From: a virus
Taxonomy: Duplodnaviria; Caudoviricetes
Strand: one strand, 5' to 3'
IMG/VR virus record: IMGVR_UViG_3300017996_000001
Span: 1-61,332 of that record
DNA length: 61,332 bases
A program made the position numbers and the translations under genes. Below the pieces are notes generated by a model, which saw only the letters and a program-made list of their open reading frames with translations, was not told where the DNA came from and did no database searches. The stretch's first letter is position 1. Each line of letters starts with the position of its first letter. This document shows positions 1-61,332 of the stretch, piece after piece.

Positions 1-123
1 GCTGCGAATGTCCCCGATCCGGCCAGCGCAGGCGATCCTAGCCCGACTAGCGCGAGTGCAAGGCAAAGATACCTGAGCGCTTTCATTTCAAATCACTCCT
101 ATGACGACGAGTTGGCATGAATA
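1..123. repeat. Terminal direct repeat, copy 1 (circular assembly overlap)
   Basis: Positions 1-123 are identical to 61210-61332, and the reading frame and operon continue across the junction. Confidence 0.97.
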
Positions 124-240
124 ATTCGTACCGCTTGGACACGGACCAGCCCCGGCACCCGCCTTGACCCAGAAGCCGGTCGCGGCGGTCGCTGCTGCAA
201 TGGTTGCCACAAGGGCAAGGATGACGATCAGCGTGCGCAT
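88..240 (-). CDS. 50-aa exported peptide with one Cys pair
   Basis: ATG at 240 with AGGAGA upstream; MRTLIVILALVATIAAATA signal-like N-terminus; CPSGTNYSC. Confidence 0.65.
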   Translation of the reverse strand: MRTLIVILALVATIAAATAATGFWVKAGAGAGPCPSGTNYSCQLVVIGVI

Positions 241-254
241 AGGGTCTCCTACAT

Positions 255-494
255 CTAGGTATATGCACCATGACGGACCAGATCCGCCGCCTTGGTCGCC
301 GCCTCGAAAGCCCGCTTGCTTTCCATCGGATGCCCGGTAACCGGATGAATGATCGCGTCCATCTGATCGCGGATGACCATGGGCGCCGCAAGCTCCGATC
401 GGCATGACGCCGGCCCCAGCCGCCCAATATCGAGATTGCCGCCCTTGACGATGACGCCAACCCCATCGCGATAAATCATCGTTGTGCGAGCCAT
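255..494 (-). CDS. Small phage protein, possibly a truncated relic of a portal-adjacent gene from another phage
   Basis: TAATG coupling to the upstream gene; IRDQMDAIIHPVTGHPMESKRAF resembles small head-module proteins of other podoviruses (recalled motif). Confidence 0.5.
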   Translation of the reverse strand: MARTTMIYRDGVGVIVKGGNLDIGRLGPASCRSELAAPMVIRDQMDAIIHPVTGHPMESKRAFEAATKAADLVRHGAYT

Positions 495-2953
495 TATGTC
501 GGGTCCAATGACCCGGTAATGATGTAGACAGGTTCCGCGCCCAGGCTGATTCCGCTCACGGTTCCCGAGCTAAGGCCCGGCGTGCAAACGCCCATCCAAG
601 TGCAGAGGTAATAGACGCCGGCTGGAACCGTCGCGGTGTAAGAGGTCGAAGAGCTGTAGTCCCAAAGCGCCTGCGCGGTTGACGCGTAGCCGTTATGGGT
701 CCGCGTGAACCCATAGCCGAGTTGGGTTCCAGACGTTCCAGACACCGCGCCCGTCGAAGTCATGCCGTCGAGAACGTAGGTCATGAAGGCGTAGGCCGGA
801 ACAATTTCTTTCGGGCCGAGCTTGCTGTTCGCGCCGCCGCCAAGCGTCGTCGTGTCCATGTCGTAATAGAAGCCGTAATCGACTGCCTGCGCGCCGGTCG
901 CGTACATCGTGCAGGCGCCGGAGACGGCCAGCGCCGGGCCGCCTGGATAGGCCGCCACCGTCGCCGAAGTGCCGCCGCCAACTGAGCCGCCCGTCAGCGT
1001 GTAGAACGGCCTCGCGACCGCGACGCCGCAACCGGAGCCGAAATAAACCGCATAGGACGGATCAAGGTGGTTTGTCGGCGTGGTTAGCGTCGTTCCCGAC
1101 CCGGTGGCGGCATAAGTCACTGTGATGCCATCCGAGGGATAAAACGCGATCGCCAAAGGCGCATTGAACAGCCCGAGATAAAGCAAGGTGTTGCGAACGT
1201 CGCCTTCGGCTTGCTGCAATGTCGTCGGGTTCGCCGCATAGTTGGTTGCCGGGCCGCCTGTGTAGGCGCTTTCAGTCGGGACTAGCGGAATCGCGTGGCC
1301 GCGCGCCGCCGTCACGGCCGCGATTTGCGTCGTGATGCTCGAAATCCACGAACTGTTTTCGAAAGGCACGCCGGCGACATTGCTATAGGGGTGCATCGAA
1401 AAGGCGTCAAGATAAACGCCGAGGCCGCCAGACAGAAGCCCGCTAAGAAGCGTGTTGTTCGCGCTCCCACTCGTATCGGGGAACTGCGTCGGCCCCATGA
1501 CCTTCGCCTTGCGGTCCGCGCCGTGAATGACGTTGTAGCAAGTCGAGTACCATAGGTTGAAAGCTGCGGGCGGAAAACTCGAAATGTTGTACTGATTAAA
1601 CGGTTCCCACGTCATTTGATAGTAATCGACGGGATTTTGCGGGAACGCTTGCTGAAACCAAGTCGCAATCGCCGCGCAATACTGTGGCATTTCGGCTACG
1701 CCAGGCGGACTAATCATGGTCGCGCCGGGGCTTCCATAACCCGCAAAGTTGACGGTGCCCGAGCCTGTCACCGTCAACGTGCCGGCGTTGCAGCTATTCG
1801 TCGAGTTGACATTGAATGATCCGGCCGCGCCGTTGACGAGTGCTGTTGACGACACGAAAAAATTGGTTGTCGGGTTCGACGTGCCGCCGATTGTCCACCC
1901 GGTCCCGAAACTGACTTCCTGCCCGCAGGCCACATTATTATTGACAACGACGGTATTCGCCGAAGAAGTCCCCGCCGATTGATAGGCCCAAACCGGCGCG
2001 TAGGTCGCAAAATTCAGAATTGCATATATGTTCCACGGCTTGCCGCCGTAGGTGTTCCACGCGGCCTGACCCGTCAGGTTTGGATTGTCCGCCGAGGGAT
2101 AGACCGACACGCTCGAAGGCGAGCCGCTGAATACGACCGCCGCCCCGCCAGGCGCGGTTGCGACGGTAAATGTGGTCCCCGACGCAGTCAGAACATAGAA
2201 GGGACAGGAAACGCTTGGCAAAGCCGTGTCGCAGGCCGTGATCCCTGCTGGGAACGCGCCGCCCGAGCCAAAGGAAAAGACGACGACATCGCCGGGGACA
2301 TAGTTTGTCGTCGCGGCGCTCGTGACGGTTGAGCCCGAAAACGTCACCGCCGCCGGGACATTCGAGGCCGCCTTGTTGGCGATGAAAGTCCCCGGCGCTC
2401 CCGCGTCGTTAACGTACCAGCCGGGGCCTGCGATAATCCAACGCCAGCCGAGTAGCGGGAATATCGGGGCGGCATTGTTGAACCCACCCTCCGAGCCGAA
2501 ATGCGCATTCGCGCCGTAGTCGATGCGCTTGGCCGGATCAGGCACAACGGCATAGGTGAACAGGCCAGCCGGCCGAGTGACCGCCGCCGCGATATTCGAG
2601 CCGTCCGAAGGCAGGGCCGACAACGCGAGGTTGTACATGCCGGTATTCGTCGATGGAACGCTGACCGTAACCGAGCCGGTTCCCGCGCCGTTCGTCGAGA
2701 TTGACGTTCCGGTAGACGCGACGATGGTGTTGCCGTTTTCGTCTTTGATCTGGTAATTGAACGGCACCGCTGTCGAAATGTAATTTGTGTCCGCCGTCAG
2801 CGTGAAGGTGACTTGCGCAGTCGCGCCCTTGACAATGGTGCAGTGGATCGGCTGATTACAATCGGCCGTGAACTGCCCGACCGGGGCCAGAGCAAGCGCT
2901 GGCGAGCCCCCGAGAGCCAGCAGGAAGGCGACGAGAAGCGATTTAAGGCGCAT
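494..2953 (-). CDS. Exported clan GH-A-like glycoside hydrolase with inserted beta-domains
   Basis: Start at 2953 (TAATG overlap); signal peptide MRLKSLLVAFLLALGGSPALA; motifs YQMTWEP, AKVMGP, DAFSMHPY and LVPTESAY. Confidence 0.7.
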   Translation of the reverse strand: MRLKSLLVAFLLALGGSPALALAPVGQFTADCNQPIHCTIVKGATAQVTFTLTADTNYISTAVPFNYQIKDENGNTIVASTGTSISTNGAGTGSVTVSVPSTNTGMYNLALSALPSDGSNIAAAVTRPAGLFTYAVVPDPAKRIDYGANAHFGSEGGFNNAAPIFPLLGWRWIIAGPGWYVNDAGAPGTFIANKAASNVPAAVTFSGSTVTSAATTNYVPGDVVVFSFGSGGAFPAGITACDTALPSVSCPFYVLTASGTTFTVATAPGGAAVVFSGSPSSVSVYPSADNPNLTGQAAWNTYGGKPWNIYAILNFATYAPVWAYQSAGTSSANTVVVNNNVACGQEVSFGTGWTIGGTSNPTTNFFVSSTALVNGAAGSFNVNSTNSCNAGTLTVTGSGTVNFAGYGSPGATMISPPGVAEMPQYCAAIATWFQQAFPQNPVDYYQMTWEPFNQYNISSFPPAAFNLWYSTCYNVIHGADRKAKVMGPTQFPDTSGSANNTLLSGLLSGGLGVYLDAFSMHPYSNVAGVPFENSSWISSITTQIAAVTAARGHAIPLVPTESAYTGGPATNYAANPTTLQQAEGDVRNTLLYLGLFNAPLAIAFYPSDGITVTYAATGSGTTLTTPTNHLDPSYAVYFGSGCGVAVARPFYTLTGGSVGGGTSATVAAYPGGPALAVSGACTMYATGAQAVDYGFYYDMDTTTLGGGANSKLGPKEIVPAYAFMTYVLDGMTSTGAVSGTSGTQLGYGFTRTHNGYASTAQALWDYSSSTSYTATVPAGVYYLCTWMGVCTPGLSSGTVSGISLGAEPVYIITGSLDPT

Positions 2954-4074
2954 TAGAAGGGCGCTCCGTAGTGACATTTCTCGTAGAAGATCGGGTAAGG
3001 CAGGGCTTGGTTGTAAAGCCCAACAGCCTTGATGGTCCCGCCAAGCTGGCCGCTTCCGTTGCCATAACTGCCGATCCAACCAGCGGTGTATTGCAGAGGA
3101 ATGGTCGCGTTAATAGACCCGGCGCGGCCTTGTTCGCCCACCGTATTTCCTTGGGTTTGCGACAACTCTCCGCAGGATCGCTTATACGTGGGAGGTGACG
3201 CTCCAAGTATTGAGGACTGCGTCCCCGTTCCTGATTTATCCCAAATTGTTCCCGCGCTTTCAGTTAAGCAGAAAGTTCCAGTGGCGGCCTGCCCACACAG
3301 CAAGCGGCCGGATGAATTGATCGCGACCGTGTAATCAACCATCAGAGTAGAGTTTGCGCCCGTCACCGCAGACAGCGCAGCACCATTGAGCGCCATTGTC
3401 GGCACGCCGCGGTTGAAAGTGGCCGCCGCCGTCTTCATCAGGGGCGTCGGGCCATAGGCCGACGATGATGCGGGGCCTTCGACCTGGACCAGATTGATCG
3501 CCCCCGAGGCCGGAGCCGAGCCGGTCGGGTTTGTCCCTGTCCCCGTTACTGTAGTCGTCATTGTTCCGGCGACAGTGACGACGAGGGTTTGGTAGGTGCC
3601 AAGGCCGCAAGTCAGCGTGCCGGTGCCGGACGTGATTGTCGCCGTGCCGGCGGCCGTCAGAATGGACGTTGACGCGCCGCCGCTGCACCATGCAAAATAG
3701 GTTCCCGCCGAGGCGAACGTGACGGTGTTCGCTCCGGTCGCGATGCTCGCGCCGTAATTGTTCAGGAAAAACTGCGTCCGAGTCTCGTAAATATCAATTC
3801 CGCCGTACTTCGACCACGTGGGGGCGCCGGTCGCATAGCTGGTCGGAATCGTGCCGAGTGGGTCCGAAATGAGGGTGTCCGTCGAAGTCCCGCCGACGCC
3901 CGTGTCCGTGCGGGCATAGGTGACGGTCGAGGGCATACTGTTCTTGGTGAAATCTAGGACCGCTGTGACGGGGTACTGATTTTGCAGAGCAGCTTGCTGC
4001 GTCGCGTTGATCGCGAGCGCACAATTCGTCAGGCCAAGCAACAGGCCAAGGGCCGTGAAGAAGCCCTTAATCAT
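2953..4074 (-). CDS. Exported fibre or lectin-like virion appendage protein
   Basis: Signal peptide ending in ALA; LDF...TVTYAR...IYETRT fibre-type motif; Thr/Gly-rich with a LamG-like C-terminus. Confidence 0.6.
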   Translation of the reverse strand: MIKGFFTALGLLLGLTNCALAINATQQAALQNQYPVTAVLDFTKNSMPSTVTYARTDTGVGGTSTDTLISDPLGTIPTSYATGAPTWSKYGGIDIYETRTQFFLNNYGASIATGANTVTFASAGTYFAWCSGGASTSILTAAGTATITSGTGTLTCGLGTYQTLVVTVAGTMTTTVTGTGTNPTGSAPASGAINLVQVEGPASSSAYGPTPLMKTAAATFNRGVPTMALNGAALSAVTGANSTLMVDYTVAINSSGRLLCGQAATGTFCLTESAGTIWDKSGTGTQSSILGASPPTYKRSCGELSQTQGNTVGEQGRAGSINATIPLQYTAGWIGSYGNGSGQLGGTIKAVGLYNQALPYPIFYEKCHYGAPF

Positions 4075-5495
4075 CGCGAGCTATCCTGCACAAGGCCGAT
4101 TGTGGCGACGTAGTTTGTCGTGGCGCCAAAGGCCGTTGTGGTGACGCCAACCACATCGCAAACATAGAGGTTAACCGTCCCCGAGGAAGACGAAACCGAT
4201 TTGGAGAGCGGATAATCGCCCACTGTGAACCCCGATGCGGCTGGCTGATAGGGGGTAACGGTATTTATCATGAAGGGCGAGCCGGGAACCATAATAGCCT
4301 TGTCGGACGCGCTTAGGACGGCCGCAGCATGGTCCGTGCAGGTCATCGCTGGAGTGGCGCGGAATATGTAGCGATAGATAATTTCTGCCGTCTGGTTAAG
4401 CGCACCGTCCGCATCAAAGACGCCGAGGTCGGTCAGAATGCCAGATCCTTGGCTCGCATTGCCGAAGACGGCGAACGTCATCAGGCCGCCAATCGAATAG
4501 CCAGCCGTATAAGTGCTGGCCGTAATGGTCGGCATGACGGAGACTTCAGTGTTCGAAGTCACAACCGGCAGGCCCTCGCCGCCGACGCCCGGACCTTGCA
4601 CCGCAGCCGCGGTAGCCGAGGGTGAGCCGGTATTGGTGACGGGAAGACTGCTCGACCCGGTATTCGTCGCGATAGTTGCGAGAAACCCATTTTCGGCTTT
4701 GCCAAGACCAATCATATTGGCGTTGGTCGATCCAGAAACCCAAGCGCTCGTCGCAAGAGTTCCCAAATCAACATTCCAGCCATCCACACCGGACCCGACT
4801 GCAAAAGCGCCAGAGGTAAATGCATTGCTTGCCGCAGCGATCAGGAGAGGCGTTCCGCTGGCGTTGCCTTGAACCTCAACCGTGCTTCCCGATGCCGCTG
4901 CCGTGCCTGGCGTCGTGCCCTGAATTCCGCCAATCTGGGTCACGGAGACGGCCGCCGATGCCGCCGTGCTTGTTCCCAGCGGGCTTGTGATCGCCCCTCC
5001 ACCACCAGATCCGCTACCACCGCCAGTACCAGCTGGACTTCCAGTACCACCTTGGACATTGACCGTGGTGCCAGAGGGGGAAATGCAGCTCAGCTGAGTA
5101 ATTCCGCCGGTGGCATACCAGCTGAACCAGCTTCCCCCGCCACCGATATATTGATTAGAGGCCGTGGCTGGCCCAGCGCCGGGTACGCAGTAGGCTGCAT
5201 TGCTGCCGACATTGGTGACTATGATCTCTGTGGAGCTAGTCAGACTTGTAGTTCCACTCGAGCTAGTGACTGTGATGGGAGTCGCCAGACTCACCGTCTG
5301 GTTGAATCCCACTGGAGTGCTAGAGAATGTCCCTGTGACTGGCAGAGGATTATTCGCGTCAATCGGTAGGATTGACATTTGGTTGAGTTGCGTAGCCGAG
5401 TGCATGTATAGCTCGACCGGCTGCTGGGCTTGGGCCCGGCAAGACAAGAGCGCCCCGAGAAGCGCGAAGAGAAGTCTGTAAATTCGCGTTTTCAT
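4071..5495 (-). CDS. Exported Thr/Ser/Gly-rich fibre or decoration-like protein
   Basis: MKTRIYRLLFALLGALLSCRAQA signal peptide; beta-rich modules joined by Gly linkers. Confidence 0.65.
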   Translation of the reverse strand: MKTRIYRLLFALLGALLSCRAQAQQPVELYMHSATQLNQMSILPIDANNPLPVTGTFSSTPVGFNQTVSLATPITVTSSSGTTSLTSSTEIIVTNVGSNAAYCVPGAGPATASNQYIGGGGSWFSWYATGGITQLSCISPSGTTVNVQGGTGSPAGTGGGSGSGGGGAITSPLGTSTAASAAVSVTQIGGIQGTTPGTAAASGSTVEVQGNASGTPLLIAAASNAFTSGAFAVGSGVDGWNVDLGTLATSAWVSGSTNANMIGLGKAENGFLATIATNTGSSSLPVTNTGSPSATAAAVQGPGVGGEGLPVVTSNTEVSVMPTITASTYTAGYSIGGLMTFAVFGNASQGSGILTDLGVFDADGALNQTAEIIYRYIFRATPAMTCTDHAAAVLSASDKAIMVPGSPFMINTVTPYQPAASGFTVGDYPLSKSVSSSSGTVNLYVCDVVGVTTTAFGATTNYVATIGLVQDSSR

Positions 5496-5506
5496 CTGAG
5501 TGCCCT

Positions 5507-5959
5507 TCATGGGATAGTGACCGGTTGTGTTGGTGCTGTTCCCGCCCCAAGAACTGCCGCATCAAGAGCCGCGACATAATTAGCCACGGCATTTGCAAAC
5601 GATATGAACTTGGCCGTCGTCGTGAAGATATGCAGTCCCCCCGAAGCATCAGGCCAAGTGATTGTCGATTGGCCTCCAGGGAACGCCGCATTTACTTGAA
5701 TGTAAAGCGCGACGGAATTGATGTTGTCCAAAGCCAGAGGAGAAAGCGCATATGTCCCGCTAAGGACCGGCGTTCCGGTCGAGATGATTTGCAGGGTCGT
5801 CGGCACGCTTGGTGGCACGACATATGGCGTCGGCGTGTTCCCCGCTACGAGCCACGCCTGATAAGCTTGCCAACCGGCATTGCGCGGGTCAGTAGGAATG
5901 AATGCCCCATCGGAACGAAGCACATTCGATGTTGCTGTCAGCGCATACGTATAAGCCAT
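5507..5959 (-). CDS. Tail fibre assembly chaperone-like protein
   Basis: VLRSDGAFIPTDPRNAGWQAYQAWLVAGNTP motif typical of fibre-associated chaperones; follows a fibre-tip-like ORF. Confidence 0.7.
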   Translation of the reverse strand: MAYTYALTATSNVLRSDGAFIPTDPRNAGWQAYQAWLVAGNTPTPYVVPPSVPTTLQIISTGTPVLSGTYALSPLALDNINSVALYIQVNAAFPGGQSTITWPDASGGLHIFTTTAKFISFANAVANYVAALDAAVLGAGTAPTQPVTIP

Positions 5960-5962
5960 GGC

Positions 5963-6589
5963 TCACAACTCCGCGCTGGCGGTGTAGTTGATGAACAGCG
6001 TATTCGTATTAGACGATGCGAAAAGGATTGTCCCGGCTGATGCTTGAACATAAGTCAAAAACGAATATGCATTTGCCCAACTACCACCAGAATAAAGAGA
6101 ACATTTATTCGATGTTCCAGCGCCATCATAAAAGACAACAGTAGGCGATGAACGCATTACTATTGGTAATGCCATGCCAGTCCCGTATCCGGCGGCATAT
6201 ACGTTTGGAATTGGAACTAAATCAGCCGTATCCGAAGACCCCGGCGCTGTGCCTGCGTTATAACTGGTCTGGAAATATCTCTTGTTGAACGGAAGTTCTG
6301 CAAAGATCGGCCGCAATTCCGGAGGGGGAGGAGAAGCGTTTATCCCGATCGAGACGCCCGGCGTGACGCGAATGTCCGCCGCCGCGGCGAAAAGATTGAG
6401 CGCGGCTTGCTGGCGCGTGCAATTCCAATTGGCCGAGCGGAAAATCGCGTCGACCTGCGTCTGATAGTTACGGCTGGCGACCTGAGCGACGACCGAATTT
6501 GACGGAGATGCAGGCGAAATCCCCTGTATCGGCGTGTTGACGCCCATGCTGTCGAGACTCTGGTTGATGATATCGACCGGCGACGTCAT
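5963..6589 (-). CDS. Chimeric ORF: tail tubular A/adaptor-like N-terminus fused to a fibre C-terminal domain
   Basis: N-terminus MTSPVDIINQSLDSMG...IFRSANWNCTR is adaptor-like; C-terminus ELRPIFAELPFNKRYFQTSY...MRSSPTV is fibre-tip-like. Confidence 0.55.
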   Translation of the reverse strand: MTSPVDIINQSLDSMGVNTPIQGISPASPSNSVVAQVASRNYQTQVDAIFRSANWNCTRQQAALNLFAAAADIRVTPGVSIGINASPPPPELRPIFAELPFNKRYFQTSYNAGTAPGSSDTADLVPIPNVYAAGYGTGMALPIVMRSSPTVVFYDGAGTSNKCSLYSGGSWANAYSFLTYVQASAGTILFASSNTNTLFINYTASAEL

Positions 6590-6592
6590 GGA

Positions 6593-6820
6593 TCATTCCT
6601 CGCGGACTTCCTCGAAAAGCGGAATGTCCTCCCAATCGCCTGCGTATTTGCCCTGAAACGCCTGTTGCGAGACCGCGTCCATCGATGCGGCGTGAAGATC
6701 TGGTGATTTCTGGACGCTTTTATGCGGGCCGCGCACGCCTTCGGGAAGCTCGAAGATATAGCCCGGCAGGCGATGCGCGCCATCGAGTTGCGCCGGAGCC
6801 AGAAGACGATATTTTGTCAT
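6593..6820 (-). CDS. Small hypothetical phage protein (75 aa)
   Basis: ATG at 6820 with GAGGG upstream; tightly packed between neighbours. Confidence 0.65.
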   Translation of the reverse strand: MTKYRLLAPAQLDGAHRLPGYIFELPEGVRGPHKSVQKSPDLHAASMDAVSQQAFQGKYAGDWEDIPLFEEVREE

Positions 6821-6834
6821 GCGCCAAATCCCTC

Positions 6835-9663
6835 TCAGCAATGCATGACGATGCCGCCGATCGTGGCGAAACTGCCAGATGGCGAACCGCTGCAACTTAG
6901 TCCGACGCCGCGCGCGAACATCGTATTAGTTCCCGTATTCAAGGTCGCGCTTGTCGACGCTCCAGACACGTTGCCGACGCCGAAATAATTGAGCGTCGCG
7001 CCGGTCTCCACAACGACGCCATATTGAAGGCCACCCTGCGCGTTGTTGATGATGCCGATATCCCACTCGTCATAGGATCCCCACGCATCGACGCCACGCG
7101 ATGAGCCACCATTATTCTCGATATTGTTGATCTTCCATTGGTTTGAATTGTACTGCGCGATGTTCGTCGAGTTATAACCCTCATTGACACCGGCAGTGAC
7201 GGCGCCATGGATTTGCTGAATGTCTATTTTTGTTTGCTGGAGGCCAGTCGTGCCGCTCGCACCCTCGACGAGCACGCCATAATATGCGCTGTTGTTCGCA
7301 TTGATTTCTGTGAAATTCAAATTTTCCTGTATAATAGACCCCGACCCCGTGATAAGGCAAACATCGGCAGTGATCGTGCCGCTGACGGGATTGGAGACTG
7401 GAGATTTTATTCTGACGAGGCCAGCGTAAATTCCGGCAAAGCCGTCCTGTGTATTTGTGACAGGGGACAGTTGCACGATGCAGGAGGGGTTAGTTATTGT
7501 GTTGCCGTTCGGACTCGTGACGTGATAGACGATCTTGCCATCCCAGACGAAGCTACTCGCGCCTTCGCTATCCAGCGTAAGGCCCGACGTCGTCGTGACA
7601 TTGATATTCAGGTTGCAGGTGTTGTCGGCGTAAAAATCCCAATCCTGCGCGACGGGAACGCGGATGGCCGAACTCGTATTGATGTAAACCGGCTCGGTCC
7701 CGCTGGGAAACTTGGTGCCCTGACAATTGACGCGCGCTGGCCATGAGTTTGATGCCGTCGCGGTGATAAATTCTTGAAGGCATTGCGTTGTCGTTCCCGC
7801 GCAGGAGATCGGATTGCCCCATGGATCGACCGCATTCCACGGCACCGTCGGCGTCGTCGATTGGCTCGGATGAGGCCACATCCGCGCAAAGCCCGGCTCG
7901 ACTTGAACAATCGTGCTCGTAAGAAAATTGGCGCCCTGCCCCAGCGCGCAATATTGCACCGCGCCCGTCGATCCAGTCGAATTGCAGAGAACCGACGATG
8001 CGCTGGCGTTGCCGAGACCGGCCGACGTGATCGTCTGATTCGGCCAAGATCCAGTGATAGTGACGTTTGTCCCTGCGACAAGGGCAGGCGAGGCCGTTCC
8101 GGTTCCACCATTGGCAACAGCCACAGTTCCAGTCAGAACTGAGGCTGGGATGGTTGCCGAGGCTGACATGGCACTGGTGCCATTGCCATAGACAAAACCA
8201 GACAAGGTTCCAATTCCAGTACCACCACCCGAGACTGGAACTGGAGTTCCAAAGGCCAGCGCACCAGTAGCACTTAGGGTCCCCGAGATTGAAGTGTTGC
8301 CAAGCGTTCCAGTGCTGGTAATGTTGCCCTGAACTGCTGCAGGTAAGGTCGAGCTAATGCTCGGAACGCCGCCAGAACTGGTGACCAGGACTCCGTTATT
8401 GGCCGAGGCTAAGCCACTGACTGTTGTGCCAGAACTGGAATAGTATGCAAGTTGATTAGCGGTCCCTGAAGCGACAGTGCCGCCGCCACCGCCCGTCGTG
8501 CAAGCTCCGCCTGCATCTACAAAATTACCACTAGCGTCAATATCTACACAGTGGGTAGGAGTTAGTGTGCCAGTTGTAGTTACAACCTTAGTTGTATTGC
8601 CAGACACGGTACCAGCAGTCACTGGACTTGTTCCTGCACCAAATAGTGGCAGGCCAGATCCAAGTGTTACCGCTCCAGTGCCGCCTTGAGGCACCGTAAC
8701 TGTGGTTCCGGCGAGAAGCGCCACTGCCCCGGCGTCTATGATGTTTCCCAGCGCGTCCTGCTTGACTGCGTTGCCAGTGTTTCCTAGGCCACCGCTTTCC
8801 GTCACGAAAGCACTAGTAGATCCGGACAGTGTCCCTGTTGCAAAGGTGTTGATTCCATTGCCCAGCAGTGGAGCCCCAGATGTGAACGTGCCCGCGCCGG
8901 AACCACCATTCTGCACTGAGAGAACTGTGCCAACCCAGTTGGAATTATTGATTGTGTTTAAAAAGGCTAGGGCTTTGAAGGGTACCCCGTTAGATGCAGT
9001 ACAGGTGATGTTTGGGCTGGTGAAGGAGCAATCACCCCCGAGGGCGATGCTTCCAACTGTGGAGGAAGAGGCATAGGCAGCAAGATTGCCAGTAGTTCCT
9101 GCATTTACTCCACTATTTGGTGGAGTTGTCCAGTGCCCGGTGCCATTCCACCAGGTGGAACTGCTGGCTCCAGTTCCTGAATCCAGATTGGTGACTGGAA
9201 GGTTCTGGACACCACTCAGGGTCGTTGGCCCGGTCCAGATACCAATCTGGCCGCTTAGTGGAGTGCCGACATTGGACACGTTGCCGCTGCCAGCCCCGCC
9301 GGCATTGATTGGGCTGATGAGGTACCAGGAATTACCATGATTGGCCAGCTGGACTACAGTCCCGGCTCCCGGCAGGGCTCCAGGGACTAAGGCTCCGCCA
9401 GAGTTATTGTAAATTGGAAGGGCCGGAAAGCCGAATTGCTGGAGAGTTGGGCTGGTGGTAAGATTGGCTGCACTCAGAGTCAGCAGCAACATGTTGGTGG
9501 TGGTTTGGCATGGCAGAACTGGAATCGTGATCGCGTCCCCAGTGCCAGTAGCGATTGCACTAGCAACGCATTGAGTGACTGGAGGAACCTGCGCGCTTGC
9601 TGGGGCCAGGGGGAAAAGACCCAGCATCAACGTGGCGACAGCCGCCAGCCAGGGGGGCCTCAC
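6835..9663 (-). CDS. Tail fibre with N-terminal signal peptide and beta-helix-like C-terminus
   Basis: Signal peptide ...LAPASA; podovirus fibre anchor-like domain ATGTGDAITIP...AANLTTSPTL...WYLISP; four (V/P)xxGG(T/S)G shaft repeats. Confidence 0.8.
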   Translation of the reverse strand: MRPPWLAAVATLMLGLFPLAPASAQVPPVTQCVASAIATGTGDAITIPVLPCQTTTNMLLLTLSAANLTTSPTLQQFGFPALPIYNNSGGALVPGALPGAGTVVQLANHGNSWYLISPINAGGAGSGNVSNVGTPLSGQIGIWTGPTTLSGVQNLPVTNLDSGTGASSSTWWNGTGHWTTPPNSGVNAGTTGNLAAYASSSTVGSIALGGDCSFTSPNITCTASNGVPFKALAFLNTINNSNWVGTVLSVQNGGSGAGTFTSGAPLLGNGINTFATGTLSGSTSAFVTESGGLGNTGNAVKQDALGNIIDAGAVALLAGTTVTVPQGGTGAVTLGSGLPLFGAGTSPVTAGTVSGNTTKVVTTTGTLTPTHCVDIDASGNFVDAGGACTTGGGGGTVASGTANQLAYYSSSGTTVSGLASANNGVLVTSSGGVPSISSTLPAAVQGNITSTGTLGNTSISGTLSATGALAFGTPVPVSGGGTGIGTLSGFVYGNGTSAMSASATIPASVLTGTVAVANGGTGTASPALVAGTNVTITGSWPNQTITSAGLGNASASSVLCNSTGSTGAVQYCALGQGANFLTSTIVQVEPGFARMWPHPSQSTTPTVPWNAVDPWGNPISCAGTTTQCLQEFITATASNSWPARVNCQGTKFPSGTEPVYINTSSAIRVPVAQDWDFYADNTCNLNINVTTTSGLTLDSEGASSFVWDGKIVYHVTSPNGNTITNPSCIVQLSPVTNTQDGFAGIYAGLVRIKSPVSNPVSGTITADVCLITGSGSIIQENLNFTEINANNSAYYGVLVEGASGTTGLQQTKIDIQQIHGAVTAGVNEGYNSTNIAQYNSNQWKINNIENNGGSSRGVDAWGSYDEWDIGIINNAQGGLQYGVVVETGATLNYFGVGNVSGASTSATLNTGTNTMFARGVGLSCSGSPSGSFATIGGIVMHC

Positions 9664-10262
9664 TGGCTTTGCTCCACTACAGTCTGGTCTGCCTTGACAA
9701 AGGTCACATTGACCTGGACTCCGCCGCCGGCCCCCGGCACACCTCCGAGTCCTCCGGCTGCCCGCGCCGGTTTGATGAGAAGAAGTTCAGCCAGATCCAT
9801 GATCTGCTGATTGGTCCACTTCTCTGGACTGGCTTCAAGTCGTGCTTGCAGCTCATCCAGGGTAGTGAGCCCGAGGGTCTTCATCCTTTCCAGGGTGTCC
9901 ACGAAGACCTGCTCCCGCTGATGGGAGTAGTATTCCAGCAGTTCCACGAACATGGGATCTCGCTGGATACTCGAGATGTAGGCTGGAGAATATCCGGTGA
10001 TTAGGCTGACCTCGCCTCCTGGGGTGCCGGAGGCCAGCAGCCTCGCCAGCTGGTGGTGGGCGTGCTTGATAGTGAGGACTGTCTGGGCGCTGGTGCCCAT
10101 TGGCTCGCGAGCAGCAAGTGCTGGCACGTCCTCGGCTGTCAGGCTGCGGAGCACCGCGATCTCGACATGGACCCTCGGCCGACGGCCACCACGGCTGTCA
10201 GGCAGGAAGATCTCCTGGACTATGTCTTGGGGCTGCGCTTGGCTGCCCTCGGAGTCTGGCAA
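9660..10262 (-). CDS. terS: Probable terminase small subunit
   Basis: HTH-like segment (HHQLARLLASG...ITGYSPAYISSI), helical core and terminal beta-strand VQVNVTFV; first gene of the late arm, next to the non-coding control region. Confidence 0.6.
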   Translation of the reverse strand: MPDSEGSQAQPQDIVQEIFLPDSRGGRRPRVHVEIAVLRSLTAEDVPALAAREPMGTSAQTVLTIKHAHHQLARLLASGTPGGEVSLITGYSPAYISSIQRDPMFVELLEYYSHQREQVFVDTLERMKTLGLTTLDELQARLEASPEKWTNQQIMDLAELLLIKPARAAGGLGGVPGAGGGVQVNVTFVKADQTVVEQSQ

Positions 10263-10650
10263 GTCTGGGTTCCTGAGGTCTGGTTGCCCGGTGGCTGGTC
10301 CTGGAAGGAGGGGCTAGGCGCTTGCTGCCCTCTGCCCTGCTCCTTCCAGTCCCCAGCCCAAGGAGGCAACGGGCAACCAATCCGCCGCCATAAGCATAAT
10401 GAACGCGCGCGCGCGAGGCGGCAAGGCCGATGGCCGTGGGTCGGCCGAGGCTGGGGGCAATCTGTGGGGGCGCGGGGGCCAGCCCCGCCAGGCGCACGGC
10501 TTGCAGGTCCGCCTTGCGTTTTGGCAGGAAGAAGAAGAAAGTGACCCACGCTGAAATCTGAAAAAAAGTCAGGATGGCTTTATACGCCCATTCCTTAACC
10601 AGTCCTAAGGCCGGTCCCCCCGGCCTCGCCAGCCATGGGCGGAAACGAGT

Positions 10651-10686
10651 CCGAGGCGGAAGCTGGTTTGATCCAGTCCGCCTCGG
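10651..10686 (-). terminator. GC-rich stem-loop downstream of the 10719-11306 gene
   Basis: CCGAGGCGGA..CTGG / CCAGTCCGCCTCGG inverted repeat; the U-tract is weak. Confidence 0.5.
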
Positions 10687-10718
10687 CTTGCATAGCCTTG
10701 GTTGTCAAGTGTCCTGGA

Positions 10719-11306
10719 TCAAAGATCAGACAAATCAACCTCGGCAGCATCACTGGCCACCTTGGCTGCAACCTTAGCCTTGTCCGCGAGGCGCTTGGCC
10801 ACGTTCTTGCTTGCCACCTCGGCAATTGACTTGCCTTTGTGCGGTCCGACAGAGAACACATCACGGGCAAGCTTGGCGTCGATAAGGCTGCGCCACGAGC
10901 GAGAGTTTCCGCCAATGGTGAACACGGTCTCGTCATCAATTTTGCCTTTGGGCCAAGAGCCCTTGGCACGCAGCACGGCTTGCAGATCCGCCTTGGCCAG
11001 GCTTTCAGCCTCGCGTTCAACCGGATCAACGCTGGAGCCGCGTTCAACCGTAATTTCGCCGGACTGTAAGCGAGCGAGATACTCCTCGGTGAAGTCTTTA
11101 CGCCAGCCAGCCTTGGTCTCAATCGTGGCAGGAGCCTTGGTCTCTTCCTCAAACTTATCTGCCTTGGCGACTACCTTGGAGGCAACTTCATTGCCAAGCC
11201 AGTGAGCCAAGCCCTTGGTCATAAGAGCCAGGCGAGAGATTTCGGGGAGCGAAGCTTCGTCAACCGAGACCGTGACTGCGCCATCGCGGGATGCATATGT
11301 AAGCAT
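10719..11306 (-). CDS. Hypothetical helical, Ala/Lys-rich protein with acidic tail (EVDLSDL)
   Basis: ATG at 11306 with AAGGA upstream and its own promoter; the longer 351-aa call runs through non-coding repeats. Confidence 0.8.
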   Translation of the reverse strand: MLTYASRDGAVTVSVDEASLPEISRLALMTKGLAHWLGNEVASKVVAKADKFEEETKAPATIETKAGWRKDFTEEYLARLQSGEITVERGSSVDPVEREAESLAKADLQAVLRAKGSWPKGKIDDETVFTIGGNSRSWRSLIDAKLARDVFSVGPHKGKSIAEVASKNVAKRLADKAKVAAKVASDAAEVDLSDL

Positions 11307-11361
11307 GGAAGTGTTCCTTTGGGTTGGACGGACCGGACACCGTGTCCCGTCCGACAAATAC

Positions 11362-11390
11362 ACAATACGCCCAGCTGGTCCGAAAGGCAA
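11362..11390 (-). promoter_or_regulatory. sigma70-type promoter, leftward
   Basis: TTGCCT-17 bp-TATTGT on the - strand, upstream of 11306. Confidence 0.65.
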
Positions 11391-11520
11391 CATTTCCGTT
11401 GGCCAAATCTGATCACGAATTGTAACAAGGCTGACGGCCCGGCTGGGCTGACGTTTTGGCCGTTTCATCAGCCCAAGGCCAGTTCGATCACGCTTTTGTG
11501 ACCAGACTGGAAGGAAATTT

Positions 11521-11831
11521 GGCCCCCGCTGGGCCCCCGCTGGGCGGTATTTGGTATCTGACCCCAGCGCGGTATTTGGTATCTGGCGAAGCCTGGCTGG
11601 CGGATTCGCGCCCCGCCAACCCACGTTTCCTTGGAAAACCAGCCTGTTACCCGTCATTCCGCCGCAAACACCAATACCTCCAGTTGCATGTGTTGTTACT
11701 CCCTCTCTCCGTCTGGCTCCCTTGCCCCCCAGTACTGCCCGGCTCGGCCCCGTGGTATAGGGTTTTTTTCTCATTTTTTTTTTTTACTGGAATTCTGGAA
11801 CTGACCCACGCACCCGCCCACGCACCCACGC
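11521..11831. repeat. Control-region repeats (candidate origin/pac region)
   Basis: GGCCCCCGCTG x2, GCGGTATTTGGTATCTG x2 (11544, 11569), T-rich run at 11763-11785, CCCACGC x3 (11804-11831). Confidence 0.75.
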
Positions 11832-11865
11832 AAGTCGGATGACGTCAATAACATCACATGTAATC

Positions 11866-11894
11866 TTGTGTATCACCGTTTACCCCGTTATAAT
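11866..11894 (+). promoter_or_regulatory. sigma70-type promoter, rightward early
   Basis: TTGTGT-17 bp-TATAAT upstream of 11969. Confidence 0.65.
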
Positions 11895-11968
11895 GTCCCA
11901 CATCACACCCGAGGCTTCGCCAGCCACACGAGACCAGCGAGCGAAGCTCGCTAGAAAGCCAATCCCTC

Positions 11969-12487
11969 ATGCCAATCACCTCCGACAGGCTTGCCCACGT
12001 AATCACCGCCGCGCGCCAGATCGAGCTTGAGTACCTAACCGCATGTGAAATGGTCACAGACCTAATTGCCAAGCGCGAGACCCAACTCATAACCGAAGCC
12101 GAATTCCTCTCCAGCCTTTGGCCAATCATCTCCAATCCCACAGCTAACATCTCCCAGGCTTGTATCACTCTTGGAATCGAGGAGGAAAGATACAAGCTCC
12201 GCGCTAAACATAACCGCTGGAGCCGAGACTACATGCGGCGAGTCAGATCTGGTGAGATAGTCCAAACTCCCAAGCCAGCGCTTGCCAAGCCCCGAGAGGC
12301 TTCGCCAGCCACGGCTTCGCCAGCCACTAGCCTAACCCAAGACATAATCACCCAGATCGAGCGCGAGGCAGAACTCGAAGCTCAACGCATGGCAGCAGCC
12401 AGCTTGCCAGCGGCTTCGCCAACCACCCATTGCCAGCATGATCCTCTAGCCGAAGACCCAATGGACCAGCTTGGAGACTTGCTTTGA
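11969..12487 (+). CDS. Hypothetical early protein
   Basis: First ORF after the rightward promoter; contains ASPAT repeats; ends DQLGDLL. Confidence 0.7.
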   Translation: MPITSDRLAHVITAARQIELEYLTACEMVTDLIAKRETQLITEAEFLSSLWPIISNPTANISQACITLGIEEERYKLRAKHNRWSRDYMRRVRSGEIVQTPKPALAKPREASPATASPATSLTQDIITQIEREAELEAQRMAAASLPAASPTTHCQHDPLAEDPMDQLGDLL

Positions 12488-12499
12488 CCACACCCGGCT

Positions 12500-12588
12500 G
12501 GCCAGTACGATCACGCCAGTACGATCACGTAATGTAACACAATATAACAAAAACGTGATTAAGCCATTGCCACGCCATGTGTTATAAT
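12500..12588 (+). promoter_or_regulatory. Operator-like repeats and extended -10 promoter
   Basis: GCCAGTACGATCAC x2, inverted ATCACG/CGTGAT copies, and TGnTATAAT at 12580-12588. Confidence 0.55.
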
Positions 12589-12800
12589 TACCACATCACC
12601 AGTCCCAGCGGCTCCAACGGAGTCCCAGCCAGGCTCTTCAACCAAAGGTTCCCTCCCCCTGCCAGGCGCAATTCTTTCCAGGCCCAGGTGGCGGCCCAGC
12701 CACTCTAGTCATCTTCGCGGACCTCAGGGACGAAACCAGGGCGGTATTTACCATCGAAACCAACAGTCTATATTTCCACGGTCTTGCGGAGGTATGAGTC

Positions 12801-12890
12801 ATGGAATTCTTCATCTACCTCGCCTTCTTCTTCGCCGTGACTTGGTTCCTGTCTAAAATTGACAACTATCCCGGCAACGGTATCGACTAG
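12801..12890 (+). CDS. 29-aa hydrophobic peptide (not in the ORF track)
   Basis: GGAGG RBS; MEFFIYLAFFFAVTWFLSKIDNYPGNGID. Confidence 0.55.
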   Translation: MEFFIYLAFFFAVTWFLSKIDNYPGNGID

Positions 12891-13143
12891 GAGCCAGCCA
12901 TGGCCAATATCCAGTCCAACACAACTGCCAGCGCTTGCAGAGCTTGGATCAACTCCAAGCCCGCTGGCGGAATGCACCAGGCCGGCAGAAGACATCAGAC
13001 CCCTCCCTCTCCAGTCCCTCGCGGACAAAATCATGGACCTCGCCAGCGCGATCGAGTCCAGGACCAAAGCCAAGCATGAGATCCTCAGGTTCTTCTCCGA
13101 CGCGGACCTCATAGCCGAACTCGCCAAGAGGCACACAAAATGA
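12859..13143 (+). CDS. Small hypothetical protein (start uncertain)
   Basis: C-terminal SDADLIAELAKR; ATGA coupling to the next gene. Confidence 0.45.
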   Translation: MTTIPATVSTRSQPWPISSPTQLPALAELGSTPSPLAECTRPAEDIRPLPLQSLADKIMDLASAIESRTKAKHEILRFFSDADLIAELAKRHTK

Positions 13144-13361
13144 CCCGCCAGGACTACATCCTCATCGCCCAGATCCTCCACGAGCGCAAACCTATCCAGC
13201 CAACAACCATCATCGGCCGCAGCTACAAGCAGGTATTTAGGGAACTTGAGCGAGACTGGATCCTCATGATTATCGCCTTCGCGGATAACCTAGGAGATTG
13301 CAATCCAAAATTTTCCAAAGATCTCTTTATCGCCCATTGTGAACTCGGAGCTAAGCCATGA
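13140..13361 (+). CDS. Small hypothetical phage protein
   Basis: MTRQDYILIA...NPKFSKDLFIAHC resembles a common small phage family; ATGA couplings at both ends. Confidence 0.75.
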   Translation: MTRQDYILIAQILHERKPIQPTTIIGRSYKQVFRELERDWILMIIAFADNLGDCNPKFSKDLFIAHCELGAKP

Positions 13362-13921
13362 CCCAGGCTACCAAGCGGAAACTCCGAGCGTCCCAGGCCG
13401 AAGGCACCGGCGGAAACTCGCCAAACTCGCCAAACCCAGCTAGCCCAGACGACTTCACAGCCCTAATCACCCAGGCTCTCGGCGCCCCAGCCAGGCTCGA
13501 TTTCCAGCCCAGCATCCCTCGGCCGACCCTCCTAGTTTCCCTCACTACCGAGGGAGCCCTATGCATGGCCTTGCCGGGTCCAACTGGAGTCCCCCGCTAT
13601 GTTACCCTCAAGCCAGGCCACGAAGCACAGATCCTTACCCGTATTCTTGAGGGACAAGCTACGGGCAAATATGCTATCGGCTCCGACGGTGCTCCGACCT
13701 CTCAACAGTCCGAACATTGGGCGAAGCACAGTACCTTCCCTGATAGCCGCTGCCCTCACTGCCAAGCTGAGGGCCGCTTCAGCAGCACCAAGATCAAGCT
13801 CACTACCATAGTACGCAGCAGCGTCCAGCGCGGCGAGATCACAGTCCGGAGGCTCAATCCCTCCAGTGCCAAGATAGTCCGTCCGGCCCAGCCGGTCAGC
13901 GAAGCTGATCTCGGAATCTAG
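13358..13921 (+). CDS. Hypothetical protein with H..H..CPHC motif and C-terminal VSEADLGI
   Basis: GGAG RBS; coupled start. Confidence 0.75.
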   Translation: MTQATKRKLRASQAEGTGGNSPNSPNPASPDDFTALITQALGAPARLDFQPSIPRPTLLVSLTTEGALCMALPGPTGVPRYVTLKPGHEAQILTRILEGQATGKYAIGSDGAPTSQQSEHWAKHSTFPDSRCPHCQAEGRFSSTKIKLTTIVRSSVQRGEITVRRLNPSSAKIVRPAQPVSEADLGI

Positions 13922-13947
13922 TCCACGCCAGCCAAGGAACCCCAGCC

Positions 13948-14154
13948 ATGCCAACTTGCCAGCCAACTTGCCAGCCCACTTGCCAGCCAAACCTCATTGA
14001 CCTCCTAGCTCGAGTTCCCACTCCCATCCTCGAACTCTGGGCACTCCGCCTAATCTCCCACGCCAACGGGCCGACGCTGCGCTACGGAGTTGCCAGAATC
14101 GAAGCCGAGCTTAGGTTGCGGCTCACGCCAGCCTACCAAGTTCCCCAGTCCTAG
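13948..14154 (+). CDS. Small hypothetical protein with PTCQ x3 repeat
   Basis: AAGGA RBS; 12-bp tandem repeat GCCAACTTGCCA at 13950-13990. Confidence 0.55.
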   Translation: MPTCQPTCQPTCQPNLIDLLARVPTPILELWALRLISHANGPTLRYGVARIEAELRLRLTPAYQVPQS

Positions 14155-14181
14155 CCCCAGTCCAGCCACGGAGCCTCCCAT

Positions 14182-14541
14182 ATGTCCAATCTAACTGTCC
14201 AAGCCAGACTTCTGGTCGAAAAGACCATTGTATCCAAGGTTGTCTCAGCCGCCCTTGCTGCTGACTACGATCTCACAGTTAATGACGGGGAAGAGGACAC
14301 CATCCAGCAAAGCGATAACCACAAGGAAATCCTCAAAGCCCTCTTCACCACAGACCAAGACACATTATACCTGTTCAACGACAAAGGTCTCCAAGTTGGC
14401 TGGGTAGACTTCATATACGGCAATGATGGCTGGGATGTCATCAACGACTACACCTTAAATCTGGAGGAACTTCTAAAGCCTATTCTTAGCTGGATAGACA
14501 AATCAGAAGCCTCTCCTATTCTCCTTGCGGTTCTTCGCTAA
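14182..14541 (+). CDS. Conserved-looking acidic hypothetical phage protein
   Basis: GGAG RBS; VNDGEE...GWVDFIYGNDGWDVINDY. Confidence 0.8.
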   Translation: MSNLTVQARLLVEKTIVSKVVSAALAADYDLTVNDGEEDTIQQSDNHKEILKALFTTDQDTLYLFNDKGLQVGWVDFIYGNDGWDVINDYTLNLEELLKPILSWIDKSEASPILLAVLR

Positions 14542-14575
14542 TCACCCAACCCTCCCAACTCCCGGAGCCTCCCAT

Positions 14576-15532
14576 ATGTCCGCCATTACCCTCACCCCAG
14601 CTCAAGAAGCCCTCCTTGACCAGCGCTACAAGGAATGGCTCGCCTACGGCTACAGCTGCGCCCCAGCCGACTTCCCAGCTGCCGACGCGGCCATTACCAG
14701 ACTCTACGCCCTGATTAACCTCCCAGCCCCTAAGATCATCCATGTCCCCAGCATCTACGCAGCCGAGGTCAAAGCCAACGAGCTATTCAATCCAAACTAT
14801 CGCCCTGGCGAAGCCCTCAGTCCTATCTTCCTCAACAATCGTTGGGCCTCCCAGCATTGGACTTCCCTCGAAGCCCATTACTTCTTCCTGCGCGAGATCA
14901 ACGTCGATGTTGGAGAGGAGTTTCTTGACCCCCTCACTCAGTGGGCCATCCTTGCCAAGTCCATCTGCTGGTGGGCCGCATGGGAGGGCATAGCTATCGT
15001 GTCTGACCGAGCCGAGGAACTCCATGTCGATGCTCAGGGCAACCTGCACTGCGAGACTGGTCCAGCAATCAAGTTTCGCAACGGCTGGGCAATCTACAAC
15101 TGGCACGGGGTGCAGATTCCATCCCAGTGGATCGAAGATCGCGCCAGCATCACAATTCGCCAGATCCAAGCCGAGGGCAACATAGAGCTTCGCCGAGTCC
15201 TCATGGACCTCTACGGCCGCAACAGGTATCTGCTCGACGCCGGGGCGAAACCCATAGCCGAGGACAGGTTCGGCAAGCTCTGGTCCATGAAGGAACCCGG
15301 CAGCAACGAGCCACTGGTATATGTCCAGGTCTGGAACAGCACGGAGGAACCCCAGTTCGCGGAGTCCGACATCTTCAAAGCTTGGTGGACCAAACACTAC
15401 CCCGGCCAACCCTCCCGGCCCCGGCGCGAGTTCTGGCTTCGAGTCCCTCCCGGCACCAAAACCCCCCACGAGGCTGTAGCATGGACATTCGGAAAAACCT
15501 CCAAGACCTACAACCCCAGCCACGAGGCTTGA
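14576..15532 (+). CDS. DUF6745-type protein
   Basis: LHCETGPAIKFRNGWAIYNWHGVQIP...EGNIELRRVLM...LRVPP...EAVAWTFG; ATG at 14576 with GGAG. Confidence 0.75.
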   Translation: MSAITLTPAQEALLDQRYKEWLAYGYSCAPADFPAADAAITRLYALINLPAPKIIHVPSIYAAEVKANELFNPNYRPGEALSPIFLNNRWASQHWTSLEAHYFFLREINVDVGEEFLDPLTQWAILAKSICWWAAWEGIAIVSDRAEELHVDAQGNLHCETGPAIKFRNGWAIYNWHGVQIPSQWIEDRASITIRQIQAEGNIELRRVLMDLYGRNRYLLDAGAKPIAEDRFGKLWSMKEPGSNEPLVYVQVWNSTEEPQFAESDIFKAWWTKHYPGQPSRPRREFWLRVPPGTKTPHEAVAWTFGKTSKTYNPSHEA

Positions 15533-15662
15533 GGGGCGGGCTAGCAGGCGCTCGGTCCCTAGCCTTCCACACACTCGTCCAGCTTCCAGCTCTTTACTCC
15601 CCCTGGGGTTCCCATCCGGACCTAGTCACTTCCCTCACCCGCGCACTCAGGAGACACCAGCC

Positions 15663-15971
15663 ATGACCCAATTTGAACTCATGCTTCGCGATACTGCCGC
15701 CGCCCTTTCCGCTCGCTTCGCAGACCAGAACGCCGGGCATCTCAGCCTAGTTATCAGCATCGAGGGCCGAACCATGCCAGAGGACATCAAAATCACCTTC
15801 CGAGTCTCAGACCAGTACTACAACGGCGATGCTGTCTCCGGCGGCAGCCTTGACGCCTGTGTGGATGAACTGTTCCGCCGACGGGGCTGGTCCCAGGCCA
15901 ACGCGCCACTCATGCTCCGCCCCCCGACCTCGCCAGCCGAGGCAGCAGCCGTGGACGATATGCCACTCTAG
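15663..15971 (+). CDS. Hypothetical protein with SSB-like acidic tail (VDDMPL)
   Basis: AGGAG RBS. Confidence 0.75.
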   Translation: MTQFELMLRDTAAALSARFADQNAGHLSLVISIEGRTMPEDIKITFRVSDQYYNGDAVSGGSLDACVDELFRRRGWSQANAPLMLRPPTSPAEAAAVDDMPL

Positions 15972-16086
15972 GTCCCAGCTCCTGGCCTTGACCCTTCCTC
16001 CATACGGGCTACGGCCCGTATTTGGGGAGTGCCAAGCTAGCACTTCCAGGCCACGGGTCCGTGGCCTGTAATTAGGAGTACTTCCT

Positions 16087-16494
16087 ATGTTAGTCAATCC
16101 CAATGGTATCCTTGGCCAGGTGCGCCAGGGCGACGTGCTGATCGAACTGGTCAGCCCGAACCTGTCTCGCCCGGCAGTCCCCGCCAGCGCGGCCCCGGTC
16201 CTCGCCGAGGGCGAAACTCATGGTCACTCCCATCGAGTCTTTGCCCGTGATGGTGCTATCGTCGGTCGCCTCGCGCCTGTGGAGCACTTCCGTGACCCGA
16301 ATCTCGAGGGCCAGATTGGCCGAACGGTCTACGGAGGCACTCTGCTGCTCGACGCCCCCGGCGAAGTCGGTCATGTGAACCGCGACGGCTCGGCGACCGG
16401 AGAGCACCAGACTCTGCCTCTCGAGTCTGGAACTCACCACGTTATCCTGCAGCGGGAATACAATCCTGAAGCAGATCGCCGCGCGGCGGACTGA
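16087..16494 (+). CDS. His-rich partner protein of DUF6745 (RQGDV family)
   Basis: RQGDVLI...LAEGETHGHSHRV...EH...QREYNPE...RRAAD. Confidence 0.75.
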   Translation: MLVNPNGILGQVRQGDVLIELVSPNLSRPAVPASAAPVLAEGETHGHSHRVFARDGAIVGRLAPVEHFRDPNLEGQIGRTVYGGTLLLDAPGEVGHVNRDGSATGEHQTLPLESGTHHVILQREYNPEADRRAAD

Positions 16495-16513
16495 GCCCCA
16501 GGCCCACCAGCTG

Positions 16514-16549
16514 GAGCCGGGGAGCTTGCCAGCTATGGCTCCCCGGCTC
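16514..16549 (+). terminator. 12-bp stem hairpin
   Basis: GAGCCGGGGAGC / GCTCCCCGGCTC directly after 16494. Confidence 0.55.
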
Positions 16550-16583
16550 TTGCCAGACCATAACTATAATAAGGAACCTCACA

Positions 16584-16775
16584 ATGCATGATCGCCAGCC
16601 AGCTCCTCGCATACTGAACTCTCGCTGCCCACAGTGTGAGGCTGCGCTTGGCATCCGCCCAGCCAAGGCCCCACACAAGCGCTTCTGCAGCACCAAGTGT
16701 CGGAACCTCTGGCACTCCGAGCGCCGAGCCAAGGCCATGGAGAGGCTCAAGGCTGAGGAGGAGACAGTGGTATGA
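16584..16775 (+). CDS. Small Zn-finger protein
   Basis: CPQC...KRFCSTKCR; AAGGA RBS. Confidence 0.7.
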   Translation: MHDRQPAPRILNSRCPQCEAALGIRPAKAPHKRFCSTKCRNLWHSERRAKAMERLKAEEETVV

Positions 16776-16961
16776 AGCCATATGCCAGCCATGCCAGTCA
16801 TGCCAGCCCAAGACCAGTATACCATGAGTTATTAGGTCTTCACTTAAGACCTAGCAATTTCCTAACATCCAGGCGATCTGCTTGCGAGTTGCCTGCATTC
16901 TTTTCTCTCCCTTCTTGGCACTTAAGCCCTTCGTTATTCAACAACCTCAAGGAGTCCCTTC

Positions 16962-17378
16962 ATGCCCATGCTCAAATCCCTCCTCGTCGGAGTCCACTTC
17001 CACCCGCCGGCCAAACTAATCCTCGCTAGCCTCCCGGCCGGAACTCCAGTGTCCCTAGTCCCCGAACCGGAGAACCCCTATGATCCAGATGCTATCCAGG
17101 TCTACGTTGACCCTTCGCATATACCAGCCAGTGAGAGACCAGGCCTGGAACTCGCCCTACCTGGCATGGGGCAAGACTTGGTATCCATCCTCACCCAAGA
17201 TTCCATTCTCCTTGGACATGTGGCAGCTACTGGGGGAAAACCCTTGCTTAAAGCTGGTCCAGGCTTTGTTGGAACCCTCGAATTTGCCGGGCTCCGCAGC
17301 GCCAGACTAGGCTTCAGCCCTGATGGTTCGCCAACCTTGACAGCTGAGAAGGAGGCCAACGATGACCAGGAAGCTTAG
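16962..17378 (+). CDS. HIRAN domain protein
   Basis: LVGVHFH...LVPEPENPYDPDAIQV...LGHV. Confidence 0.8.
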   Translation: MPMLKSLLVGVHFHPPAKLILASLPAGTPVSLVPEPENPYDPDAIQVYVDPSHIPASERPGLELALPGMGQDLVSILTQDSILLGHVAATGGKPLLKAGPGFVGTLEFAGLRSARLGFSPDGSPTLTAEKEANDDQEA

Positions 17379-17703
17379 AGGCGACGAGTTCGACCCTCCG
17401 GCCTATTCCCATCCTCCGAAGGCTCCATTGCTGGCCTTGGCGCTCTTGCTGGCGCTGGGAGCCCATGCACGGGCAGATGGCCCAGCTACTGACATCCCTA
17501 TTTGCGCCGCAGACCTGCCAGTCGGTTCGCTCTGCATCTGGCGAGGTGCTCCAACCTGTGCCGTCCACGATTCTCAGGTCGCCGACGACCCAGCAAACTA
17601 TTGCCATGCCAGATACCAAGCCAAGCAGTTTTCCCCCCTAACATTGGAAGGTCGCACCCGGCTTGAGGGCCTTTGTGTCGAGCACCAGCGGAGGATGAAA
17701 TGA
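17362..17703 (+). CDS. Small exported Cys-rich protein
   Basis: Hydrophobic LLALALLLALGAHARA followed by several Cys; AAGGAGG RBS. Confidence 0.6.
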   Translation: MTRKLRGDEFDPPAYSHPPKAPLLALALLLALGAHARADGPATDIPICAADLPVGSLCIWRGAPTCAVHDSQVADDPANYCHARYQAKQFSPLTLEGRTRLEGLCVEHQRRMK

Positions 17704-17954
17704 AGCGCGCTTTCCTAACTCTCGCCGTCGCGATGATCGTGTTTGTATGGCTTCCCCTACGTGTCCTTGGTTTAGATTGGAGCATAAAATGACCGATGAG
17801 ACCAGCGCCCCGATCATCGACCTCGCCCGTTGGCGTCAAGCACGCGCGCTTCCACCAGGAGCGATTGAGGTCACGTTCCCTGAGGCCCGCGCCCGCGCAT
17901 GGCTTGCAGCCAGGCGGCCAAGCCCTACTTCCTTCAACCAAGGACTCCCTCCCC

Positions 17955-19502
17955 ATGAACCCAACCGATGAACAACTCTCAATCATCCAATCCACTCGCA
18001 GCTCTCCAGCTTCACTTCGAATACTCGCGTATGCTGGCTGCGGCAAGACCACTACACTTCAGCTACTGGGAGAGACCATCAAATCCCCTGCTCTTGCCCT
18101 CGCGTTCAACAAATCAACTGCAAATGAGTTTAGCAAGCGCTTTGCAGGAAACTTCACCACCAAGACCATCAACAGCCTTGGCTACGGAGCCTGGACCCGA
18201 GCTAATCCACAAGTCGCCAGCTGGAAACTAGACGCTAACAAGACCGGCAAGCTAGTGACCCAAATCTCCAAGGACCGCAAGCTTGACCTAACCAGCGATC
18301 AGTGGGATTCCGCCCGTCGGCTCACCAGCGCAGCCATGCAAGCTGGCATCACTCCCGGAGACATCGGAGATCCGATGGCCCCAGATACCGAGGATTCCTG
18401 GCTATCCCTAGCCGAACAACTTTACCTGGACCCAGACGATGCAGCACTTTTACTTGACATTGCGCATGAGGCCCTCGAACGAGACATTCTCGAGGCGAAG
18501 AGAGGGACTATATCGTTCGATGACCAGGTCTATTGTCCCACGGTCCTGGGAGGAAAATGGGCCAAATTCCCGGTTGTGCTGGGAGATGAGGCCCAAGACT
18601 TCAGCCCACTTAACCACAGAATACTTGCCCTCAGCCTTCGGCCCGACGGAAGACTGATCGTGTGTGGAGATCCCAAGCAGTCTATCTATGGCTTTCGTGG
18701 CGCGGACCACCAGTCTATGGATACCCTGCTGGGCCTTCGGCCTGATTGGCAGTCCCTCCCCCTTACTCTGACCTATCGGTGCCCCCATGCTATCGTCGAA
18801 AGACAGCAAACCCATGCCCCTGGCTTTAGGGCCGCAGCTGAGGCGCCAGAGGGCCAGATTAAACATGTGCGTAATCCCGAGCACACCTTATGCGAATCCT
18901 GGCCTGGATGGACCTTTACAACAATCATGGAAAGCCTTCCGAGTCCTGAATCCTCAGCTGCAATCCTTTGCCGCAACAATGGACCATTGCTTGGTCTTGC
19001 TTTCAAGCTCATTCGACGAGGCATCGGACCAGTAATGCTCGGCCGTGACATTGGCAAAGGTCTAGTGTCCCTCAGCAGAAAGATTTCCCCCGATGACAAC
19101 ACACCAGCAGCTAGCTTTGCCTCTGCCATCCTTGACTGGGAGCTTCACGAGACGAGCCTTGCGCGGGCAAATGATCACGAGGAACGAATTGCAGGGATTG
19201 TTGACCGAGCCGAATGTCTCAGGGCTACGCTGGCTAACTCAGAAGCGCGTGATGCCGGCACGGTTAGAGTTCTTCTTGAGCGCCTATTTGCGCGAGAGTC
19301 TGGCCAGATCACCCTTAGCTCCATCCACAAGGCCAAAGGACTCGAGTGGGACCTAGTCCTTCATCTCGATCCCTGGCGTATTCCAGCAAAGCAAGCCAAG
19401 GGCAACCCAGCTCAGATGGCCCAAGAGCTGAATCTACGCTATGTGGCCGAAACTCGGTCCAAACACACCCTGATACTGGCCAACCTTGCTGACTTCAGAT
19501 AG
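17955..19502 (+). CDS. SF1 (UvrD/Rep-like) helicase
   Basis: AYAGCGKT, DEAQD, GDPKQSIYGFRGA, TYRCP, SIHKAKGLEW, YVAETR. Confidence 0.93.
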   Translation: MNPTDEQLSIIQSTRSSPASLRILAYAGCGKTTTLQLLGETIKSPALALAFNKSTANEFSKRFAGNFTTKTINSLGYGAWTRANPQVASWKLDANKTGKLVTQISKDRKLDLTSDQWDSARRLTSAAMQAGITPGDIGDPMAPDTEDSWLSLAEQLYLDPDDAALLLDIAHEALERDILEAKRGTISFDDQVYCPTVLGGKWAKFPVVLGDEAQDFSPLNHRILALSLRPDGRLIVCGDPKQSIYGFRGADHQSMDTLLGLRPDWQSLPLTLTYRCPHAIVERQQTHAPGFRAAAEAPEGQIKHVRNPEHTLCESWPGWTFTTIMESLPSPESSAAILCRNNGPLLGLAFKLIRRGIGPVMLGRDIGKGLVSLSRKISPDDNTPAASFASAILDWELHETSLARANDHEERIAGIVDRAECLRATLANSEARDAGTVRVLLERLFARESGQITLSSIHKAKGLEWDLVLHLDPWRIPAKQAKGNPAQMAQELNLRYVAETRSKHTLILANLADFR

Positions 19503-19513
19503 GAGCCTAGCTG

Positions 19514-19873
19514 ATGACAACCTACCATGACCCCGATCGCCCTCGGCTTCTCAATCAGCAGCCCTGCTGGCTTGGAACCCTGATCTCCCTTCCCAGGCTT
19601 GAGGTCTGGCCAACCGAGGGCAGTGGAACCCTAGACATAAGTCTATGGCACTTCACTGGGACTGGCTTCAGCCGCCAGACCATCCAGATCGGGTACCATC
19701 AGATCTCCCAGCTGCTTGAGGAATGGGCCCTGGACCCAGAATCGACTCTCAAGTCCCGCTGGGCCCTCAACCCGCCAGCCCTCGGCTCCAGCGGCCACAG
19801 TATCACCAAGGGCCAAGGGCACGAAATCGTAATCGCCAGTGAGGCTATTAGTGATGAGGATCTAGGGATATGA
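19514..19873 (+). CDS. Hypothetical protein ending ISDEDLGI
   Basis: AGGAG RBS. Confidence 0.7.
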   Translation: MTTYHDPDRPRLLNQQPCWLGTLISLPRLEVWPTEGSGTLDISLWHFTGTGFSRQTIQIGYHQISQLLEEWALDPESTLKSRWALNPPALGSSGHSITKGQGHEIVIASEAISDEDLGI

Positions 19874-19933
19874 GCGGAAGGGTTCCCCCGACCCACAAAC
19901 CCACGTTCTCACCCACGCTCTGCCCCACGTTTC

Positions 19934-19962
19934 TTGAAAAAACCTCCGCCCCATGCTATTAT
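19934..19962 (+). promoter_or_regulatory. sigma70-type promoter for the replication operon
   Basis: TTGAAA-17 bp-TATTAT with extended TG; preceded by three CCCACG boxes. Confidence 0.7.
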
Positions 19963-19984
19963 CTCCCTTTCCGAGGGCCTTCCC

Positions 19985-20467
19985 ATGCAAATAAAAGTCC
20001 TCCACTACACCTTCACTCTCTCCGAGCCATACCAACCAGGCCACCAGCTTACCCTAGGGGAGGCTCAAGCCCTCAATTCCCTCCGCACTGACCAAATCCG
20101 CGCAAAGGGCGCGCGGCTAGTTGCCCGTGCCCAGGTGCCCTTTGGTCAAGGGCAGATTCTTCCCCAACCAATTCTCGATTCTGTCAGATCCTCCATCAGC
20201 CAGCTAGACCTAGCTTTTGAATTCAAGCCACACCCAACAGTAAGTCCACCAACTCCCAAACCTGGAACTCTCGAAGCCGCGATTTGGGAAGTGGCCAGCA
20301 TCGAGCTAGAACTTGAAGCTGCTAAGTCGGGCTTCCCGCCTCCCAGCCAAGCTCAGATAGCCGCCCGAGCTTGCGAGGCCGAGATCATCGAATCCGGCCG
20401 CCGGCGCTATGCCCAGTACCAGGACGTAGCCGCGCAGGAACTTGCAGCTTTGCTGGGAGACCTCTGA
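19985..20467 (+). CDS. Conserved-looking hypothetical phage protein
   Basis: ATG at 19985 after GAGGG; PYQPGHQLTLGEAQALN; ends LLGDL. Confidence 0.75.
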   Translation: MQIKVLHYTFTLSEPYQPGHQLTLGEAQALNSLRTDQIRAKGARLVARAQVPFGQGQILPQPILDSVRSSISQLDLAFEFKPHPTVSPPTPKPGTLEAAIWEVASIELELEAAKSGFPPPSQAQIAARACEAEIIESGRRRYAQYQDVAAQELAALLGDL

Positions 20468-20697
20468 TGGACCTACTCACAAGCTCGACTATGAAGCTGT
20501 TTATGCCAGTGCTGGGACCGCAGATCCCAGATAATCCCTTTGACCGCACTAACAGCATCCTTGGCCTCACCGTCCAGCGGACCATTCGCAGAGCATGTCA
20601 GGAGAAATTCACATTGACACAGCTACCATCATCTGGATTATCCAGGCCGCAATCTTCCTTGGAATCCTTTTCTGGGCAGCAAATCGATGAGCACTGA
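20467..20697 (+). CDS. Small hypothetical protein
   Basis: TGATG coupling; fills the gap between neighbours. Confidence 0.45.
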   Translation: MDLLTSSTMKLFMPVLGPQIPDNPFDRTNSILGLTVQRTIRRACQEKFTLTQLPSSGLSRPQSSLESFSGQQIDEH

Positions 20698-20971
20698 TCC
20701 CGAGTTACAGGATATCCTATACCTCGCTCTGCAGGAGCCCATCGGCCTGGTGCTAGTAACCAACGATCCTCATCGCGCGCGGCAGAGGCTCTACCGAGCT
20801 AGGACTGAGATCCAGGACCCAGCCCTTGAGATTCTCCAAATCAGGATGAGCCCCCTGGGCGGATCCGGCAGCTCCGCTCCCGGTGATCTCGTGATCTGCA
20901 AGCGCCAAGAGCCAGCCAAGGCTCCCCAGCCAGTTCTCCCACCTGTGTCCCTCTCCGACCTAGGACTCTAA
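20687..20971 (+). CDS. Hypothetical protein ending VSLSDLGL
   Basis: ARQRLYRAR core; packed in the operon. Confidence 0.7.
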   Translation: MSTDPELQDILYLALQEPIGLVLVTNDPHRARQRLYRARTEIQDPALEILQIRMSPLGGSGSSAPGDLVICKRQEPAKAPQPVLPPVSLSDLGL

Positions 20972-20974
20972 CCC

Positions 20975-21202
20975 ATGGCCAAGCGATCTCCCCTGCCCCA
21001 ATCCCGTCGTCATATCATGGTATTTGATGAAGATTGGGCCTACATCACCAGCACCTACGGAATCAGCTCCCCCAATCCTATAGGAGCCGGGGAGATGTGC
21101 AAGAGCATGATCCATGCCTATGTGCGAGCACTCAAGGCTAAGGCCATCAGACGGATTGATGAGGCAGAGCCAGCAGAACTCCAGTCACTTCTCCAAGTCT
21201 AG
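20975..21202 (+). CDS. Possible ribbon-helix-helix DNA-binding protein
   Basis: Beta-strand RRHIMVF followed by two helices. Confidence 0.55.
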   Translation: MAKRSPLPQSRRHIMVFDEDWAYITSTYGISSPNPIGAGEMCKSMIHAYVRALKAKAIRRIDEAEPAELQSLLQV

Positions 21203-21214
21203 GAGGCACCTGCA

Positions 21215-21451
21215 TTGCCCTCCCTTCTCCTACTCCTGGCCCTCTACCAGTATGGCAACGGCTGCTGGAGCCAAAACACGGGCCCAGTCTATTGCCCCAG
21301 CAATCCCGTCTATGCCTGGGAACAAAGTGGCCAACAGCAGCAAGAACGGATCGCAGTCTGCGGGCACAAATTTGACTCCCAGGCCCTAAGCCCAGCAAGC
21401 CGCCAGCTCCTAATCCACCAGTGCGAAATAGGCCAACCAGCTAGCCCCTAG
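21215..21451 (+). CDS. Small exported Cys-containing protein
   Basis: AGGAGG RBS with TTG start; hydrophobic N-terminus; four Cys. Confidence 0.55.
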   Translation: MPSLLLLLALYQYGNGCWSQNTGPVYCPSNPVYAWEQSGQQQQERIAVCGHKFDSQALSPASRQLLIHQCEIGQPASP

Positions 21452-21483
21452 CCAGCCGCCAGCCCGCCCCCGAGGAATCAGCT

Positions 21484-21732
21484 ATGTCCAACCAGCTCCC
21501 CCAGACTACCATCCTAGCCGAGGCCAGCCCTGAGTCCTTCACGGAACTCATGAACAGGGACCCCCTCGGCTTCACGCGTCAGGACCGAGACGCCATCGTG
21601 GCAGCCCTCCGAGCGCACAGGGAGCGGCTAGAGAAAACAGCTGCCAGTGCCCCAACCAAGGTCCGCAAGGCCATAGCTCTCAGCTCCCCAGCCGATGCGC
21701 AGCCGGTGAGCGATGAGGACTTGGGAATATGA
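21484..21732 (+). CDS. Hypothetical protein ending VSDEDLGI
   Basis: GAGGA RBS. Confidence 0.75.
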   Translation: MSNQLPQTTILAEASPESFTELMNRDPLGFTRQDRDAIVAALRAHRERLEKTAASAPTKVRKAIALSSPADAQPVSDEDLGI

Positions 21733-22703
21733 GCGCCCAACTGCCAGCTCTGCTCCCGCGCCCACTCAACTCCAGCTTCAGCACCAAGCTCCCCACCCTC
21801 CAACTGGGCATCGACTCCACCAGCCTCGGGGAGTTCAAAATCTGCCCCCGGCGGTACTACTACTCCCTTGTGGAAGGCTGGCAGACTCGCCTCCAGTCCG
21901 CCCATCTTGTCTTCGGAATTGCACTGCATAAAGCTCGGGAGACCTATGACTATGCAAGAAGCTCGGGAGCAGGACATGAGGACGCCCTTGACAAATCTTT
22001 GGGGGAAGTCCTCCAGTCTACATGGAACTCGGAGCTTGGCCGCCCGTGGCTTTCCGATATTCCAATCAAGACTCGGGTCACCCTTGTCCGAACCGTGGTT
22101 TGGTACCTCGATACCCTCGGCCAGGATGACCCCCTCCAAACCGTTCAACTCGCTAATGGCCGCCCTGCGGTCGAGCTTAGCTTCAGGTTCGACAGCGGAT
22201 ACAGGTCACGACTGACCGGCGAAGCCTTCCTGTTCTGCGGCCACTTAGACCGCATTGCGAGGTTCCATGAGCAATACTACATCGTTGACATCAAAACCAC
22301 TGGCCATTCCCTTGATGAACGGTTCTTTGGTCAGTTTACTCCGGATAACCAGATGTCCCTTTACGCTCTTGCGGGTCGGGTGGGGTACTCTATCCCTGTC
22401 TCGGGCCTCATTATCGATGGTGTACAGATTGGAGTCGGATTTAGCCGATTCTCTCGCTTCCCAATCACACGAGACGAAGCGCAAATCAATGAGTGGTACG
22501 AAGGCGCCGGGCATTGGCTAGCTCAGATTGAGCACTGTGCTGCGACTGGTAGTTGGCCACAGAACGACAAGAGCTGTGGAGTCTACGGTGGCTGCCAATT
22601 TCGCAAGGTCTGCAGTCGCAGTCCCGTAGCCCGCCAGACTTGGCTAGAAGCCAACTTCACTCGCCGGGTCTGGGATCCACTCGTAGCCCGAGGTGAGACA
22701 TGA
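21729..22703 (+). CDS. PD-(D/E)XK exonuclease (RecB/Cas4-like, Fe-S type)
   Basis: CPRRYYY, GHLDRI, VDIKTT, QMSLY, C...GGCQFRKVC. Confidence 0.9.
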   Translation: MSAQLPALLPRPLNSSFSTKLPTLQLGIDSTSLGEFKICPRRYYYSLVEGWQTRLQSAHLVFGIALHKARETYDYARSSGAGHEDALDKSLGEVLQSTWNSELGRPWLSDIPIKTRVTLVRTVVWYLDTLGQDDPLQTVQLANGRPAVELSFRFDSGYRSRLTGEAFLFCGHLDRIARFHEQYYIVDIKTTGHSLDERFFGQFTPDNQMSLYALAGRVGYSIPVSGLIIDGVQIGVGFSRFSRFPITRDEAQINEWYEGAGHWLAQIEHCAATGSWPQNDKSCGVYGGCQFRKVCSRSPVARQTWLEANFTRRVWDPLVARGET

Positions 22704-22733
22704 CCCAAGCCCTCCAACTTAGGATACACGCCT

Positions 22734-23582
22734 TTGCCCAACTTCCGCGACTACCCAGCCAGTCAAATCACCAAGATGCTGCTCCTCGGCCATACGGGAG
22801 CCGGCAAGACCGGCGCACTGTGTAGCCTTGCGGCCGCTGGCTATAACGTCAGGCTCCTGGATCTGGACAAGGGAGCGGAGATTATTAAAGACTTCCTTAT
22901 CAACCCGAAATCTATTTATACCCGTGCTAACCCAGGGCATTGGACTGCCGAACAGGCAGCTGCAGTCCTCGATCGCTTCAGCTATGTCGAGATTGACGAG
23001 TCAGTCAGCGTCAAGGGACCAAACCTAATAGCTCGCGGCGACGCCTGGCAAAAGATCACCACCCAGCTAGGAGCCTGGAAAGATGGAACTTCCGATTTCG
23101 GTAATGTCAGCAACTGGGGACCAGAGGATATTCTCGTTATCGACGGGCTCTCCAGGCTCAGCCGCGCTGCCCTTAACTACATACGGGCTATGGAGGGCAA
23201 AATGCTCGCTCCTCTTGAGCAATCGCATTACTTCAAGTCACAGAACCTCGTTGAGGGTATACTGGAACTGCTATACAGCTCTGCAGTCAACACTAATATC
23301 ATCATGATCTGCCATATAGCCTACGGCGAGATGCCTGGCTCCCAGCTCACTCGTGGCTTCCCTCAGACCATCGGCAAGGCCATCGGGCCAAAAGTTGGCC
23401 AGTACTTCAACCACGCCCTTCGAGTCAAGGCCAGCGGGCAAGGCAGCCTCGAAAAACGCATGATCCTAACCAATACCAGCGATATGATCGAACTCAAGTC
23501 TGCCGCGCCGTTGCGGGTCAAGGCCGAATATCCGATCGAAACCGGACTTGCAGATTACTTTGCAGATGTGAGGGCGAGATGA
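22734..23582 (+). CDS. AAA_24/Sak4-like P-loop ATPase
   Basis: GHTGAGKT, LLDLD, LVIDGLS, IMICH; lies between the nuclease and SSB. Confidence 0.85.
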   Translation: MPNFRDYPASQITKMLLLGHTGAGKTGALCSLAAAGYNVRLLDLDKGAEIIKDFLINPKSIYTRANPGHWTAEQAAAVLDRFSYVEIDESVSVKGPNLIARGDAWQKITTQLGAWKDGTSDFGNVSNWGPEDILVIDGLSRLSRAALNYIRAMEGKMLAPLEQSHYFKSQNLVEGILELLYSSAVNTNIIMICHIAYGEMPGSQLTRGFPQTIGKAIGPKVGQYFNHALRVKASGQGSLEKRMILTNTSDMIELKSAAPLRVKAEYPIETGLADYFADVRAR

Positions 23583-23795
23583 AGGCTCTAGGCCGAGAAC
23601 CCACCAATCCTTTTCTTGGGAAATATATCTCCACTACCTGGAGAGATTTCGCTTGGGATCTTACTAACAAATTCGAGCTTCCATTCATCAATACCCTCTC
23701 CCACGCAGTTCTCTCCAGATCTAGCAGCCTTGCTGCTGATGCCAGAACGGAGGACGCTGGCAAATTCGTCCTCCCACTCACCAGGACCAACTCTC

Positions 23796-24251
23796 ATGGC
23801 AGCTGACTTTTCTCAACTCCTCTCAGTCCCTCTCGACTCCATCAAAAAGCCCCCGATCCTCCCGGCCGGGGACTATCCTGGCATCATTAAGCAGTACGAA
23901 CTTGGAGACGCCAACAAAAACAAGACTCCCTACATTCGCTTCAACCTAGTCCCGACTGACTGGGCAGTCACCACCGAGGACACTTGGCTTGACTCCGAAG
24001 GAGCCTCGCATTCCAAGTCCGATGTGGACCTGTCCAAGCGTCAGTTCCGCCGAGACTATTTCCTGACCCAGGACGCTCTTTGGCGCCTTACGGACCTCAT
24101 GAAGGGCTGCGGACTGGAGCTAGCAGGTAAGCAGATCCAGGACGTGCTGCCGGAACTTATCGGCTGTCAGGTGCTGATTGAAATCCAGCAGTACCTCAGC
24201 GAGAAGTCCGGCGAGTTTGGCAACCAGGTCGGCAAGGTCGTCGGAGTCTAG
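23796..24251 (+). CDS. ssb: Single-stranded DNA-binding protein (DUF669/gp2.5-like)
   Basis: PPILPAGDYPGII...TPYIRF...ALWRLTDLM; standard nuclease-ATPase-SSB order. Confidence 0.7.
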   Translation: MAADFSQLLSVPLDSIKKPPILPAGDYPGIIKQYELGDANKNKTPYIRFNLVPTDWAVTTEDTWLDSEGASHSKSDVDLSKRQFRRDYFLTQDALWRLTDLMKGCGLELAGKQIQDVLPELIGCQVLIEIQQYLSEKSGEFGNQVGKVVGV

Positions 24252-24268
24252 GCTCTGCCAGTAACTAG

Positions 24269-24295
24269 TTGGGGGGCGCTCTGCCCCCCAATTCT
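24269..24295 (+). terminator. Stem-loop after ssb
   Basis: TTGGGGGGC-GCTCT-GCCCCCCAA-TTCT. Confidence 0.55.
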
Positions 24296-24325
24296 CCCTC
24301 AGCTTCCAACCCGGACCCTCTCCCC

Positions 24326-25747
24326 ATGGCCATCACTGACGAGTTCCGCCGCCTGCCACTGACCTCTATCCTAGTCGACCGTGAAGCCCGCCAGCGCCGA
24401 GAGATCAAAACCGAGGGCCTCTTCGGTTCCATAGCTCTCCGCGGCGTCATCAATCCAATCATAGTGGAGTCTCGTGATGGAACCCTCGGTTTTGGAATAT
24501 ATCTCGTGGCCGGGGAGCGCAGGCTTGAGGCGTCTCGTGAACTCGAACTTCCGGATATACCCGTGCGGTTCGCCAGCGATCTCAGCCCTACCGAGTCTGC
24601 AATCTTCGAGCTTGAGGAGAATATCAAACGGCGGGATCTCGAGTGGCAGGAACTTGTCGGAGCTGTTGCCTCAATCCATAAACTATACTTGGACTCGAAT
24701 CCCGACTGGACCCTAACTGAAACCGCTGAGGCCCTGAGTCTAACCAAAGGCCACGTCAGCAAATACCTAAAGATCAGCGAGTTCCTCCATGATCCCAAGA
24801 TTTCCGATGCCAGTACCTATGCCGAGGCCTATAATACTCTCACTCGCCGAGACCAGAGAGCCATCGGCGATGCCCTTCAGGAGATGTTCGACACAACGGA
24901 GCTGGTTGTTAAGCCCGATTCTCCAGCTGGATCAAATCCAGATGTCAGTCTTGGAGAGCGTAGCAGCAGTCTCCGTAATGGATTTCCCCCAGCGCCATCA
25001 CTCGGCGATGCATCCATCTCGGATCTGGTAGCTCCGGCTCAGCCAGCTGTTTCCATCCACCAGCTCAGTTTTCTAGATTGGGCCCCCAGTTACTCTGGTC
25101 CCAAGTTCAACCTAATCCACTGTGATTTCCCCTACGGCATAGACGTGTTTGCCGGCGGCCAGGCCAGTGGCAGCGGAGGCCCCAAGTATGACGATAGCCA
25201 AGATATCTACTGGCAACTCCTTACCTGCTTCTGCCAGAACCTCTCCAGATTTATGTCCATCGCCGGGCATATCATGTTCTGGTACTCCGGCCGCCGTGAT
25301 GGAGAGGCTAAGACCAAAGACTTTATACGAGCAAATGCTCCCAGCCTTCGAGTCTTTGATCTGCCGTTGGTCTGGGTTAAGTCCGATAACTCTGGGCTGG
25401 TTACCGACGTTCGCCGACAGCCCCGACACATCTACGAGACTTGCCTCTTACTTAGCCGAGGAGATCAACACCTTGTCCAGCCGATGGCGGACGCATACGT
25501 AAGTCCCTCCGATCGGAGTCTTCACCCCAGCTGCAAACCCGAGCCCATGCTTCGCCACTTCATGACTATGCTAGTGGATACTAACACTCGCTTCCTAGAT
25601 CCAACCTGTGGCAGCGCCAGTAGCCTCCGCGCTGCCGAGAGCCTCGGAGCCAGGGAAGTCTTAGGCCTAGAGATCGACCCAGAATACTTCGAGACTTCCA
25701 CTCGCGCCCTACGCAAGTTCCGCAGCCTTAGGAGAGCCTCACTATGA
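24326..25747 (+). CDS. ParB/Srx-domain N6/N4 DNA methyltransferase fusion
   Basis: GVINPIIV...LVAGERRLEA...ENIKR (ParB); IHCDFPYG, HPSCKP and FLDPTCGS (beta-class MTase). Confidence 0.88.
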   Translation: MAITDEFRRLPLTSILVDREARQRREIKTEGLFGSIALRGVINPIIVESRDGTLGFGIYLVAGERRLEASRELELPDIPVRFASDLSPTESAIFELEENIKRRDLEWQELVGAVASIHKLYLDSNPDWTLTETAEALSLTKGHVSKYLKISEFLHDPKISDASTYAEAYNTLTRRDQRAIGDALQEMFDTTELVVKPDSPAGSNPDVSLGERSSSLRNGFPPAPSLGDASISDLVAPAQPAVSIHQLSFLDWAPSYSGPKFNLIHCDFPYGIDVFAGGQASGSGGPKYDDSQDIYWQLLTCFCQNLSRFMSIAGHIMFWYSGRRDGEAKTKDFIRANAPSLRVFDLPLVWVKSDNSGLVTDVRRQPRHIYETCLLLSRGDQHLVQPMADAYVSPSDRSLHPSCKPEPMLRHFMTMLVDTNTRFLDPTCGSASSLRAAESLGAREVLGLEIDPEYFETSTRALRKFRSLRRASL

Positions 25748-26139
25748 GAGCAGAAAGCCGCCGGCCCAAGAGACCAGATCATATCTGGACTCCACAGGAA
25801 GACTCCATCCTCCTGTCTGAAGCCATGTCTCGCAAGCAGATCGCCTGGATGCTAGGAATCGGCATCACCACAGTCGATCGGCGGGCCACTCATCTCGGCC
25901 TAGCTAAGCGCAAGGCCCCAGCCCAAGACCTCTACCGCATGACAGCGTGTATCAGCAGCCAGCAGGGCAAATTTATTATCCAGGAGGCTCGCATCCGCCG
26001 AACTACCAGATCGAACATTATCCGACAGGCTCTTGACCTTTATGCCAAATTCCAGCGCCAGCGGGCCACCAGTAGCCAAATCCAGGAGACCAATTATGAC
26101 ACAACTGCCCCCCGATCTGAGGAAATTCAGTCATGCTGA
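25744..26139 (+). CDS. DNA-binding protein (Myb/HTH plus RHH-like)
   Basis: WTPQEDSIL...IAWMLG...RATHLGL; RSNIIRQALD. Confidence 0.65.
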   Translation: MRAESRRPKRPDHIWTPQEDSILLSEAMSRKQIAWMLGIGITTVDRRATHLGLAKRKAPAQDLYRMTACISSQQGKFIIQEARIRRTTRSNIIRQALDLYAKFQRQRATSSQIQETNYDTTAPRSEEIQSC

Positions 26140-26734
26140 ATGGGACACACTACTTGAGGCTACCATTAGCCAGATTAAGTCGCTCGCTAGCCTTAAAGGC
26201 GCCGAGTACGCAGGAGATTCCGATCGCCTCGCAAATTTTCGGCGCGGCGGCGCAGAGCTTGGAGTCCCAGCTGAGGAGGTCTGGTGGATATACACGTATA
26301 AGCATTGGGCTGCCATTACACAGTATATTAGTGACATTCGAGCTGGAAGATCCCGCCTACGGACTGAGCCTATTTCTGGAAGGCTTGATGACCTAATTGT
26401 CTATAGCATTTTGCTAAAAGCCATAGTGATTGAGCGGGAACGGCTGCCGGCCCCTGCGCCAGAGATCTCTAGTTCTCCAGTCTGTCAAGGGTTCTGGCGT
26501 CCTTACTCTGAGTACCCAAAAGCCGAACGCCCAGCCGTCTCTCTCCGTATCAATCGCTTTGCGAACTATGAATATCTTGGTCGAAAGGTTCCGATGGATA
26601 TTCCGCGTCTTTCCCGCAATTGGTCCGAAGATGACCTTGAATGGCTTGACGAGGCCCCCGTCTGGCCAACGGCCCACGTGGCGACACCCGAGGCTCCCCA
26701 AATCGACCCTGCTCCCGTGGGCCGACCTGTATGA
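26096..26734 (+). CDS. DUF1599/Nmad1-like (nucleotide-modification-associated) protein
   Basis: KGAEYAGDSDRLANF...GRLDDLIVYSILL; AGGAG RBS before 26096. Confidence 0.65.
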   Translation: MTQLPPDLRKFSHAEWDTLLEATISQIKSLASLKGAEYAGDSDRLANFRRGGAELGVPAEEVWWIYTYKHWAAITQYISDIRAGRSRLRTEPISGRLDDLIVYSILLKAIVIERERLPAPAPEISSSPVCQGFWRPYSEYPKAERPAVSLRINRFANYEYLGRKVPMDIPRLSRNWSEDDLEWLDEAPVWPTAHVATPEAPQIDPAPVGRPV

Positions 26735-27900
26735 CGGCCCACGAACCCATATCCGCTTACTGTGGGCCTCCAAATCCCAAGCTTCTGCTAGTTGGCGAAG
26801 CCTTTGGGGGCAACGAGGCCGATATTCGCAAGCCCTTCGTAGGCGAAGCTGGGAAGGAACTGTTCCGCATCCTGGGCGAAGCCATGCCAGATCTTGAACC
26901 AGAGCTTCACTGCCAGATCCAGGAGCTATTCAAATACGGCCCCGCCTGGGCCAAGCGCAGGGAAGATTGGCTAGCAGCTGCCAGCATCGGCCTCACCAAT
27001 GTATTCAACCTAAGGCCAGCGAACAATGACATCAGTCAGCTCTTCGAAACTAAGAAAGAATCCGCCGCCAGCCCTGACTACGATCTCCCGCTCTATCGCA
27101 TTTCGGGTTCTCCGGGCAAAAGCTGCCTTAAACCCGAATTTCGAGCTGAGATCTCGCGTCTCATGGCCGAGATCGAGCGCTACCGCCCGAACCTCATCGT
27201 CGCACTTGGTAATACAGCCTCTTGGGCCGTGGCCGGGGTATCGGGAATATCTACAATTCGAGGAACCCTATGTCTTGCCAAGGGAACTTCCAGCCCTTGC
27301 AAGGTTCTCCCCACTTATCACCCGGCTGGGATTCTGCGAAACTGGTCTTGGCGAAGCATTGTTGTTGCAGACCTTATTAAAGCCAGAAGGGAAATGGAGT
27401 TCAGCGAGATCATTCGCCCAGCTCGCAAGATACTTATCAATCCAACGCTGGTGGAACTGGAGGATTGGGTCCAATGGACGCTAGCACACCCCCCATCGTT
27501 GCTCAGCTGCGATATAGAGACGGCCTATTCTCAAATTACATGTATTGGGTTCGCGAGGTCCAAGTCCGAAGCCGTCGTAATTCCATTCTTGAACAAGACG
27601 AATCCAGGATGGCATTACTGGTTGGACAGCTCTGGCGAGCTGTACGCTTGGGATCTGGTAGCGAAGCTCCTAGCCAGTCCAATCCCCAAGCTAGGCCAGA
27701 ATTTCGTCTACGACCTCCAGTACCTACTACGCATGGGCCTACGAGTTAATGCCTACCATCACGACACCATGCTGCTGCATCATAGCCTGTTTCCCGAACT
27801 CCAGAAAGGCCTAGGCTTTCTTGGCAGTATCTACACCAGCGAGCCTGCCTGGAAACTCATGCGGCACTTCAAGCCAGACACGGAAAAGCGAGATGAGTAG
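26731..27900 (+). CDS. Family-4-like uracil-DNA glycosylase fused to a partial 3'-5' exonuclease (ExoI and ExoII)
   Basis: VGEAFGGNE...PFVGEAG, TYHPAGILR; SCDIET, GQNFVYDL, DTMLLH. Confidence 0.88.
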   Translation: MTAHEPISAYCGPPNPKLLLVGEAFGGNEADIRKPFVGEAGKELFRILGEAMPDLEPELHCQIQELFKYGPAWAKRREDWLAAASIGLTNVFNLRPANNDISQLFETKKESAASPDYDLPLYRISGSPGKSCLKPEFRAEISRLMAEIERYRPNLIVALGNTASWAVAGVSGISTIRGTLCLAKGTSSPCKVLPTYHPAGILRNWSWRSIVVADLIKARREMEFSEIIRPARKILINPTLVELEDWVQWTLAHPPSLLSCDIETAYSQITCIGFARSKSEAVVIPFLNKTNPGWHYWLDSSGELYAWDLVAKLLASPIPKLGQNFVYDLQYLLRMGLRVNAYHHDTMLLHHSLFPELQKGLGFLGSIYTSEPAWKLMRHFKPDTEKRDE

Positions 27901-27976
27901 CTTCCAGATTCTCAACGCCCTAATCTACCTAATCGGCCTTTGGTCTATCCTCCGTTGGATCTGGAACAAACGATAG
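27893..27976 (+). CDS. 27-aa membrane peptide (not in the ORF track)
   Basis: MSSFQILNALIYLIGLWSILRWIWNKR; overlaps the upstream stop and ends at the next RBS. Confidence 0.5.
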   Translation: MSSFQILNALIYLIGLWSILRWIWNKR

Positions 27977-27987
27977 GAGCCACAGCC

Positions 27988-28347
27988 ATGCCAATTAAAA
28001 TATCCAAGACCCTAGTTATTATCGAATCCCCCTACGCTGGCCAGATCGAACGCAACACAGCCTATGCCCGACTAGCGGTTCGCCATTCCGTGCTGCGGGG
28101 TGAGGCGCCAATCGCCTCCCACTTGCTATTCACCCAGCCAGACATTCTGGATGACTCCGTCCCTGTCGAGCGAGCACTTGGAATTTCCGCTGGCCTTGCT
28201 TGGCGTCAGGTCTGTCATCTAGCTGCGTTCTATATTGACTACGGCTGGAGTTCCGGTATGATAAACGCCAGAGCACTCTACGAAGCCGCCGGCATTCCAT
28301 TCGAGTTTAGGACAATTCTCGATGCCAGAGACCCGCCATGCCCATAA
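27988..28347 (+). CDS. Nucleoside deoxyribosyltransferase-like (DUF4406-type) protein
   Basis: VIIESPYAG...PIASHLLF...GWSSGM; AGGAG RBS. Confidence 0.65.
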   Translation: MPIKISKTLVIIESPYAGQIERNTAYARLAVRHSVLRGEAPIASHLLFTQPDILDDSVPVERALGISAGLAWRQVCHLAAFYIDYGWSSGMINARALYEAAGIPFEFRTILDARDPPCP

Positions 28348-29939
28348 TTCAAACTGAGGAGCTAGCCCATGCCCGTCTTGACGAATCTAGCAACCTGCAA
28401 ACCTATTGCGGACTTGATTGCTGCCTCACGCTTGAGATATTTGAAGAAATCAACGCAATCCACCCACAACCGACTATTTATTCCTTTGAACGTGCGCTCC
28501 AAGCTCCTTATCTTGAAATCATGTTTAGGGGTTTCGCTATTGACGAATACGCTCGGCGACATGCTGCAGGGGAACTCAGAGATAAGATAGCTAAACTCCG
28601 GCTGGTGCTAAACGAGTTTGCCTCAGCTATCTGGGACAACCAGTTTAAGCATACTAAGACGAAAGAGTGGAGCAGTCTGAATGCTGCCAGTCCAACTCAG
28701 CTCAAGGACTTCTTCTACTCCACCGAACCTGGCAAGCGTGGTCTTTGCCTACCAGAGATCTGGCTGAGCCAAAAGGGCGAGCGCAAGCTCAGTGTCAACA
28801 GAGAGGCTTTGGAGAAAATCCATGACCAGTACCTCCTTGCACGACCGATTGTCAACACAATCCTTGCGATACGAGACTATACAAAGCAAGTGGAGATCTT
28901 CGAGACAGAAATCGATTCGGATGGGCGGTTTCGAGCCTCTTATAATATCGCGGGTACCGAGACTGGCCGCCCATCAAGCAGCAGATCTGCGCTTGGCACT
29001 GGCCGAAATGGCCAAAACATCGCCCCAGGATGCAAGTATCCATTCGTAGCCGATCCAGGCTACAAGCTCTGTGTCATCGACCTGGAACAAGTCGAGGCCC
29101 GAGACGTAGGATTTATCTGTGGTTGCCTATTCGATGATTGGACCTTCCTAGACGCCTGTGAGTCTGGTGATCTCCACACCAACAACTGCAAGTTGATCTG
29201 GCCTGAGCTTCCCTGGACTGGAGACAAAACCAATGACCGCAAGACCGCTGACAGGATTTTCTACCGAGATTTTACCTATCGGGATATGGCCAAACGAGGA
29301 GGTCATCTTACCAACTATTTTGGTACAGCTTGGACTATGTCGCGCAGCCTTAAGATCCCCTTGGGACTGGCGGAGGAGTTCCAGGCCAGGTATTGCCGTG
29401 GGCGGCAGGAGAGTCAAAGCCAGTCGGGTATCTATCCAGCTTACCCATGCATTCCGAAATGGTGGCAATGGACAGCAACCCAGCTTCAGACCACCCGCCA
29501 GATAACCACTCCCTTCGGCCGTCGGCGACATTTCTTCGGAAGACCTGGGGATGACACGACTCTTCGCGAGGCTATTGCGTTCCTTCCTCAATCCATGACT
29601 GCAGAGCGCATGAACCTTGGCCTCTATCGCATCTGGGAAGAAATGCCCCATGTCCAGCTCCTTGCACAGACCTTTGACTCAGTTACCTTCCAGTTTCTTG
29701 ACTTGGGTCACGAGACCACAACTCAGATTATCAATCAAGCACTCAGACTTCTTGACATCCCTATCTTCAGCCCTAGCGGCCGTCGATATAGCGTGCCGGG
29801 TGAAGCTAAGATTGGATATAACTGGGGATACTTCGATCCCAAGCAGCCAGATAAGAATCCCCTAGGCCTAGCCAAATTCAACCCAGCTAAGCCCGACCTT
29901 CGTGTCCGTGGCACTGGCCTCCAGACCATAATGCTCTAG
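28338..29939 (+). CDS. polA: Family A DNA polymerase, catalytic subunit
   Basis: TETGRPSS, motif A DLEQVEAR, motif B RDMAKRGGHLTNY, TPFGRRR, motif C QTFDS; N-terminal ExoIII YCGLD. Confidence 0.93.
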   Translation: MPIIQTEELAHARLDESSNLQTYCGLDCCLTLEIFEEINAIHPQPTIYSFERALQAPYLEIMFRGFAIDEYARRHAAGELRDKIAKLRLVLNEFASAIWDNQFKHTKTKEWSSLNAASPTQLKDFFYSTEPGKRGLCLPEIWLSQKGERKLSVNREALEKIHDQYLLARPIVNTILAIRDYTKQVEIFETEIDSDGRFRASYNIAGTETGRPSSSRSALGTGRNGQNIAPGCKYPFVADPGYKLCVIDLEQVEARDVGFICGCLFDDWTFLDACESGDLHTNNCKLIWPELPWTGDKTNDRKTADRIFYRDFTYRDMAKRGGHLTNYFGTAWTMSRSLKIPLGLAEEFQARYCRGRQESQSQSGIYPAYPCIPKWWQWTATQLQTTRQITTPFGRRRHFFGRPGDDTTLREAIAFLPQSMTAERMNLGLYRIWEEMPHVQLLAQTFDSVTFQFLDLGHETTTQIINQALRLLDIPIFSPSGRRYSVPGEAKIGYNWGYFDPKQPDKNPLGLAKFNPAKPDLRVRGTGLQTIML

Positions 29940-29991
29940 CCTGCTGCCTGCCTTGCTAGACCTGCCGAAACAAGAAAAAGGAACCCTCCAT

Positions 29992-31224
29992 GTGCCGCAA
30001 GACCCTCAGCCCTCGGCCGATTTCATTGCAGAATTTTTGGCCTACACCGAAGGCACCAGTAGCCCTGACATATTTAGACAATGGTCAGCTATCAGTATGC
30101 TGGCGGGTGCCCTTGAGCGACGGGTCTGGATCAAAACTGGTCGTGGACTTGCCTTCCCGAACCTTTACACTCTGCTCGTCGCTCCGCCAGGCGTTGGAAA
30201 ATTCATTATCGAAACCGTGAGGGAACTATGGACAGCATCTTGCCAGCCAGGGACCAAGATTCCAGCCTATCGAGTAGCTCCAGACTCGATGACCAAAGCC
30301 AGCCTAATGGACACCTTAGTCAAGGCAAAAAATATCTTTTTGGCCCCCTCCGGACCGCCGCTTATATCACACTCACTGCTGGTGGCGGCGGAAGAATTCT
30401 CAGTACTAATGCCCACATACGATATGGAGTACATCGGTTCCCTCAACTCAATCTGGTGCAACAAGGACTTACACGAGGAATCGAGGCGGACTGGCTCGGT
30501 CCGAGAACTTAAGATCGAATTTCCTTGCCTCAATATCCTTGGTGGAGTCCAGCCCAGCTTCCTCGCTAGCACATTTCCAGAAGAAGCCTGGGCCTCCGGC
30601 CTTGCTAGGCGATTAATAATGGTCTACTCCTCCGAGGCCCCTTACAAGGAACTTTTCTATGAAAATACCGAGAGCGCTGAGATTCGCGGACGTTTACTCG
30701 CACGACTTACCAAACTATCCACAGCTTACGGCCAGCTTGGCTGGACGCGTGAGGCTGCTGAGGCTATTGCAGACTGGGATAGAGTCGGCGGTCCTCCAGT
30801 ACCTCAGCACTCCAAGCTGGCCCATTACAATCGAAGCAGGACCCAGCTTGTCCTTAAGCTCATTATCATCTCGGTCTTAGCCCGGACGCCCAAGCTCCTA
30901 ATCGAGCTGGTAGACGTGCGCCGAGCAATTGCTTGGCTAGTCGATGCCGAGCGCCTAATGCCAGACATCTTCCGAGAGATGATAGGGAAGTCAGACTCCC
31001 AGCTGCTTGAGGAACTCCATCTCTATGCCCACTCGACTTACATCAAGTCCGGCAAGAAGCCGATCTACGGCCAGAGCCTCTGGCGATTCCTTGGCGAACG
31101 AGCGCCAAGCGAGAAGATCGAGAGGCTTATCATGGTCGCCGAGCGGAGTAATATGATCGCGCGCGTGGCTGGGGCTGATGATATGTGGATACCTCGGCCG
31201 AAGCATACACATGGGGCGGAATGA
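29992..31224 (+). CDS. DUF3987-type P-loop NTPase (putative replicative helicase)
   Basis: PNLYTLLVAPPGVGK, AEEFS, LGGVQP, GLARRLI; GTG start after AAGGA. Confidence 0.78.
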   Translation: MPQDPQPSADFIAEFLAYTEGTSSPDIFRQWSAISMLAGALERRVWIKTGRGLAFPNLYTLLVAPPGVGKFIIETVRELWTASCQPGTKIPAYRVAPDSMTKASLMDTLVKAKNIFLAPSGPPLISHSLLVAAEEFSVLMPTYDMEYIGSLNSIWCNKDLHEESRRTGSVRELKIEFPCLNILGGVQPSFLASTFPEEAWASGLARRLIMVYSSEAPYKELFYENTESAEIRGRLLARLTKLSTAYGQLGWTREAAEAIADWDRVGGPPVPQHSKLAHYNRSRTQLVLKLIIISVLARTPKLLIELVDVRRAIAWLVDAERLMPDIFREMIGKSDSQLLEELHLYAHSTYIKSGKKPIYGQSLWRFLGERAPSEKIERLIMVAERSNMIARVAGADDMWIPRPKHTHGAE

Positions 31225-31436
31225 TGACAGATCCAGATCCATATCTAGACACAATCGCGCGTATGGAACCAGAGATCGCTATGGTTGATACAGGAGGAGC
31301 CTTGGCTTCAATAGCTATTTCCCTTAGGCGAATTGCGGACTGTCTTGAAGGACCTGCGCCCAAGACAGGAGCGAATATCAACTGGGTGTTATATGAGATA
31401 TGGCAGCAGATGATGACTGCTAATAACCGGCGATGA
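31221..31436 (+). CDS. Small hypothetical protein
   Basis: SIAISLRRIAD motif; ATGA coupling. Confidence 0.65.
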   Translation: MMTDPDPYLDTIARMEPEIAMVDTGGALASIAISLRRIADCLEGPAPKTGANINWVLYEIWQQMMTANNRR

Positions 31437-31438
31437 TC

Positions 31439-31527
31439 CGGCGGGCGCGGCGGGTGATCGGTTGCGCGGGGAAGGCGTGCAACGGCTTCGGACCATGCCC
31501 GCGCACCGTCACCGCCGCCCGGCTTTT
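31439..31527 (+). terminator. Long imperfect GC-rich hairpin followed by TTTT
   Basis: Arms of about 30 nt (31439-31470 and 31498-31523). Confidence 0.55.
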
Positions 31528-31602
31528 AAGCCGTACCACGCCTTGCATTTCCCTTCGAAAAAACCCACGTTTCCTGAGGCAACCCCACGGAGCCGCCTAG
31601 CC

Positions 31603-31875
31603 ATGACCGACCAGCCCCCCACCATCGACTGGAACCTTCCCGCCAGCATCCCAGCATACTTCTCCAACTGCTTCTTCAGCACGAACTATGGTAATGGAAT
31701 GATTCGCCTTTGCTTCGGAGAGAGGTTCCCAGACGCAGACACGACAGTTCACACAGCAGTGATTATGAGTTTTGAGGACTTTGCGGCGCTAGCTAGTCTG
31801 GTCCAGCAAAGCCTTGAGCGCCAAGCTAAAGCTTTAGCTGCAGCGCAGGCACAAGGCCCGGTTATCCTGGACTAG
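31603..31875 (+). CDS. DUF3467-like small protein
   Basis: AYFSN...IRLCFGE...AVIMS..DFAAL; GGAG RBS. Confidence 0.65.
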   Translation: MTDQPPTIDWNLPASIPAYFSNCFFSTNYGNGMIRLCFGERFPDADTTVHTAVIMSFEDFAALASLVQQSLERQAKALAAAQAQGPVILD

Positions 31876-31891
31876 GACCTAGGGTCCTAGT
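31871..31891. terminator. Hairpin at the convergence of the early and late arms
   Basis: ACTAGGACC-TAG-GGTCCTAGT overlaps both TAG stops. Confidence 0.5.
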
Positions 31892-33543
31892 GGATTTATC
31901 CGAACCGAGTTTGCACCTAGCAAACTCGGCACTACCTTAGGAGTAGCAGCTAATGCCCCAGGAACTCTTCGCGCTAATGGCATCGCGGCGCCGGTTAGTG
32001 CACCAGCGGCTGCCAGTCCTTCTTGCAGCCCAGGATAACCAGCATGAGTCGCGAGTTGCCCTGCCAGATTCCCAAGTTCTCCGCCAGCGATTATATTTAG
32101 TTGCGGATGCTGTGCGGGAGTCGATGCTGGCTTCGCTGTCAAGCTCGAAACCAGATCTCGATCTCGCTGATTGGGGACTAGAGCAGCCTGAGCCTCAGGA
32201 CTAGTCCTTTGCCAACTAGGGGCAGCCTTACCCAGCTGAAAGGCCGCCAGCTCATCTACACCAGCTGGAATCTCCTGCCGAAGAGTTGCCAGAGTATCTC
32301 CAGTAGTACGGCCCTGAGTCAGCAGTCGTTGAGCCGCAGTTCCCGGCGCGATCTTCTCATCAGCTTCGTTGCCACTAGTGATGATCTTCGCCATCGGGCC
32401 TTTCTGGATGCCAAAGAGGCGAGTGCTTTCAGCATTGGCAGAGTCAAACGCCGTGGCAGCGTCGGGGCTAATACTTCCAGCAGCTGATCTCATATCACCA
32501 GTTAGGCTAGAATACAACGCGCTGAGCTGCTGCTGGGTAATGTCCTTAGTAATCTTTGGATTAGTCATCGCGTCGCCGATCGCGGACCGAATCTGCTGCG
32601 CACCTGACCAAGTCGGAGTACCACCTAGGTCTAACGAGGTCTCCAGCGCATTGGCAAGTTTCTTCGGCAGCCTCGGTCTCAGGGCATCAAGCACTGGCTG
32701 AAGGTCTCCTCCACTGGAGGTCATCTTAGCCAGGGTTCCCTGAAATCCAGTCAGCGGAGTCACTGTGTCCTTCGGAATGAGTGCATCTACCGGTGCCCAG
32801 GCAGCTGCATGTTTCGCCGGAGCTACATTATTTACCCAGTCTCTCGCGGCCTCTTGCAGCGAGTCTCCAGCTTGGTCTAGGGTCTGACTGGTCCCAAGTC
32901 TTGCAGCAATATCCGCCAACTTAGGAGTCGTCAATGCCCGAGCCCCCTGCTCCACAGCGCCAGCCAGACCTCCACCCAGTAGCCCTCCAGCTAGTTCTCC
33001 AGGAGTCCCTAACCCTAGGTCGTGCCCAGCCTGGGCACCTAGCCCCCCGGCCGCTCCCTGAGCTGCGACGCTTGCCGGCCCGATGCCTGGTATCATTGCC
33101 AAGGGTCCAACTGCCCCGAGTCCTCCAGCCGCAGCTCCAGCGTATCTTTCCATTGCATTCTGAGGAGCTAGAGGTGGTGGCATCAGTCCTTTACCTTGCA
33201 GCCAGGAATTTGCTACTTCCGGGCTCGGCAGCGGACTCTCCGGAACAAGTTGATTAGTCTGTCCAGGGCCGCTTGAGTATGTAATTGGCGCTGCGTGTAG
33301 CAGGTTCTGCAGCATTCGTGGAACCCCCAGCAGGGTTCCGGTTGCTCCAGCCTCAAGCCTATTGCCAATGATCTGGCCCATACGAGCCAAGTTAGTTGGA
33401 GGACTTGCAGCAGGTGCTCCCTTATCCAGCGGCGAGTCCACTCCAGCCAGAAATTGGTCCGCCGGCGTGCTGGTGCTAGCAGGCACTGCGTCATGCGGAC
33501 TGGAAACTCCGGTCAAAAAGTCATCTGCACTCTGGCTTGCCAT
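31879..33543 (-). CDS. Ejection / internal virion protein (gp16 position)
   Basis: Last late gene; Ala/Gly-rich hydrophobic helices; N-terminal ADxFLxGV x2. Confidence 0.7.
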   Translation of the reverse strand: MASQSADDFLTGVSSPHDAVPASTSTPADQFLAGVDSPLDKGAPAASPPTNLARMGQIIGNRLEAGATGTLLGVPRMLQNLLHAAPITYSSGPGQTNQLVPESPLPSPEVANSWLQGKGLMPPPLAPQNAMERYAGAAAGGLGAVGPLAMIPGIGPASVAAQGAAGGLGAQAGHDLGLGTPGELAGGLLGGGLAGAVEQGARALTTPKLADIAARLGTSQTLDQAGDSLQEAARDWVNNVAPAKHAAAWAPVDALIPKDTVTPLTGFQGTLAKMTSSGGDLQPVLDALRPRLPKKLANALETSLDLGGTPTWSGAQQIRSAIGDAMTNPKITKDITQQQLSALYSSLTGDMRSAAGSISPDAATAFDSANAESTRLFGIQKGPMAKIITSGNEADEKIAPGTAAQRLLTQGRTTGDTLATLRQEIPAGVDELAAFQLGKAAPSWQRTSPEAQAALVPNQRDRDLVSSLTAKPASTPAQHPQLNIIAGGELGNLAGQLATHAGYPGLQEGLAAAGALTGAAMPLARRVPGALAATPKVVPSLLGANSVRINPLGP

Positions 33544-33553
33544 AGCCTAGCTC

Positions 33554-34975
33554 CTAGTGGAATTGATCAGGGAATTGCTGCTTGAGAATACCCGAGGCTT
33601 CAGTTCGGGTCAGATAACCAGCAGTAACTGCACTCTTAACTGCCTCTGGACTCTGAAATCCCTTCTCGTTCATTCCGAATTGATTGAGGACCTTGTTGGC
33701 ATAATCTTGTGCAGGATGCAGCTGATTGAAGGATTCCAGTGCTCCAGTTAAGTTCCCCTGATTCTGTTGTTGCCACTGATTCTCAAAATTCCTCCAGTCA
33801 ATTCCGCGTTGGAGGGTACCCTGAATACCTTGGATCAACAGCTTTCCACCTAGGTATGTGTTCTCAATCCCAGGAACGCTGGCGGTCATGGAATTGATCA
33901 CACTGGCTGATTCGCGACTGCCGCCGAAGAAGCTGTTGGTTATCTGGGCTCCCATCCTCTTAGTCTCTTTATTAAAATCCTCAATACTTGCTATCTTAGT
34001 CGGATCAAACGGCGGTGGCTGGCCTGTAGCTTGCGCCAGTGTATTAACCGCCTTGGAGAAATCTCCACGGAAGGTAGCTAGGGTTCCCGGCACATTAAAT
34101 CCACCGCCTTGCGCCATGTTATCATAGGCTGCATCCATATAGCGAAGGCTTGACATGGATTGGGTGATACCCTGGAAATTCTCCAGCTCCTTCCCAGAAT
34201 AATCCTTCCCCAGTTCCGTCGCGATTCCTTGCTGAGTTGGACTTAGCACTGGCGCGCCACTGATAGCTGAGGAGCCAAGCTTCGGGCTAGAAGGTGCAAA
34301 CCCTGGTGGGATCAGTGGCTTGCCGTCGCCTGCTAGTTGGGCAGCCCCTGAACTCGGAACTCCTCCTCCTTGCTGAGTCTGAGTCGGCGGAGTGGTTCCC
34401 GAGGACATGATACTGCCGATGGCATCTGGAGCTATCCCGGCCCCTAGCATCGCCGCGCCAACCTGCTTGCGAAATGAGTCCGGGTCCGACTTCGCCAGTG
34501 GCGCATAGGCTTTATAGAAACCCTGAATAGCTGGTATTGCGTTTTCTCTAATACCAGGTGGCATCTGGGCTACTAGCCTATTCATAATTGGATCAAACTG
34601 ACTTGGATCACTAATCGCAGGACCAAGACCTCCAATCAGCGTTTTCATAGCTGTGTCATTCTGCCCCTGGATCATGCCCTGCTGTTGCGTCAGGGCAACC
34701 TGATTCTGGCGATAGCTTGAGGCTATATCGCTGGCAAAAGCTGCAGTCCTTGGATCCTTATACAGATTAGCAATTCCAGATTCAACATCAGGAGACTGGG
34801 AGATAATCTGCCCGGCAATCTGCTTGGCTTGGAAGCTCTGCTGAAACAGCTGATTAGCATTCAGCCGATTCTGGATCTCAGAGACTTGGCCGAGAGCACC
34901 CAGCGGCCCACCAGTCCCGAGCATCCCCGGCGGCTGCGGGACATTGATCCCAAGCGCAATAGCATTATCTGGCAT
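33554..34975 (-). CDS. Ejection protein (gp20 position)
   Basis: MPDNAIALGI start, Gln-rich and helical; synteny. Confidence 0.7.
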   Translation of the reverse strand: MPDNAIALGINVPQPPGMLGTGGPLGALGQVSEIQNRLNANQLFQQSFQAKQIAGQIISQSPDVESGIANLYKDPRTAAFASDIASSYRQNQVALTQQQGMIQGQNDTAMKTLIGGLGPAISDPSQFDPIMNRLVAQMPPGIRENAIPAIQGFYKAYAPLAKSDPDSFRKQVGAAMLGAGIAPDAIGSIMSSGTTPPTQTQQGGGVPSSGAAQLAGDGKPLIPPGFAPSSPKLGSSAISGAPVLSPTQQGIATELGKDYSGKELENFQGITQSMSSLRYMDAAYDNMAQGGGFNVPGTLATFRGDFSKAVNTLAQATGQPPPFDPTKIASIEDFNKETKRMGAQITNSFFGGSRESASVINSMTASVPGIENTYLGGKLLIQGIQGTLQRGIDWRNFENQWQQQNQGNLTGALESFNQLHPAQDYANKVLNQFGMNEKGFQSPEAVKSAVTAGYLTRTEASGILKQQFPDQFH

Positions 34976-34976
34976 C

Positions 34977-35495
34977 TTAGCCTCCTAGCGGGGCAGTAGC
35001 CCCAGGCCCTGGACCTGCTGGCATCATTGGATTTGGAGCCGGCGGCTGGGGGGCCTGAGCCTGCCCCTGCTGCGCCATCTGCATAGCGTGCTGGCCTCCC
35101 AGACTATGCAACGCAGTGACTCCCATCTGGTGCCTCGTAGCCTCCAACTGCTGCTTTAGCATCGTTTCGTTCTGAGTCAAGTCCTGGTCCTGCTTCTTCA
35201 CCCAGTCACCGATTGCCTGGCCTCCGCCATTAACCGGAGCCTGGGCCAAGATACTCGCCACCTTAGCTGCTGGCAGCCCCGCACCAGTCCACTCAGCTGC
35301 TTCCTTAATCAGGTCATCCATCGTGACCGTGTCTGCCATCTTGAGCAGCCTGTCGAAGCCTAACCTGACCTTGTCCATGATTCCAAGGCCCTCGGTGAGC
35401 TTATCAAACTGGCTCCCCAGCACGTCAAGCGGACTGATCTTAGTGGTCTGAGGTTGCGCTGGCATTTGTGCTGGCATTTGCGCTGTTGTATCCAT
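34977..35495 (-). CDS. Hypothetical virion protein
   Basis: Packed between ejection genes; QMPA x2. Confidence 0.7.
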   Translation of the reverse strand: MDTTAQMPAQMPAQPQTTKISPLDVLGSQFDKLTEGLGIMDKVRLGFDRLLKMADTVTMDDLIKEAAEWTGAGLPAAKVASILAQAPVNGGGQAIGDWVKKQDQDLTQNETMLKQQLEATRHQMGVTALHSLGGQHAMQMAQQGQAQAPQPPAPNPMMPAGPGPGATAPLGG

Positions 35496-35498
35496 TAC

Positions 35499-36338
35499 TT
35501 ACCCTCCAGGAAAGAGCCCAGGACCATAGTCTGCTGCAGTGAGGCCATTTTGGGCTCCATACAATCCAGCTGACTGGGAGCTAATATCACCAAGTCCCTG
35601 TTGAGCACCAAGCATATTTCCTAACGGCCCCGACAGCAGACTCGTCCCAGCTGCACTGGTAGCTCCACTGAGCCCCGAGATCAGCGCATTGGCGCTTCCA
35701 ACAGTTCCGGCAGCACTTGCTGCCCCACCAGCCATGGCTGCATTGCCAGCTCCAGTCGCGGCCTGCTGGCCTAAGGCCCCGGTGCCCAGCGCCGCATTAG
35801 CTCCAATCTGTGCTTGATTGGCAAGCTGGCCTTGAGCCTGAGTATAAATATTACTGATGTTTGCATTTTGCCCAAGCATCTGTTGGAGATAGGTTGCCCA
35901 GCTCGATTGCGCCAAGCCTTCTGCGTACCCAGTTGCCCCCTTCATAGCTGCGCCTGAGGCTCCCAGTCCCTGACTCGCGTACTGATTCTGGGTCGCCTGG
36001 AGCCCCTGATTGAGCTGAAATTGATACCCCGGTAGGTTCTGCAGAGTCGAAACACTTGGATTGATAACACTAGTGAGACTAGGTAGTTGGGCTTGCTCCT
36101 GCTGATTAACTTGTCCCAGTTGCCCAGCCGCAGCGGTTCCCATAGCCCTAAATGGTGCAGTCTCTTGCTGAGTCTGCTGGAAATTAGCCTCCTGCATCAT
36201 CAGAGCATTGTTCGCCGCTTGTTCTTGGGCTTGGGCAGCACTCTTACTAGCTCCTGCGCCAAATATCCCCGAGATAAGGCTTCCGATTCCGCTGATCGCA
36301 GCCCCACCAAGAATTGCAGTCCCTAGTCCGATTGCCAT
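35499..36338 (-). CDS. Ejection / DNA transfer protein (P22 gp7-like)
   Basis: Gly/Ala-rich N-terminus; APF..G; PGYQFQLNQG; SGAAMK. Confidence 0.8.
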   Translation of the reverse strand: MAIGLGTAILGGAAISGIGSLISGIFGAGASKSAAQAQEQAANNALMMQEANFQQTQQETAPFRAMGTAAAGQLGQVNQQEQAQLPSLTSVINPSVSTLQNLPGYQFQLNQGLQATQNQYASQGLGASGAAMKGATGYAEGLAQSSWATYLQQMLGQNANISNIYTQAQGQLANQAQIGANAALGTGALGQQAATGAGNAAMAGGAASAAGTVGSANALISGLSGATSAAGTSLLSGPLGNMLGAQQGLGDISSQSAGLYGAQNGLTAADYGPGLFPGG

Positions 36339-36339
36339 A

Positions 36340-36873
36340 TCATCCCTCCCGCAATTCGTGGATGGTTCGATTGATCCTAGCCAGGTTTATCTGGTTCCTA
36401 ACTAGTCTCTCAACCATGTCTATCTGTACATTCTGCTTGTCCCAGTATTCCCACCAGCCCTGCTGCGGCGTCAGCCCCAGGCAATGCTGATAGATCATCT
36501 CGCACACATCCTGAGACTTGAGTTCATGATATTCAAATACCGGACAGCCAGTCACCTTGACTGCCAGATCTAGCTGGTGATTGCGCTCTGGTAGATCATC
36601 CCAGTCCAGCCCAAACCTCGCTAGACTTCTCTGAACCTCCAGCAGGTTTCGTTTCACCACCAGCAGCTGGTGGCCTTCCTCGTAAATTCTGTTCCAGCCA
36701 TACATGGCAGCGGTTTCACAACTGCCGTCTAGCGCCTCGAGCCGGGTAAGAAAGTCCCTAGCTCCATCTGACTCAGCAACTAGGTCATGGCCACAAGTCC
36801 GCCCCGGTGGGCTCAAGAATGTGCTGAGCCACTTAGTTCGAGACCTTGGCAGAGCTAGAATCACAAAGGCCAT
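36340..36873 (-). CDS. Sulfotransferase-like protein in the tail module
   Basis: FVILALPRSRTKWLSTFL...CGHD resembles the 5'-PAPS-binding loop; TGATG-coupled start at 36873. Confidence 0.65.
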   Translation of the reverse strand: MAFVILALPRSRTKWLSTFLSPPGRTCGHDLVAESDGARDFLTRLEALDGSCETAAMYGWNRIYEEGHQLLVVKRNLLEVQRSLARFGLDWDDLPERNHQLDLAVKVTGCPVFEYHELKSQDVCEMIYQHCLGLTPQQGWWEYWDKQNVQIDMVERLVRNQINLARINRTIHELREG

Positions 36874-37304
36874 CAGGTCGCTCCCGCAGCAGGAAAGAAC
36901 GTAACCACAGGTGCAGTCCCGGTCCAAGTCACAGTCACCTGATCTGTGTAGGTCACATTTACAGCTCCACCAGTAGTCCCAGACCCAATAGCCTGAAAGC
37001 TAGTTCCCTGATCTCGGCTTAGCGCCAGCGCGCCGCTGCTAGCTACCAGCACTCCCGAACTCGGAGCTATGAACGTAAACGGACTAGCGGCTAGGGTCTG
37101 CCCTATTGCTGCTGGGCCCTGAGTTCTTACCAACTGCGCCAGCGCGATTAGGAATCGATACCAGACCTGAGTAATGAGCCCTACGGCTGCTGGAGTACCA
37201 AATTCGTTCCCGCTCCCTAGCTGCCCATTCTCGCTCGTCAGTGGATCAGTAGGTCTTGGAAATCCCTGCTGGCCTACTGCTGTTTGTGGAGTTGGATTTG
37301 CCAA
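36873..37304 (-). CDS. Tail needle/plug-like protein (gp26 position)
   Basis: ITQVWYRFL motif; directly follows the gp10-like gene. Confidence 0.6.
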   Translation of the reverse strand: MANPTPQTAVGQQGFPRPTDPLTSENGQLGSGNEFGTPAAVGLITQVWYRFLIALAQLVRTQGPAAIGQTLAASPFTFIAPSSGVLVASSGALALSRDQGTSFQAIGSGTTGGAVNVTYTDQVTVTWTGTAPVVTFFPAAGAT

Positions 37305-37313
37305 GATCTTGCC

Positions 37314-38804
37314 CTACTTCGTCGCTAGCTCTGCGTCAACCCAGGCACCTTGGAGCGCCGCCGGGCCGGCAAAACTATAATTTACCTCGAAGACTCGATC
37401 CCGCGCCAGCCCAAGGCCCTTCCAAGTCGGCCGAGTCAGATAGTGTCCCGTGGCTCCTGCACTCTGCAAGATCGTGTTCCCCCAAGTCTTTCCCCTCGTA
37501 TCACTCCACCTAAGCCCAACCTGGGGCGGATTGCCGTTCAGATCCGCCGGGCCGTTGCCACACTCCAGATCCAGCATGAAACTCCGAAACACTAGTTCCA
37601 GCCCGTTGGCTAGAACCATCTGCCCCTGAGAGGTTCTTCCCGCCACAATATGAGGAAAACCTCGGATATACGAGATAGGGCCATTATCCCCACTAACCTG
37701 ATCTGTATAATAATTAGGGTCCAGCGCGTATAAGGTTCCATTTTGCCAGTCTCCTACCACATTAGTTCCATATATGAACGCATGGCAGTTAGACCGATCA
37801 CGGTTCAGATTCCCAGCCTGGTCGGTCCATGCCCTCTGATGCCAATCCTGAGTTGATTCATCAAACACCCAAGTCTCGTTCCCACTAGGGAAGATAAGGA
37901 CGTAGAAGACATGGCCCCCCTGCTGATATGTGTATCCAATCGCGTCAGTAATTGATCCATTTGCTGCCATTTGTTGAATTGCGTATTCCAGAGCATGGTT
38001 TGAGATTCGTTCATTAGAATATCCTCTCTGGCGGACTACGACTCCCTGGCCTTGCAAATCAGAGCTAAGCCAGTAAACCGCGATGTCTTGATAGGCGATA
38101 GAGTATGGAGCTGCGCAACCATGTTCGATGTAAGCCCCAGGTAGCTTGGCAAACGGGAATAGTGCTCCCCCCGCATCGTACCAGATTTCTCCCTTCAGTT
38201 GACCAATCAGCAGAATCTGATCATGATTGACCATCAGAGTCACCAGCGGATCAGGATACCCGACCTTGCCGGCGGTGTAGAGAGGATCGAAGATCAGCGA
38301 GTTGGAGTGAGTAGATCCAAAGTTTACGGTATTCGGCAGGTTCCATAGTACGAAGGTGTCGATATAGTCAACCCTGGTTGCCCCCACAAATGTCCCAGTT
38401 GAATCGACGATCTGGCTAAACGCATTATTGCTCATTTGAATCTGGTAGCCCACCGGGCTCGAATCTACCAGCAGGATATCAATCCCGTTGTCGATGAACG
38501 AAACTGGATTGTTATTTGGACTAACCAAGGCTCCAATTTGTGTCAGGAAGAATCCAGGGCTAATGAAAAAGACTCGATTCCCGATGACACAATAGCCATT
38601 GCCATTGCTGGCACGATACAGCCCGCGAACCACAGCAGCTTGTGGCCCAGATACCAGCTTGCGAAAGCCTGGTCGCTGGTAGTGCGTAACTGGAGTTGGA
38701 GAGTCCTTCGGATTGCGTTCTGGATACAGATTCACACAGCGCTGAGCATTGGCTATAATGCTCCTCGCTACGTAGGATCCACCGATGAGTTGAAGGCGCT
38801 CCAA
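37314..38804 (-). CDS. Tail hub / packaged-DNA stabilisation protein (P22 gp10-like)
   Basis: AQRCVNLYPE, RISNHALE, GHVFYVL, LRWSDTRGKTW, GLARDRVFEV. Confidence 0.9.
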   Translation of the reverse strand: MERLQLIGGSYVARSIIANAQRCVNLYPERNPKDSPTPVTHYQRPGFRKLVSGPQAAVVRGLYRASNGNGYCVIGNRVFFISPGFFLTQIGALVSPNNNPVSFIDNGIDILLVDSSPVGYQIQMSNNAFSQIVDSTGTFVGATRVDYIDTFVLWNLPNTVNFGSTHSNSLIFDPLYTAGKVGYPDPLVTLMVNHDQILLIGQLKGEIWYDAGGALFPFAKLPGAYIEHGCAAPYSIAYQDIAVYWLSSDLQGQGVVVRQRGYSNERISNHALEYAIQQMAANGSITDAIGYTYQQGGHVFYVLIFPSGNETWVFDESTQDWHQRAWTDQAGNLNRDRSNCHAFIYGTNVVGDWQNGTLYALDPNYYTDQVSGDNGPISYIRGFPHIVAGRTSQGQMVLANGLELVFRSFMLDLECGNGPADLNGNPPQVGLRWSDTRGKTWGNTILQSAGATGHYLTRPTWKGLGLARDRVFEVNYSFAGPAALQGAWVDAELATK

Positions 38805-38816
38805 AGCCGGGGCTCC

Positions 38817-39248
38817 TTAGCTCTGCTGGGATTTCCAGCGACCAATCGCAGTCGAGCTGAAGACATTATATCCATTCGCAGCAATGTCTACATAGCCGTT
38901 AGCCGAGCTACCTGCAGCATTTACCAGCGTATCCGCTACATTGCCGTTGTTGGGATTATTTTGGTCAGCCCAGACCCGCAGACTTGCCGCACCAGAGTTA
39001 ATAACTGTGATCTCATTACCGCCAATCGCTGGTGGAAGCACAGCTGAGTCTGCGTTAGTTGCCACAGTAGTGAACTCAGCAATGTAGGTCACGATCGGAG
39101 TGGCCAGTGGAGCCAAGCCACCTGCATGAGCCACGAGTCCAGACTGAGAACTAAGACTCATCTGAACTATCGCCAGACAGTCTCCGCCATCCACCAGCCG
39201 TGAGCCGGGGATGAAGCTCTTAAAATAATTCATGATGCTGAAGGCCAT
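38817..39248 (-). CDS. Small structural (decoration-like) protein
   Basis: AHAGG...TVATNADSAVLP beta-rich motif; position in the module. Confidence 0.65.
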   Translation of the reverse strand: MAFSIMNYFKSFIPGSRLVDGGDCLAIVQMSLSSQSGLVAHAGGLAPLATPIVTYIAEFTTVATNADSAVLPPAIGGNEITVINSGAASLRVWADQNNPNNGNVADTLVNAAGSSANGYVDIAANGYNVFSSTAIGRWKSQQS

Positions 39249-39249
39249 C

Positions 39250-40011
39250 CTAGTAACTCCTATCGCTGAATATGTTATAGATCCCAGGGCGATTCAGATC
39301 CGCTGGCATGGTGAGTTGCGCAATTGCTGTATTCGCCCCGCGCAGGACGTTTAGGGAATTCTTCGCCAGCTCCGGAACCATATCGCCCGGATAGGTTCCA
39401 ATGCCATACTTCGGCCGCAGGCGCAGGGCCAGGTTATAGAGCATCACGGAGTAGTACTCGTAAGGCAGATTGAACTTAACTGCCTGATTTGCAAACTGGT
39501 TCGGCAGCTGTTCCTTGATTAGGATATTGACCCCATAGATATTGGCCTGAGGCACTGGATAGATATGCAGAGTGCCAAGAGGCCAACCTGGATCATAATA
39601 AATATAGGTTGGAAAGCTGACTAGCTTCTTGAGTGCAATGCGATTGAAGTCCTCAAAGCTCTGCAAGAGTTCCAGTGGGTAGTCGATTTGATTCGGCTGG
39701 CTTTGTGTCAACTGGCGCAGAAATCCAGATTCAAGTTTGTCTGGCCGGGCACTCTGCACTCCTGTATCATAGTCGCCCCCAGGACCGACTGAGTACGTGT
39801 AGGCCCCAGTACTAGTCACCAGAATATTAACCAGATGATAGACTAGCCAGCGCTTGCGCTCCCACTCCTGCAGCATGAACTGCAGCCGTGCCCAGGCGTC
39901 GTTGAGATCCTCGGCCAAGGGAGACTGTCCTACACCTACAACTCCAGCCTCTTTCAAAGCCGCAGAGCAAATGTCCAGAACCGTAACTGCCCCTGGCTCG
40001 AGGATTGCCAT
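39250..40011 (-). CDS. Head-tail adaptor (P22 gp4-like)
   Basis: DICSAALKEAGVVGVGQ..AEDLND...YNLALRL. Confidence 0.82.
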   Translation of the reverse strand: MAILEPGAVTVLDICSAALKEAGVVGVGQSPLAEDLNDAWARLQFMLQEWERKRWLVYHLVNILVTSTGAYTYSVGPGGDYDTGVQSARPDKLESGFLRQLTQSQPNQIDYPLELLQSFEDFNRIALKKLVSFPTYIYYDPGWPLGTLHIYPVPQANIYGVNILIKEQLPNQFANQAVKFNLPYEYYSVMLYNLALRLRPKYGIGTYPGDMVPELAKNSLNVLRGANTAIAQLTMPADLNRPGIYNIFSDRSY

Positions 40012-40014
40012 GGG

Positions 40015-40497
40015 CTAGACTCCCTTGGACTTGACTATGTTGCCAGAAGCCCGCTGATCCGCCAGCTTGGCCGCGTTCATAGCATCCAATTGCAACTGCA
40101 GCTCCGCGATCTTAGCCTGCTGGTCCGAGATCACCGAGTCACTGCTCATAGCCGGCGCGGCCTTTCCGCCAGCTGCCAGGGACTTGGCGGGATGATTGTG
40201 CCAGCCGAGGGCAAGATACTTCTTCTCCTCAGCCTCATCAGCCACAATCACATGGACCAGCTCTCGCTGCTCGTTCACTGCCTTCGGCCCCATCGGAGTC
40301 ACAATGATCTCAGCTGGAACTACAATCCTCTCATCACCATCAGGGGAGTACAGCATCTTAGGATACTGCACCGGCCCTTTATACAGCGATGCGTTAGTCT
40401 CAGGGTCCCTCGAATCCTGGTTCGCCGGATTGATCTCAAATGCTCCCTTCTCTTCCATCATGTCGTAGATCGTGAATCGTTTGGCAGCTCTCGCCAT
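40015..40497 (-). CDS. Post-capsid protein with YPKMLY...GW motif and coiled coil
   Basis: ORF packing and motif. Confidence 0.75.
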   Translation of the reverse strand: MARAAKRFTIYDMMEEKGAFEINPANQDSRDPETNASLYKGPVQYPKMLYSPDGDERIVVPAEIIVTPMGPKAVNEQRELVHVIVADEAEEKKYLALGWHNHPAKSLAAGGKAAPAMSSDSVISDQQAKIAELQLQLDAMNAAKLADQRASGNIVKSKGV

Positions 40498-40499
40498 GA

Positions 40500-40661
40500 C
40501 TACTTGCCTTTCTTAGTTGGAAGGGCCTTGATGTTCCTTCCCTTATCCGCGGCAGCGAACTCTTTCCCTACCTTCTGCGGAATGCCGACCTTCTTAGCAA
40601 AAGCCGGATTATGCGCTACACCTTCCATCAGTCTATTTTGACTTCGAGATTTGCTCGGCAT
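40500..40661 (-). CDS. Small basic virion protein
   Basis: MPSKSRSQNRLMEGVAHNPAFAKKVGIPQKVGKEF, a common phage head-module family. Confidence 0.8.
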   Translation of the reverse strand: MPSKSRSQNRLMEGVAHNPAFAKKVGIPQKVGKEFAAADKGRNIKALPTKKGK

Positions 40662-41031
40662 CAGGGCTCTCCAGTGGTAGCTCAGGCTCAGGCTCAGGCT
40701 TCGGAACTGGGGCTCCAAGACTAGCATGAGTATGCAGCGGCGTAAGCCGCCAGCCTTGCTTCAGCATCTTGGCTTCCATGTCCTCATTCGTGACCGTGAC
40801 TGGAGCCGGGAACATATCGTGATAGAGCATCTTGGGATACTCTTCGAAGTCTGGAGCATGGGGATGCTCCGAGTCTGCCCAATCCAGCCTTAGCACGAGG
40901 CCCAGCCCTGCCAGATGATTGATCGCATCATGAGCCTGGTCTAGCATAACATGCGCCAGGCCAATGCGCTGGGGATAGCCTGCAAGCCGAGCTTCAATCT
41001 CGGCTTGCAGTTCTGCTCGTTTCGTCGCCAT
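40633..41031 (-). CDS. Post-capsid protein with a second YPKMLY...GW motif
   Basis: ATG at 41031 with GAGGAGG RBS. Confidence 0.75.
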   Translation of the reverse strand: MATKRAELQAEIEARLAGYPQRIGLAHVMLDQAHDAINHLAGLGLVLRLDWADSEHPHAPDFEEYPKMLYHDMFPAPVTVTNEDMEAKMLKQGWRLTPLHTHASLGAPVPKPEPEPELPLESPDAEQISKSK

Positions 41032-41050
41032 GATTCTGTGCCTCCTCGGC

Positions 41051-42274
41051 TTAGATCTGGTCAGCCACCACCACTGCCCACTCAGGTCTGATCCAGAGAT
41101 AGCCATAGAGCACATCCAGTCGGGTAATAAGCTGGTCAGTTCCGATAAAGTAATCAGTGACCATTCTCATCGTGACTCCATCGAACTGATCCCTCGCGGC
41201 CTCATGAACTCCCTTGGGCAGTTCCATGTCCGCAGTAGCCAGCGTAACCGCCTCCGGCGCGTAGGCGAAGTTCTTGCGGTACTGTGTGCTAGCTGTCAGG
41301 CCGTTGGTCGGATTAACCGCCGCGCCATTGGCAGGGCTCACCGTGACCGTCTGATACTGCACCTGCTGACCACCAACACCGGGCACCAGCGCGGGATAGA
41401 TTGGAATCGAAACTGCTCCGACGCCCACATTGGCTGTCACTGCGAACTGGCGAAGCTCACCAGTGCTTTGCTTGGTAATCCGGTTGACCGCATAGACTCC
41501 GGCAATGGTAATAATATCACCGACGTTGAGTCCGGCCGCCAGCGCGTTGACCGTGAGATTAAGTCCAGTCTGGTTGGCTCCGTTAACTGTCGCTGAGCCC
41601 TGAGCCAGCGCGCCATCTGTATGGACAATGGCCGTCTGGTCTTTCATCCAGACAAATCCAAGGGCATCATACATGCGCCCGGTTACATACTGGCGGGAGA
41701 TTTCGCTGGCCGGATTGAGCAAGCCAGACAGACTTGCAACCACACGGGCCTCAGTTCTCGGGCTGTTCACAATCTTGCGATTGGCAATCGGCCCAGAGTT
41801 GAGATCCAGGCTCGCCCCAGCATTCAGATACGTGCTGGCAATCGGGCTCAGGATATTGTTGTTGACATCCTGGTTCGCGACGAAGTTGCAGATGCCACCC
41901 TCGCTACCAGACATGATGTCAACTGCGACGGCGCCAGCAAGGTTGTTGACCATAGGGGCCAGGACTCGCCGATCGTAGTCATCGAGGCTGAGGGTCCGAT
42001 CAGCGGTCGAGTAGGCCACGTCCACGTGTTTCTGGGTCGCAAGGGTGAGGGTGGTGGATTGCTCCGCAGTATCCTGGACACTCAGCGCAGGACCGGTCGT
42101 AACTGTGAAGTCATTCGGCAGTCTGATCCGCAGCGTGGAGCCGATCTTGGCCCCCGAGACCGCAAAACTCTCATCATATTGCATATCCACATTCTGGATA
42201 AACGCATTAGAGTTCTTCCAGAGGCGCACGGCTTCTCTGGTGATCAGGTTAATGGTAAGCAGTGTGTTAGCCAT
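41051..42274 (-). CDS. Major capsid protein (P22 coat family)
   Basis: MANTLLTINLITREA...KIGSTLRIRLP...RLDVLYG...IRPEWA. Confidence 0.93.
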   Translation of the reverse strand: MANTLLTINLITREAVRLWKNSNAFIQNVDMQYDESFAVSGAKIGSTLRIRLPNDFTVTTGPALSVQDTAEQSTTLTLATQKHVDVAYSTADRTLSLDDYDRRVLAPMVNNLAGAVAVDIMSGSEGGICNFVANQDVNNNILSPIASTYLNAGASLDLNSGPIANRKIVNSPRTEARVVASLSGLLNPASEISRQYVTGRMYDALGFVWMKDQTAIVHTDGALAQGSATVNGANQTGLNLTVNALAAGLNVGDIITIAGVYAVNRITKQSTGELRQFAVTANVGVGAVSIPIYPALVPGVGGQQVQYQTVTVSPANGAAVNPTNGLTASTQYRKNFAYAPEAVTLATADMELPKGVHEAARDQFDGVTMRMVTDYFIGTDQLITRLDVLYGYLWIRPEWAVVVADQI

Positions 42275-42359
42275 CTGGATAATCCTTTCAGGAAATGGTG
42301 CCAGGCTCCTCGCTGGCGACTCAGGGTTTCGCGCTGGATCAGGCGCTAGTTAATCCGAT

Positions 42360-42446
42360 CAGGAGATAAGGGTCTCCAGAACCCATCAGAGCTTAAGGTG
42401 CTCAGAACCCAACAGGAGGATTTAAGGTCTCCCCAAGAAGACCCAG
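42360..42446 (-). promoter_or_regulatory. Three tandem hairpin units in the coat-gene leader
   Basis: TGGGT(T/CT)..CT spacer plus a stem with a CCTTA loop, three times. Confidence 0.6.
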
Positions 42447-42458
42447 ATGGCTAGCAAG

Positions 42459-42773
42459 CTAATTGAATTTATTATATTCAGCCCAAAGGGCCTTATCCTT
42501 CTCCGAGATCTCTTCACCATTTACAGCTGTAGTAGCTCTACGGCGAAATAGCTTAAGGATTTCTCCTGGATGAGCCTTCTCAAATGCACAGCCGGCTAGA
42601 TTGAGCAACCCAATCTTAACAGCGGCTTGACGCACTGGCTTCTTAATCTCCACATGTATCTGGTGCTTAGGCCACCAGAGCACTACAGCTCCTGGAGCCC
42701 GACGGACCTCAATCTCTGGAGGAACTTGATATGGATGGTCTTGCCAGACTGGATAGTCAGTTACCAGTTCCAT
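42459..42773 (-). CDS. Hypothetical protein between scaffold and coat
   Basis: TGATG coupling to the scaffold stop. Confidence 0.65.
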   Translation of the reverse strand: MELVTDYPVWQDHPYQVPPEIEVRRAPGAVVLWWPKHQIHVEIKKPVRQAAVKIGLLNLAGCAFEKAHPGEILKLFRRRATTAVNGEEISEKDKALWAEYNKFN

Positions 42774-43606
42774 CAGTGCATCTTCCTTCTTTCTGCTACC
42801 TGGGCCGCACGCCGCGCCATCCACTCAGCAGTGCTAAGTCTGTCGGCCTTCTCTGGATCATCTGGCTGGATAGCTGCATGGCTTGCCGGGCGACTGCCCA
42901 CCGGCGTAATTGGCTTTGGAGCAGCAGATAGGGTCTTACCGCCCGCCGGCTTGAGAGCCAGCTTAGTCAGCTCCACTGCCATTTTGGCCGGCGGCAGATT
43001 TGCAATTCTGGTGGCCTCATTGAGATCCTTGCCCAGGGCATACAGCAGCTTGGGAGCCTCTCCAGTGTCAATGGCCGCAGCGAGGAACTGTTGATAGTTT
43101 CTAAGACTCACCGGATCATCCCGATCCACCAGCGCAGTTGCGAGGCCATCAGGCCCCTTAATCACCGAGTCGAAGTCAGGATACAACTTCGCCCCCTCGG
43201 CCGCAATGCGGTTGCAGTCGGAATTGAACTGAGCCTCTGCTGCTTTCTGGCTAGCCTTGGCTTCGACTAGCTTCTCAATCTCTTCCTCGGTCTTCGTCCC
43301 CCCCGGCTGGGTATCTGGTGTCTGCCGAGCCTTGAGCAGCTCCTCACGCAGTTCCTTGAGCTGCGCAGCTTGCTTGGCAATCCGCTTGTGCCTCCAGTCC
43401 TCTACTGGCTTCTCTGGCTCCCCGTCCTCGACCGCAGCTGCAGTTGGCTCAGTGGACTCTCCACCCTCGACAACAACTGGGGTAGCAGGAGTACTTTCCC
43501 CAGAGCCGTCAGCGGGAACACTACTGGCAACTGGAGTTTCTCCAGCTCCTGCCACCGGATTTGCTGCATCAACTGACACTGCGGGGTCATTTTCCACCTT
43601 GTCCAT
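42773..43606 (-). CDS. Scaffolding protein
   Basis: Acidic disordered N-terminus, coiled coil, C-terminal SAAPKPITPV...EWMARR. Confidence 0.85.
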   Translation of the reverse strand: MDKVENDPAVSVDAANPVAGAGETPVASSVPADGSGESTPATPVVVEGGESTEPTAAAVEDGEPEKPVEDWRHKRIAKQAAQLKELREELLKARQTPDTQPGGTKTEEEIEKLVEAKASQKAAEAQFNSDCNRIAAEGAKLYPDFDSVIKGPDGLATALVDRDDPVSLRNYQQFLAAAIDTGEAPKLLYALGKDLNEATRIANLPPAKMAVELTKLALKPAGGKTLSAAPKPITPVGSRPASHAAIQPDDPEKADRLSTAEWMARRAAQVAERRKMH

Positions 43607-43619
43607 AGCTGGGTTTCTC

Positions 43620-43958
43620 CTATTGCACTCTGGCTGGGCCGATGAGCATATGCGGATCACTCCGCCGCTTTTTCAACGTGTTGTCTTTTATGAGAGCATC
43701 TAAGACCTGCTCTTTCAAGCCTTCTTCCATGGGTCCGGCCAACATGGCCGCGAGCGTGGCTCGTGCTTGGGGAATCAATGGTCCCCAATTTGCATTCACG
43801 AATCGAGCTTGCATAGCCTTGGCAGTCGCCCCAGGATTCTTAGATTTCCAGATGGCATACCAGTCATTGTCCTTCATCATGGTTGAGTAGAGTTCCTGGG
43901 CCATGCTCTGAGCTGTCTCAGCGACAAGTTTATGGCAGTGGTAGATTGGCTTGGGCAT
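43620..43958 (-). CDS. Hypothetical head-module protein
   Basis: TGATG coupling; GGAGG RBS. Confidence 0.75.
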   Translation of the reverse strand: MPKPIYHCHKLVAETAQSMAQELYSTMMKDNDWYAIWKSKNPGATAKAMQARFVNANWGPLIPQARATLAAMLAGPMEEGLKEQVLDALIKDNTLKKRRSDPHMLIGPARVQ

Positions 43959-45934
43959 CAGGGTCCTCCTGGCTGGATGTCAAATGGGTCATGGCCGACA
44001 GGCCGAAGACTAGTCGAGAACGGATCATGAGGCACTGGCTTGATAATCACTGGCTGGTCCGACTGGTCCTGATCCTGGCCAGCCAGCGGCACCCCGGCAG
44101 CTCTTGTCAGCACTGGACTTTCCCGATGCTCAGGAGCAAAGGCAGCAAACTGACTACGGAGTCTGTTGGGGTGCATGATCACGTACTGGGTCTGCGGGCC
44201 ACCCACATCTCGGATATTGTTGACTACCAGCAAATCCCCGCCTATCTTCCTAGTATGCTCAATCAGCTTGCTCATCACCCCGCCGTCATAGCTAGGATCC
44301 CCAGCGACATCTGGCCAGTTAACTGCAAATGGCTTGTCCGCGCGGGCGAACATAGGAAAGGTCTCGGCATGAAGCCCACCAGCATACATGTTGGACACCT
44401 GCGGAGTATCCGCAGCAAAGATGCCACGCTCATTGGGTTTGCTGGCTGGGTCAGTCCAAGCTGGTTCTTCTTCTGGCATTTTCCACTGCGAGCCGAATCC
44501 AGGATCAGTCTCTAAACCCTTGTACAGTGGAAGGTTAGTATTGAAGCCCAGAGACTGAGCTCTTGCCAGCTGAGCCTGATAGGCCGGATCTGGCACCTCG
44601 GCCGGGCGGCGGAACAAGCTATGCAGGTCTTGGAAGTTAATCGGATAGACTGCTTCCTCGGGAGACTTTATGTCTGGTGGAGTCCAGGACGGGGCTGTAG
44701 CCCACTTGGCAGCTGGAGGCTTGGCAGGGAGAGGTTTAGTGATTGGAGCCTTTGGAGCCGCTGGTTTTCCTGCTCCAGACATCTGAGCAATGTCTAGTTC
44801 TTGGCCGGTCTGATTATGCAACATGCCTGTAAGACTAACTTCATATAACTTATCTACCTCTTCCTTAGTCCAAGTAGTTGGCATACCTTTCGGTGTTGCA
44901 GCTTGCATTGTTTGCTTCGCCAGATTATTCCCTGCCTCGGCATAATTATATGATCCATGCTGCTTTGCGTATTCTATGACTGGATAGGCATATTCCTCTA
45001 AGTGTTCCGGCAGTGAGTTGATAAGCTTCACATCAGATAGGTAGAGTGGAGTAGCCTTCGGAACCTCACTAGCTGGAAGCATTGTCGCCGCTGCTTCGGT
45101 GTCAGGATGGACACCGTTACTAGTGAACCAACCACTCATATGGCTCTGTGGAATATGGTTCGCATCATGGGCATCTATTACTGCTGCCACATGAGCTGGA
45201 TCCTCCGGGTCCGCCATCTTACCATTCACGATCCAATCGACTGGAAGTTCAGGAGCCTTAGTTGGATGGCCGAGGCTAAAGTTGGTTGGAGCTGGAGCTT
45301 GCCCCTTCGCCTGAGCTGTCCAGGGTTTCTGGTCTAGCTCATTATCCTCTTTGTTGTCAAGCCAATCCATAATTGAGCTAGTTGCATTTTTATACGAACT
45401 TTGAGTGAAGTTTCCCCCCTTAAGCATTCCCAGTTGTTGAGCAGCTAAGAGTGGATCATAGTGTTGTTTATCTACCATCTGGCCAATAATATCTACTGCA
45501 GCATCCTTTAGCTCATCTGGCAGGCTATCTAGAAAAGGAGCCATTCCTGACAACTTCCCGCCGAAAGAATAAGGAGCAAACCCCGTCGGCTTTCCTCCCA
45601 GTCCAACCTTGAGGGTCCCAGCCTCTCCCCCTCCAGTCAGCCCCCCTAGGCTCAGCATCCCCGCCAGCTGCTGCACACTAGCAAAGCCCTGAGGGCTCAA
45701 CGGATTCACCTGCCCAGTCATCACATCATGCGGCAGCGCCAGCGCATTGCCAATGCCAGACACGAAATTCTGAGCTTCCTGCCCAGTGGCCCCTAGCACA
45801 GCCCGACCGATCTTAATCCATTCTGGATCGCTCAGGGCATTATGCTCTGGCAACGGCGGAGCCAGCCCAGCAGCATAAGCTCCGAGGGCATTAGTCGAGT
45901 CCTGGTCCTGGGGGGCGAATTCGAGACTTGGCAC
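43958..45934 (-). CDS. Putative internal virion protein with a C-terminal ADP-ribosyltransferase-like (ART-PolyVal-type) domain
   Basis: RAQSLGF...LYKG...GIFAADTPQVSNMYA...NNIRD...YVIMHPNRLRSQFAAF. Confidence 0.65.
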   Translation of the reverse strand: MPSLEFAPQDQDSTNALGAYAAGLAPPLPEHNALSDPEWIKIGRAVLGATGQEAQNFVSGIGNALALPHDVMTGQVNPLSPQGFASVQQLAGMLSLGGLTGGGEAGTLKVGLGGKPTGFAPYSFGGKLSGMAPFLDSLPDELKDAAVDIIGQMVDKQHYDPLLAAQQLGMLKGGNFTQSSYKNATSSIMDWLDNKEDNELDQKPWTAQAKGQAPAPTNFSLGHPTKAPELPVDWIVNGKMADPEDPAHVAAVIDAHDANHIPQSHMSGWFTSNGVHPDTEAAATMLPASEVPKATPLYLSDVKLINSLPEHLEEYAYPVIEYAKQHGSYNYAEAGNNLAKQTMQAATPKGMPTTWTKEEVDKLYEVSLTGMLHNQTGQELDIAQMSGAGKPAAPKAPITKPLPAKPPAAKWATAPSWTPPDIKSPEEAVYPINFQDLHSLFRRPAEVPDPAYQAQLARAQSLGFNTNLPLYKGLETDPGFGSQWKMPEEEPAWTDPASKPNERGIFAADTPQVSNMYAGGLHAETFPMFARADKPFAVNWPDVAGDPSYDGGVMSKLIEHTRKIGGDLLVVNNIRDVGGPQTQYVIMHPNRLRSQFAAFAPEHRESPVLTRAAGVPLAGQDQDQSDQPVIIKPVPHDPFSTSLRPVGHDPFDIQPGGP

Positions 45935-46060
45935 TCAGGTTCTCCCGATTCTCTTACAGCGTTTGCAGGTCCTATACCAGCCGTGGACTCCCTTTGGCTG
46001 AGTCCAGGCATGTAGCCCCAGCCAGCAACACAGTCTCCCTATCCAACGCCAGCGAGTCAC
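45935..46060 (-). CDS. 41-aa Cys/His peptide, DUF1660-like (not in the ORF track)
   Basis: GTGA overlap with the upstream stop; MTRWRWIGRLCCWLGLHAW...RTCKRCKRIGRT; its stop abuts the next GTG. Confidence 0.6.
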   Translation of the reverse strand: MTRWRWIGRLCCWLGLHAWTQPKGVHGWYRTCKRCKRIGRT

Positions 46061-46761
46061 AGGTGTCCCTCCACCTTCCAGGGATCATAGTCCACCGGAG
46101 TAAACTTGCTAGTCGGTGCGAGGGCCTGCAGTTGGGCCATCACAATTGCTGGATTTGGCTGTTGGGGGACCTCATCAGGGCTAGAGTACAACTGGTTAGC
46201 CGGCTGACCACCCGGCTGGCCGCCCAACTTGCTGCTGCTGGTGCCGGTACTTGGACTTGGGCTTGCCCCTGTGCTGCCCCGCAGGCTTGGCCATTGGCCC
46301 GCCAGCGCGCTATAGTCCACCTTTCCCGCCTGCTGGTCCGCTGTCAAGTCCCGTCCGGTCTGGTTCTTATAAGTAGTTTGCGCAAGGTCCCAGGCAGCCA
46401 AGTCTTGGTTCCTTGGGCTGAAGTCAGTGAGTCCCAACTTGCTGGCCTGGGCATCCCACGTACCAGCGAGAAATTGATATTTTCCAGCCGCTGTTGAGTA
46501 GAGCCCTGGCCTATCGGGAATCGAGACCTTAATTCTAGGGTGATCGGCAAAGGAATCGAATTGCTGGCCACCATATATGGTATGATAGTCCTGGCTCTCG
46601 CCCGACGAGATCTTGGCCAGGACGCTGTAAGCAGCTGGAGAAAGGCCTGAATCCGAAGTAGTAGTGGAACCCGAAGATGAAGGAGCAGCACCTTGTATCT
46701 CCCAACCAGTAGGAGTTAGAACCTGAGTATATCCATTAACTACTCGCGTCTGATCCATCAC
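46057..46761 (-). CDS. Lambda-R-like lytic transglycosylase, probably virion-associated
   Basis: ISSGES..YHTIYGG..F.SFADHP...STAAGKYQFL..TW...DFSP.NQD. Confidence 0.88.
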   Translation of the reverse strand: MMDQTRVVNGYTQVLTPTGWEIQGAAPSSSGSTTTSDSGLSPAAYSVLAKISSGESQDYHTIYGGQQFDSFADHPRIKVSIPDRPGLYSTAAGKYQFLAGTWDAQASKLGLTDFSPRNQDLAAWDLAQTTYKNQTGRDLTADQQAGKVDYSALAGQWPSLRGSTGASPSPSTGTSSSKLGGQPGGQPANQLYSSPDEVPQQPNPAIVMAQLQALAPTSKFTPVDYDPWKVEGHL

Positions 46762-49007
46762 TGTCCTCCACCCGGCGGCCGGCGCTGCTGTGCGAGCGGA
46801 GCGACATGGAGATACCTTCCTCTACGTGTCGGATCTGCCAAGTACCACTCTCCATCTGGGGCCTTCTGGGCCCCAGGAATTGGGGGAGGTTCATCAGGCT
46901 GAAGCGCTGGTTTCCCGACGTCATCTCCACCGAGCTGATTCTTGTTTGCCTCGACAATAGAATCAAGAGAGGTCTTGTGTGCATCGCCCACCAGCTGAGT
47001 TATCAGATCCTGCATTCCCTGAGGATCCAGCGGCAGTTGATCTTGCAGGGCCTTAATCCTATCGGTCTCGGCCTTGTAGACATCAATGTCTCGCATCTCG
47101 GACTTGCCCACGAGCTTCAGCCTGTCCTTCCCGTGCGCCTCCAGAGACTTAGTCAGTGCCTGAGTCAGCGCCTGGATCTGCTGCTGCATCTGCTGCTCAG
47201 CCTGGGTCGGACCATTTCCTAGTGCCTGCTGCGGTACCATTCGCCGTAGACGTGCTGCAGCTTCCTCAGCTTTATCAAAACCCATGCTGCTAAGCAGAAG
47301 ATCACCCACAATCGCGGTAAGCCCAGGGTTCTGTGTAAGAATGAGACCAAGCGCCTCGACGGTTTCCTCCCGCTTGGATTCATATGCTGGCCCAACCCCC
47401 GGTGCAACATCATACTTACCAAGTAGAGGATTGAAAACCCGAGAAACCACCACATTATTATGATCCATCTGCTGAGAGTAAGCTTGCTGGGCCGTAGGAT
47501 CGATAGTCATTTCGAGGTCAGTACCGTCATCAGCCAGAATACGCAGCACGCGGCGAGTATCGTAGACCATAGGAATCAGGTCAATAAGCTGGCGTGCCAG
47601 GTTGATCAAGGATTCTTCATATGAGTCCTGGAAATGATAGACCGCCGTGGCGCTCTGCTCCTGGCGCTTGCCAATCGCGGCTCCAGTCCTCTCATTCCCA
47701 ACCATCCCCATCTCATTCTGATACTGCCCAGACGTCATCATCATCTGGTTGAAGGCAGTCTCCATGGCAGCCTGATAGGCCGGGCTGGCAGTCGGGGGTG
47801 CAGTGCGGAATGGTGGTGGGACTACATTCCCCTCGTCGTCTAGATGGTTCCAGATCAGGACCGAGTGATTGGTCCTATTAGCTGTGTTCCACATAGACTC
47901 GAATTCCTCCACAGCGGCCGCCGGGGCGACCCAGGGAGTCTTACCTTGCAAGGCGGTAAACTCAACCTGGGCCGAGGCATTATAGTTATACATCCTCTGA
48001 GCGTCCTTCATCGCCCGAGTGTGACCCTTGCGATCCAGTATCCCCCCGATCACGGTCTCTTCCCCTAGGACTCGAATAAGGGGAATATACTTTCCTGGCC
48101 AGGTAGTCTTGTCAGCAATCTCCTCTCCAACGATAAGGAACCACTCAATCACTTCTCGCTGTACGTCCCTGATCTTAGTAAGTTTGTCCTCCTTCAGCTC
48201 ATCATACAGCTCCTTCGGCATCTTGGACTTCAACAACATATCGCGCTCACCAGAGTCGCTAATCCAACTCACCAGCTGATCATCGTCTAGGGTCTTGCGG
48301 AAGTACTCACAAATTCGCACATCATCCTTAGTCAACCAGTCGTCACTCACACTGGTGATGCCGAGGGGAGTCTGACTCAGCACTCCCTTATACTTTGGAT
48401 ACATGTCCTCGAATAAGTCCTTCGGCACGTTGTCAAACACAAATGCGTAGCGCATGTCACTGGCATCGCGCTGCTGAGTGTCAGGGTCCGCATAGATACT
48501 CAGCGGATCATTGACTGGGCGGATAAAGATTTCCTGATCAAAGCTGTCAGGGCCTGCATATTCAGTAACCAGTCTGAACCACCCAATGCCCCCATCGATC
48601 TGGAAATCTCTGGCAATCGTGAATGCTGACTGTGCATTGGATTGGTGCTCGACATGCCTGGCAATATCGCGCAGAGCATTAGCTGATTCCTGAGTTGCCC
48701 CGTTGCCGGTTGCGATGAACTTGACTGAGGACTTGTTTTTCTTTGCTGCATTAGAGATCTGCAAGTTATGCTGGCGAATGATATTCATCGTCAGACAGGG
48801 CTTCGCGGACTCATTCCTCTGAATCTTAATGTCGTTTGGCCACTGGTAGCCGTTCTCGCTATCTCCATGGCGGAACTTGAGATCATCCAGGAACCTAATC
48901 CGAGCCGTGCTTTCCCACTCGGAGCAGCGATCAAATCTCTTCCGAGCCTCTTGAATTACCGGATCCCCTGAGATTGTGTTCGGGGCCGGATCTGGATCAG
49001 CTGCCAC
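46758..49007 (-). CDS. Portal protein (P22-like)
   Basis: DLKF..G..YQWP...PCLTMN, WPGKYIP, KDAQRMYNY, YDV..GP.YES.REE. Confidence 0.93.
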   Translation of the reverse strand: MAADPDPAPNTISGDPVIQEARKRFDRCSEWESTARIRFLDDLKFRHGDSENGYQWPNDIKIQRNESAKPCLTMNIIRQHNLQISNAAKKNKSSVKFIATGNGATQESANALRDIARHVEHQSNAQSAFTIARDFQIDGGIGWFRLVTEYAGPDSFDQEIFIRPVNDPLSIYADPDTQQRDASDMRYAFVFDNVPKDLFEDMYPKYKGVLSQTPLGITSVSDDWLTKDDVRICEYFRKTLDDDQLVSWISDSGERDMLLKSKMPKELYDELKEDKLTKIRDVQREVIEWFLIVGEEIADKTTWPGKYIPLIRVLGEETVIGGILDRKGHTRAMKDAQRMYNYNASAQVEFTALQGKTPWVAPAAAVEEFESMWNTANRTNHSVLIWNHLDDEGNVVPPPFRTAPPTASPAYQAAMETAFNQMMMTSGQYQNEMGMVGNERTGAAIGKRQEQSATAVYHFQDSYEESLINLARQLIDLIPMVYDTRRVLRILADDGTDLEMTIDPTAQQAYSQQMDHNNVVVSRVFNPLLGKYDVAPGVGPAYESKREETVEALGLILTQNPGLTAIVGDLLLSSMGFDKAEEAAARLRRMVPQQALGNGPTQAEQQMQQQIQALTQALTKSLEAHGKDRLKLVGKSEMRDIDVYKAETDRIKALQDQLPLDPQGMQDLITQLVGDAHKTSLDSIVEANKNQLGGDDVGKPALQPDEPPPIPGAQKAPDGEWYLADPTRRGRYLHVAPLAQQRRPPGGGQ

Positions 49008-49116
49008 AGGAAGTTATCCTTTTCTTAACTACCTTTAACTTAACTTGTTTTTTAGGCCCAAAATCTTTTCGAGTTCCTTTTGCGCCATGCGCAATATAGG
49101 ATTCAAAAAATCTTGC

Positions 49117-50427
49117 TCATCCCATCCACCCCAGTCCAGGATACTTATCCGAGAATTGATCTTTTACCTTACGAAGTTTTTCAACCAACTGGCTAGGGCC
49201 CTTCGGAGTCTTGAGCGCGAGGGCAAGTGTTGCGAAAGCATCTGCTCCATCGCTTGCCCAATCATGGACAGGCTCATTTGAGAGCTGGCCGTCCACGACG
49301 CGATAACGGTAATGCCTGAGGGCGCTGATTCCATCTGTACACTCTTCCTCGTCGAACCAACAATTTGGTAAAATGAGCCTGGCCGCATTAACTGAGTCAA
49401 CCTTGGCGGTTCTTGGGACAATATGGACACGGTAGCCAGCTCCTCGAATCATAGCCTCAATTGACTTTTTCTCTCCAAGTCTCTTCGCAGCGCCATCGTG
49501 AGGGAGGTACACAGTCCCATAGACATATTGCCGCGTCTGAAGTTCACGTAGATAGTGGGTGATGTCCTCGCCAGTTCCTTGGTAATAGGCCAAAATCCTA
49601 TACTGCATTGCGACTCGCTGCGCGAACCAAATAGCTGTAGCATCGGCGCGTCCCAGGTCCCAAAATGTATCAACGGGACAGGTACGGTCATAGGGAACAG
49701 TGCAGATACGACCCTCTTCCTGGCACTTGCGAAGCTCTTTAGCATAAACGGCACCCTCTAGCAACTGCAGACAGTGGCCTTCCCACACATTCAGGTAGTA
49801 GTCATGATCTCGCTTCTTGTCTCCTTCCATCTCCTCGCGGAGGACCTGGGGAAACCAGGGATTGTCTCGATAGGTCATCTTAATGACGATGGAATCGGAG
49901 GATTCCGAGATCTGGGCCGTGGCCTTAGCTAGCTCTGGATTCTTGATGAACCTAGTATAGGTATAGTCTGTATCTAGTTCTGGATTGAAGGTAATCCAGA
50001 TCTCGCTACCCGGCCGCCGGATGGTAGGAATGAGTGTGCCCCAGCTAGACCGCGAGACCTTATTTCCCTCCTCAACCCAACAATGTGTGATGCCCTCAAA
50101 GCTCTTAATCTTATTGACATTGTTCTTGATGCCAGCAAAGACAAATGTCGTTCCATTGGCTCCAATGATCTTGTCCTTCTGGACCTCATAGAAATTGCTT
50201 AATCCGAGAGCTTCGACCTGATCACTCAGGACCTTATGAACCGACTCGGAAATGGAATTCTGTAGTTCACGAGCGCAAAGTACTCGCAAAGCCTTCTCAG
50301 TTCCCAACAGCAGCAGCGCACGTGCTACTCCCCAAGACCTGCCAGCACCGCGGCCTCCATAGAGAATCTTGTATCTCTTAGGAGCGAAGAGGCACTGGAG
50401 CAGGTCAGGAAACTGTGCGTCAATCAT
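49117..50427 (-). CDS. terL: Terminase large subunit (PBSX-type)
   Basis: YGGRGAGRS, CARELQNSI, WVEEG, PTIR, FNP, WDLG, HD..SDGADA; ATG at 50427. Confidence 0.95.
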   Translation of the reverse strand: MIDAQFPDLLQCLFAPKRYKILYGGRGAGRSWGVARALLLLGTEKALRVLCARELQNSISESVHKVLSDQVEALGLSNFYEVQKDKIIGANGTTFVFAGIKNNVNKIKSFEGITHCWVEEGNKVSRSSWGTLIPTIRRPGSEIWITFNPELDTDYTYTRFIKNPELAKATAQISESSDSIVIKMTYRDNPWFPQVLREEMEGDKKRDHDYYLNVWEGHCLQLLEGAVYAKELRKCQEEGRICTVPYDRTCPVDTFWDLGRADATAIWFAQRVAMQYRILAYYQGTGEDITHYLRELQTRQYVYGTVYLPHDGAAKRLGEKKSIEAMIRGAGYRVHIVPRTAKVDSVNAARLILPNCWFDEEECTDGISALRHYRYRVVDGQLSNEPVHDWASDGADAFATLALALKTPKGPSQLVEKLRKVKDQFSDKYPGLGWMG

Positions 50428-50464
50428 GACTTCTTGCCGAGGACCTTGCCATGGGGGTTTCTCC

Positions 50465-50499
50465 AAAAAACGTGGGCCGGGGGGGCCGAAGCCCCCCAG
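50465..50499 (-). terminator. Intrinsic terminator upstream of terL
   Basis: GGGGGGC-TTCG-GCCCCCC followed by CGGCCCACGTTTTTT on the - strand. Confidence 0.7.
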
Positions 50500-50506
50500 A
50501 CTAGAC

Positions 50507-51883
50507 TTAGAGCGCCGCACTCCAGGTAAGGATGCTGCCGCCACCCGCGCCAACAAGAGCGCAAGTGTCGCCAGCAGTAAAGCCAGAGGCTACGGTGGCA
50601 ATCAGGCCGCCATACTGCGGAGTATTGCCGGTTTGCACTACCAAGAACGTAGTTGCCAGGGCAGTATTAGTGCCCGCCACACCCAACTTCCAAGTGCTGG
50701 TGCTCAGAGCCGTGCCGCTTGCGCTAAAGGTCGGTGCAGCCCGCATGGCCGCTGGCCACTGGAACTGGACCCAGCAGGTAGTCGTAGAAGCAGCATACCC
50801 CACAGCAACCTGCGCTGCCGTTGCCGGCTCCGCCACTGAGTACACGAAGTAGTTCTGCTGAGCCTGACTAGCCTGCAGCCCAATCGAATTGAAGGGCTGG
50901 ACGGGAGCACCAGTCCCAACTGCGCTGCCAGTCCCCGTCAGATAGCTCGCGGCATTGTCTACCGCCAGCTGGAGTCCAGCAAAGGCCACATAGTTGGTCG
51001 CTCCAGCTGTTGCCGTCGGGGTGAAGCAGACAGCCACACCAACCTCAGTTGCAGCCGCCGGCACAGTGCCATAGACTACATAGCGAGTCGGAGTAGTGCT
51101 GACAGTCAGTGCCTGGGCAACTGCGTTGGTCTGCCCAGACCATCCACTGGAGCCGCCGCCACCAGCATTCAGCCCATAGGCCATATTGACCGAGCCATTG
51201 TCACCGCCGGAGTCCTTTCCGTAGATGATATAGGCCGTAATCTGGCCATTGGTATCCGCAGCAAAGGTGGCATCCGCTGTGGCATAGAAGCTAAACTCCA
51301 GCGTGGAGCCAGCAACTCCAGCAGTAGTTGAAGCTAGAACTTCCTGCCCCATGCAAACCGGCACAAGTCCGGTCTGGCTCGCGGTTTCCGCCATCTTATA
51401 CGCAGTCGCAAAGCCAGTCGGCAGATCACCCGCAGTCGTGTCCTTGGACACAGTCATAGCCGTCGAGGTTCCAGACCACGCGAACCAATCCGAGTTCTGA
51501 TACTTGACTGCCGTCGTAGCACTAATACCAGCGGTACCGAACGGATAGGTGTTCTGAGTCGCGTCCCCAGCCACCAGCAGCTGAGCAGCACCGCTGGCTA
51601 CATAGTTAGCTGCGTATTGCCCCAGCTGTTGGACTGTGATTCCCTCGGTCTGGGGATTCTGACCATTCGGCAGCTGAGTATCGAAGCTGGCTCCCTCCTT
51701 GCCGGTCAGGGGAATCGTGCTTGGATACTGCACTCCTCCCGCAAACGGATACGGAGTCACAGTCCCACCCGTCAGAGTATTATTTATCCCTGTATTAGTC
51801 GTAAAGCCGCCGGCCCAAGCCGTAGCTCCTAGTCCAAGCGCTGCGCAGAATGCCAGCACTGACACCTTTGTCCTCGTCTTCAT
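50507..51883 (-). CDS. Exported fibre/CBM-like virion appendage protein
   Basis: Signal peptide ...GLGATAWA; jelly-roll-like region (AFAGLQL...MRAAPT); AAGGAG RBS. Confidence 0.7.
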   Translation of the reverse strand: MKTRTKVSVLAFCAALGLGATAWAGGFTTNTGINNTLTGGTVTPYPFAGGVQYPSTIPLTGKEGASFDTQLPNGQNPQTEGITVQQLGQYAANYVASGAAQLLVAGDATQNTYPFGTAGISATTAVKYQNSDWFAWSGTSTAMTVSKDTTAGDLPTGFATAYKMAETASQTGLVPVCMGQEVLASTTAGVAGSTLEFSFYATADATFAADTNGQITAYIIYGKDSGGDNGSVNMAYGLNAGGGGSSGWSGQTNAVAQALTVSTTPTRYVVYGTVPAAATEVGVAVCFTPTATAGATNYVAFAGLQLAVDNAASYLTGTGSAVGTGAPVQPFNSIGLQASQAQQNYFVYSVAEPATAAQVAVGYAASTTTCWVQFQWPAAMRAAPTFSASGTALSTSTWKLGVAGTNTALATTFLVVQTGNTPQYGGLIATVASGFTAGDTCALVGAGGGSILTWSAAL

Positions 51884-51946
51884 TTTCAGTCTCCTTCAGG
51901 GCACCATTGCCCTTGCTAGCATTCAGGCGCAAGCGCCAGAATTTCC

Positions 51947-53836
51947 TCAACATGATGCGTTATTATAGGGCACCGTGACATATTGTATATAGGAGTCAGG
52001 AGGAACTGGCCCCACCTGAGTTGTGCTCTGTGTAAAGGTATTTCCAAGGTGAGAGCATGCAGTTCCTACAAACGTATTCCCCGACACAATTCCTACTACC
52101 CCTGCCACATCTCCATACTGCGCACTGCTGTTGCCGAATATAGAATTTCCAGTCACAGCTACCTGAGTTCCAGCGGATGAGGCCACCCGAATTCCCTGGC
52201 AGGCAACACTCACCCCATTATTTGCTATCTGGTTTCCAGTCACCATCAGCTCGCTCAGGGTACCAAGCCCCTGGATTCCGCAGGCTGAGTTGCTGATAAC
52301 CTGGGTTCCAGTAATAGCTACCGAGGTATTATTAACCGAGAGGTGGATTCCGTCCCCAGTGTGGCTAGCGGCTGTGCTTCCAGCTCTACCAGTAACTGTT
52401 TGTCCAGCTCCTTGAAAGGACCCGCCAGAAATTGTATGCTGACTTCCGAAAGTGCTTAGAACTACCTCTCCTCCATTCCCTCCCCCATCATCCAAACCAA
52501 CTGCTCCGGTTAACTGAACTCCAGAGATCGGATTCCCGCTGGTTCCAACAAAGTGGAAACCTCCAGCAGTATTGGCCTGGGACTGCGGCCCATCCCAGTT
52601 GACTTGGATAGTTGACGTGCCAGCCCCTGCTCCTCCAATCCAATCATATCCCCAGCCGTTGTTGCCCTGGCTAAGGGTTCCATTCATAGCCCAGCGGAGT
52701 GGAATGGCACCAGTACTAGCACTAGCTGAGAATCCATCAGCATAGTTAAACTGAGCCACACATCCATTGCAGCTACTACCAGACGTAGACCCGAGGGTAA
52801 ATCCGTTGTTGTGATTGGCAGAGGTCACTCGATCAATAGTCATCCCAGACACACTAGTAGCCACACTAATGCCATCAGCCCCAGCGGAGGGAATTCCAAT
52901 CCGAGTAATGGAGAAGTCTGCAAGATGAATCCCAGCAGCAGCGGCCGCCGGGCAAAGCCCACTCACAGTACTGGAGTTAACCGTGATGGTGGTTTCAGAC
53001 TGCCCAGCTCCAAGCAAGTTAGTACCACTTGGAAGCACCAGGCAAGATGAGATAGTGAAGTTTCCAACTGGAAGGTAGACTGTGGAATAGTTCGTAATGC
53101 AAGATTGAATAGCAGCTGTGGAGTCATTAGTCCCTGTTGGGTCCGCGAAGCAATTCGCCACAGCATCCGTTGGTCCACCCTGAAATGCGCGAGAGACGCT
53201 TGAGTACCAAGTTCCAGGACTGCCACCATTAGTGGAAATGTAGACTGTCTGGCCAGTCTTGATCACTAGGGGTTGGCCCGCAGTCTGTCCCTGAAATGCA
53301 TCAGCACTTTGTGGGTTGACTGTTACATTTCCTCCCTGCTGGTTTGAAATCCAGAACCCAAAACCGCTGAATACCGTCGCGGCTACAGGCAGAGTATAGG
53401 CTATCGGTCCGGTGGCAATACGCTGGGTGAGCTGAAAGGCGCTTGTAACCGTAGTTGGACTTGAATCTGCGAATATCGGGAAGGACACAGTGCTAATTGC
53501 ATTTGAACTAGGCACTGGGACCTGAACTATCGTGTCCCAGATAGTATTGCCAAATTGGTCCTGCAGTACCTGGCGGTAGGTTCCTGTTCCCCAGATTATC
53601 GCTCGGCCGTTGGCATCCAGCCGGACTGGATTGGCATTAGCCGTAGTCAGGCCATTATCGAGATAAGTTGGTGCTGGGGTGGTAGTATTCGGAACATAGA
53701 AATAGACATACCCATTTGCATAGGGAACTCCATTCCCATCCGAGAATTGCTGCATTCCGTTGGGTAGCAGACTTTGGCCAGCGGCGAAGCTCACCAGACC
53801 TAGCCAAACCACCAACCCCAGCCACCAGGACTTCAT
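51947..53836 (-). CDS. Tailspike: signal peptide, P22-type head-binding domain and beta-helix
   Basis: MKSWWLGLVVWLGLVSFAAG-QSLLPNGMQQF.DGNG...NPVRLDANGRA.IW; DPTGTNDSTAAIQ...VYLPVG.F beta-helix cap. Confidence 0.85.
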   Translation of the reverse strand: MKSWWLGLVVWLGLVSFAAGQSLLPNGMQQFSDGNGVPYANGYVYFYVPNTTTPAPTYLDNGLTTANANPVRLDANGRAIIWGTGTYRQVLQDQFGNTIWDTIVQVPVPSSNAISTVSFPIFADSSPTTVTSAFQLTQRIATGPIAYTLPVAATVFSGFGFWISNQQGGNVTVNPQSADAFQGQTAGQPLVIKTGQTVYISTNGGSPGTWYSSVSRAFQGGPTDAVANCFADPTGTNDSTAAIQSCITNYSTVYLPVGNFTISSCLVLPSGTNLLGAGQSETTITVNSSTVSGLCPAAAAAGIHLADFSITRIGIPSAGADGISVATSVSGMTIDRVTSANHNNGFTLGSTSGSSCNGCVAQFNYADGFSASASTGAIPLRWAMNGTLSQGNNGWGYDWIGGAGAGTSTIQVNWDGPQSQANTAGGFHFVGTSGNPISGVQLTGAVGLDDGGGNGGEVVLSTFGSQHTISGGSFQGAGQTVTGRAGSTAASHTGDGIHLSVNNTSVAITGTQVISNSACGIQGLGTLSELMVTGNQIANNGVSVACQGIRVASSAGTQVAVTGNSIFGNSSAQYGDVAGVVGIVSGNTFVGTACSHLGNTFTQSTTQVGPVPPDSYIQYVTVPYNNASC

Positions 53837-53837
53837 G

Positions 53838-54050
53838 CTACTCTCCAGCAATCTTGCAGGCAGAAGACAGGGAACCTTTGCCTCCTGAGGTCTTATGTCG
53901 GATAGAGGTCATATGCTCAGTATCCCACTCAGGAAAGTCTGAAGCCTTCCGAGCAGTCCGAAGACCACTCTGCTCCGGATAGCAGTTGCCAAGACTTGGA
54001 CTCTGCTCCATGCCGGCAATTGCCTTAGTGCTATTAAGCTTTGCCATCAC
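53838..54050 (-). CDS. Small hypothetical late protein
   Basis: GGAGG RBS; packed. Confidence 0.6.
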   Translation of the reverse strand: MMAKLNSTKAIAGMEQSPSLGNCYPEQSGLRTARKASDFPEWDTEHMTSIRHKTSGGKGSLSSACKIAGE

Positions 54051-54060
54051 GAGTCCCTCC

Positions 54061-54339
54061 TTACTTGCAGCACGGCTTCATGCCGCTGAGCTTCTCGTGG
54101 CGAACATTAGCCGAGTCCTTCATCCCGCCATGCCCAGTAGCCTGACTGGTCGGATGCTCGCCATGCAGGACGCTGGAGGGCTTACCAATCGACAGCTTGG
54201 GGTCCGAGCCAGCTGCGGTCCTTCCAGCTAAGCCCCGAGTCTCATTCCCAACTCCGCCCATAGCTGGCGCCTGGCGGATATGCGCCGCAGGCTTAGAGGC
54301 ACTCGCAACTCGTGCCACTGGCATATTTCCTTTTCCCAT
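54061..54339 (-). CDS. Small basic disordered late protein
   Basis: AAGGAG RBS. Confidence 0.65.
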   Translation of the reverse strand: MGKGNMPVARVASASKPAAHIRQAPAMGGVGNETRGLAGRTAAGSDPKLSIGKPSSVLHGEHPTSQATGHGGMKDSANVRHEKLSGMKPCCK

Positions 54340-54374
54340 TTCAGTTCTCCTTGATTACAATCTAGTCCTTGATA

Positions 54375-54896
54375 CTATAATCCGTCGCTTGCTATCTGGC
54401 AAGACGCCCGAATACCCAAAATCGGATAATGTGTCTCAACCCGCGAGCCGCCTATCCAGTGCCATACACTTCGCGGGGCGTTTTCGATAGCCTCCCCGAG
54501 GTCTCCCGAGATCTTGTATCCTGTCATCCCAACTCTTAGCTTCTTAGCTACGACAACTCCTACTACTGGTCGTCCATAGACGCACCTAAGCACTGGCTCA
54601 TAGAGTGTCCTAAGCTCATCATGCGCACCAGTGGACCAAGTGTGCTTTGCTTCCAGTACCACGACATGACTAGGGGTAACTCGGATGAAATCCGGCTGAC
54701 AAAAGCCGCCTCCATTTCGGTCCTCAAATCTAAACCAGGGCCCAAATTCCCAGCTAGCATCCAGAGCTCTGGCAAGCTCCTTCTCGTACTTACAGCCAAG
54801 TCTCTTGGCTCCTCGGGGCCGACGGATGCCAGGCCAAGGACTAGTTTCTGATCTTTCTGCACTGACCAGTCCTACTATGATTCGTTTCACAGCCAA
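54375..54896 (-). CDS. PD-(D/E)XK nuclease (resolvase-like)
   Basis: YEKEL...QPDFI...VVLEAK. Confidence 0.7.
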   Translation of the reverse strand: MAVKRIIVGLVSAERSETSPWPGIRRPRGAKRLGCKYEKELARALDASWEFGPWFRFEDRNGGGFCQPDFIRVTPSHVVVLEAKHTWSTGAHDELRTLYEPVLRCVYGRPVVGVVVAKKLRVGMTGYKISGDLGEAIENAPRSVWHWIGGSRVETHYPILGIRASCQIASDGL

Positions 54897-55171
54897 GTTT
54901 TCCCAGTCACGAAGTGGTACAACAGTGAAATGGCAGTCCCAACTCCAGCTAGCAAAGCTGCAACTGCTATTGAAATAACTGAGTAGGTCACAGCATTTGA
55001 GGCAGACTCAGACAATTGTCGTAGCCGCCTGACGTGGTGAAAGTCAGCTCGAAGAGCTGCCATATCATCCTTGCTGTCAATATCCGTCCCAAAGGCCTGA
55101 AGCATGAACATGCGCACAGTATGCTCAGCTGCCTCATGAATATACTCCCTCATCTTGTCATCATCTGTCAT
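54887..55171 (-). CDS. Small membrane protein (C-terminal TM), lysis region
   Basis: Soluble N-terminus with one TM helix. Confidence 0.65.
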   Translation of the reverse strand: MTDDDKMREYIHEAAEHTVRMFMLQAFGTDIDSKDDMAALRADFHHVRRLRQLSESASNAVTYSVISIAVAALLAGVGTAISLLYHFVTGKTWL

Positions 55172-55431
55172 GACGCGGCTCCTTCATCCTCGACTCCAAA
55201 CAGATGGAGCACAATGGTAAGCTCAATCCCTCGCCTGTTTTGTGTATCCAACCGTCTAGCCCTCCAGATAAAGGCCTCTTCTAGCGCTGCCTTAACGTTT
55301 TCCAGCAATTCCTTGCGTTCACCGTTAGCAAGTAATGAAGGCTGTTGCGCCAACCTCTCGTAAAGTTTTGCTGGAATCTCAACCACTAGCCATTTTCCTT
55401 GCTGCCAGGAGTATAAGGCGTCATAGCCCAA
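55168..55431 (-). CDS. Hypothetical protein
   Basis: ATGA coupling downstream; start uncertain. Confidence 0.45.
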   Translation of the reverse strand: MGYDALYSWQQGKWLVVEIPAKLYERLAQQPSLLANGERKELLENVKAALEEAFIWRARRLDTQNRRGIELTIVLHLFGVEDEGAAS

Positions 55432-55655
55432 CCATTACTGAAGAAATGAACCGCCAGCGCGCCGGAAAACACTCCACAAATCCAGATCGCTAGCGGGAAC
55501 TTAAACCCGATTTCAGCAATGAAAAATGACAACGTATCAGAATGCCCATTAGCATCCGGATGCGCCAGCGCCCACCATTCAGTCCCAGTGAAAAACAAGA
55601 TAGAGCCCAGCAAACCTGCCAGCCAAACCCATCCAAGATTGAACTTTAGACTCAT
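55386..55655 (-). CDS. Two-TM membrane protein (holin candidate)
   Basis: Two hydrophobic helices; AAGGAGG RBS. Confidence 0.6.
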   Translation of the reverse strand: MSLKFNLGWVWLAGLLGSILFFTGTEWWALAHPDANGHSDTLSFFIAEIGFKFPLAIWICGVFSGALAVHFFSNGWAMTPYTPGSKENG

Positions 55656-55665
55656 TACAGCCTCC

Positions 55666-55740
55666 TTAGAGTAAATTAAGGTACAGAATCAGTCCAGCCA
55701 GGACCAAACCAGTCACAACTCCTGCAAAAAACTTAATCAC
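55666..55740 (-). CDS. 24-aa hydrophobic peptide (not in the ORF track)
   Basis: GTGA overlap; MIKFFAGVVTGLVLAGLILYLNLL. Confidence 0.55.
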   Translation of the reverse strand: MIKFFAGVVTGLVLAGLILYLNLL

Positions 55741-56249
55741 TTGAGTGCCGCCAAGGTCGCTGCGCCGGTCGTGATGCCCGTCACCATGTTAAGCAGCGTT
55801 AACTTCTGGAAATTCGCTAAGGCTGCGCAGCCGGTCATGAGAGGAGAATTCGGCTGGAACGCCACGATCAGGTCAGTTCCGATCTCGATGTCAACCGCGA
55901 GATGAAGCTTCGGCATCTGGTCGGCGGTTGGAAGCGTCGCGATCTGATTCACGAAGGTAAGAATCGGCTGGAAGCACGCCACCGTCATCGTATCGGGCGG
56001 AACGGCAACCCCCGCGAGTTTGATCGCCATTGTCAAATCCGCCGCCGCATCGGCAGTAACCCACGCCCGAACCTTGTCGATCATCTGATCAATCGAGAGC
56101 GACTTGTTACCGGTTCCATTGAGGTTCAGCGGATCGAATGGGAGGGGGATAGGGAGGCCGGCGACAGGCACGGGTGGCACCAGGTCTTTCGCCAGCGCTG
56201 GCCCCATGGCGAGCGCAAGACCAAATCCAGCGGCAAGAATTCGTTTCAT
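55737..56249 (-). CDS. Exported helical protein in the lysis cassette
   Basis: MKRILAAGFGLALAMGPALA; two Cys; GGAGG RBS. Confidence 0.7.
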   Translation of the reverse strand: MKRILAAGFGLALAMGPALAKDLVPPVPVAGLPIPLPFDPLNLNGTGNKSLSIDQMIDKVRAWVTADAAADLTMAIKLAGVAVPPDTMTVACFQPILTFVNQIATLPTADQMPKLHLAVDIEIGTDLIVAFQPNSPLMTGCAALANFQKLTLLNMVTGITTGAATLAALK

Positions 56250-56250
56250 G

Positions 56251-57003
56251 TCATCCTCCAGAGATTGCGGTCATGTAGCCCTGCAGGGCACTGACATCGA
56301 TGCCGCCGGGCGACTTAGCATTCGCGATCCACGCCGCCGGCAGGACAGCGTGAACCTCGTCGCAATATTTCAGAAACCACGTCCATGTTGCTTTCTTGAG
56401 GACGCCCCAAGTGATTACGGTAATATAGGTCTCATCGTAATCAACTAAGACTATACAGTGGCCGCCCCATCCCCCAGGCTCGCTTCCCGGCCCAGCGACA
56501 TAATCCCAAATATCCTGCGTCTGTGCATTGAGAGGCAGGGCGACGCCCAGGTAAAGACCAGGGAACAAGAACGCTCCCTGCTTCACATGATCGACATTCT
56601 GCGGCTCGACGGTCGCATGGCCGATAAGGTGTCGGCCAAGAATCCCGTGCGTCTGCCAGAAGTTGAGCACATCAACCTCGACGCCGCCCCGGTCTGTCGA
56701 AGGATCGGCCGGATTGTACCCGGTCGATGCCGAATAGAAGGCGATGACGTTCGCGGTCGAGGGATTGAAGTGCCGCGCCGTTTCCATGGTCGCGATTTCT
56801 TCAAGATGATAGCACCCGGCGGCAGTACAGTCGCCAAGATTGTCATTCCCAAGCATTCCCCAATCGGAGCGCCCTTGGGACCATGAATGCGCTGCGGGGG
56901 CCGCTGGGACAATATCAGCAAGGACCGACATCATCCGAGGCACGCGGTCGTCGATGCGCGCAGGCAGCTTCCCCAGCTTCATGAGCGAATGATCCACAGA
57001 CAT
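56251..57003 (-). CDS. Papain-like (C1-type) cysteine peptidase
   Basis: MLGNDNLGDCTAAG, GGHCIVLVDYD, ITWG, YCDEVH. Confidence 0.75.
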   Translation of the reverse strand: MSVDHSLMKLGKLPARIDDRVPRMMSVLADIVPAAPAAHSWSQGRSDWGMLGNDNLGDCTAAGCYHLEEIATMETARHFNPSTANVIAFYSASTGYNPADPSTDRGGVEVDVLNFWQTHGILGRHLIGHATVEPQNVDHVKQGAFLFPGLYLGVALPLNAQTQDIWDYVAGPGSEPGGWGGHCIVLVDYDETYITVITWGVLKKATWTWFLKYCDEVHAVLPAAWIANAKSPGGIDVSALQGYMTAISGG

Positions 57004-57005
57004 GA

Positions 57006-57425
57006 CTAGGCTCCTTTTGCTGGAATTGCCGCACCCGGCGACTGGGCCTGCAGCTTGCCGATCTTGGATAGAATCAGGTCTGCCATCTCAGTCTCAGCTT
57101 TTTCCTGTGTAAAGCCGAGGGCACTAATCTCGTTTGGAATCTTAGCTATAGCTTCACGGGCTAAATCTGCAATTACCGGGTCTCGTAAGTCCACTACCAG
57201 ATTAGACAGCGTTCCCGCCTGGCTAGCCCACCATTTTTCCGCCGCAGCCTCGGCTGCTGAGTGAAAAATAGCCCAAAACTGGTTCAGCAGGTCAAAATCC
57301 TGCTTACTTAAGTGTTTACTGAGTACCTGATATAGCAAATGGCTCAGTATTCCTAGGACGATAGTAACCATCCCAGTCAAAATCTGAACCAAAATCGGCC
57401 CAATTAGCACCAGAGTATCATGCAT
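57006..57425 (-). CDS. Holin-like protein (N-terminal TM with helical tail)
   Basis: Immediately downstream of the endolysin; one TM helix. Confidence 0.6.
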   Translation of the reverse strand: MHDTLVLIGPILVQILTGMVTIVLGILSHLLYQVLSKHLSKQDFDLLNQFWAIFHSAAEAAAEKWWASQAGTLSNLVVDLRDPVIADLAREAIAKIPNEISALGFTQEKAETEMADLILSKIGKLQAQSPGAAIPAKGA

Positions 57426-57435
57426 GACAGGCTCC

Positions 57436-57861
57436 TTAGGTTAGAAATTGGGCTCTCTCGGCCTTTCGGCGCCCCAACAGTTCTGCTGGATGGTCCCAAA
57501 GCAGAAAATCGTCAGCAGCAGCGCCCACATTCCCCTGATTGAACATCTTCACCGTGCTAGAGCTGGCAAATCCACCAACTCCAATATTAAAGCATAGTGA
57601 GCAGTAGGCATCGAACTGATTTTGGCTCATTGGCAGCCTGACAGCTCGATTTACCTCAGCCATTGTCGGCCCAAGATCTTGGCGCAGGATCTGGATTGCA
57701 TAGTCTCGAGTCCAGACTATACCATTTGAGACCCTAGGAGGGCTCATCCTTCCAGTATGCCCTACTCCAATGGTCAAAATTCCCCTTGAGTCACGATAGG
57801 CCTTGAGTATCAGGCCCTCGCGCTGCACGATAGCTTCTAGTCCTGCTTGGCTGATTTCCAT
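57436..57861 (-). CDS. Endolysin, GH24 lysozyme
   Basis: REGLILKAYRDSRGILTIGVGH (E-8-D-5-T), QNQFDA, FNIG, RRKAE. Confidence 0.93.
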   Translation of the reverse strand: MEISQAGLEAIVQREGLILKAYRDSRGILTIGVGHTGRMSPPRVSNGIVWTRDYAIQILRQDLGPTMAEVNRAVRLPMSQNQFDAYCSLCFNIGVGGFASSSTVKMFNQGNVGAAADDFLLWDHPAELLGRRKAERAQFLT

Positions 57862-57877
57862 ATCAGTATACTCCTAG

Positions 57878-59473
57878 CTAAAGACCGCATGGTTTGGTGA
57901 TCAGGCCAGAATTTTCGTAGATCGTCGTTCCACTAACACTGAGATAGACGATGCCTTTGAGATAGGGCGGATAGTCAGGATCCGACGCACATGCCGTGCT
58001 CGGCGGCTGGTAGCCCTTCCCGCTCGATCCCGAGACTGTCGGCGTCAGGTCATAAATCGGCGTGTTCGCCGTCGCCGACGACCCGTTCCATCCCATGCAC
58101 GCGACCGTCGTCGCATAGCCAGAACAGTTCGGCGCGCTAACCCAATTCGTCAGCAGATCACTGACATTGTTGAACGCCGCGCTTTCGTAGGTGTTCGTGC
58201 CGTAGCTCTCGCCGCCATAGGCCGTCGCGCTGTCGGTCGTGTCGCAGGAGCCGGATACGCAAGAACCGGAGATCGCCCAGAAGATATTTTGCGAATTGGC
58301 CGGGCTTGACCCCTGGTTGCCAAAGTTCGTGCCGGGGACGTTGCTACCGACCAGCAGCGCGTAAAGGGTCACGGCAGAGCCGTTATTCCCTTGATGAGCG
58401 TAATTTGTCTGCGCGATATTGTTGTAGATGTATGTCGTCCAAGGAATAGCCGTGCCGCTGGAGTTGTTTGTGTTGATCTCGCCGGCCGATCCTGTTCCGA
58501 TGTCACCAGCATATTGATTATTTGCATAAAATGTATTGTTGTAAATCTTTATGACCGGATTGCTGCTGTTGAAATTCTGGTAGAAGTAGTTAAACCCATA
58601 CCGCGCATTGTCCCATGCAATATTGTTCTTGGCGATACCTTGGCCGGTGTAGCCATGAGCGTCCCACGTGTCGAACATGAAACCCTCGCCGTCCGTGGCG
58701 CAATGAACGAGGCCGGCATAAGAAAAATTCTGCGACCAAAAAACATGCGTGCCGGTCGTCGAGTCTCCGATGAAGTTGGCCGGCCCCGGGTCGTCGATCG
58801 CCGCGACGCAAATCGGATCATTGTTCGCGTTGACGGCAATCGACCCTACTACGGCAAACTCATCGATGCCGTTGCCGGGAACATTGTGGTTCTTGCCGCC
58901 ATCTCCCGTGCCAAATCCATCGTGACTATTTTCAGAAATGTCATTGATGAACGCGATGTAATGATATTGCGTCGTTCCGGTCGCGGTGGCGTCCGCCAAA
59001 TAGGCGTAGCCCGTTGCGCCGGCAACCCATCCTTCTACCGCCCAATTATTTGCGGCGATGTCGAAGACGTTTCCGCTGGCTCCGGTATCAGAGCATGCGA
59101 AAGCGGTTTGGCAAACAACCGTCGCGAAATAGACGCCGCCTGTCCCGTCTATGCCGCCGGTCGTCGATGGACAACTGGACGCGCTTGTCGTGATGGCCAG
59201 AGAGCCACTGTAGGTTCCCGACTGAGCAATGATCACATCACCGCAGTTTACGGCATGATTAGGCGTACACCATGGCCCTGTCGATCCAGAGCCATGAGTT
59301 GTCTCCTTGCCGTCGTAGGAATCGCTGCACCCGCTTGACGCCATGTAATAGGGCACATCGCCAGTCGGCAGCGAAAAGATCGTCTGCGGCGCCGTTCCGC
59401 TCACAAGAATTAGCGTGTTTCCTTGCAGCAGCAAGCAACAAAGAGCAACGAATATACCGGCTATCTTCTTCAA
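57878..59473 (-). CDS. Cys-rich parallel beta-helix (polysaccharide lyase-like) protein with hydrophobic N-terminus
   Basis: YYM...SD...G....PWCT, GDVIIA.SGTY, NNIAWDN, IYNNTFY.N, YNNIA. Confidence 0.72.
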   Translation of the reverse strand: MKKIAGIFVALCCLLLQGNTLILVSGTAPQTIFSLPTGDVPYYMASSGCSDSYDGKETTHGSGSTGPWCTPNHAVNCGDVIIAQSGTYSGSLAITTSASSCPSTTGGIDGTGGVYFATVVCQTAFACSDTGASGNVFDIAANNWAVEGWVAGATGYAYLADATATGTTQYHYIAFINDISENSHDGFGTGDGGKNHNVPGNGIDEFAVVGSIAVNANNDPICVAAIDDPGPANFIGDSTTGTHVFWSQNFSYAGLVHCATDGEGFMFDTWDAHGYTGQGIAKNNIAWDNARYGFNYFYQNFNSSNPVIKIYNNTFYANNQYAGDIGTGSAGEINTNNSSGTAIPWTTYIYNNIAQTNYAHQGNNGSAVTLYALLVGSNVPGTNFGNQGSSPANSQNIFWAISGSCVSGSCDTTDSATAYGGESYGTNTYESAAFNNVSDLLTNWVSAPNCSGYATTVACMGWNGSSATANTPIYDLTPTVSGSSGKGYQPPSTACASDPDYPPYLKGIVYLSVSGTTIYENSGLITKPCGL

Positions 59474-60222
59474 TTCCCGGCCCCCGTGGTCGACAAATTA
59501 TGCCTAACAGCGGCGCCGCCTGTCGGCTCGAAAGAGACAATGATCGCCGACACATACTGGCTCGCGCTGGTGCCCGAATAGGTTAGCGCGCTCGTCCCGC
59601 TGTTGGTCTGGTATGACGAAATGAAACTTCCAGAGAGAGCGGAGGGGGTATTCGGCGGAGCGGTGCTCCATGTCCCCGAACCAGTAACCGCGATGGTGCC
59701 TCCGTTCGCATAGGCCACGCCAAAATATAACTCATTGGCAACCGCCGCACTTCCATTACCAGTCACGGTCCATGTAGTAGCATACGCGTTTGAAGATGTC
59801 GTTGTTGCGGTGTCTAAAGTCGCATATCCTGTGGTATAGACCGGAGACAGCGAGATATAAGTCGCCTGCGCGCCATCGCTCGCGGTGAAAGTTATGGTGT
59901 CTGTGCCGCCGGTCAGCGCATGCGTCGTGACGCAATAAAATATCTCGATCCATGTGCTTGTCGAAATGACCTGTGTCGTGATTTGATGGTAGCCGCTGCA
60001 ATTTCCTTGGCTGTCAGTCACTGTGTCGCTGGCGGGCCCCGACGAACCGCCGTTGTAAACCGGGACAACGATTAGAGCGCCTGCCGGCACTGTGGTCGCG
60101 GCGGTGACAACCGAAGTCGCCGAGTTGAAAGTAGCGGTGTCGCCAATATTCGTCACCGCCGCCTGTGCAGCAGCGCACCAAAGGCCCGCAATGATCGCGA
60201 GAGAGGCTAGAAGGCGGCGCAT
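59470..60222 (-). CDS. Exported beta-rich protein
   Basis: MRRLLASLAIIAGLWCAAAQA; TVTDSQGN; TAATG coupling. Confidence 0.7.
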   Translation of the reverse strand: MRRLLASLAIIAGLWCAAAQAAVTNIGDTATFNSATSVVTAATTVPAGALIVVPVYNGGSSGPASDTVTDSQGNCSGYHQITTQVISTSTWIEIFYCVTTHALTGGTDTITFTASDGAQATYISLSPVYTTGYATLDTATTTSSNAYATTWTVTGNGSAAVANELYFGVAYANGGTIAVTGSGTWSTAPPNTPSALSGSFISSYQTNSGTSALTYSGTSASQYVSAIIVSFEPTGGAAVRHNLSTTGAGN

Positions 60223-61295
60223 TACTGCGTCACCCAGACGATAACGCCAGCCAGAGGTCCAGCAGCGGAGGTAATCAGACAAAGATCATCGTTCGCGGTG
60301 GCGGTGGCCGCAACGTGCTGAGTGCCTCCATTCATGACAAAGCCCTGATTTGCCGCGAAGTTGAACCCGTTCGCCGCCGTCGCGCCGCCGATGACGCCGG
60401 CCGCACTGGTACCGCATGTCGTCGCCGTCGTGCCCTCGATTACCGCGACATTGTTCGCGATGGCAGTGAAAAGCGTCAGGCTGCACACATAGATTTTCTT
60501 GGCCGAGACACCCGTCGCGATCTTCGTAGTTGTCGCAGAGGTCATGCTAATCGGCGTGGTCGTCTGCGCATTGCCGGCGCATGGATCGACTTGAGGAATG
60601 GCCACGTTCGTTCCGCTGAGGCCCGCGCCGACGACGCCATTGCTGCCTGTGAAGGCCGCGGCATTGGCAAATCCGGTGATCCCGCCGCCGGAAATATACG
60701 TATTAAGCGCATTCGCAGTCGAAGCGATGACGTTCCCCGAGCCATCGACCACTTGGGTTTTCTGGCTGGCGTTGGTTTGATTGGCAGAGGTCGCCAGCGC
60801 CGACGTGTTCAGGTTTGTGCCTGCGTTCGCCGTCACCGTTCCGCTAACTCCCCAAGTCGCGGCGGTCGTCGGGGCGACGAAGAGGCCGTTGGTCGCAGAT
60901 AAGACGCTGCCGCCCTGAAGCAGATTGCCGATATTGCCAGTGCCCGTGCCGAGGACGAAGGTTGCGCCAGTGCCCGGCGAGAAGAACAATGGGTTCCCCA
61001 CCGCATTCACCGCACCAGCGATCCAAGGCGTTGCGATCCATGGCCCCGAAGCCGCCGCGGCGCCCTGGTCCACGGTGAAGTTGTGATCGCTGCCGATCGC
61101 GAGACCGTTCGCGCCAGCCGAGTAATCCCAGAGGGAGAACTGCCCCAAGGAATTCCCGCCGCCGTTCGTGGTCGTCTGGTAGGTCGTGCAGCCAGCGGAA
61201 CATGGCGTTGCTGCGAATGTCCCCGATCCGGCCAGCGCAGGCGATCCTAGCCCGACTAGCGCGAGTGCAAGGCAAAGATACCTGAGCGCTTTCAT
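60222..61295 (-). CDS. Exported fibre/decoration-like protein
   Basis: MKALRYLCLALALVGLGSPALA; VSGTVTANAGTNLNTSALA shaft; C-terminal beta-domain KKIYVC. Confidence 0.72.
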   Translation of the reverse strand: MKALRYLCLALALVGLGSPALAGSGTFAATPCSAGCTTYQTTTNGGGNSLGQFSLWDYSAGANGLAIGSDHNFTVDQGAAAASGPWIATPWIAGAVNAVGNPLFFSPGTGATFVLGTGTGNIGNLLQGGSVLSATNGLFVAPTTAATWGVSGTVTANAGTNLNTSALATSANQTNASQKTQVVDGSGNVIASTANALNTYISGGGITGFANAAAFTGSNGVVGAGLSGTNVAIPQVDPCAGNAQTTTPISMTSATTTKIATGVSAKKIYVCSLTLFTAIANNVAVIEGTTATTCGTSAAGVIGGATAANGFNFAANQGFVMNGGTQHVAATATANDDLCLITSAAGPLAGVIVWVTQ

Positions 61296-61332
61296 TTCAA
61301 ATCACTCCTATGACGACGAGTTGGCATGAATA
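61210..61332. repeat. Terminal direct repeat, copy 2
   Basis: Identical to 1-123. Confidence 0.97.

Follow-up and report, generated by a model that had tools for sequence, protein, structure and literature searches.

Results

Organization of the late gene block

The window analysed here is the complete circular podophage genome IMGVR_UViG_3300017996_000001, taken at its full length of 61,332 nucleotides. The record belongs to the class with direct terminal repeats, and the actual circle measures 61,209 bp. A single late block of leader-bearing genes, made up of ten large ORFs and one ORF of 50 aa, lies upstream of terL. It is continuous across the junction because bases 1-123 and 61210-61332 are an assembly overlap, which bears out the claim of an earlier sequence-only reading of this DNA that the block runs on to 9663. 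All 11 ORFs named in that reading are present on the minus strand, and the lysis genes sit inside the block:

1..123, no strand: assembly overlap, identical to 61210-61332
6835..9663, minus strand: SP942, fibre-like leader protein with fibre repeats, 16 mature Cys
5963..6589, minus strand: leaderless 208-aa protein with tail- or tail-fibre-like termini (phrog_394, phrog_4492)
4071..5495, minus strand: SP474, leader protein, 4 mature Cys, no family match
2953..4074, minus strand: SP373, leader protein, 6 mature Cys, no family match
494..2953, minus strand: SP819, leader protein resembling clan GH-A glycoside hydrolases, 12 mature Cys
88..240, minus strand: 50-aa ORF with a leader-like N-terminus, 2 mature Cys; across the junction its stop directly adjoins the start of SP357
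60222..61295, minus strand: SP357, leader protein, 6 mature Cys, nearest clusters viral
59470..60222, minus strand: SP250, leader protein by its leader score, 2 mature Cys
57878..59473, minus strand: SP531, leader protein, 14 mature Cys, TTG start with no clear Shine-Dalgarno
57436..57861, minus strand: endolysin (phage lysozyme; PHROG 7; PF00959 at residues 13-135), no N-terminal membrane segment
57006..57425, minus strand: holin-like membrane protein (weak PF09682 match, E 0.0039)
55737..56249, minus strand: SP170, 170-aa leader protein adjoining the lysis genes, 2 mature Cys
51947..53836, minus strand: SP629, predicted tailspike preprotein of leader, head-binding domain and pectate-lyase-like beta-helix (Pfam PF12708, PF13229), 10 mature Cys
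50507..51883, minus strand: SP458, leader-bearing CBM4/16/22-like protein, a core gene directly upstream of terL, 4 mature Cys
49117..50556, minus strand: terL, terminase large subunit (phrog_3717, E 1.9e-60), downstream boundary of the block

The block genes are tightly packed or overlapping, and the GTG start of SP942 overlaps the stop of the upstream gene 9660-10262. Ten related contigs carry the same block upstream of terL. Mutual comparison showed that the ten large leader proteins are not paralogues of one another, and the exported-type proteins take up about one quarter of the genome. Since the endolysin has neither signal nor anchor, established lysis biology calls for a hole-forming holin. 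The phage has its own replication genes and a module of P22-like type (portal, adaptor, nozzle and ejection proteins), and no integrase was found among the genes scanned; it is a lytic, P22-like podophage. The adaptor and nozzle genes of this module are as follows:

39250..40011, minus strand: leaderless head-tail adaptor (phrog_12985, phrog_637)
37314..38804, minus strand: leaderless nozzle/hub (phrog_578, E 6.6e-90; PHROG name 'head closure Hc3')

Leader peptides and start codons

Are the leaders real? Candidate leaders were scored with an in-house heuristic for the n-, h- and c-regions rather than with SignalP. A Sec-type leader was taken to have a basic n-region, an h-region of some 7-18 uncharged, hydrophobic residues, and small side chains at positions -3 and -1. 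The six frames contain 70 ORFs of 150 aa or longer, of which ten score 30.5-41.7 and the next best scores 20.5; the ten are exactly the large genes named in the earlier reading. The 50-aa ORF 88-240 scores 44.5. When the 508 ORFs of at least 40 aa are considered, a score of 30 or above is otherwise reached by just three short antisense ORFs and an 89-aa membrane-like ORF (55386-55655). The same heuristic finds no leader on portal, scaffold, coat, adaptor or hub. Thus the claim that about 11 late genes carry Sec-type leaders while these structural proteins carry none agrees with the scores on both counts.

A strong GGAG/AGGA-type Shine-Dalgarno motif lies 4-10 nt upstream of eight of the ten leader-including starts; the SP250 start has GGTG alone and the SP531 start has no such motif. 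At in-frame starts just past the leader no strong Shine-Dalgarno was found, and two of them have a weak GGGA/GGTG. To the question whether the true starts lie downstream of the leaders, the motifs therefore answer in favour of the leader-including starts. Homologues also keep the leaders, in 23 of 23 members of the SP458 family examined and in five of six group-A tailspike orthologues with SP629 counted. The leaders are supported as real and conserved in homologues, and they look functional.

Could wrong starts, a chimeric assembly or chance hydrophobic N-termini have produced this picture? The TTG start of SP531 without a Shine-Dalgarno and the home-made score would fit such an artefact. However, the gap between scores of at least 30.5 and at most 20.5, the retention of leaders in both homologue sets, the recurrence of the block in ten related contigs, the tight or overlapping packing of its genes and the cysteine parity statistics given below all speak against it, and this explanation is close to refuted.

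The twin-arginine motif (S/T-R-R-x-F-L-K) is absent from all ten leaders, SP250 having only R-R-L-L, and a lipobox with Cys at +1 is absent from all eleven proteins. Among related loci, the L002 gene product 3341-4090 contains R-R-R-F, and one L008 protein contains L-S-S-C. Moron-type proteins such as lambda Bor and Lom or T5 Llp are small outer-membrane proteins or lipoproteins with prophage or early expression. Exclusion or conversion proteins of this type were considered and rejected for the block, whose products are 170-942 aa long, have no lipobox and come from a late operon of a phage with replication genes and no detected integrase.

Cysteine parity

The earlier statement that most leader proteins contain several Cys was confirmed by counting, and the number in the mature part is even in all eleven. 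Among the remaining late ORFs with at least one Cys, the count is even in 10 of 22. The same holds in related loci, where even counts are found in 68/74 leader proteins versus 100/218 others (Fisher p 2e-13). The even-Cys signature is supported as the one expected for disulfide-bonded exported proteins.

The tailspike SP629

SP629 begins with two predicted elements:

53777..53836, minus strand: leader, residues 1-20, ending A-A-G and followed by Gln
53513..53776, minus strand: head-binding domain, residues 21-108, from a profile match, an AF2 model and Foldseek

The leader scores 31.7, with GGAG 6 nt before the start. The beta-helix part matches PF12708 with 40.6 bits (cut-off 27) and PF13229 with 29.9 bits (cut-off 25.9). 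The profile of the N-terminal domain matches 7EEQ_A, the Pam1 'Tailspike head-binding domain', with E 1.9e-6. The AF2 model of the domain has a pLDDT of 80, and its top Foldseek matches are 9VYG, 7EEQ_A and the P22 tailspike head-binding domain (1LKT, 2VKY, 8TVR), with query-normalised TM values of 0.62-0.75 to 9VYG/7EEQ and 0.67-0.72 to P22. By sequence and modelled fold, SP629 is a P22/Pam1-type tailspike. Like P22 gp9 and the Pam1 and Pan3 tailspikes, it has an N-terminal head-binding domain followed by a right-handed beta-helix; unlike them, it carries a 20-residue Sec-type leader and ten mature Cys, and its gene lies upstream of terL whereas P22-type tailspike genes come after the ejection genes.

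No other ORF in the genome has a head-binding domain, and each of six group-A loci has one such ORF. The domain is 50-64% identical among relatives, compared with 51% for the adaptor, which is the expected docking partner of the tailspike. A leader is present in four of the five complete group-A orthologues, the L008 orthologue being left out of the count as it is cut at the locus end. The exception is L018, a close relative whose coat protein is 87.5% identical; since its orthologue has no leader, the leader is dispensable for a working tailspike. For SP629, export followed by addition to particles deserves to be taken seriously.

Leader gain and loss in the head-binding-domain family

How is the leader distributed in the wider family? 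In the best 150 of 26,134 representatives, about half bear one (about 78-80 with leader, 66 leaderless, 4 ambiguous), yet it is absent from all six GenBank phage homologues examined. In all six the protein opens with the domain itself, and leaderless homologues in GenBank phages carry tailspike annotations and occupy the tailspike position. A search of 304 genomes of the presumed host order gave seven domain matches, all leaderless. At least 22 changes of leader state are needed on the domain tree, by which the state is labile in the family. Within the same best 150, an even Cys count is found in 59/69 sequences with leader versus 25/61 without (Fisher p 1.4e-7).

In 78 leader-bearing relatives A(-6), A(-4) and Q(-3) are enriched, that is, A-x-A followed by Q stands at a fixed distance before the domain. 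This bears on the idea that the leaders are uncleaved signal anchors, which would tether the proteins to the inner membrane, on its periplasmic side, up to the moment of lysis, much like signal-arrest-release (SAR) endolysins. Some leaders are indeed long or weak in the c-region, such as those of SP531 and the 50-aa ORF. But the fixed A-x-A and Gln, together with h-regions of a length ordinary for signal peptides, argue against anchoring, and a retained N-terminal helix would probably occupy the docking end. We consider such anchors very improbable.

The frequent switching of leader state also raises the idea of two fates for SP629, in which most copies would be an exported free depolymerase while those on the virion would be a leaderless isoform, or escapees from export folded in the cytoplasm. 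It draws on Met28, which is in frame at the start of the conserved domain; the leaderless homologues begin 3-10 residues before the motif found there. However, no Shine-Dalgarno precedes Met28 or the other post-leader starts, SP458 and most other leader proteins lack an internal start close to the cleavage site, and the even Cys counts imply that folding into the functional form depends on an oxidising compartment. A double fate of this kind is rather improbable.

The other leader proteins

SP458 has at least 215 homologues; in the 23 examined the Cys count is even as well, and in ten group-A loci the gene adjoins terL. Its AF2 model (pLDDT 66) has a jelly-roll beta-sandwich fold, with VIA Z scores of 13.9 to CBM4-2 and 13.4 to CBA120 TSP4, Z values of 13.9, 12.9 and 11.9 over residues ~96-310, and a Foldseek E of 5e-5. 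On this model SP458 is a CBM-type lectin for which sugar binding is predicted. SP819 has no Pfam, NCBIfam or PDB sequence match, and its ESM Atlas neighbours are GH5/GH39/GH42-like (feature score 0.89, TM 0.52-0.57); a clan GH-A-like glycosidase, probably free, is a lead only. The fibre repeats of SP942 are common to 74 other proteins, some with PF13884 or PF12708, so that a virion appendage is plausible; L010 and L018 have a conserved counterpart of its N-terminal part. SP531 has no family or PDB match and is read as beta-helix-like on its sequence alone. For SP357, none of the 30 nearest ESM Atlas clusters has a Pfam family, and the top three are 100% viral. Family searches yielded no assignable function for five of the ten large leader proteins.

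The sequence-only reading had presented the block as virion appendage genes. That stands for SP629 as a predicted tailspike and plausibly for SP942, and it is not supported for the rest, among which SP819 looks glycosidase-like and SP458 is a CBM-type lectin; the alternative it offered, released depolymerases, probably fits part of the block.

Then might none of these proteins reach the particle? All of them, SP629 included, would be exported free enzymes and lectins, and the virion would use another receptor-binding protein, for example the 208-aa fibre-like one, which could be a virion-bound adaptor, short fibre or receptor-binding protein. Acting from the periplasm or from outside, the free proteins would trim or bind capsule, EPS or O-antigen of the host, with a benefit for release, for receptor destruction on the infected cell or debris, or for blocking superinfection. 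The likeness of SP819 to clan GH-A, the CBM of SP458, the lysis genes within the block and the leaderless tail-fibre-like gene all count for it. So does the presence of signal peptides on ~5% of prophage CAZymes, reported as 3261 of 64,678 (PMC13507307). A further precedent is Pantoea stewartii WceF (PDB 6TGF), described as an exported trimeric tailspike-like beta-helix glycanase that cleaves EPS and has a P22-like head domain behind a cleavable Tat signal (PMC7949094). WceF is among the Foldseek matches of the SP629 domain (rank 18, E 0.066), and by analogy a protein that is exported and built like a tailspike, head-binding-like domain included, can function away from the virion. Against these points, SP629 is the sole head-binding-domain gene of a phage with P22-type adaptor and nozzle, the domain is conserved like the adaptor, which is not expected if it were vestigial, and the leaderless GenBank homologues are annotated tailspikes in the tailspike position. 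We regard an arsenal that is entirely free as unlikely.

A narrower version, SP629 as a WceF-like EPS-modifying enzyme, was rejected. WceF is chromosomal, in an EPS cluster, with a Tat signal, whereas SP629 has no twin-arginine motif and is the only tailspike of a complete lytic phage genome, where its gene lies in the interval from the lysis genes to terL.

Discussion

What scenario would account for a tailspike with an export signal? The one we prefer, with slightly better than even confidence, is that the receptor-binding and glycan-acting late proteins are made as Sec preproteins and that the tailspike joins the particle after export. Each leader protein would be translated from its leader-including start and cross the inner membrane unfolded, signal peptidase I would cut at the AxA-type site, and folding in the periplasm would turn the paired Cys into disulfides. 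Meanwhile leaderless, Cys-poor proteins would assemble in the cytoplasm into capsids equipped with portal, adaptor, nozzle and ejection proteins. The head-binding domain of SP629 would begin a few residues past the cleavage site; the spike would not meet the particle until the holin has breached the inner membrane, or would do so in the lysate, and would then dock on adaptor and nozzle, like free tailspikes. The other exported proteins may be a mixture: SP942 and perhaps others would be further appendages, and SP458, SP819 and probably SP531 free periplasmic or released enzymes and lectins acting on host surface polysaccharide. We infer export and oxidative folding of the leader proteins with good support; their cleavage by signal peptidase is proposed, as is, most tentatively of all, the attachment of the tailspike to particles after export.

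To our knowledge, tailed-phage particles, fibres and spikes included, have been taken as assembled in the cytoplasm in every studied case, and we know of no tailed phage that exports its tailspike or fibre. A screen of titles and abstract openings in the literature found none either. Filamentous-phage coat proteins use Sec signals, and their virions assemble at the membrane by extrusion. Together with SAR endolysins and the T4 antiholin RI they resemble the leader block in that N-terminal signals direct late proteins into the inner membrane or through it. Unlike an exported tailspike, though, the former are parts of extruded virions, and SAR endolysins and RI, the latter with a cleavable signal (PMC8385771), are lysis enzymes or regulators.

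Many unrelated glycan-acting proteins beside a small adaptor-like protein, which here would be the 5963-6589 product with its tail-protein N-terminus, are also found in phages of the K1-5/SP6, CBA120 and phiK64-1 types. These phages have multi-depolymerase, branched receptor-binding complexes, in which leaderless spikes dock via conserved N-terminal adaptor domains. The present block differs in having a leader on each protein and a recognisable docking domain in SP629 only. There is a further resemblance to the soil-virus CAZymes called 'auxiliary metabolic genes', as which SP819, SP629 and SP458 would score. Unlike the usual ones, the block genes form a late-operon cluster with one virion-docking domain and with leaders combined with even Cys, features that suggest roles in the infection cycle and not in host carbon metabolism.

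Why does it matter where SP629 ends up? It is a P22-type tailspike by sequence and predicted fold, the sole one in a complete phage genome, and it has a predicted cleavable export signal. Should virions carry the exported spike, phage assembly would have a periplasmic branch and follow a two-compartment pathway, and disulfides would offer a way of making receptor-binding proteins hardier. The infectivity of virions would then depend on the Sec, signal peptidase and Dsb functions of the host, and holin triggering and lysis timing would become a step of morphogenesis. If it is not on the virion, the phage would deploy a large enzyme and lectin arsenal on the host surface during infection, and the reading of 'auxiliary' carbohydrate-active genes in soil viruses would change. 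In either case, programs that call genes or predict receptor-binding proteins on the assumption that tail proteins lack leaders will put this class in the wrong place.

The scenario may extend beyond this phage. Tentatively, and with somewhat less than even confidence, a large uncultured fraction of P22-like and epsilon15-like podophages might have Sec-routed, disulfide-bonded spikes or fibres that are mounted on DNA-filled particles after holin action. A second, epsilon15-like lineage has leader proteins with a common N-module and divergent C-termini.

Genome organization and relatives

The first 123 bases of the window are identical to its last 123, and because of this repeat the window is taken as a complete circle of 61,209 bp. 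The replication genes lie on the plus strand at about 12.5-31.9 kb and encode a helicase, an exonuclease, a Sak4-like annealase, a ParB-methylase fusion, a family A polymerase (two ORFs) and a primase. The window genes scanned showed no integrase, and a tRNA scan of the window gave no tRNA genes. The remainder is a single long minus-strand late operon, which in order of transcription runs from about 12195 to 88, over the junction, and from 61295 to 31879. The downstream half of this operon forms a P22-like morphogenesis module.

Genes of the morphogenesis module
49117-50556, minus strand, terL
46758-49007, minus strand, portal
42773-43660, minus strand, scaffold
41051-42274, minus strand, coat
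39250-40011, minus strand, adaptor
37314-38804, minus strand, nozzle/hub
below the nozzle/hub gene, to 31879, minus strand, ejection-type proteins

Coat-protein identity is 58% with Pseudomonas phage PAE2 and 41% with Acetobacter phage phiAX1; a megablast search of the structural module and leader block against GenBank phages returned no match. Three candidates for terS (11854-12195, 10719-11774 and 9660-10262) have no Pfam match, and the latter two have no PHROG match.

Between the portal gene and a 658-aa orphan, a 234-aa ORF (46057-46761, minus strand) has metallo-endopeptidase, lysozyme and tail-fibre PHROG matches. Its product is a possible cell-wall hydrolase carried in the virion and encoded within the head module.

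Leaders of the late proteins

N-terminal Sec-type signals, called leaders here, were scored with a purpose-written n/h/c-region heuristic, not SignalP. Ten of the 70 six-frame ORFs of at least 150 aa scored 30.5-41.7 and all others 20.5 or lower. By this heuristic the high scorers are exactly the ten large late genes for which the sequence-only reading had claimed leaders, and the 50-aa ORF at 88-240 also scores high. The portal, scaffold, coat, adaptor and hub proteins, claimed to be leaderless, have nil or low scores, as do the ejection proteins and all early genes. The ten large genes are closely packed or overlapping in one block of about 20 kb from 9663 to terL. Their products are named SP with the length of the protein.

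Large leader-bearing genes of the late block
6835-9663, minus strand, SP942
4071-5495, minus strand, SP474
2953-4074, minus strand, SP373
494-2953, minus strand, SP819
60222-61295, minus strand, SP357
59470-60222, minus strand, SP250
57878-59473, minus strand, SP531
55737-56249, minus strand, SP170
51947-53836, minus strand, SP629
50507-51883, minus strand, SP458

Among them lie genes for a phage lysozyme without a membrane segment (57436-57861) and a holin-like protein, and several small ORFs. An all-against-all BLASTP of the eleven leader proteins found no paralogues.

Could the start codons have been wrongly called? A strong Shine-Dalgarno signal of GGAG/AGGA type lies 4-10 nt upstream of 8 of the 10 leader-including starts, and no strong one precedes the in-frame starts just past the leaders. 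Miscalled starts are rejected on this evidence; the leader-including starts hold, and the refuting condition that the sequence-only reading had set, true starts beyond the leaders, fails.

In the relative L002, one leader protein (3341-4090) has an R-R-R-F n-region with a Tat-like look. The same locus has a leader-like ORF at 12179-12934, after its homologue of 40015-40497, at the place that the adaptor gene takes in the window.

Conservation and cysteine parity

Are the leaders functional? Two independent lines of evidence, conservation and cysteine parity, indicate that they are. At least 215 homologues of SP458 were found, very close to it in length. The survey of homologues that the sequence-only reading had proposed bore it out for this family: the leader is kept in 23 of 23 members (22 retrieved homologues and the query). 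Its sequence drifts, and the mature N-terminus and the C-terminus are conserved. In ten close relatives (group A), whose coat proteins are 80-87.5% identical to that of the window where covered, the SP458 gene is directly upstream of terL. In a second lineage (group B), with epsilon15/BPP-1-like coat proteins, it lies within the structural module. A scan of viral contigs with the single SP458 sequence found nothing, and an alignment was needed to find the relatives.

Disulfides need an oxidising compartment, and fully paired disulfides predict even numbers of cysteines. The mature parts of all eleven leader proteins have an even count, compared with 10 of the 22 other late ORFs that have any cysteine. 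In the related loci the count is even in 68 of 74 cysteine-containing leader proteins versus 100 of 218 leaderless ORFs (Fisher p 2e-13), where ORFs were taken by a greedy longest-ORF rule and the leaderless class includes some non-genes. This signature gives indirect support for leader function and would be hard to explain otherwise.

The particle module (31879-49007, minus strand) is strikingly poor in cysteine. It has 9 of 19 ORFs with none, and the number is odd in 9 of the 10 others, the mirror image of the leader proteins. Inside its otherwise cysteine-free tail/ejection part, a 195-aa ORF (36340-36927, minus strand) has 9 cysteines; its product has only weak 'hydrolase' PHROG matches and no Pfam match.

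A tailspike with a leader

SP629 is the only P22-type tailspike of the phage. When the ten large leader proteins were scanned with PHROGs, Pfam and NCBIfam, it was the sole one to match, with the pectate-lyase-like PF12708 and the beta-helix PF13229 both over cut-off. Its first 90 mature residues are 50-64% identical in relatives and the remainder diverges, the classic pattern expected of a virion-docking module. When made into a profile, this N-region matches the 'Tailspike head-binding domain' chain of 7EEQ (E 1.9e-6), from phage Pam1 (PMC13730344), and also the tail spike chains of 9VYG. Structural matches of the AlphaFold model of the domain (residues 21-108; pLDDT 80) are, in order, the tail complex of Pan3, the tail machine of Pam1 and the tailspike head-binding domain of P22, the last both isolated and in situ; TM is 0.62-0.75 normalised to the query. 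In the related cyanopodophage A4 such domains contact the adaptor and nozzle (PMC12002296). A complex prediction of three head-binding domains with the adaptor scored 0.00, which counts neither for nor against binding.

Searching with the HMM of the domain gives a single ORF in the window and a single ORF per locus in six group-A loci. The leader abuts the domain in 5 of the 6 complete ORFs (the window and five loci); the sixth, in L018, starts directly with the domain and has no leader, and the copy in L008 is cut at the locus end.

Leaders across the head-binding-domain family

How widespread is this arrangement? At E 1e-3 or better the domain profile matches 26,134 cluster representatives, 761 of them at 1e-30. 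Among the best 150 of the 26,134, the start of the domain is bimodal, falling before residue 10 (64) or at residues 20-34 (66), and 80 have a leader, 66 are leaderless and 4 are ambiguous. Cysteine counts in these 150 are even in 59 of 69 of the leader class versus 25 of 61 of the leaderless (Fisher p 1.4e-7). Counting from the domain, 78 leader-bearing members show enrichment of Ala at -6 and -4 and of Gln at -3, which points to an A-x-A|Q cleavage site at a fixed distance before the domain. On a weakly resolved tree (FastTree, 85 domain columns) at least 22 changes of leader state are required, versus 38-57 in 500 label shuffles; thus the trait is clustered but labile.

The domain was found in 36 GenBank phage records, and in all six examined the protein starts with it.

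Leaderless proteins starting with the head-binding domain
Ralstonia phage P4282, 'bacteriolytic protein'
PAE2, unannotated ORF
PBR31, tail spike, gene after an internal-protein gene
P26218, homologue
X14, tailspike
metagenomic 'colanidase'

The P4282 'bacteriolytic protein' (AB048798.1, 310-2373) is 54.7% identical over the domain at its start, which makes a tailspike or depolymerase a more probable identity than a lysis protein. The PAE2 ORF (OK041467.1, 5956-8001 of the locus, plus strand) has 681 codons with the domain first; the record annotates short minus-strand ORFs in its place.

SP458 relatives matched MAGs of Rhizobiales, Bradyrhizobium and Hyphomicrobiales. Of 301 genomes from the order to which a MAG with an SP458 homologue belongs, 6 have the head-binding domain, as does 1 of 3 MAGs searched; none of these seven matches has a leader, and they gave no host.

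Group B shows a parallel arrangement built on another N-module. Five of its leader proteins, from three loci, are 42-69% identical over their first 120-250 residues and then diverge. Two genomes (L025 and L037) each have two adjacent leader-bearing giants with a common N-module followed by divergent sequence, 69% identical over about 250 N-terminal residues in L037. Such pairs look like paired tailspikes on one anchor.

Other leader proteins

SP458 is modelled by AF2, with middling confidence, as a CBM4/16/22-like beta-sandwich of the kind found as C-terminal modules in CBA120 TSP4 and a Klebsiella phage fibre. Its mature N-terminal 70 residues (25-95) rank with the most conserved stretches of the family, yet have pLDDT below 50, as would be expected of a stretch that folds only on a partner. 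The fibre repeats of SP942 are common to 74 other proteins, some with endosialidase-chaperone or pectate-lyase domains. Leaders occur on at least 29 of these 75 proteins, 26 of the 29 with even cysteine counts, and the rest begin as ordinary leaderless fibres. As a lead only, SP819 is similar to glycosidases of clan GH-A. The clusters nearest to SP357 are viral, and SP531 looks beta-helical to the eye only. SP474, SP373, SP250 and SP170 have no PHROGs, Pfam or NCBIfam match. With SP458 and SP942 as queries, a tblastn search of GenBank phages found nothing at E 1e-3. PDB sequence searches with SP819, SP531, SP942, the 208-aa fibre-like protein (5963-6589) and one group-B leader protein were also negative.

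Proposed export and assembly

At the level of sequence, the predicted Sec-type leaders have Shine-Dalgarno-backed starts, are conserved, carry a conserved cleavage motif and bear a signature of oxidative folding. We infer that the leader proteins would be exported unfolded, cut, and folded with disulfides in the periplasm. A further step would be that the tailspike joins particles built in the cytoplasm once the holin breaches the inner membrane. Canonical holins open very large lesions, and P22 tailspikes bind spikeless heads spontaneously in vitro, so late joining is physically plausible. The anchor-less cytoplasmic lysozyme here implies a canonical large-lesion holin. The sequence-only reading had the exported receptor-binding and decoration proteins added to particles or, alternatively, acting as released or surface-displayed depolymerases or decoys. 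For the proteins other than the tailspike the simplest reading is a mixture, in which some would be further appendages and others free lectins or glycanases that act on polysaccharide of the host surface.

Is the tailspike on the virion at all? The main rival is that none of the leader proteins may be. WceF of Pantoea stewartii, which resembles a tailspike and retains a P22-like head domain, is chromosomally encoded, exported through Tat and active in trimming EPS (PMC7949094); a head-binding fold with an export signal is therefore no proof of virion attachment, and the leaderless fibre-like protein at 5963-6589 could serve the particle instead. However, the head-binding domain is unique in the genome and conserved in step with the adaptor, and its leaderless homologues carry tailspike annotations. 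A mixed model may also apply, in which the exported protein is a free enzyme and the virion draws on a minor isoform without a leader.

Tailspikes, CBMs and exported phage lysis proteins are each already known. In the titles and abstract openings screened, no published Sec leader on a tailed-phage tailspike or fibre was found. The closest published remark is that signal peptides occur in 5% of prophage CAZymes, which are there interpreted as secreted 'auxiliary' enzymes (PMC13507307). If proven, the assembly pathway implied by periplasmic folding and late joining would be new in kind.

Other observations on the replication genes

The family A DNA polymerase is split over two plus-strand ORFs. 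The first (26731-27900) has a uracil-DNA-glycosylase-superfamily domain and a weak 3'-5' exonuclease match, and the second (28338-29939) is the polymerase domain. Between them, overlapping the second, is a 135-aa DUF7768 ORF (27940-28347, plus strand). The 492-aa product of 24269-25747 (plus strand) joins a ParB-like nuclease/partition N-terminus to a DNA methyltransferase C-terminus.
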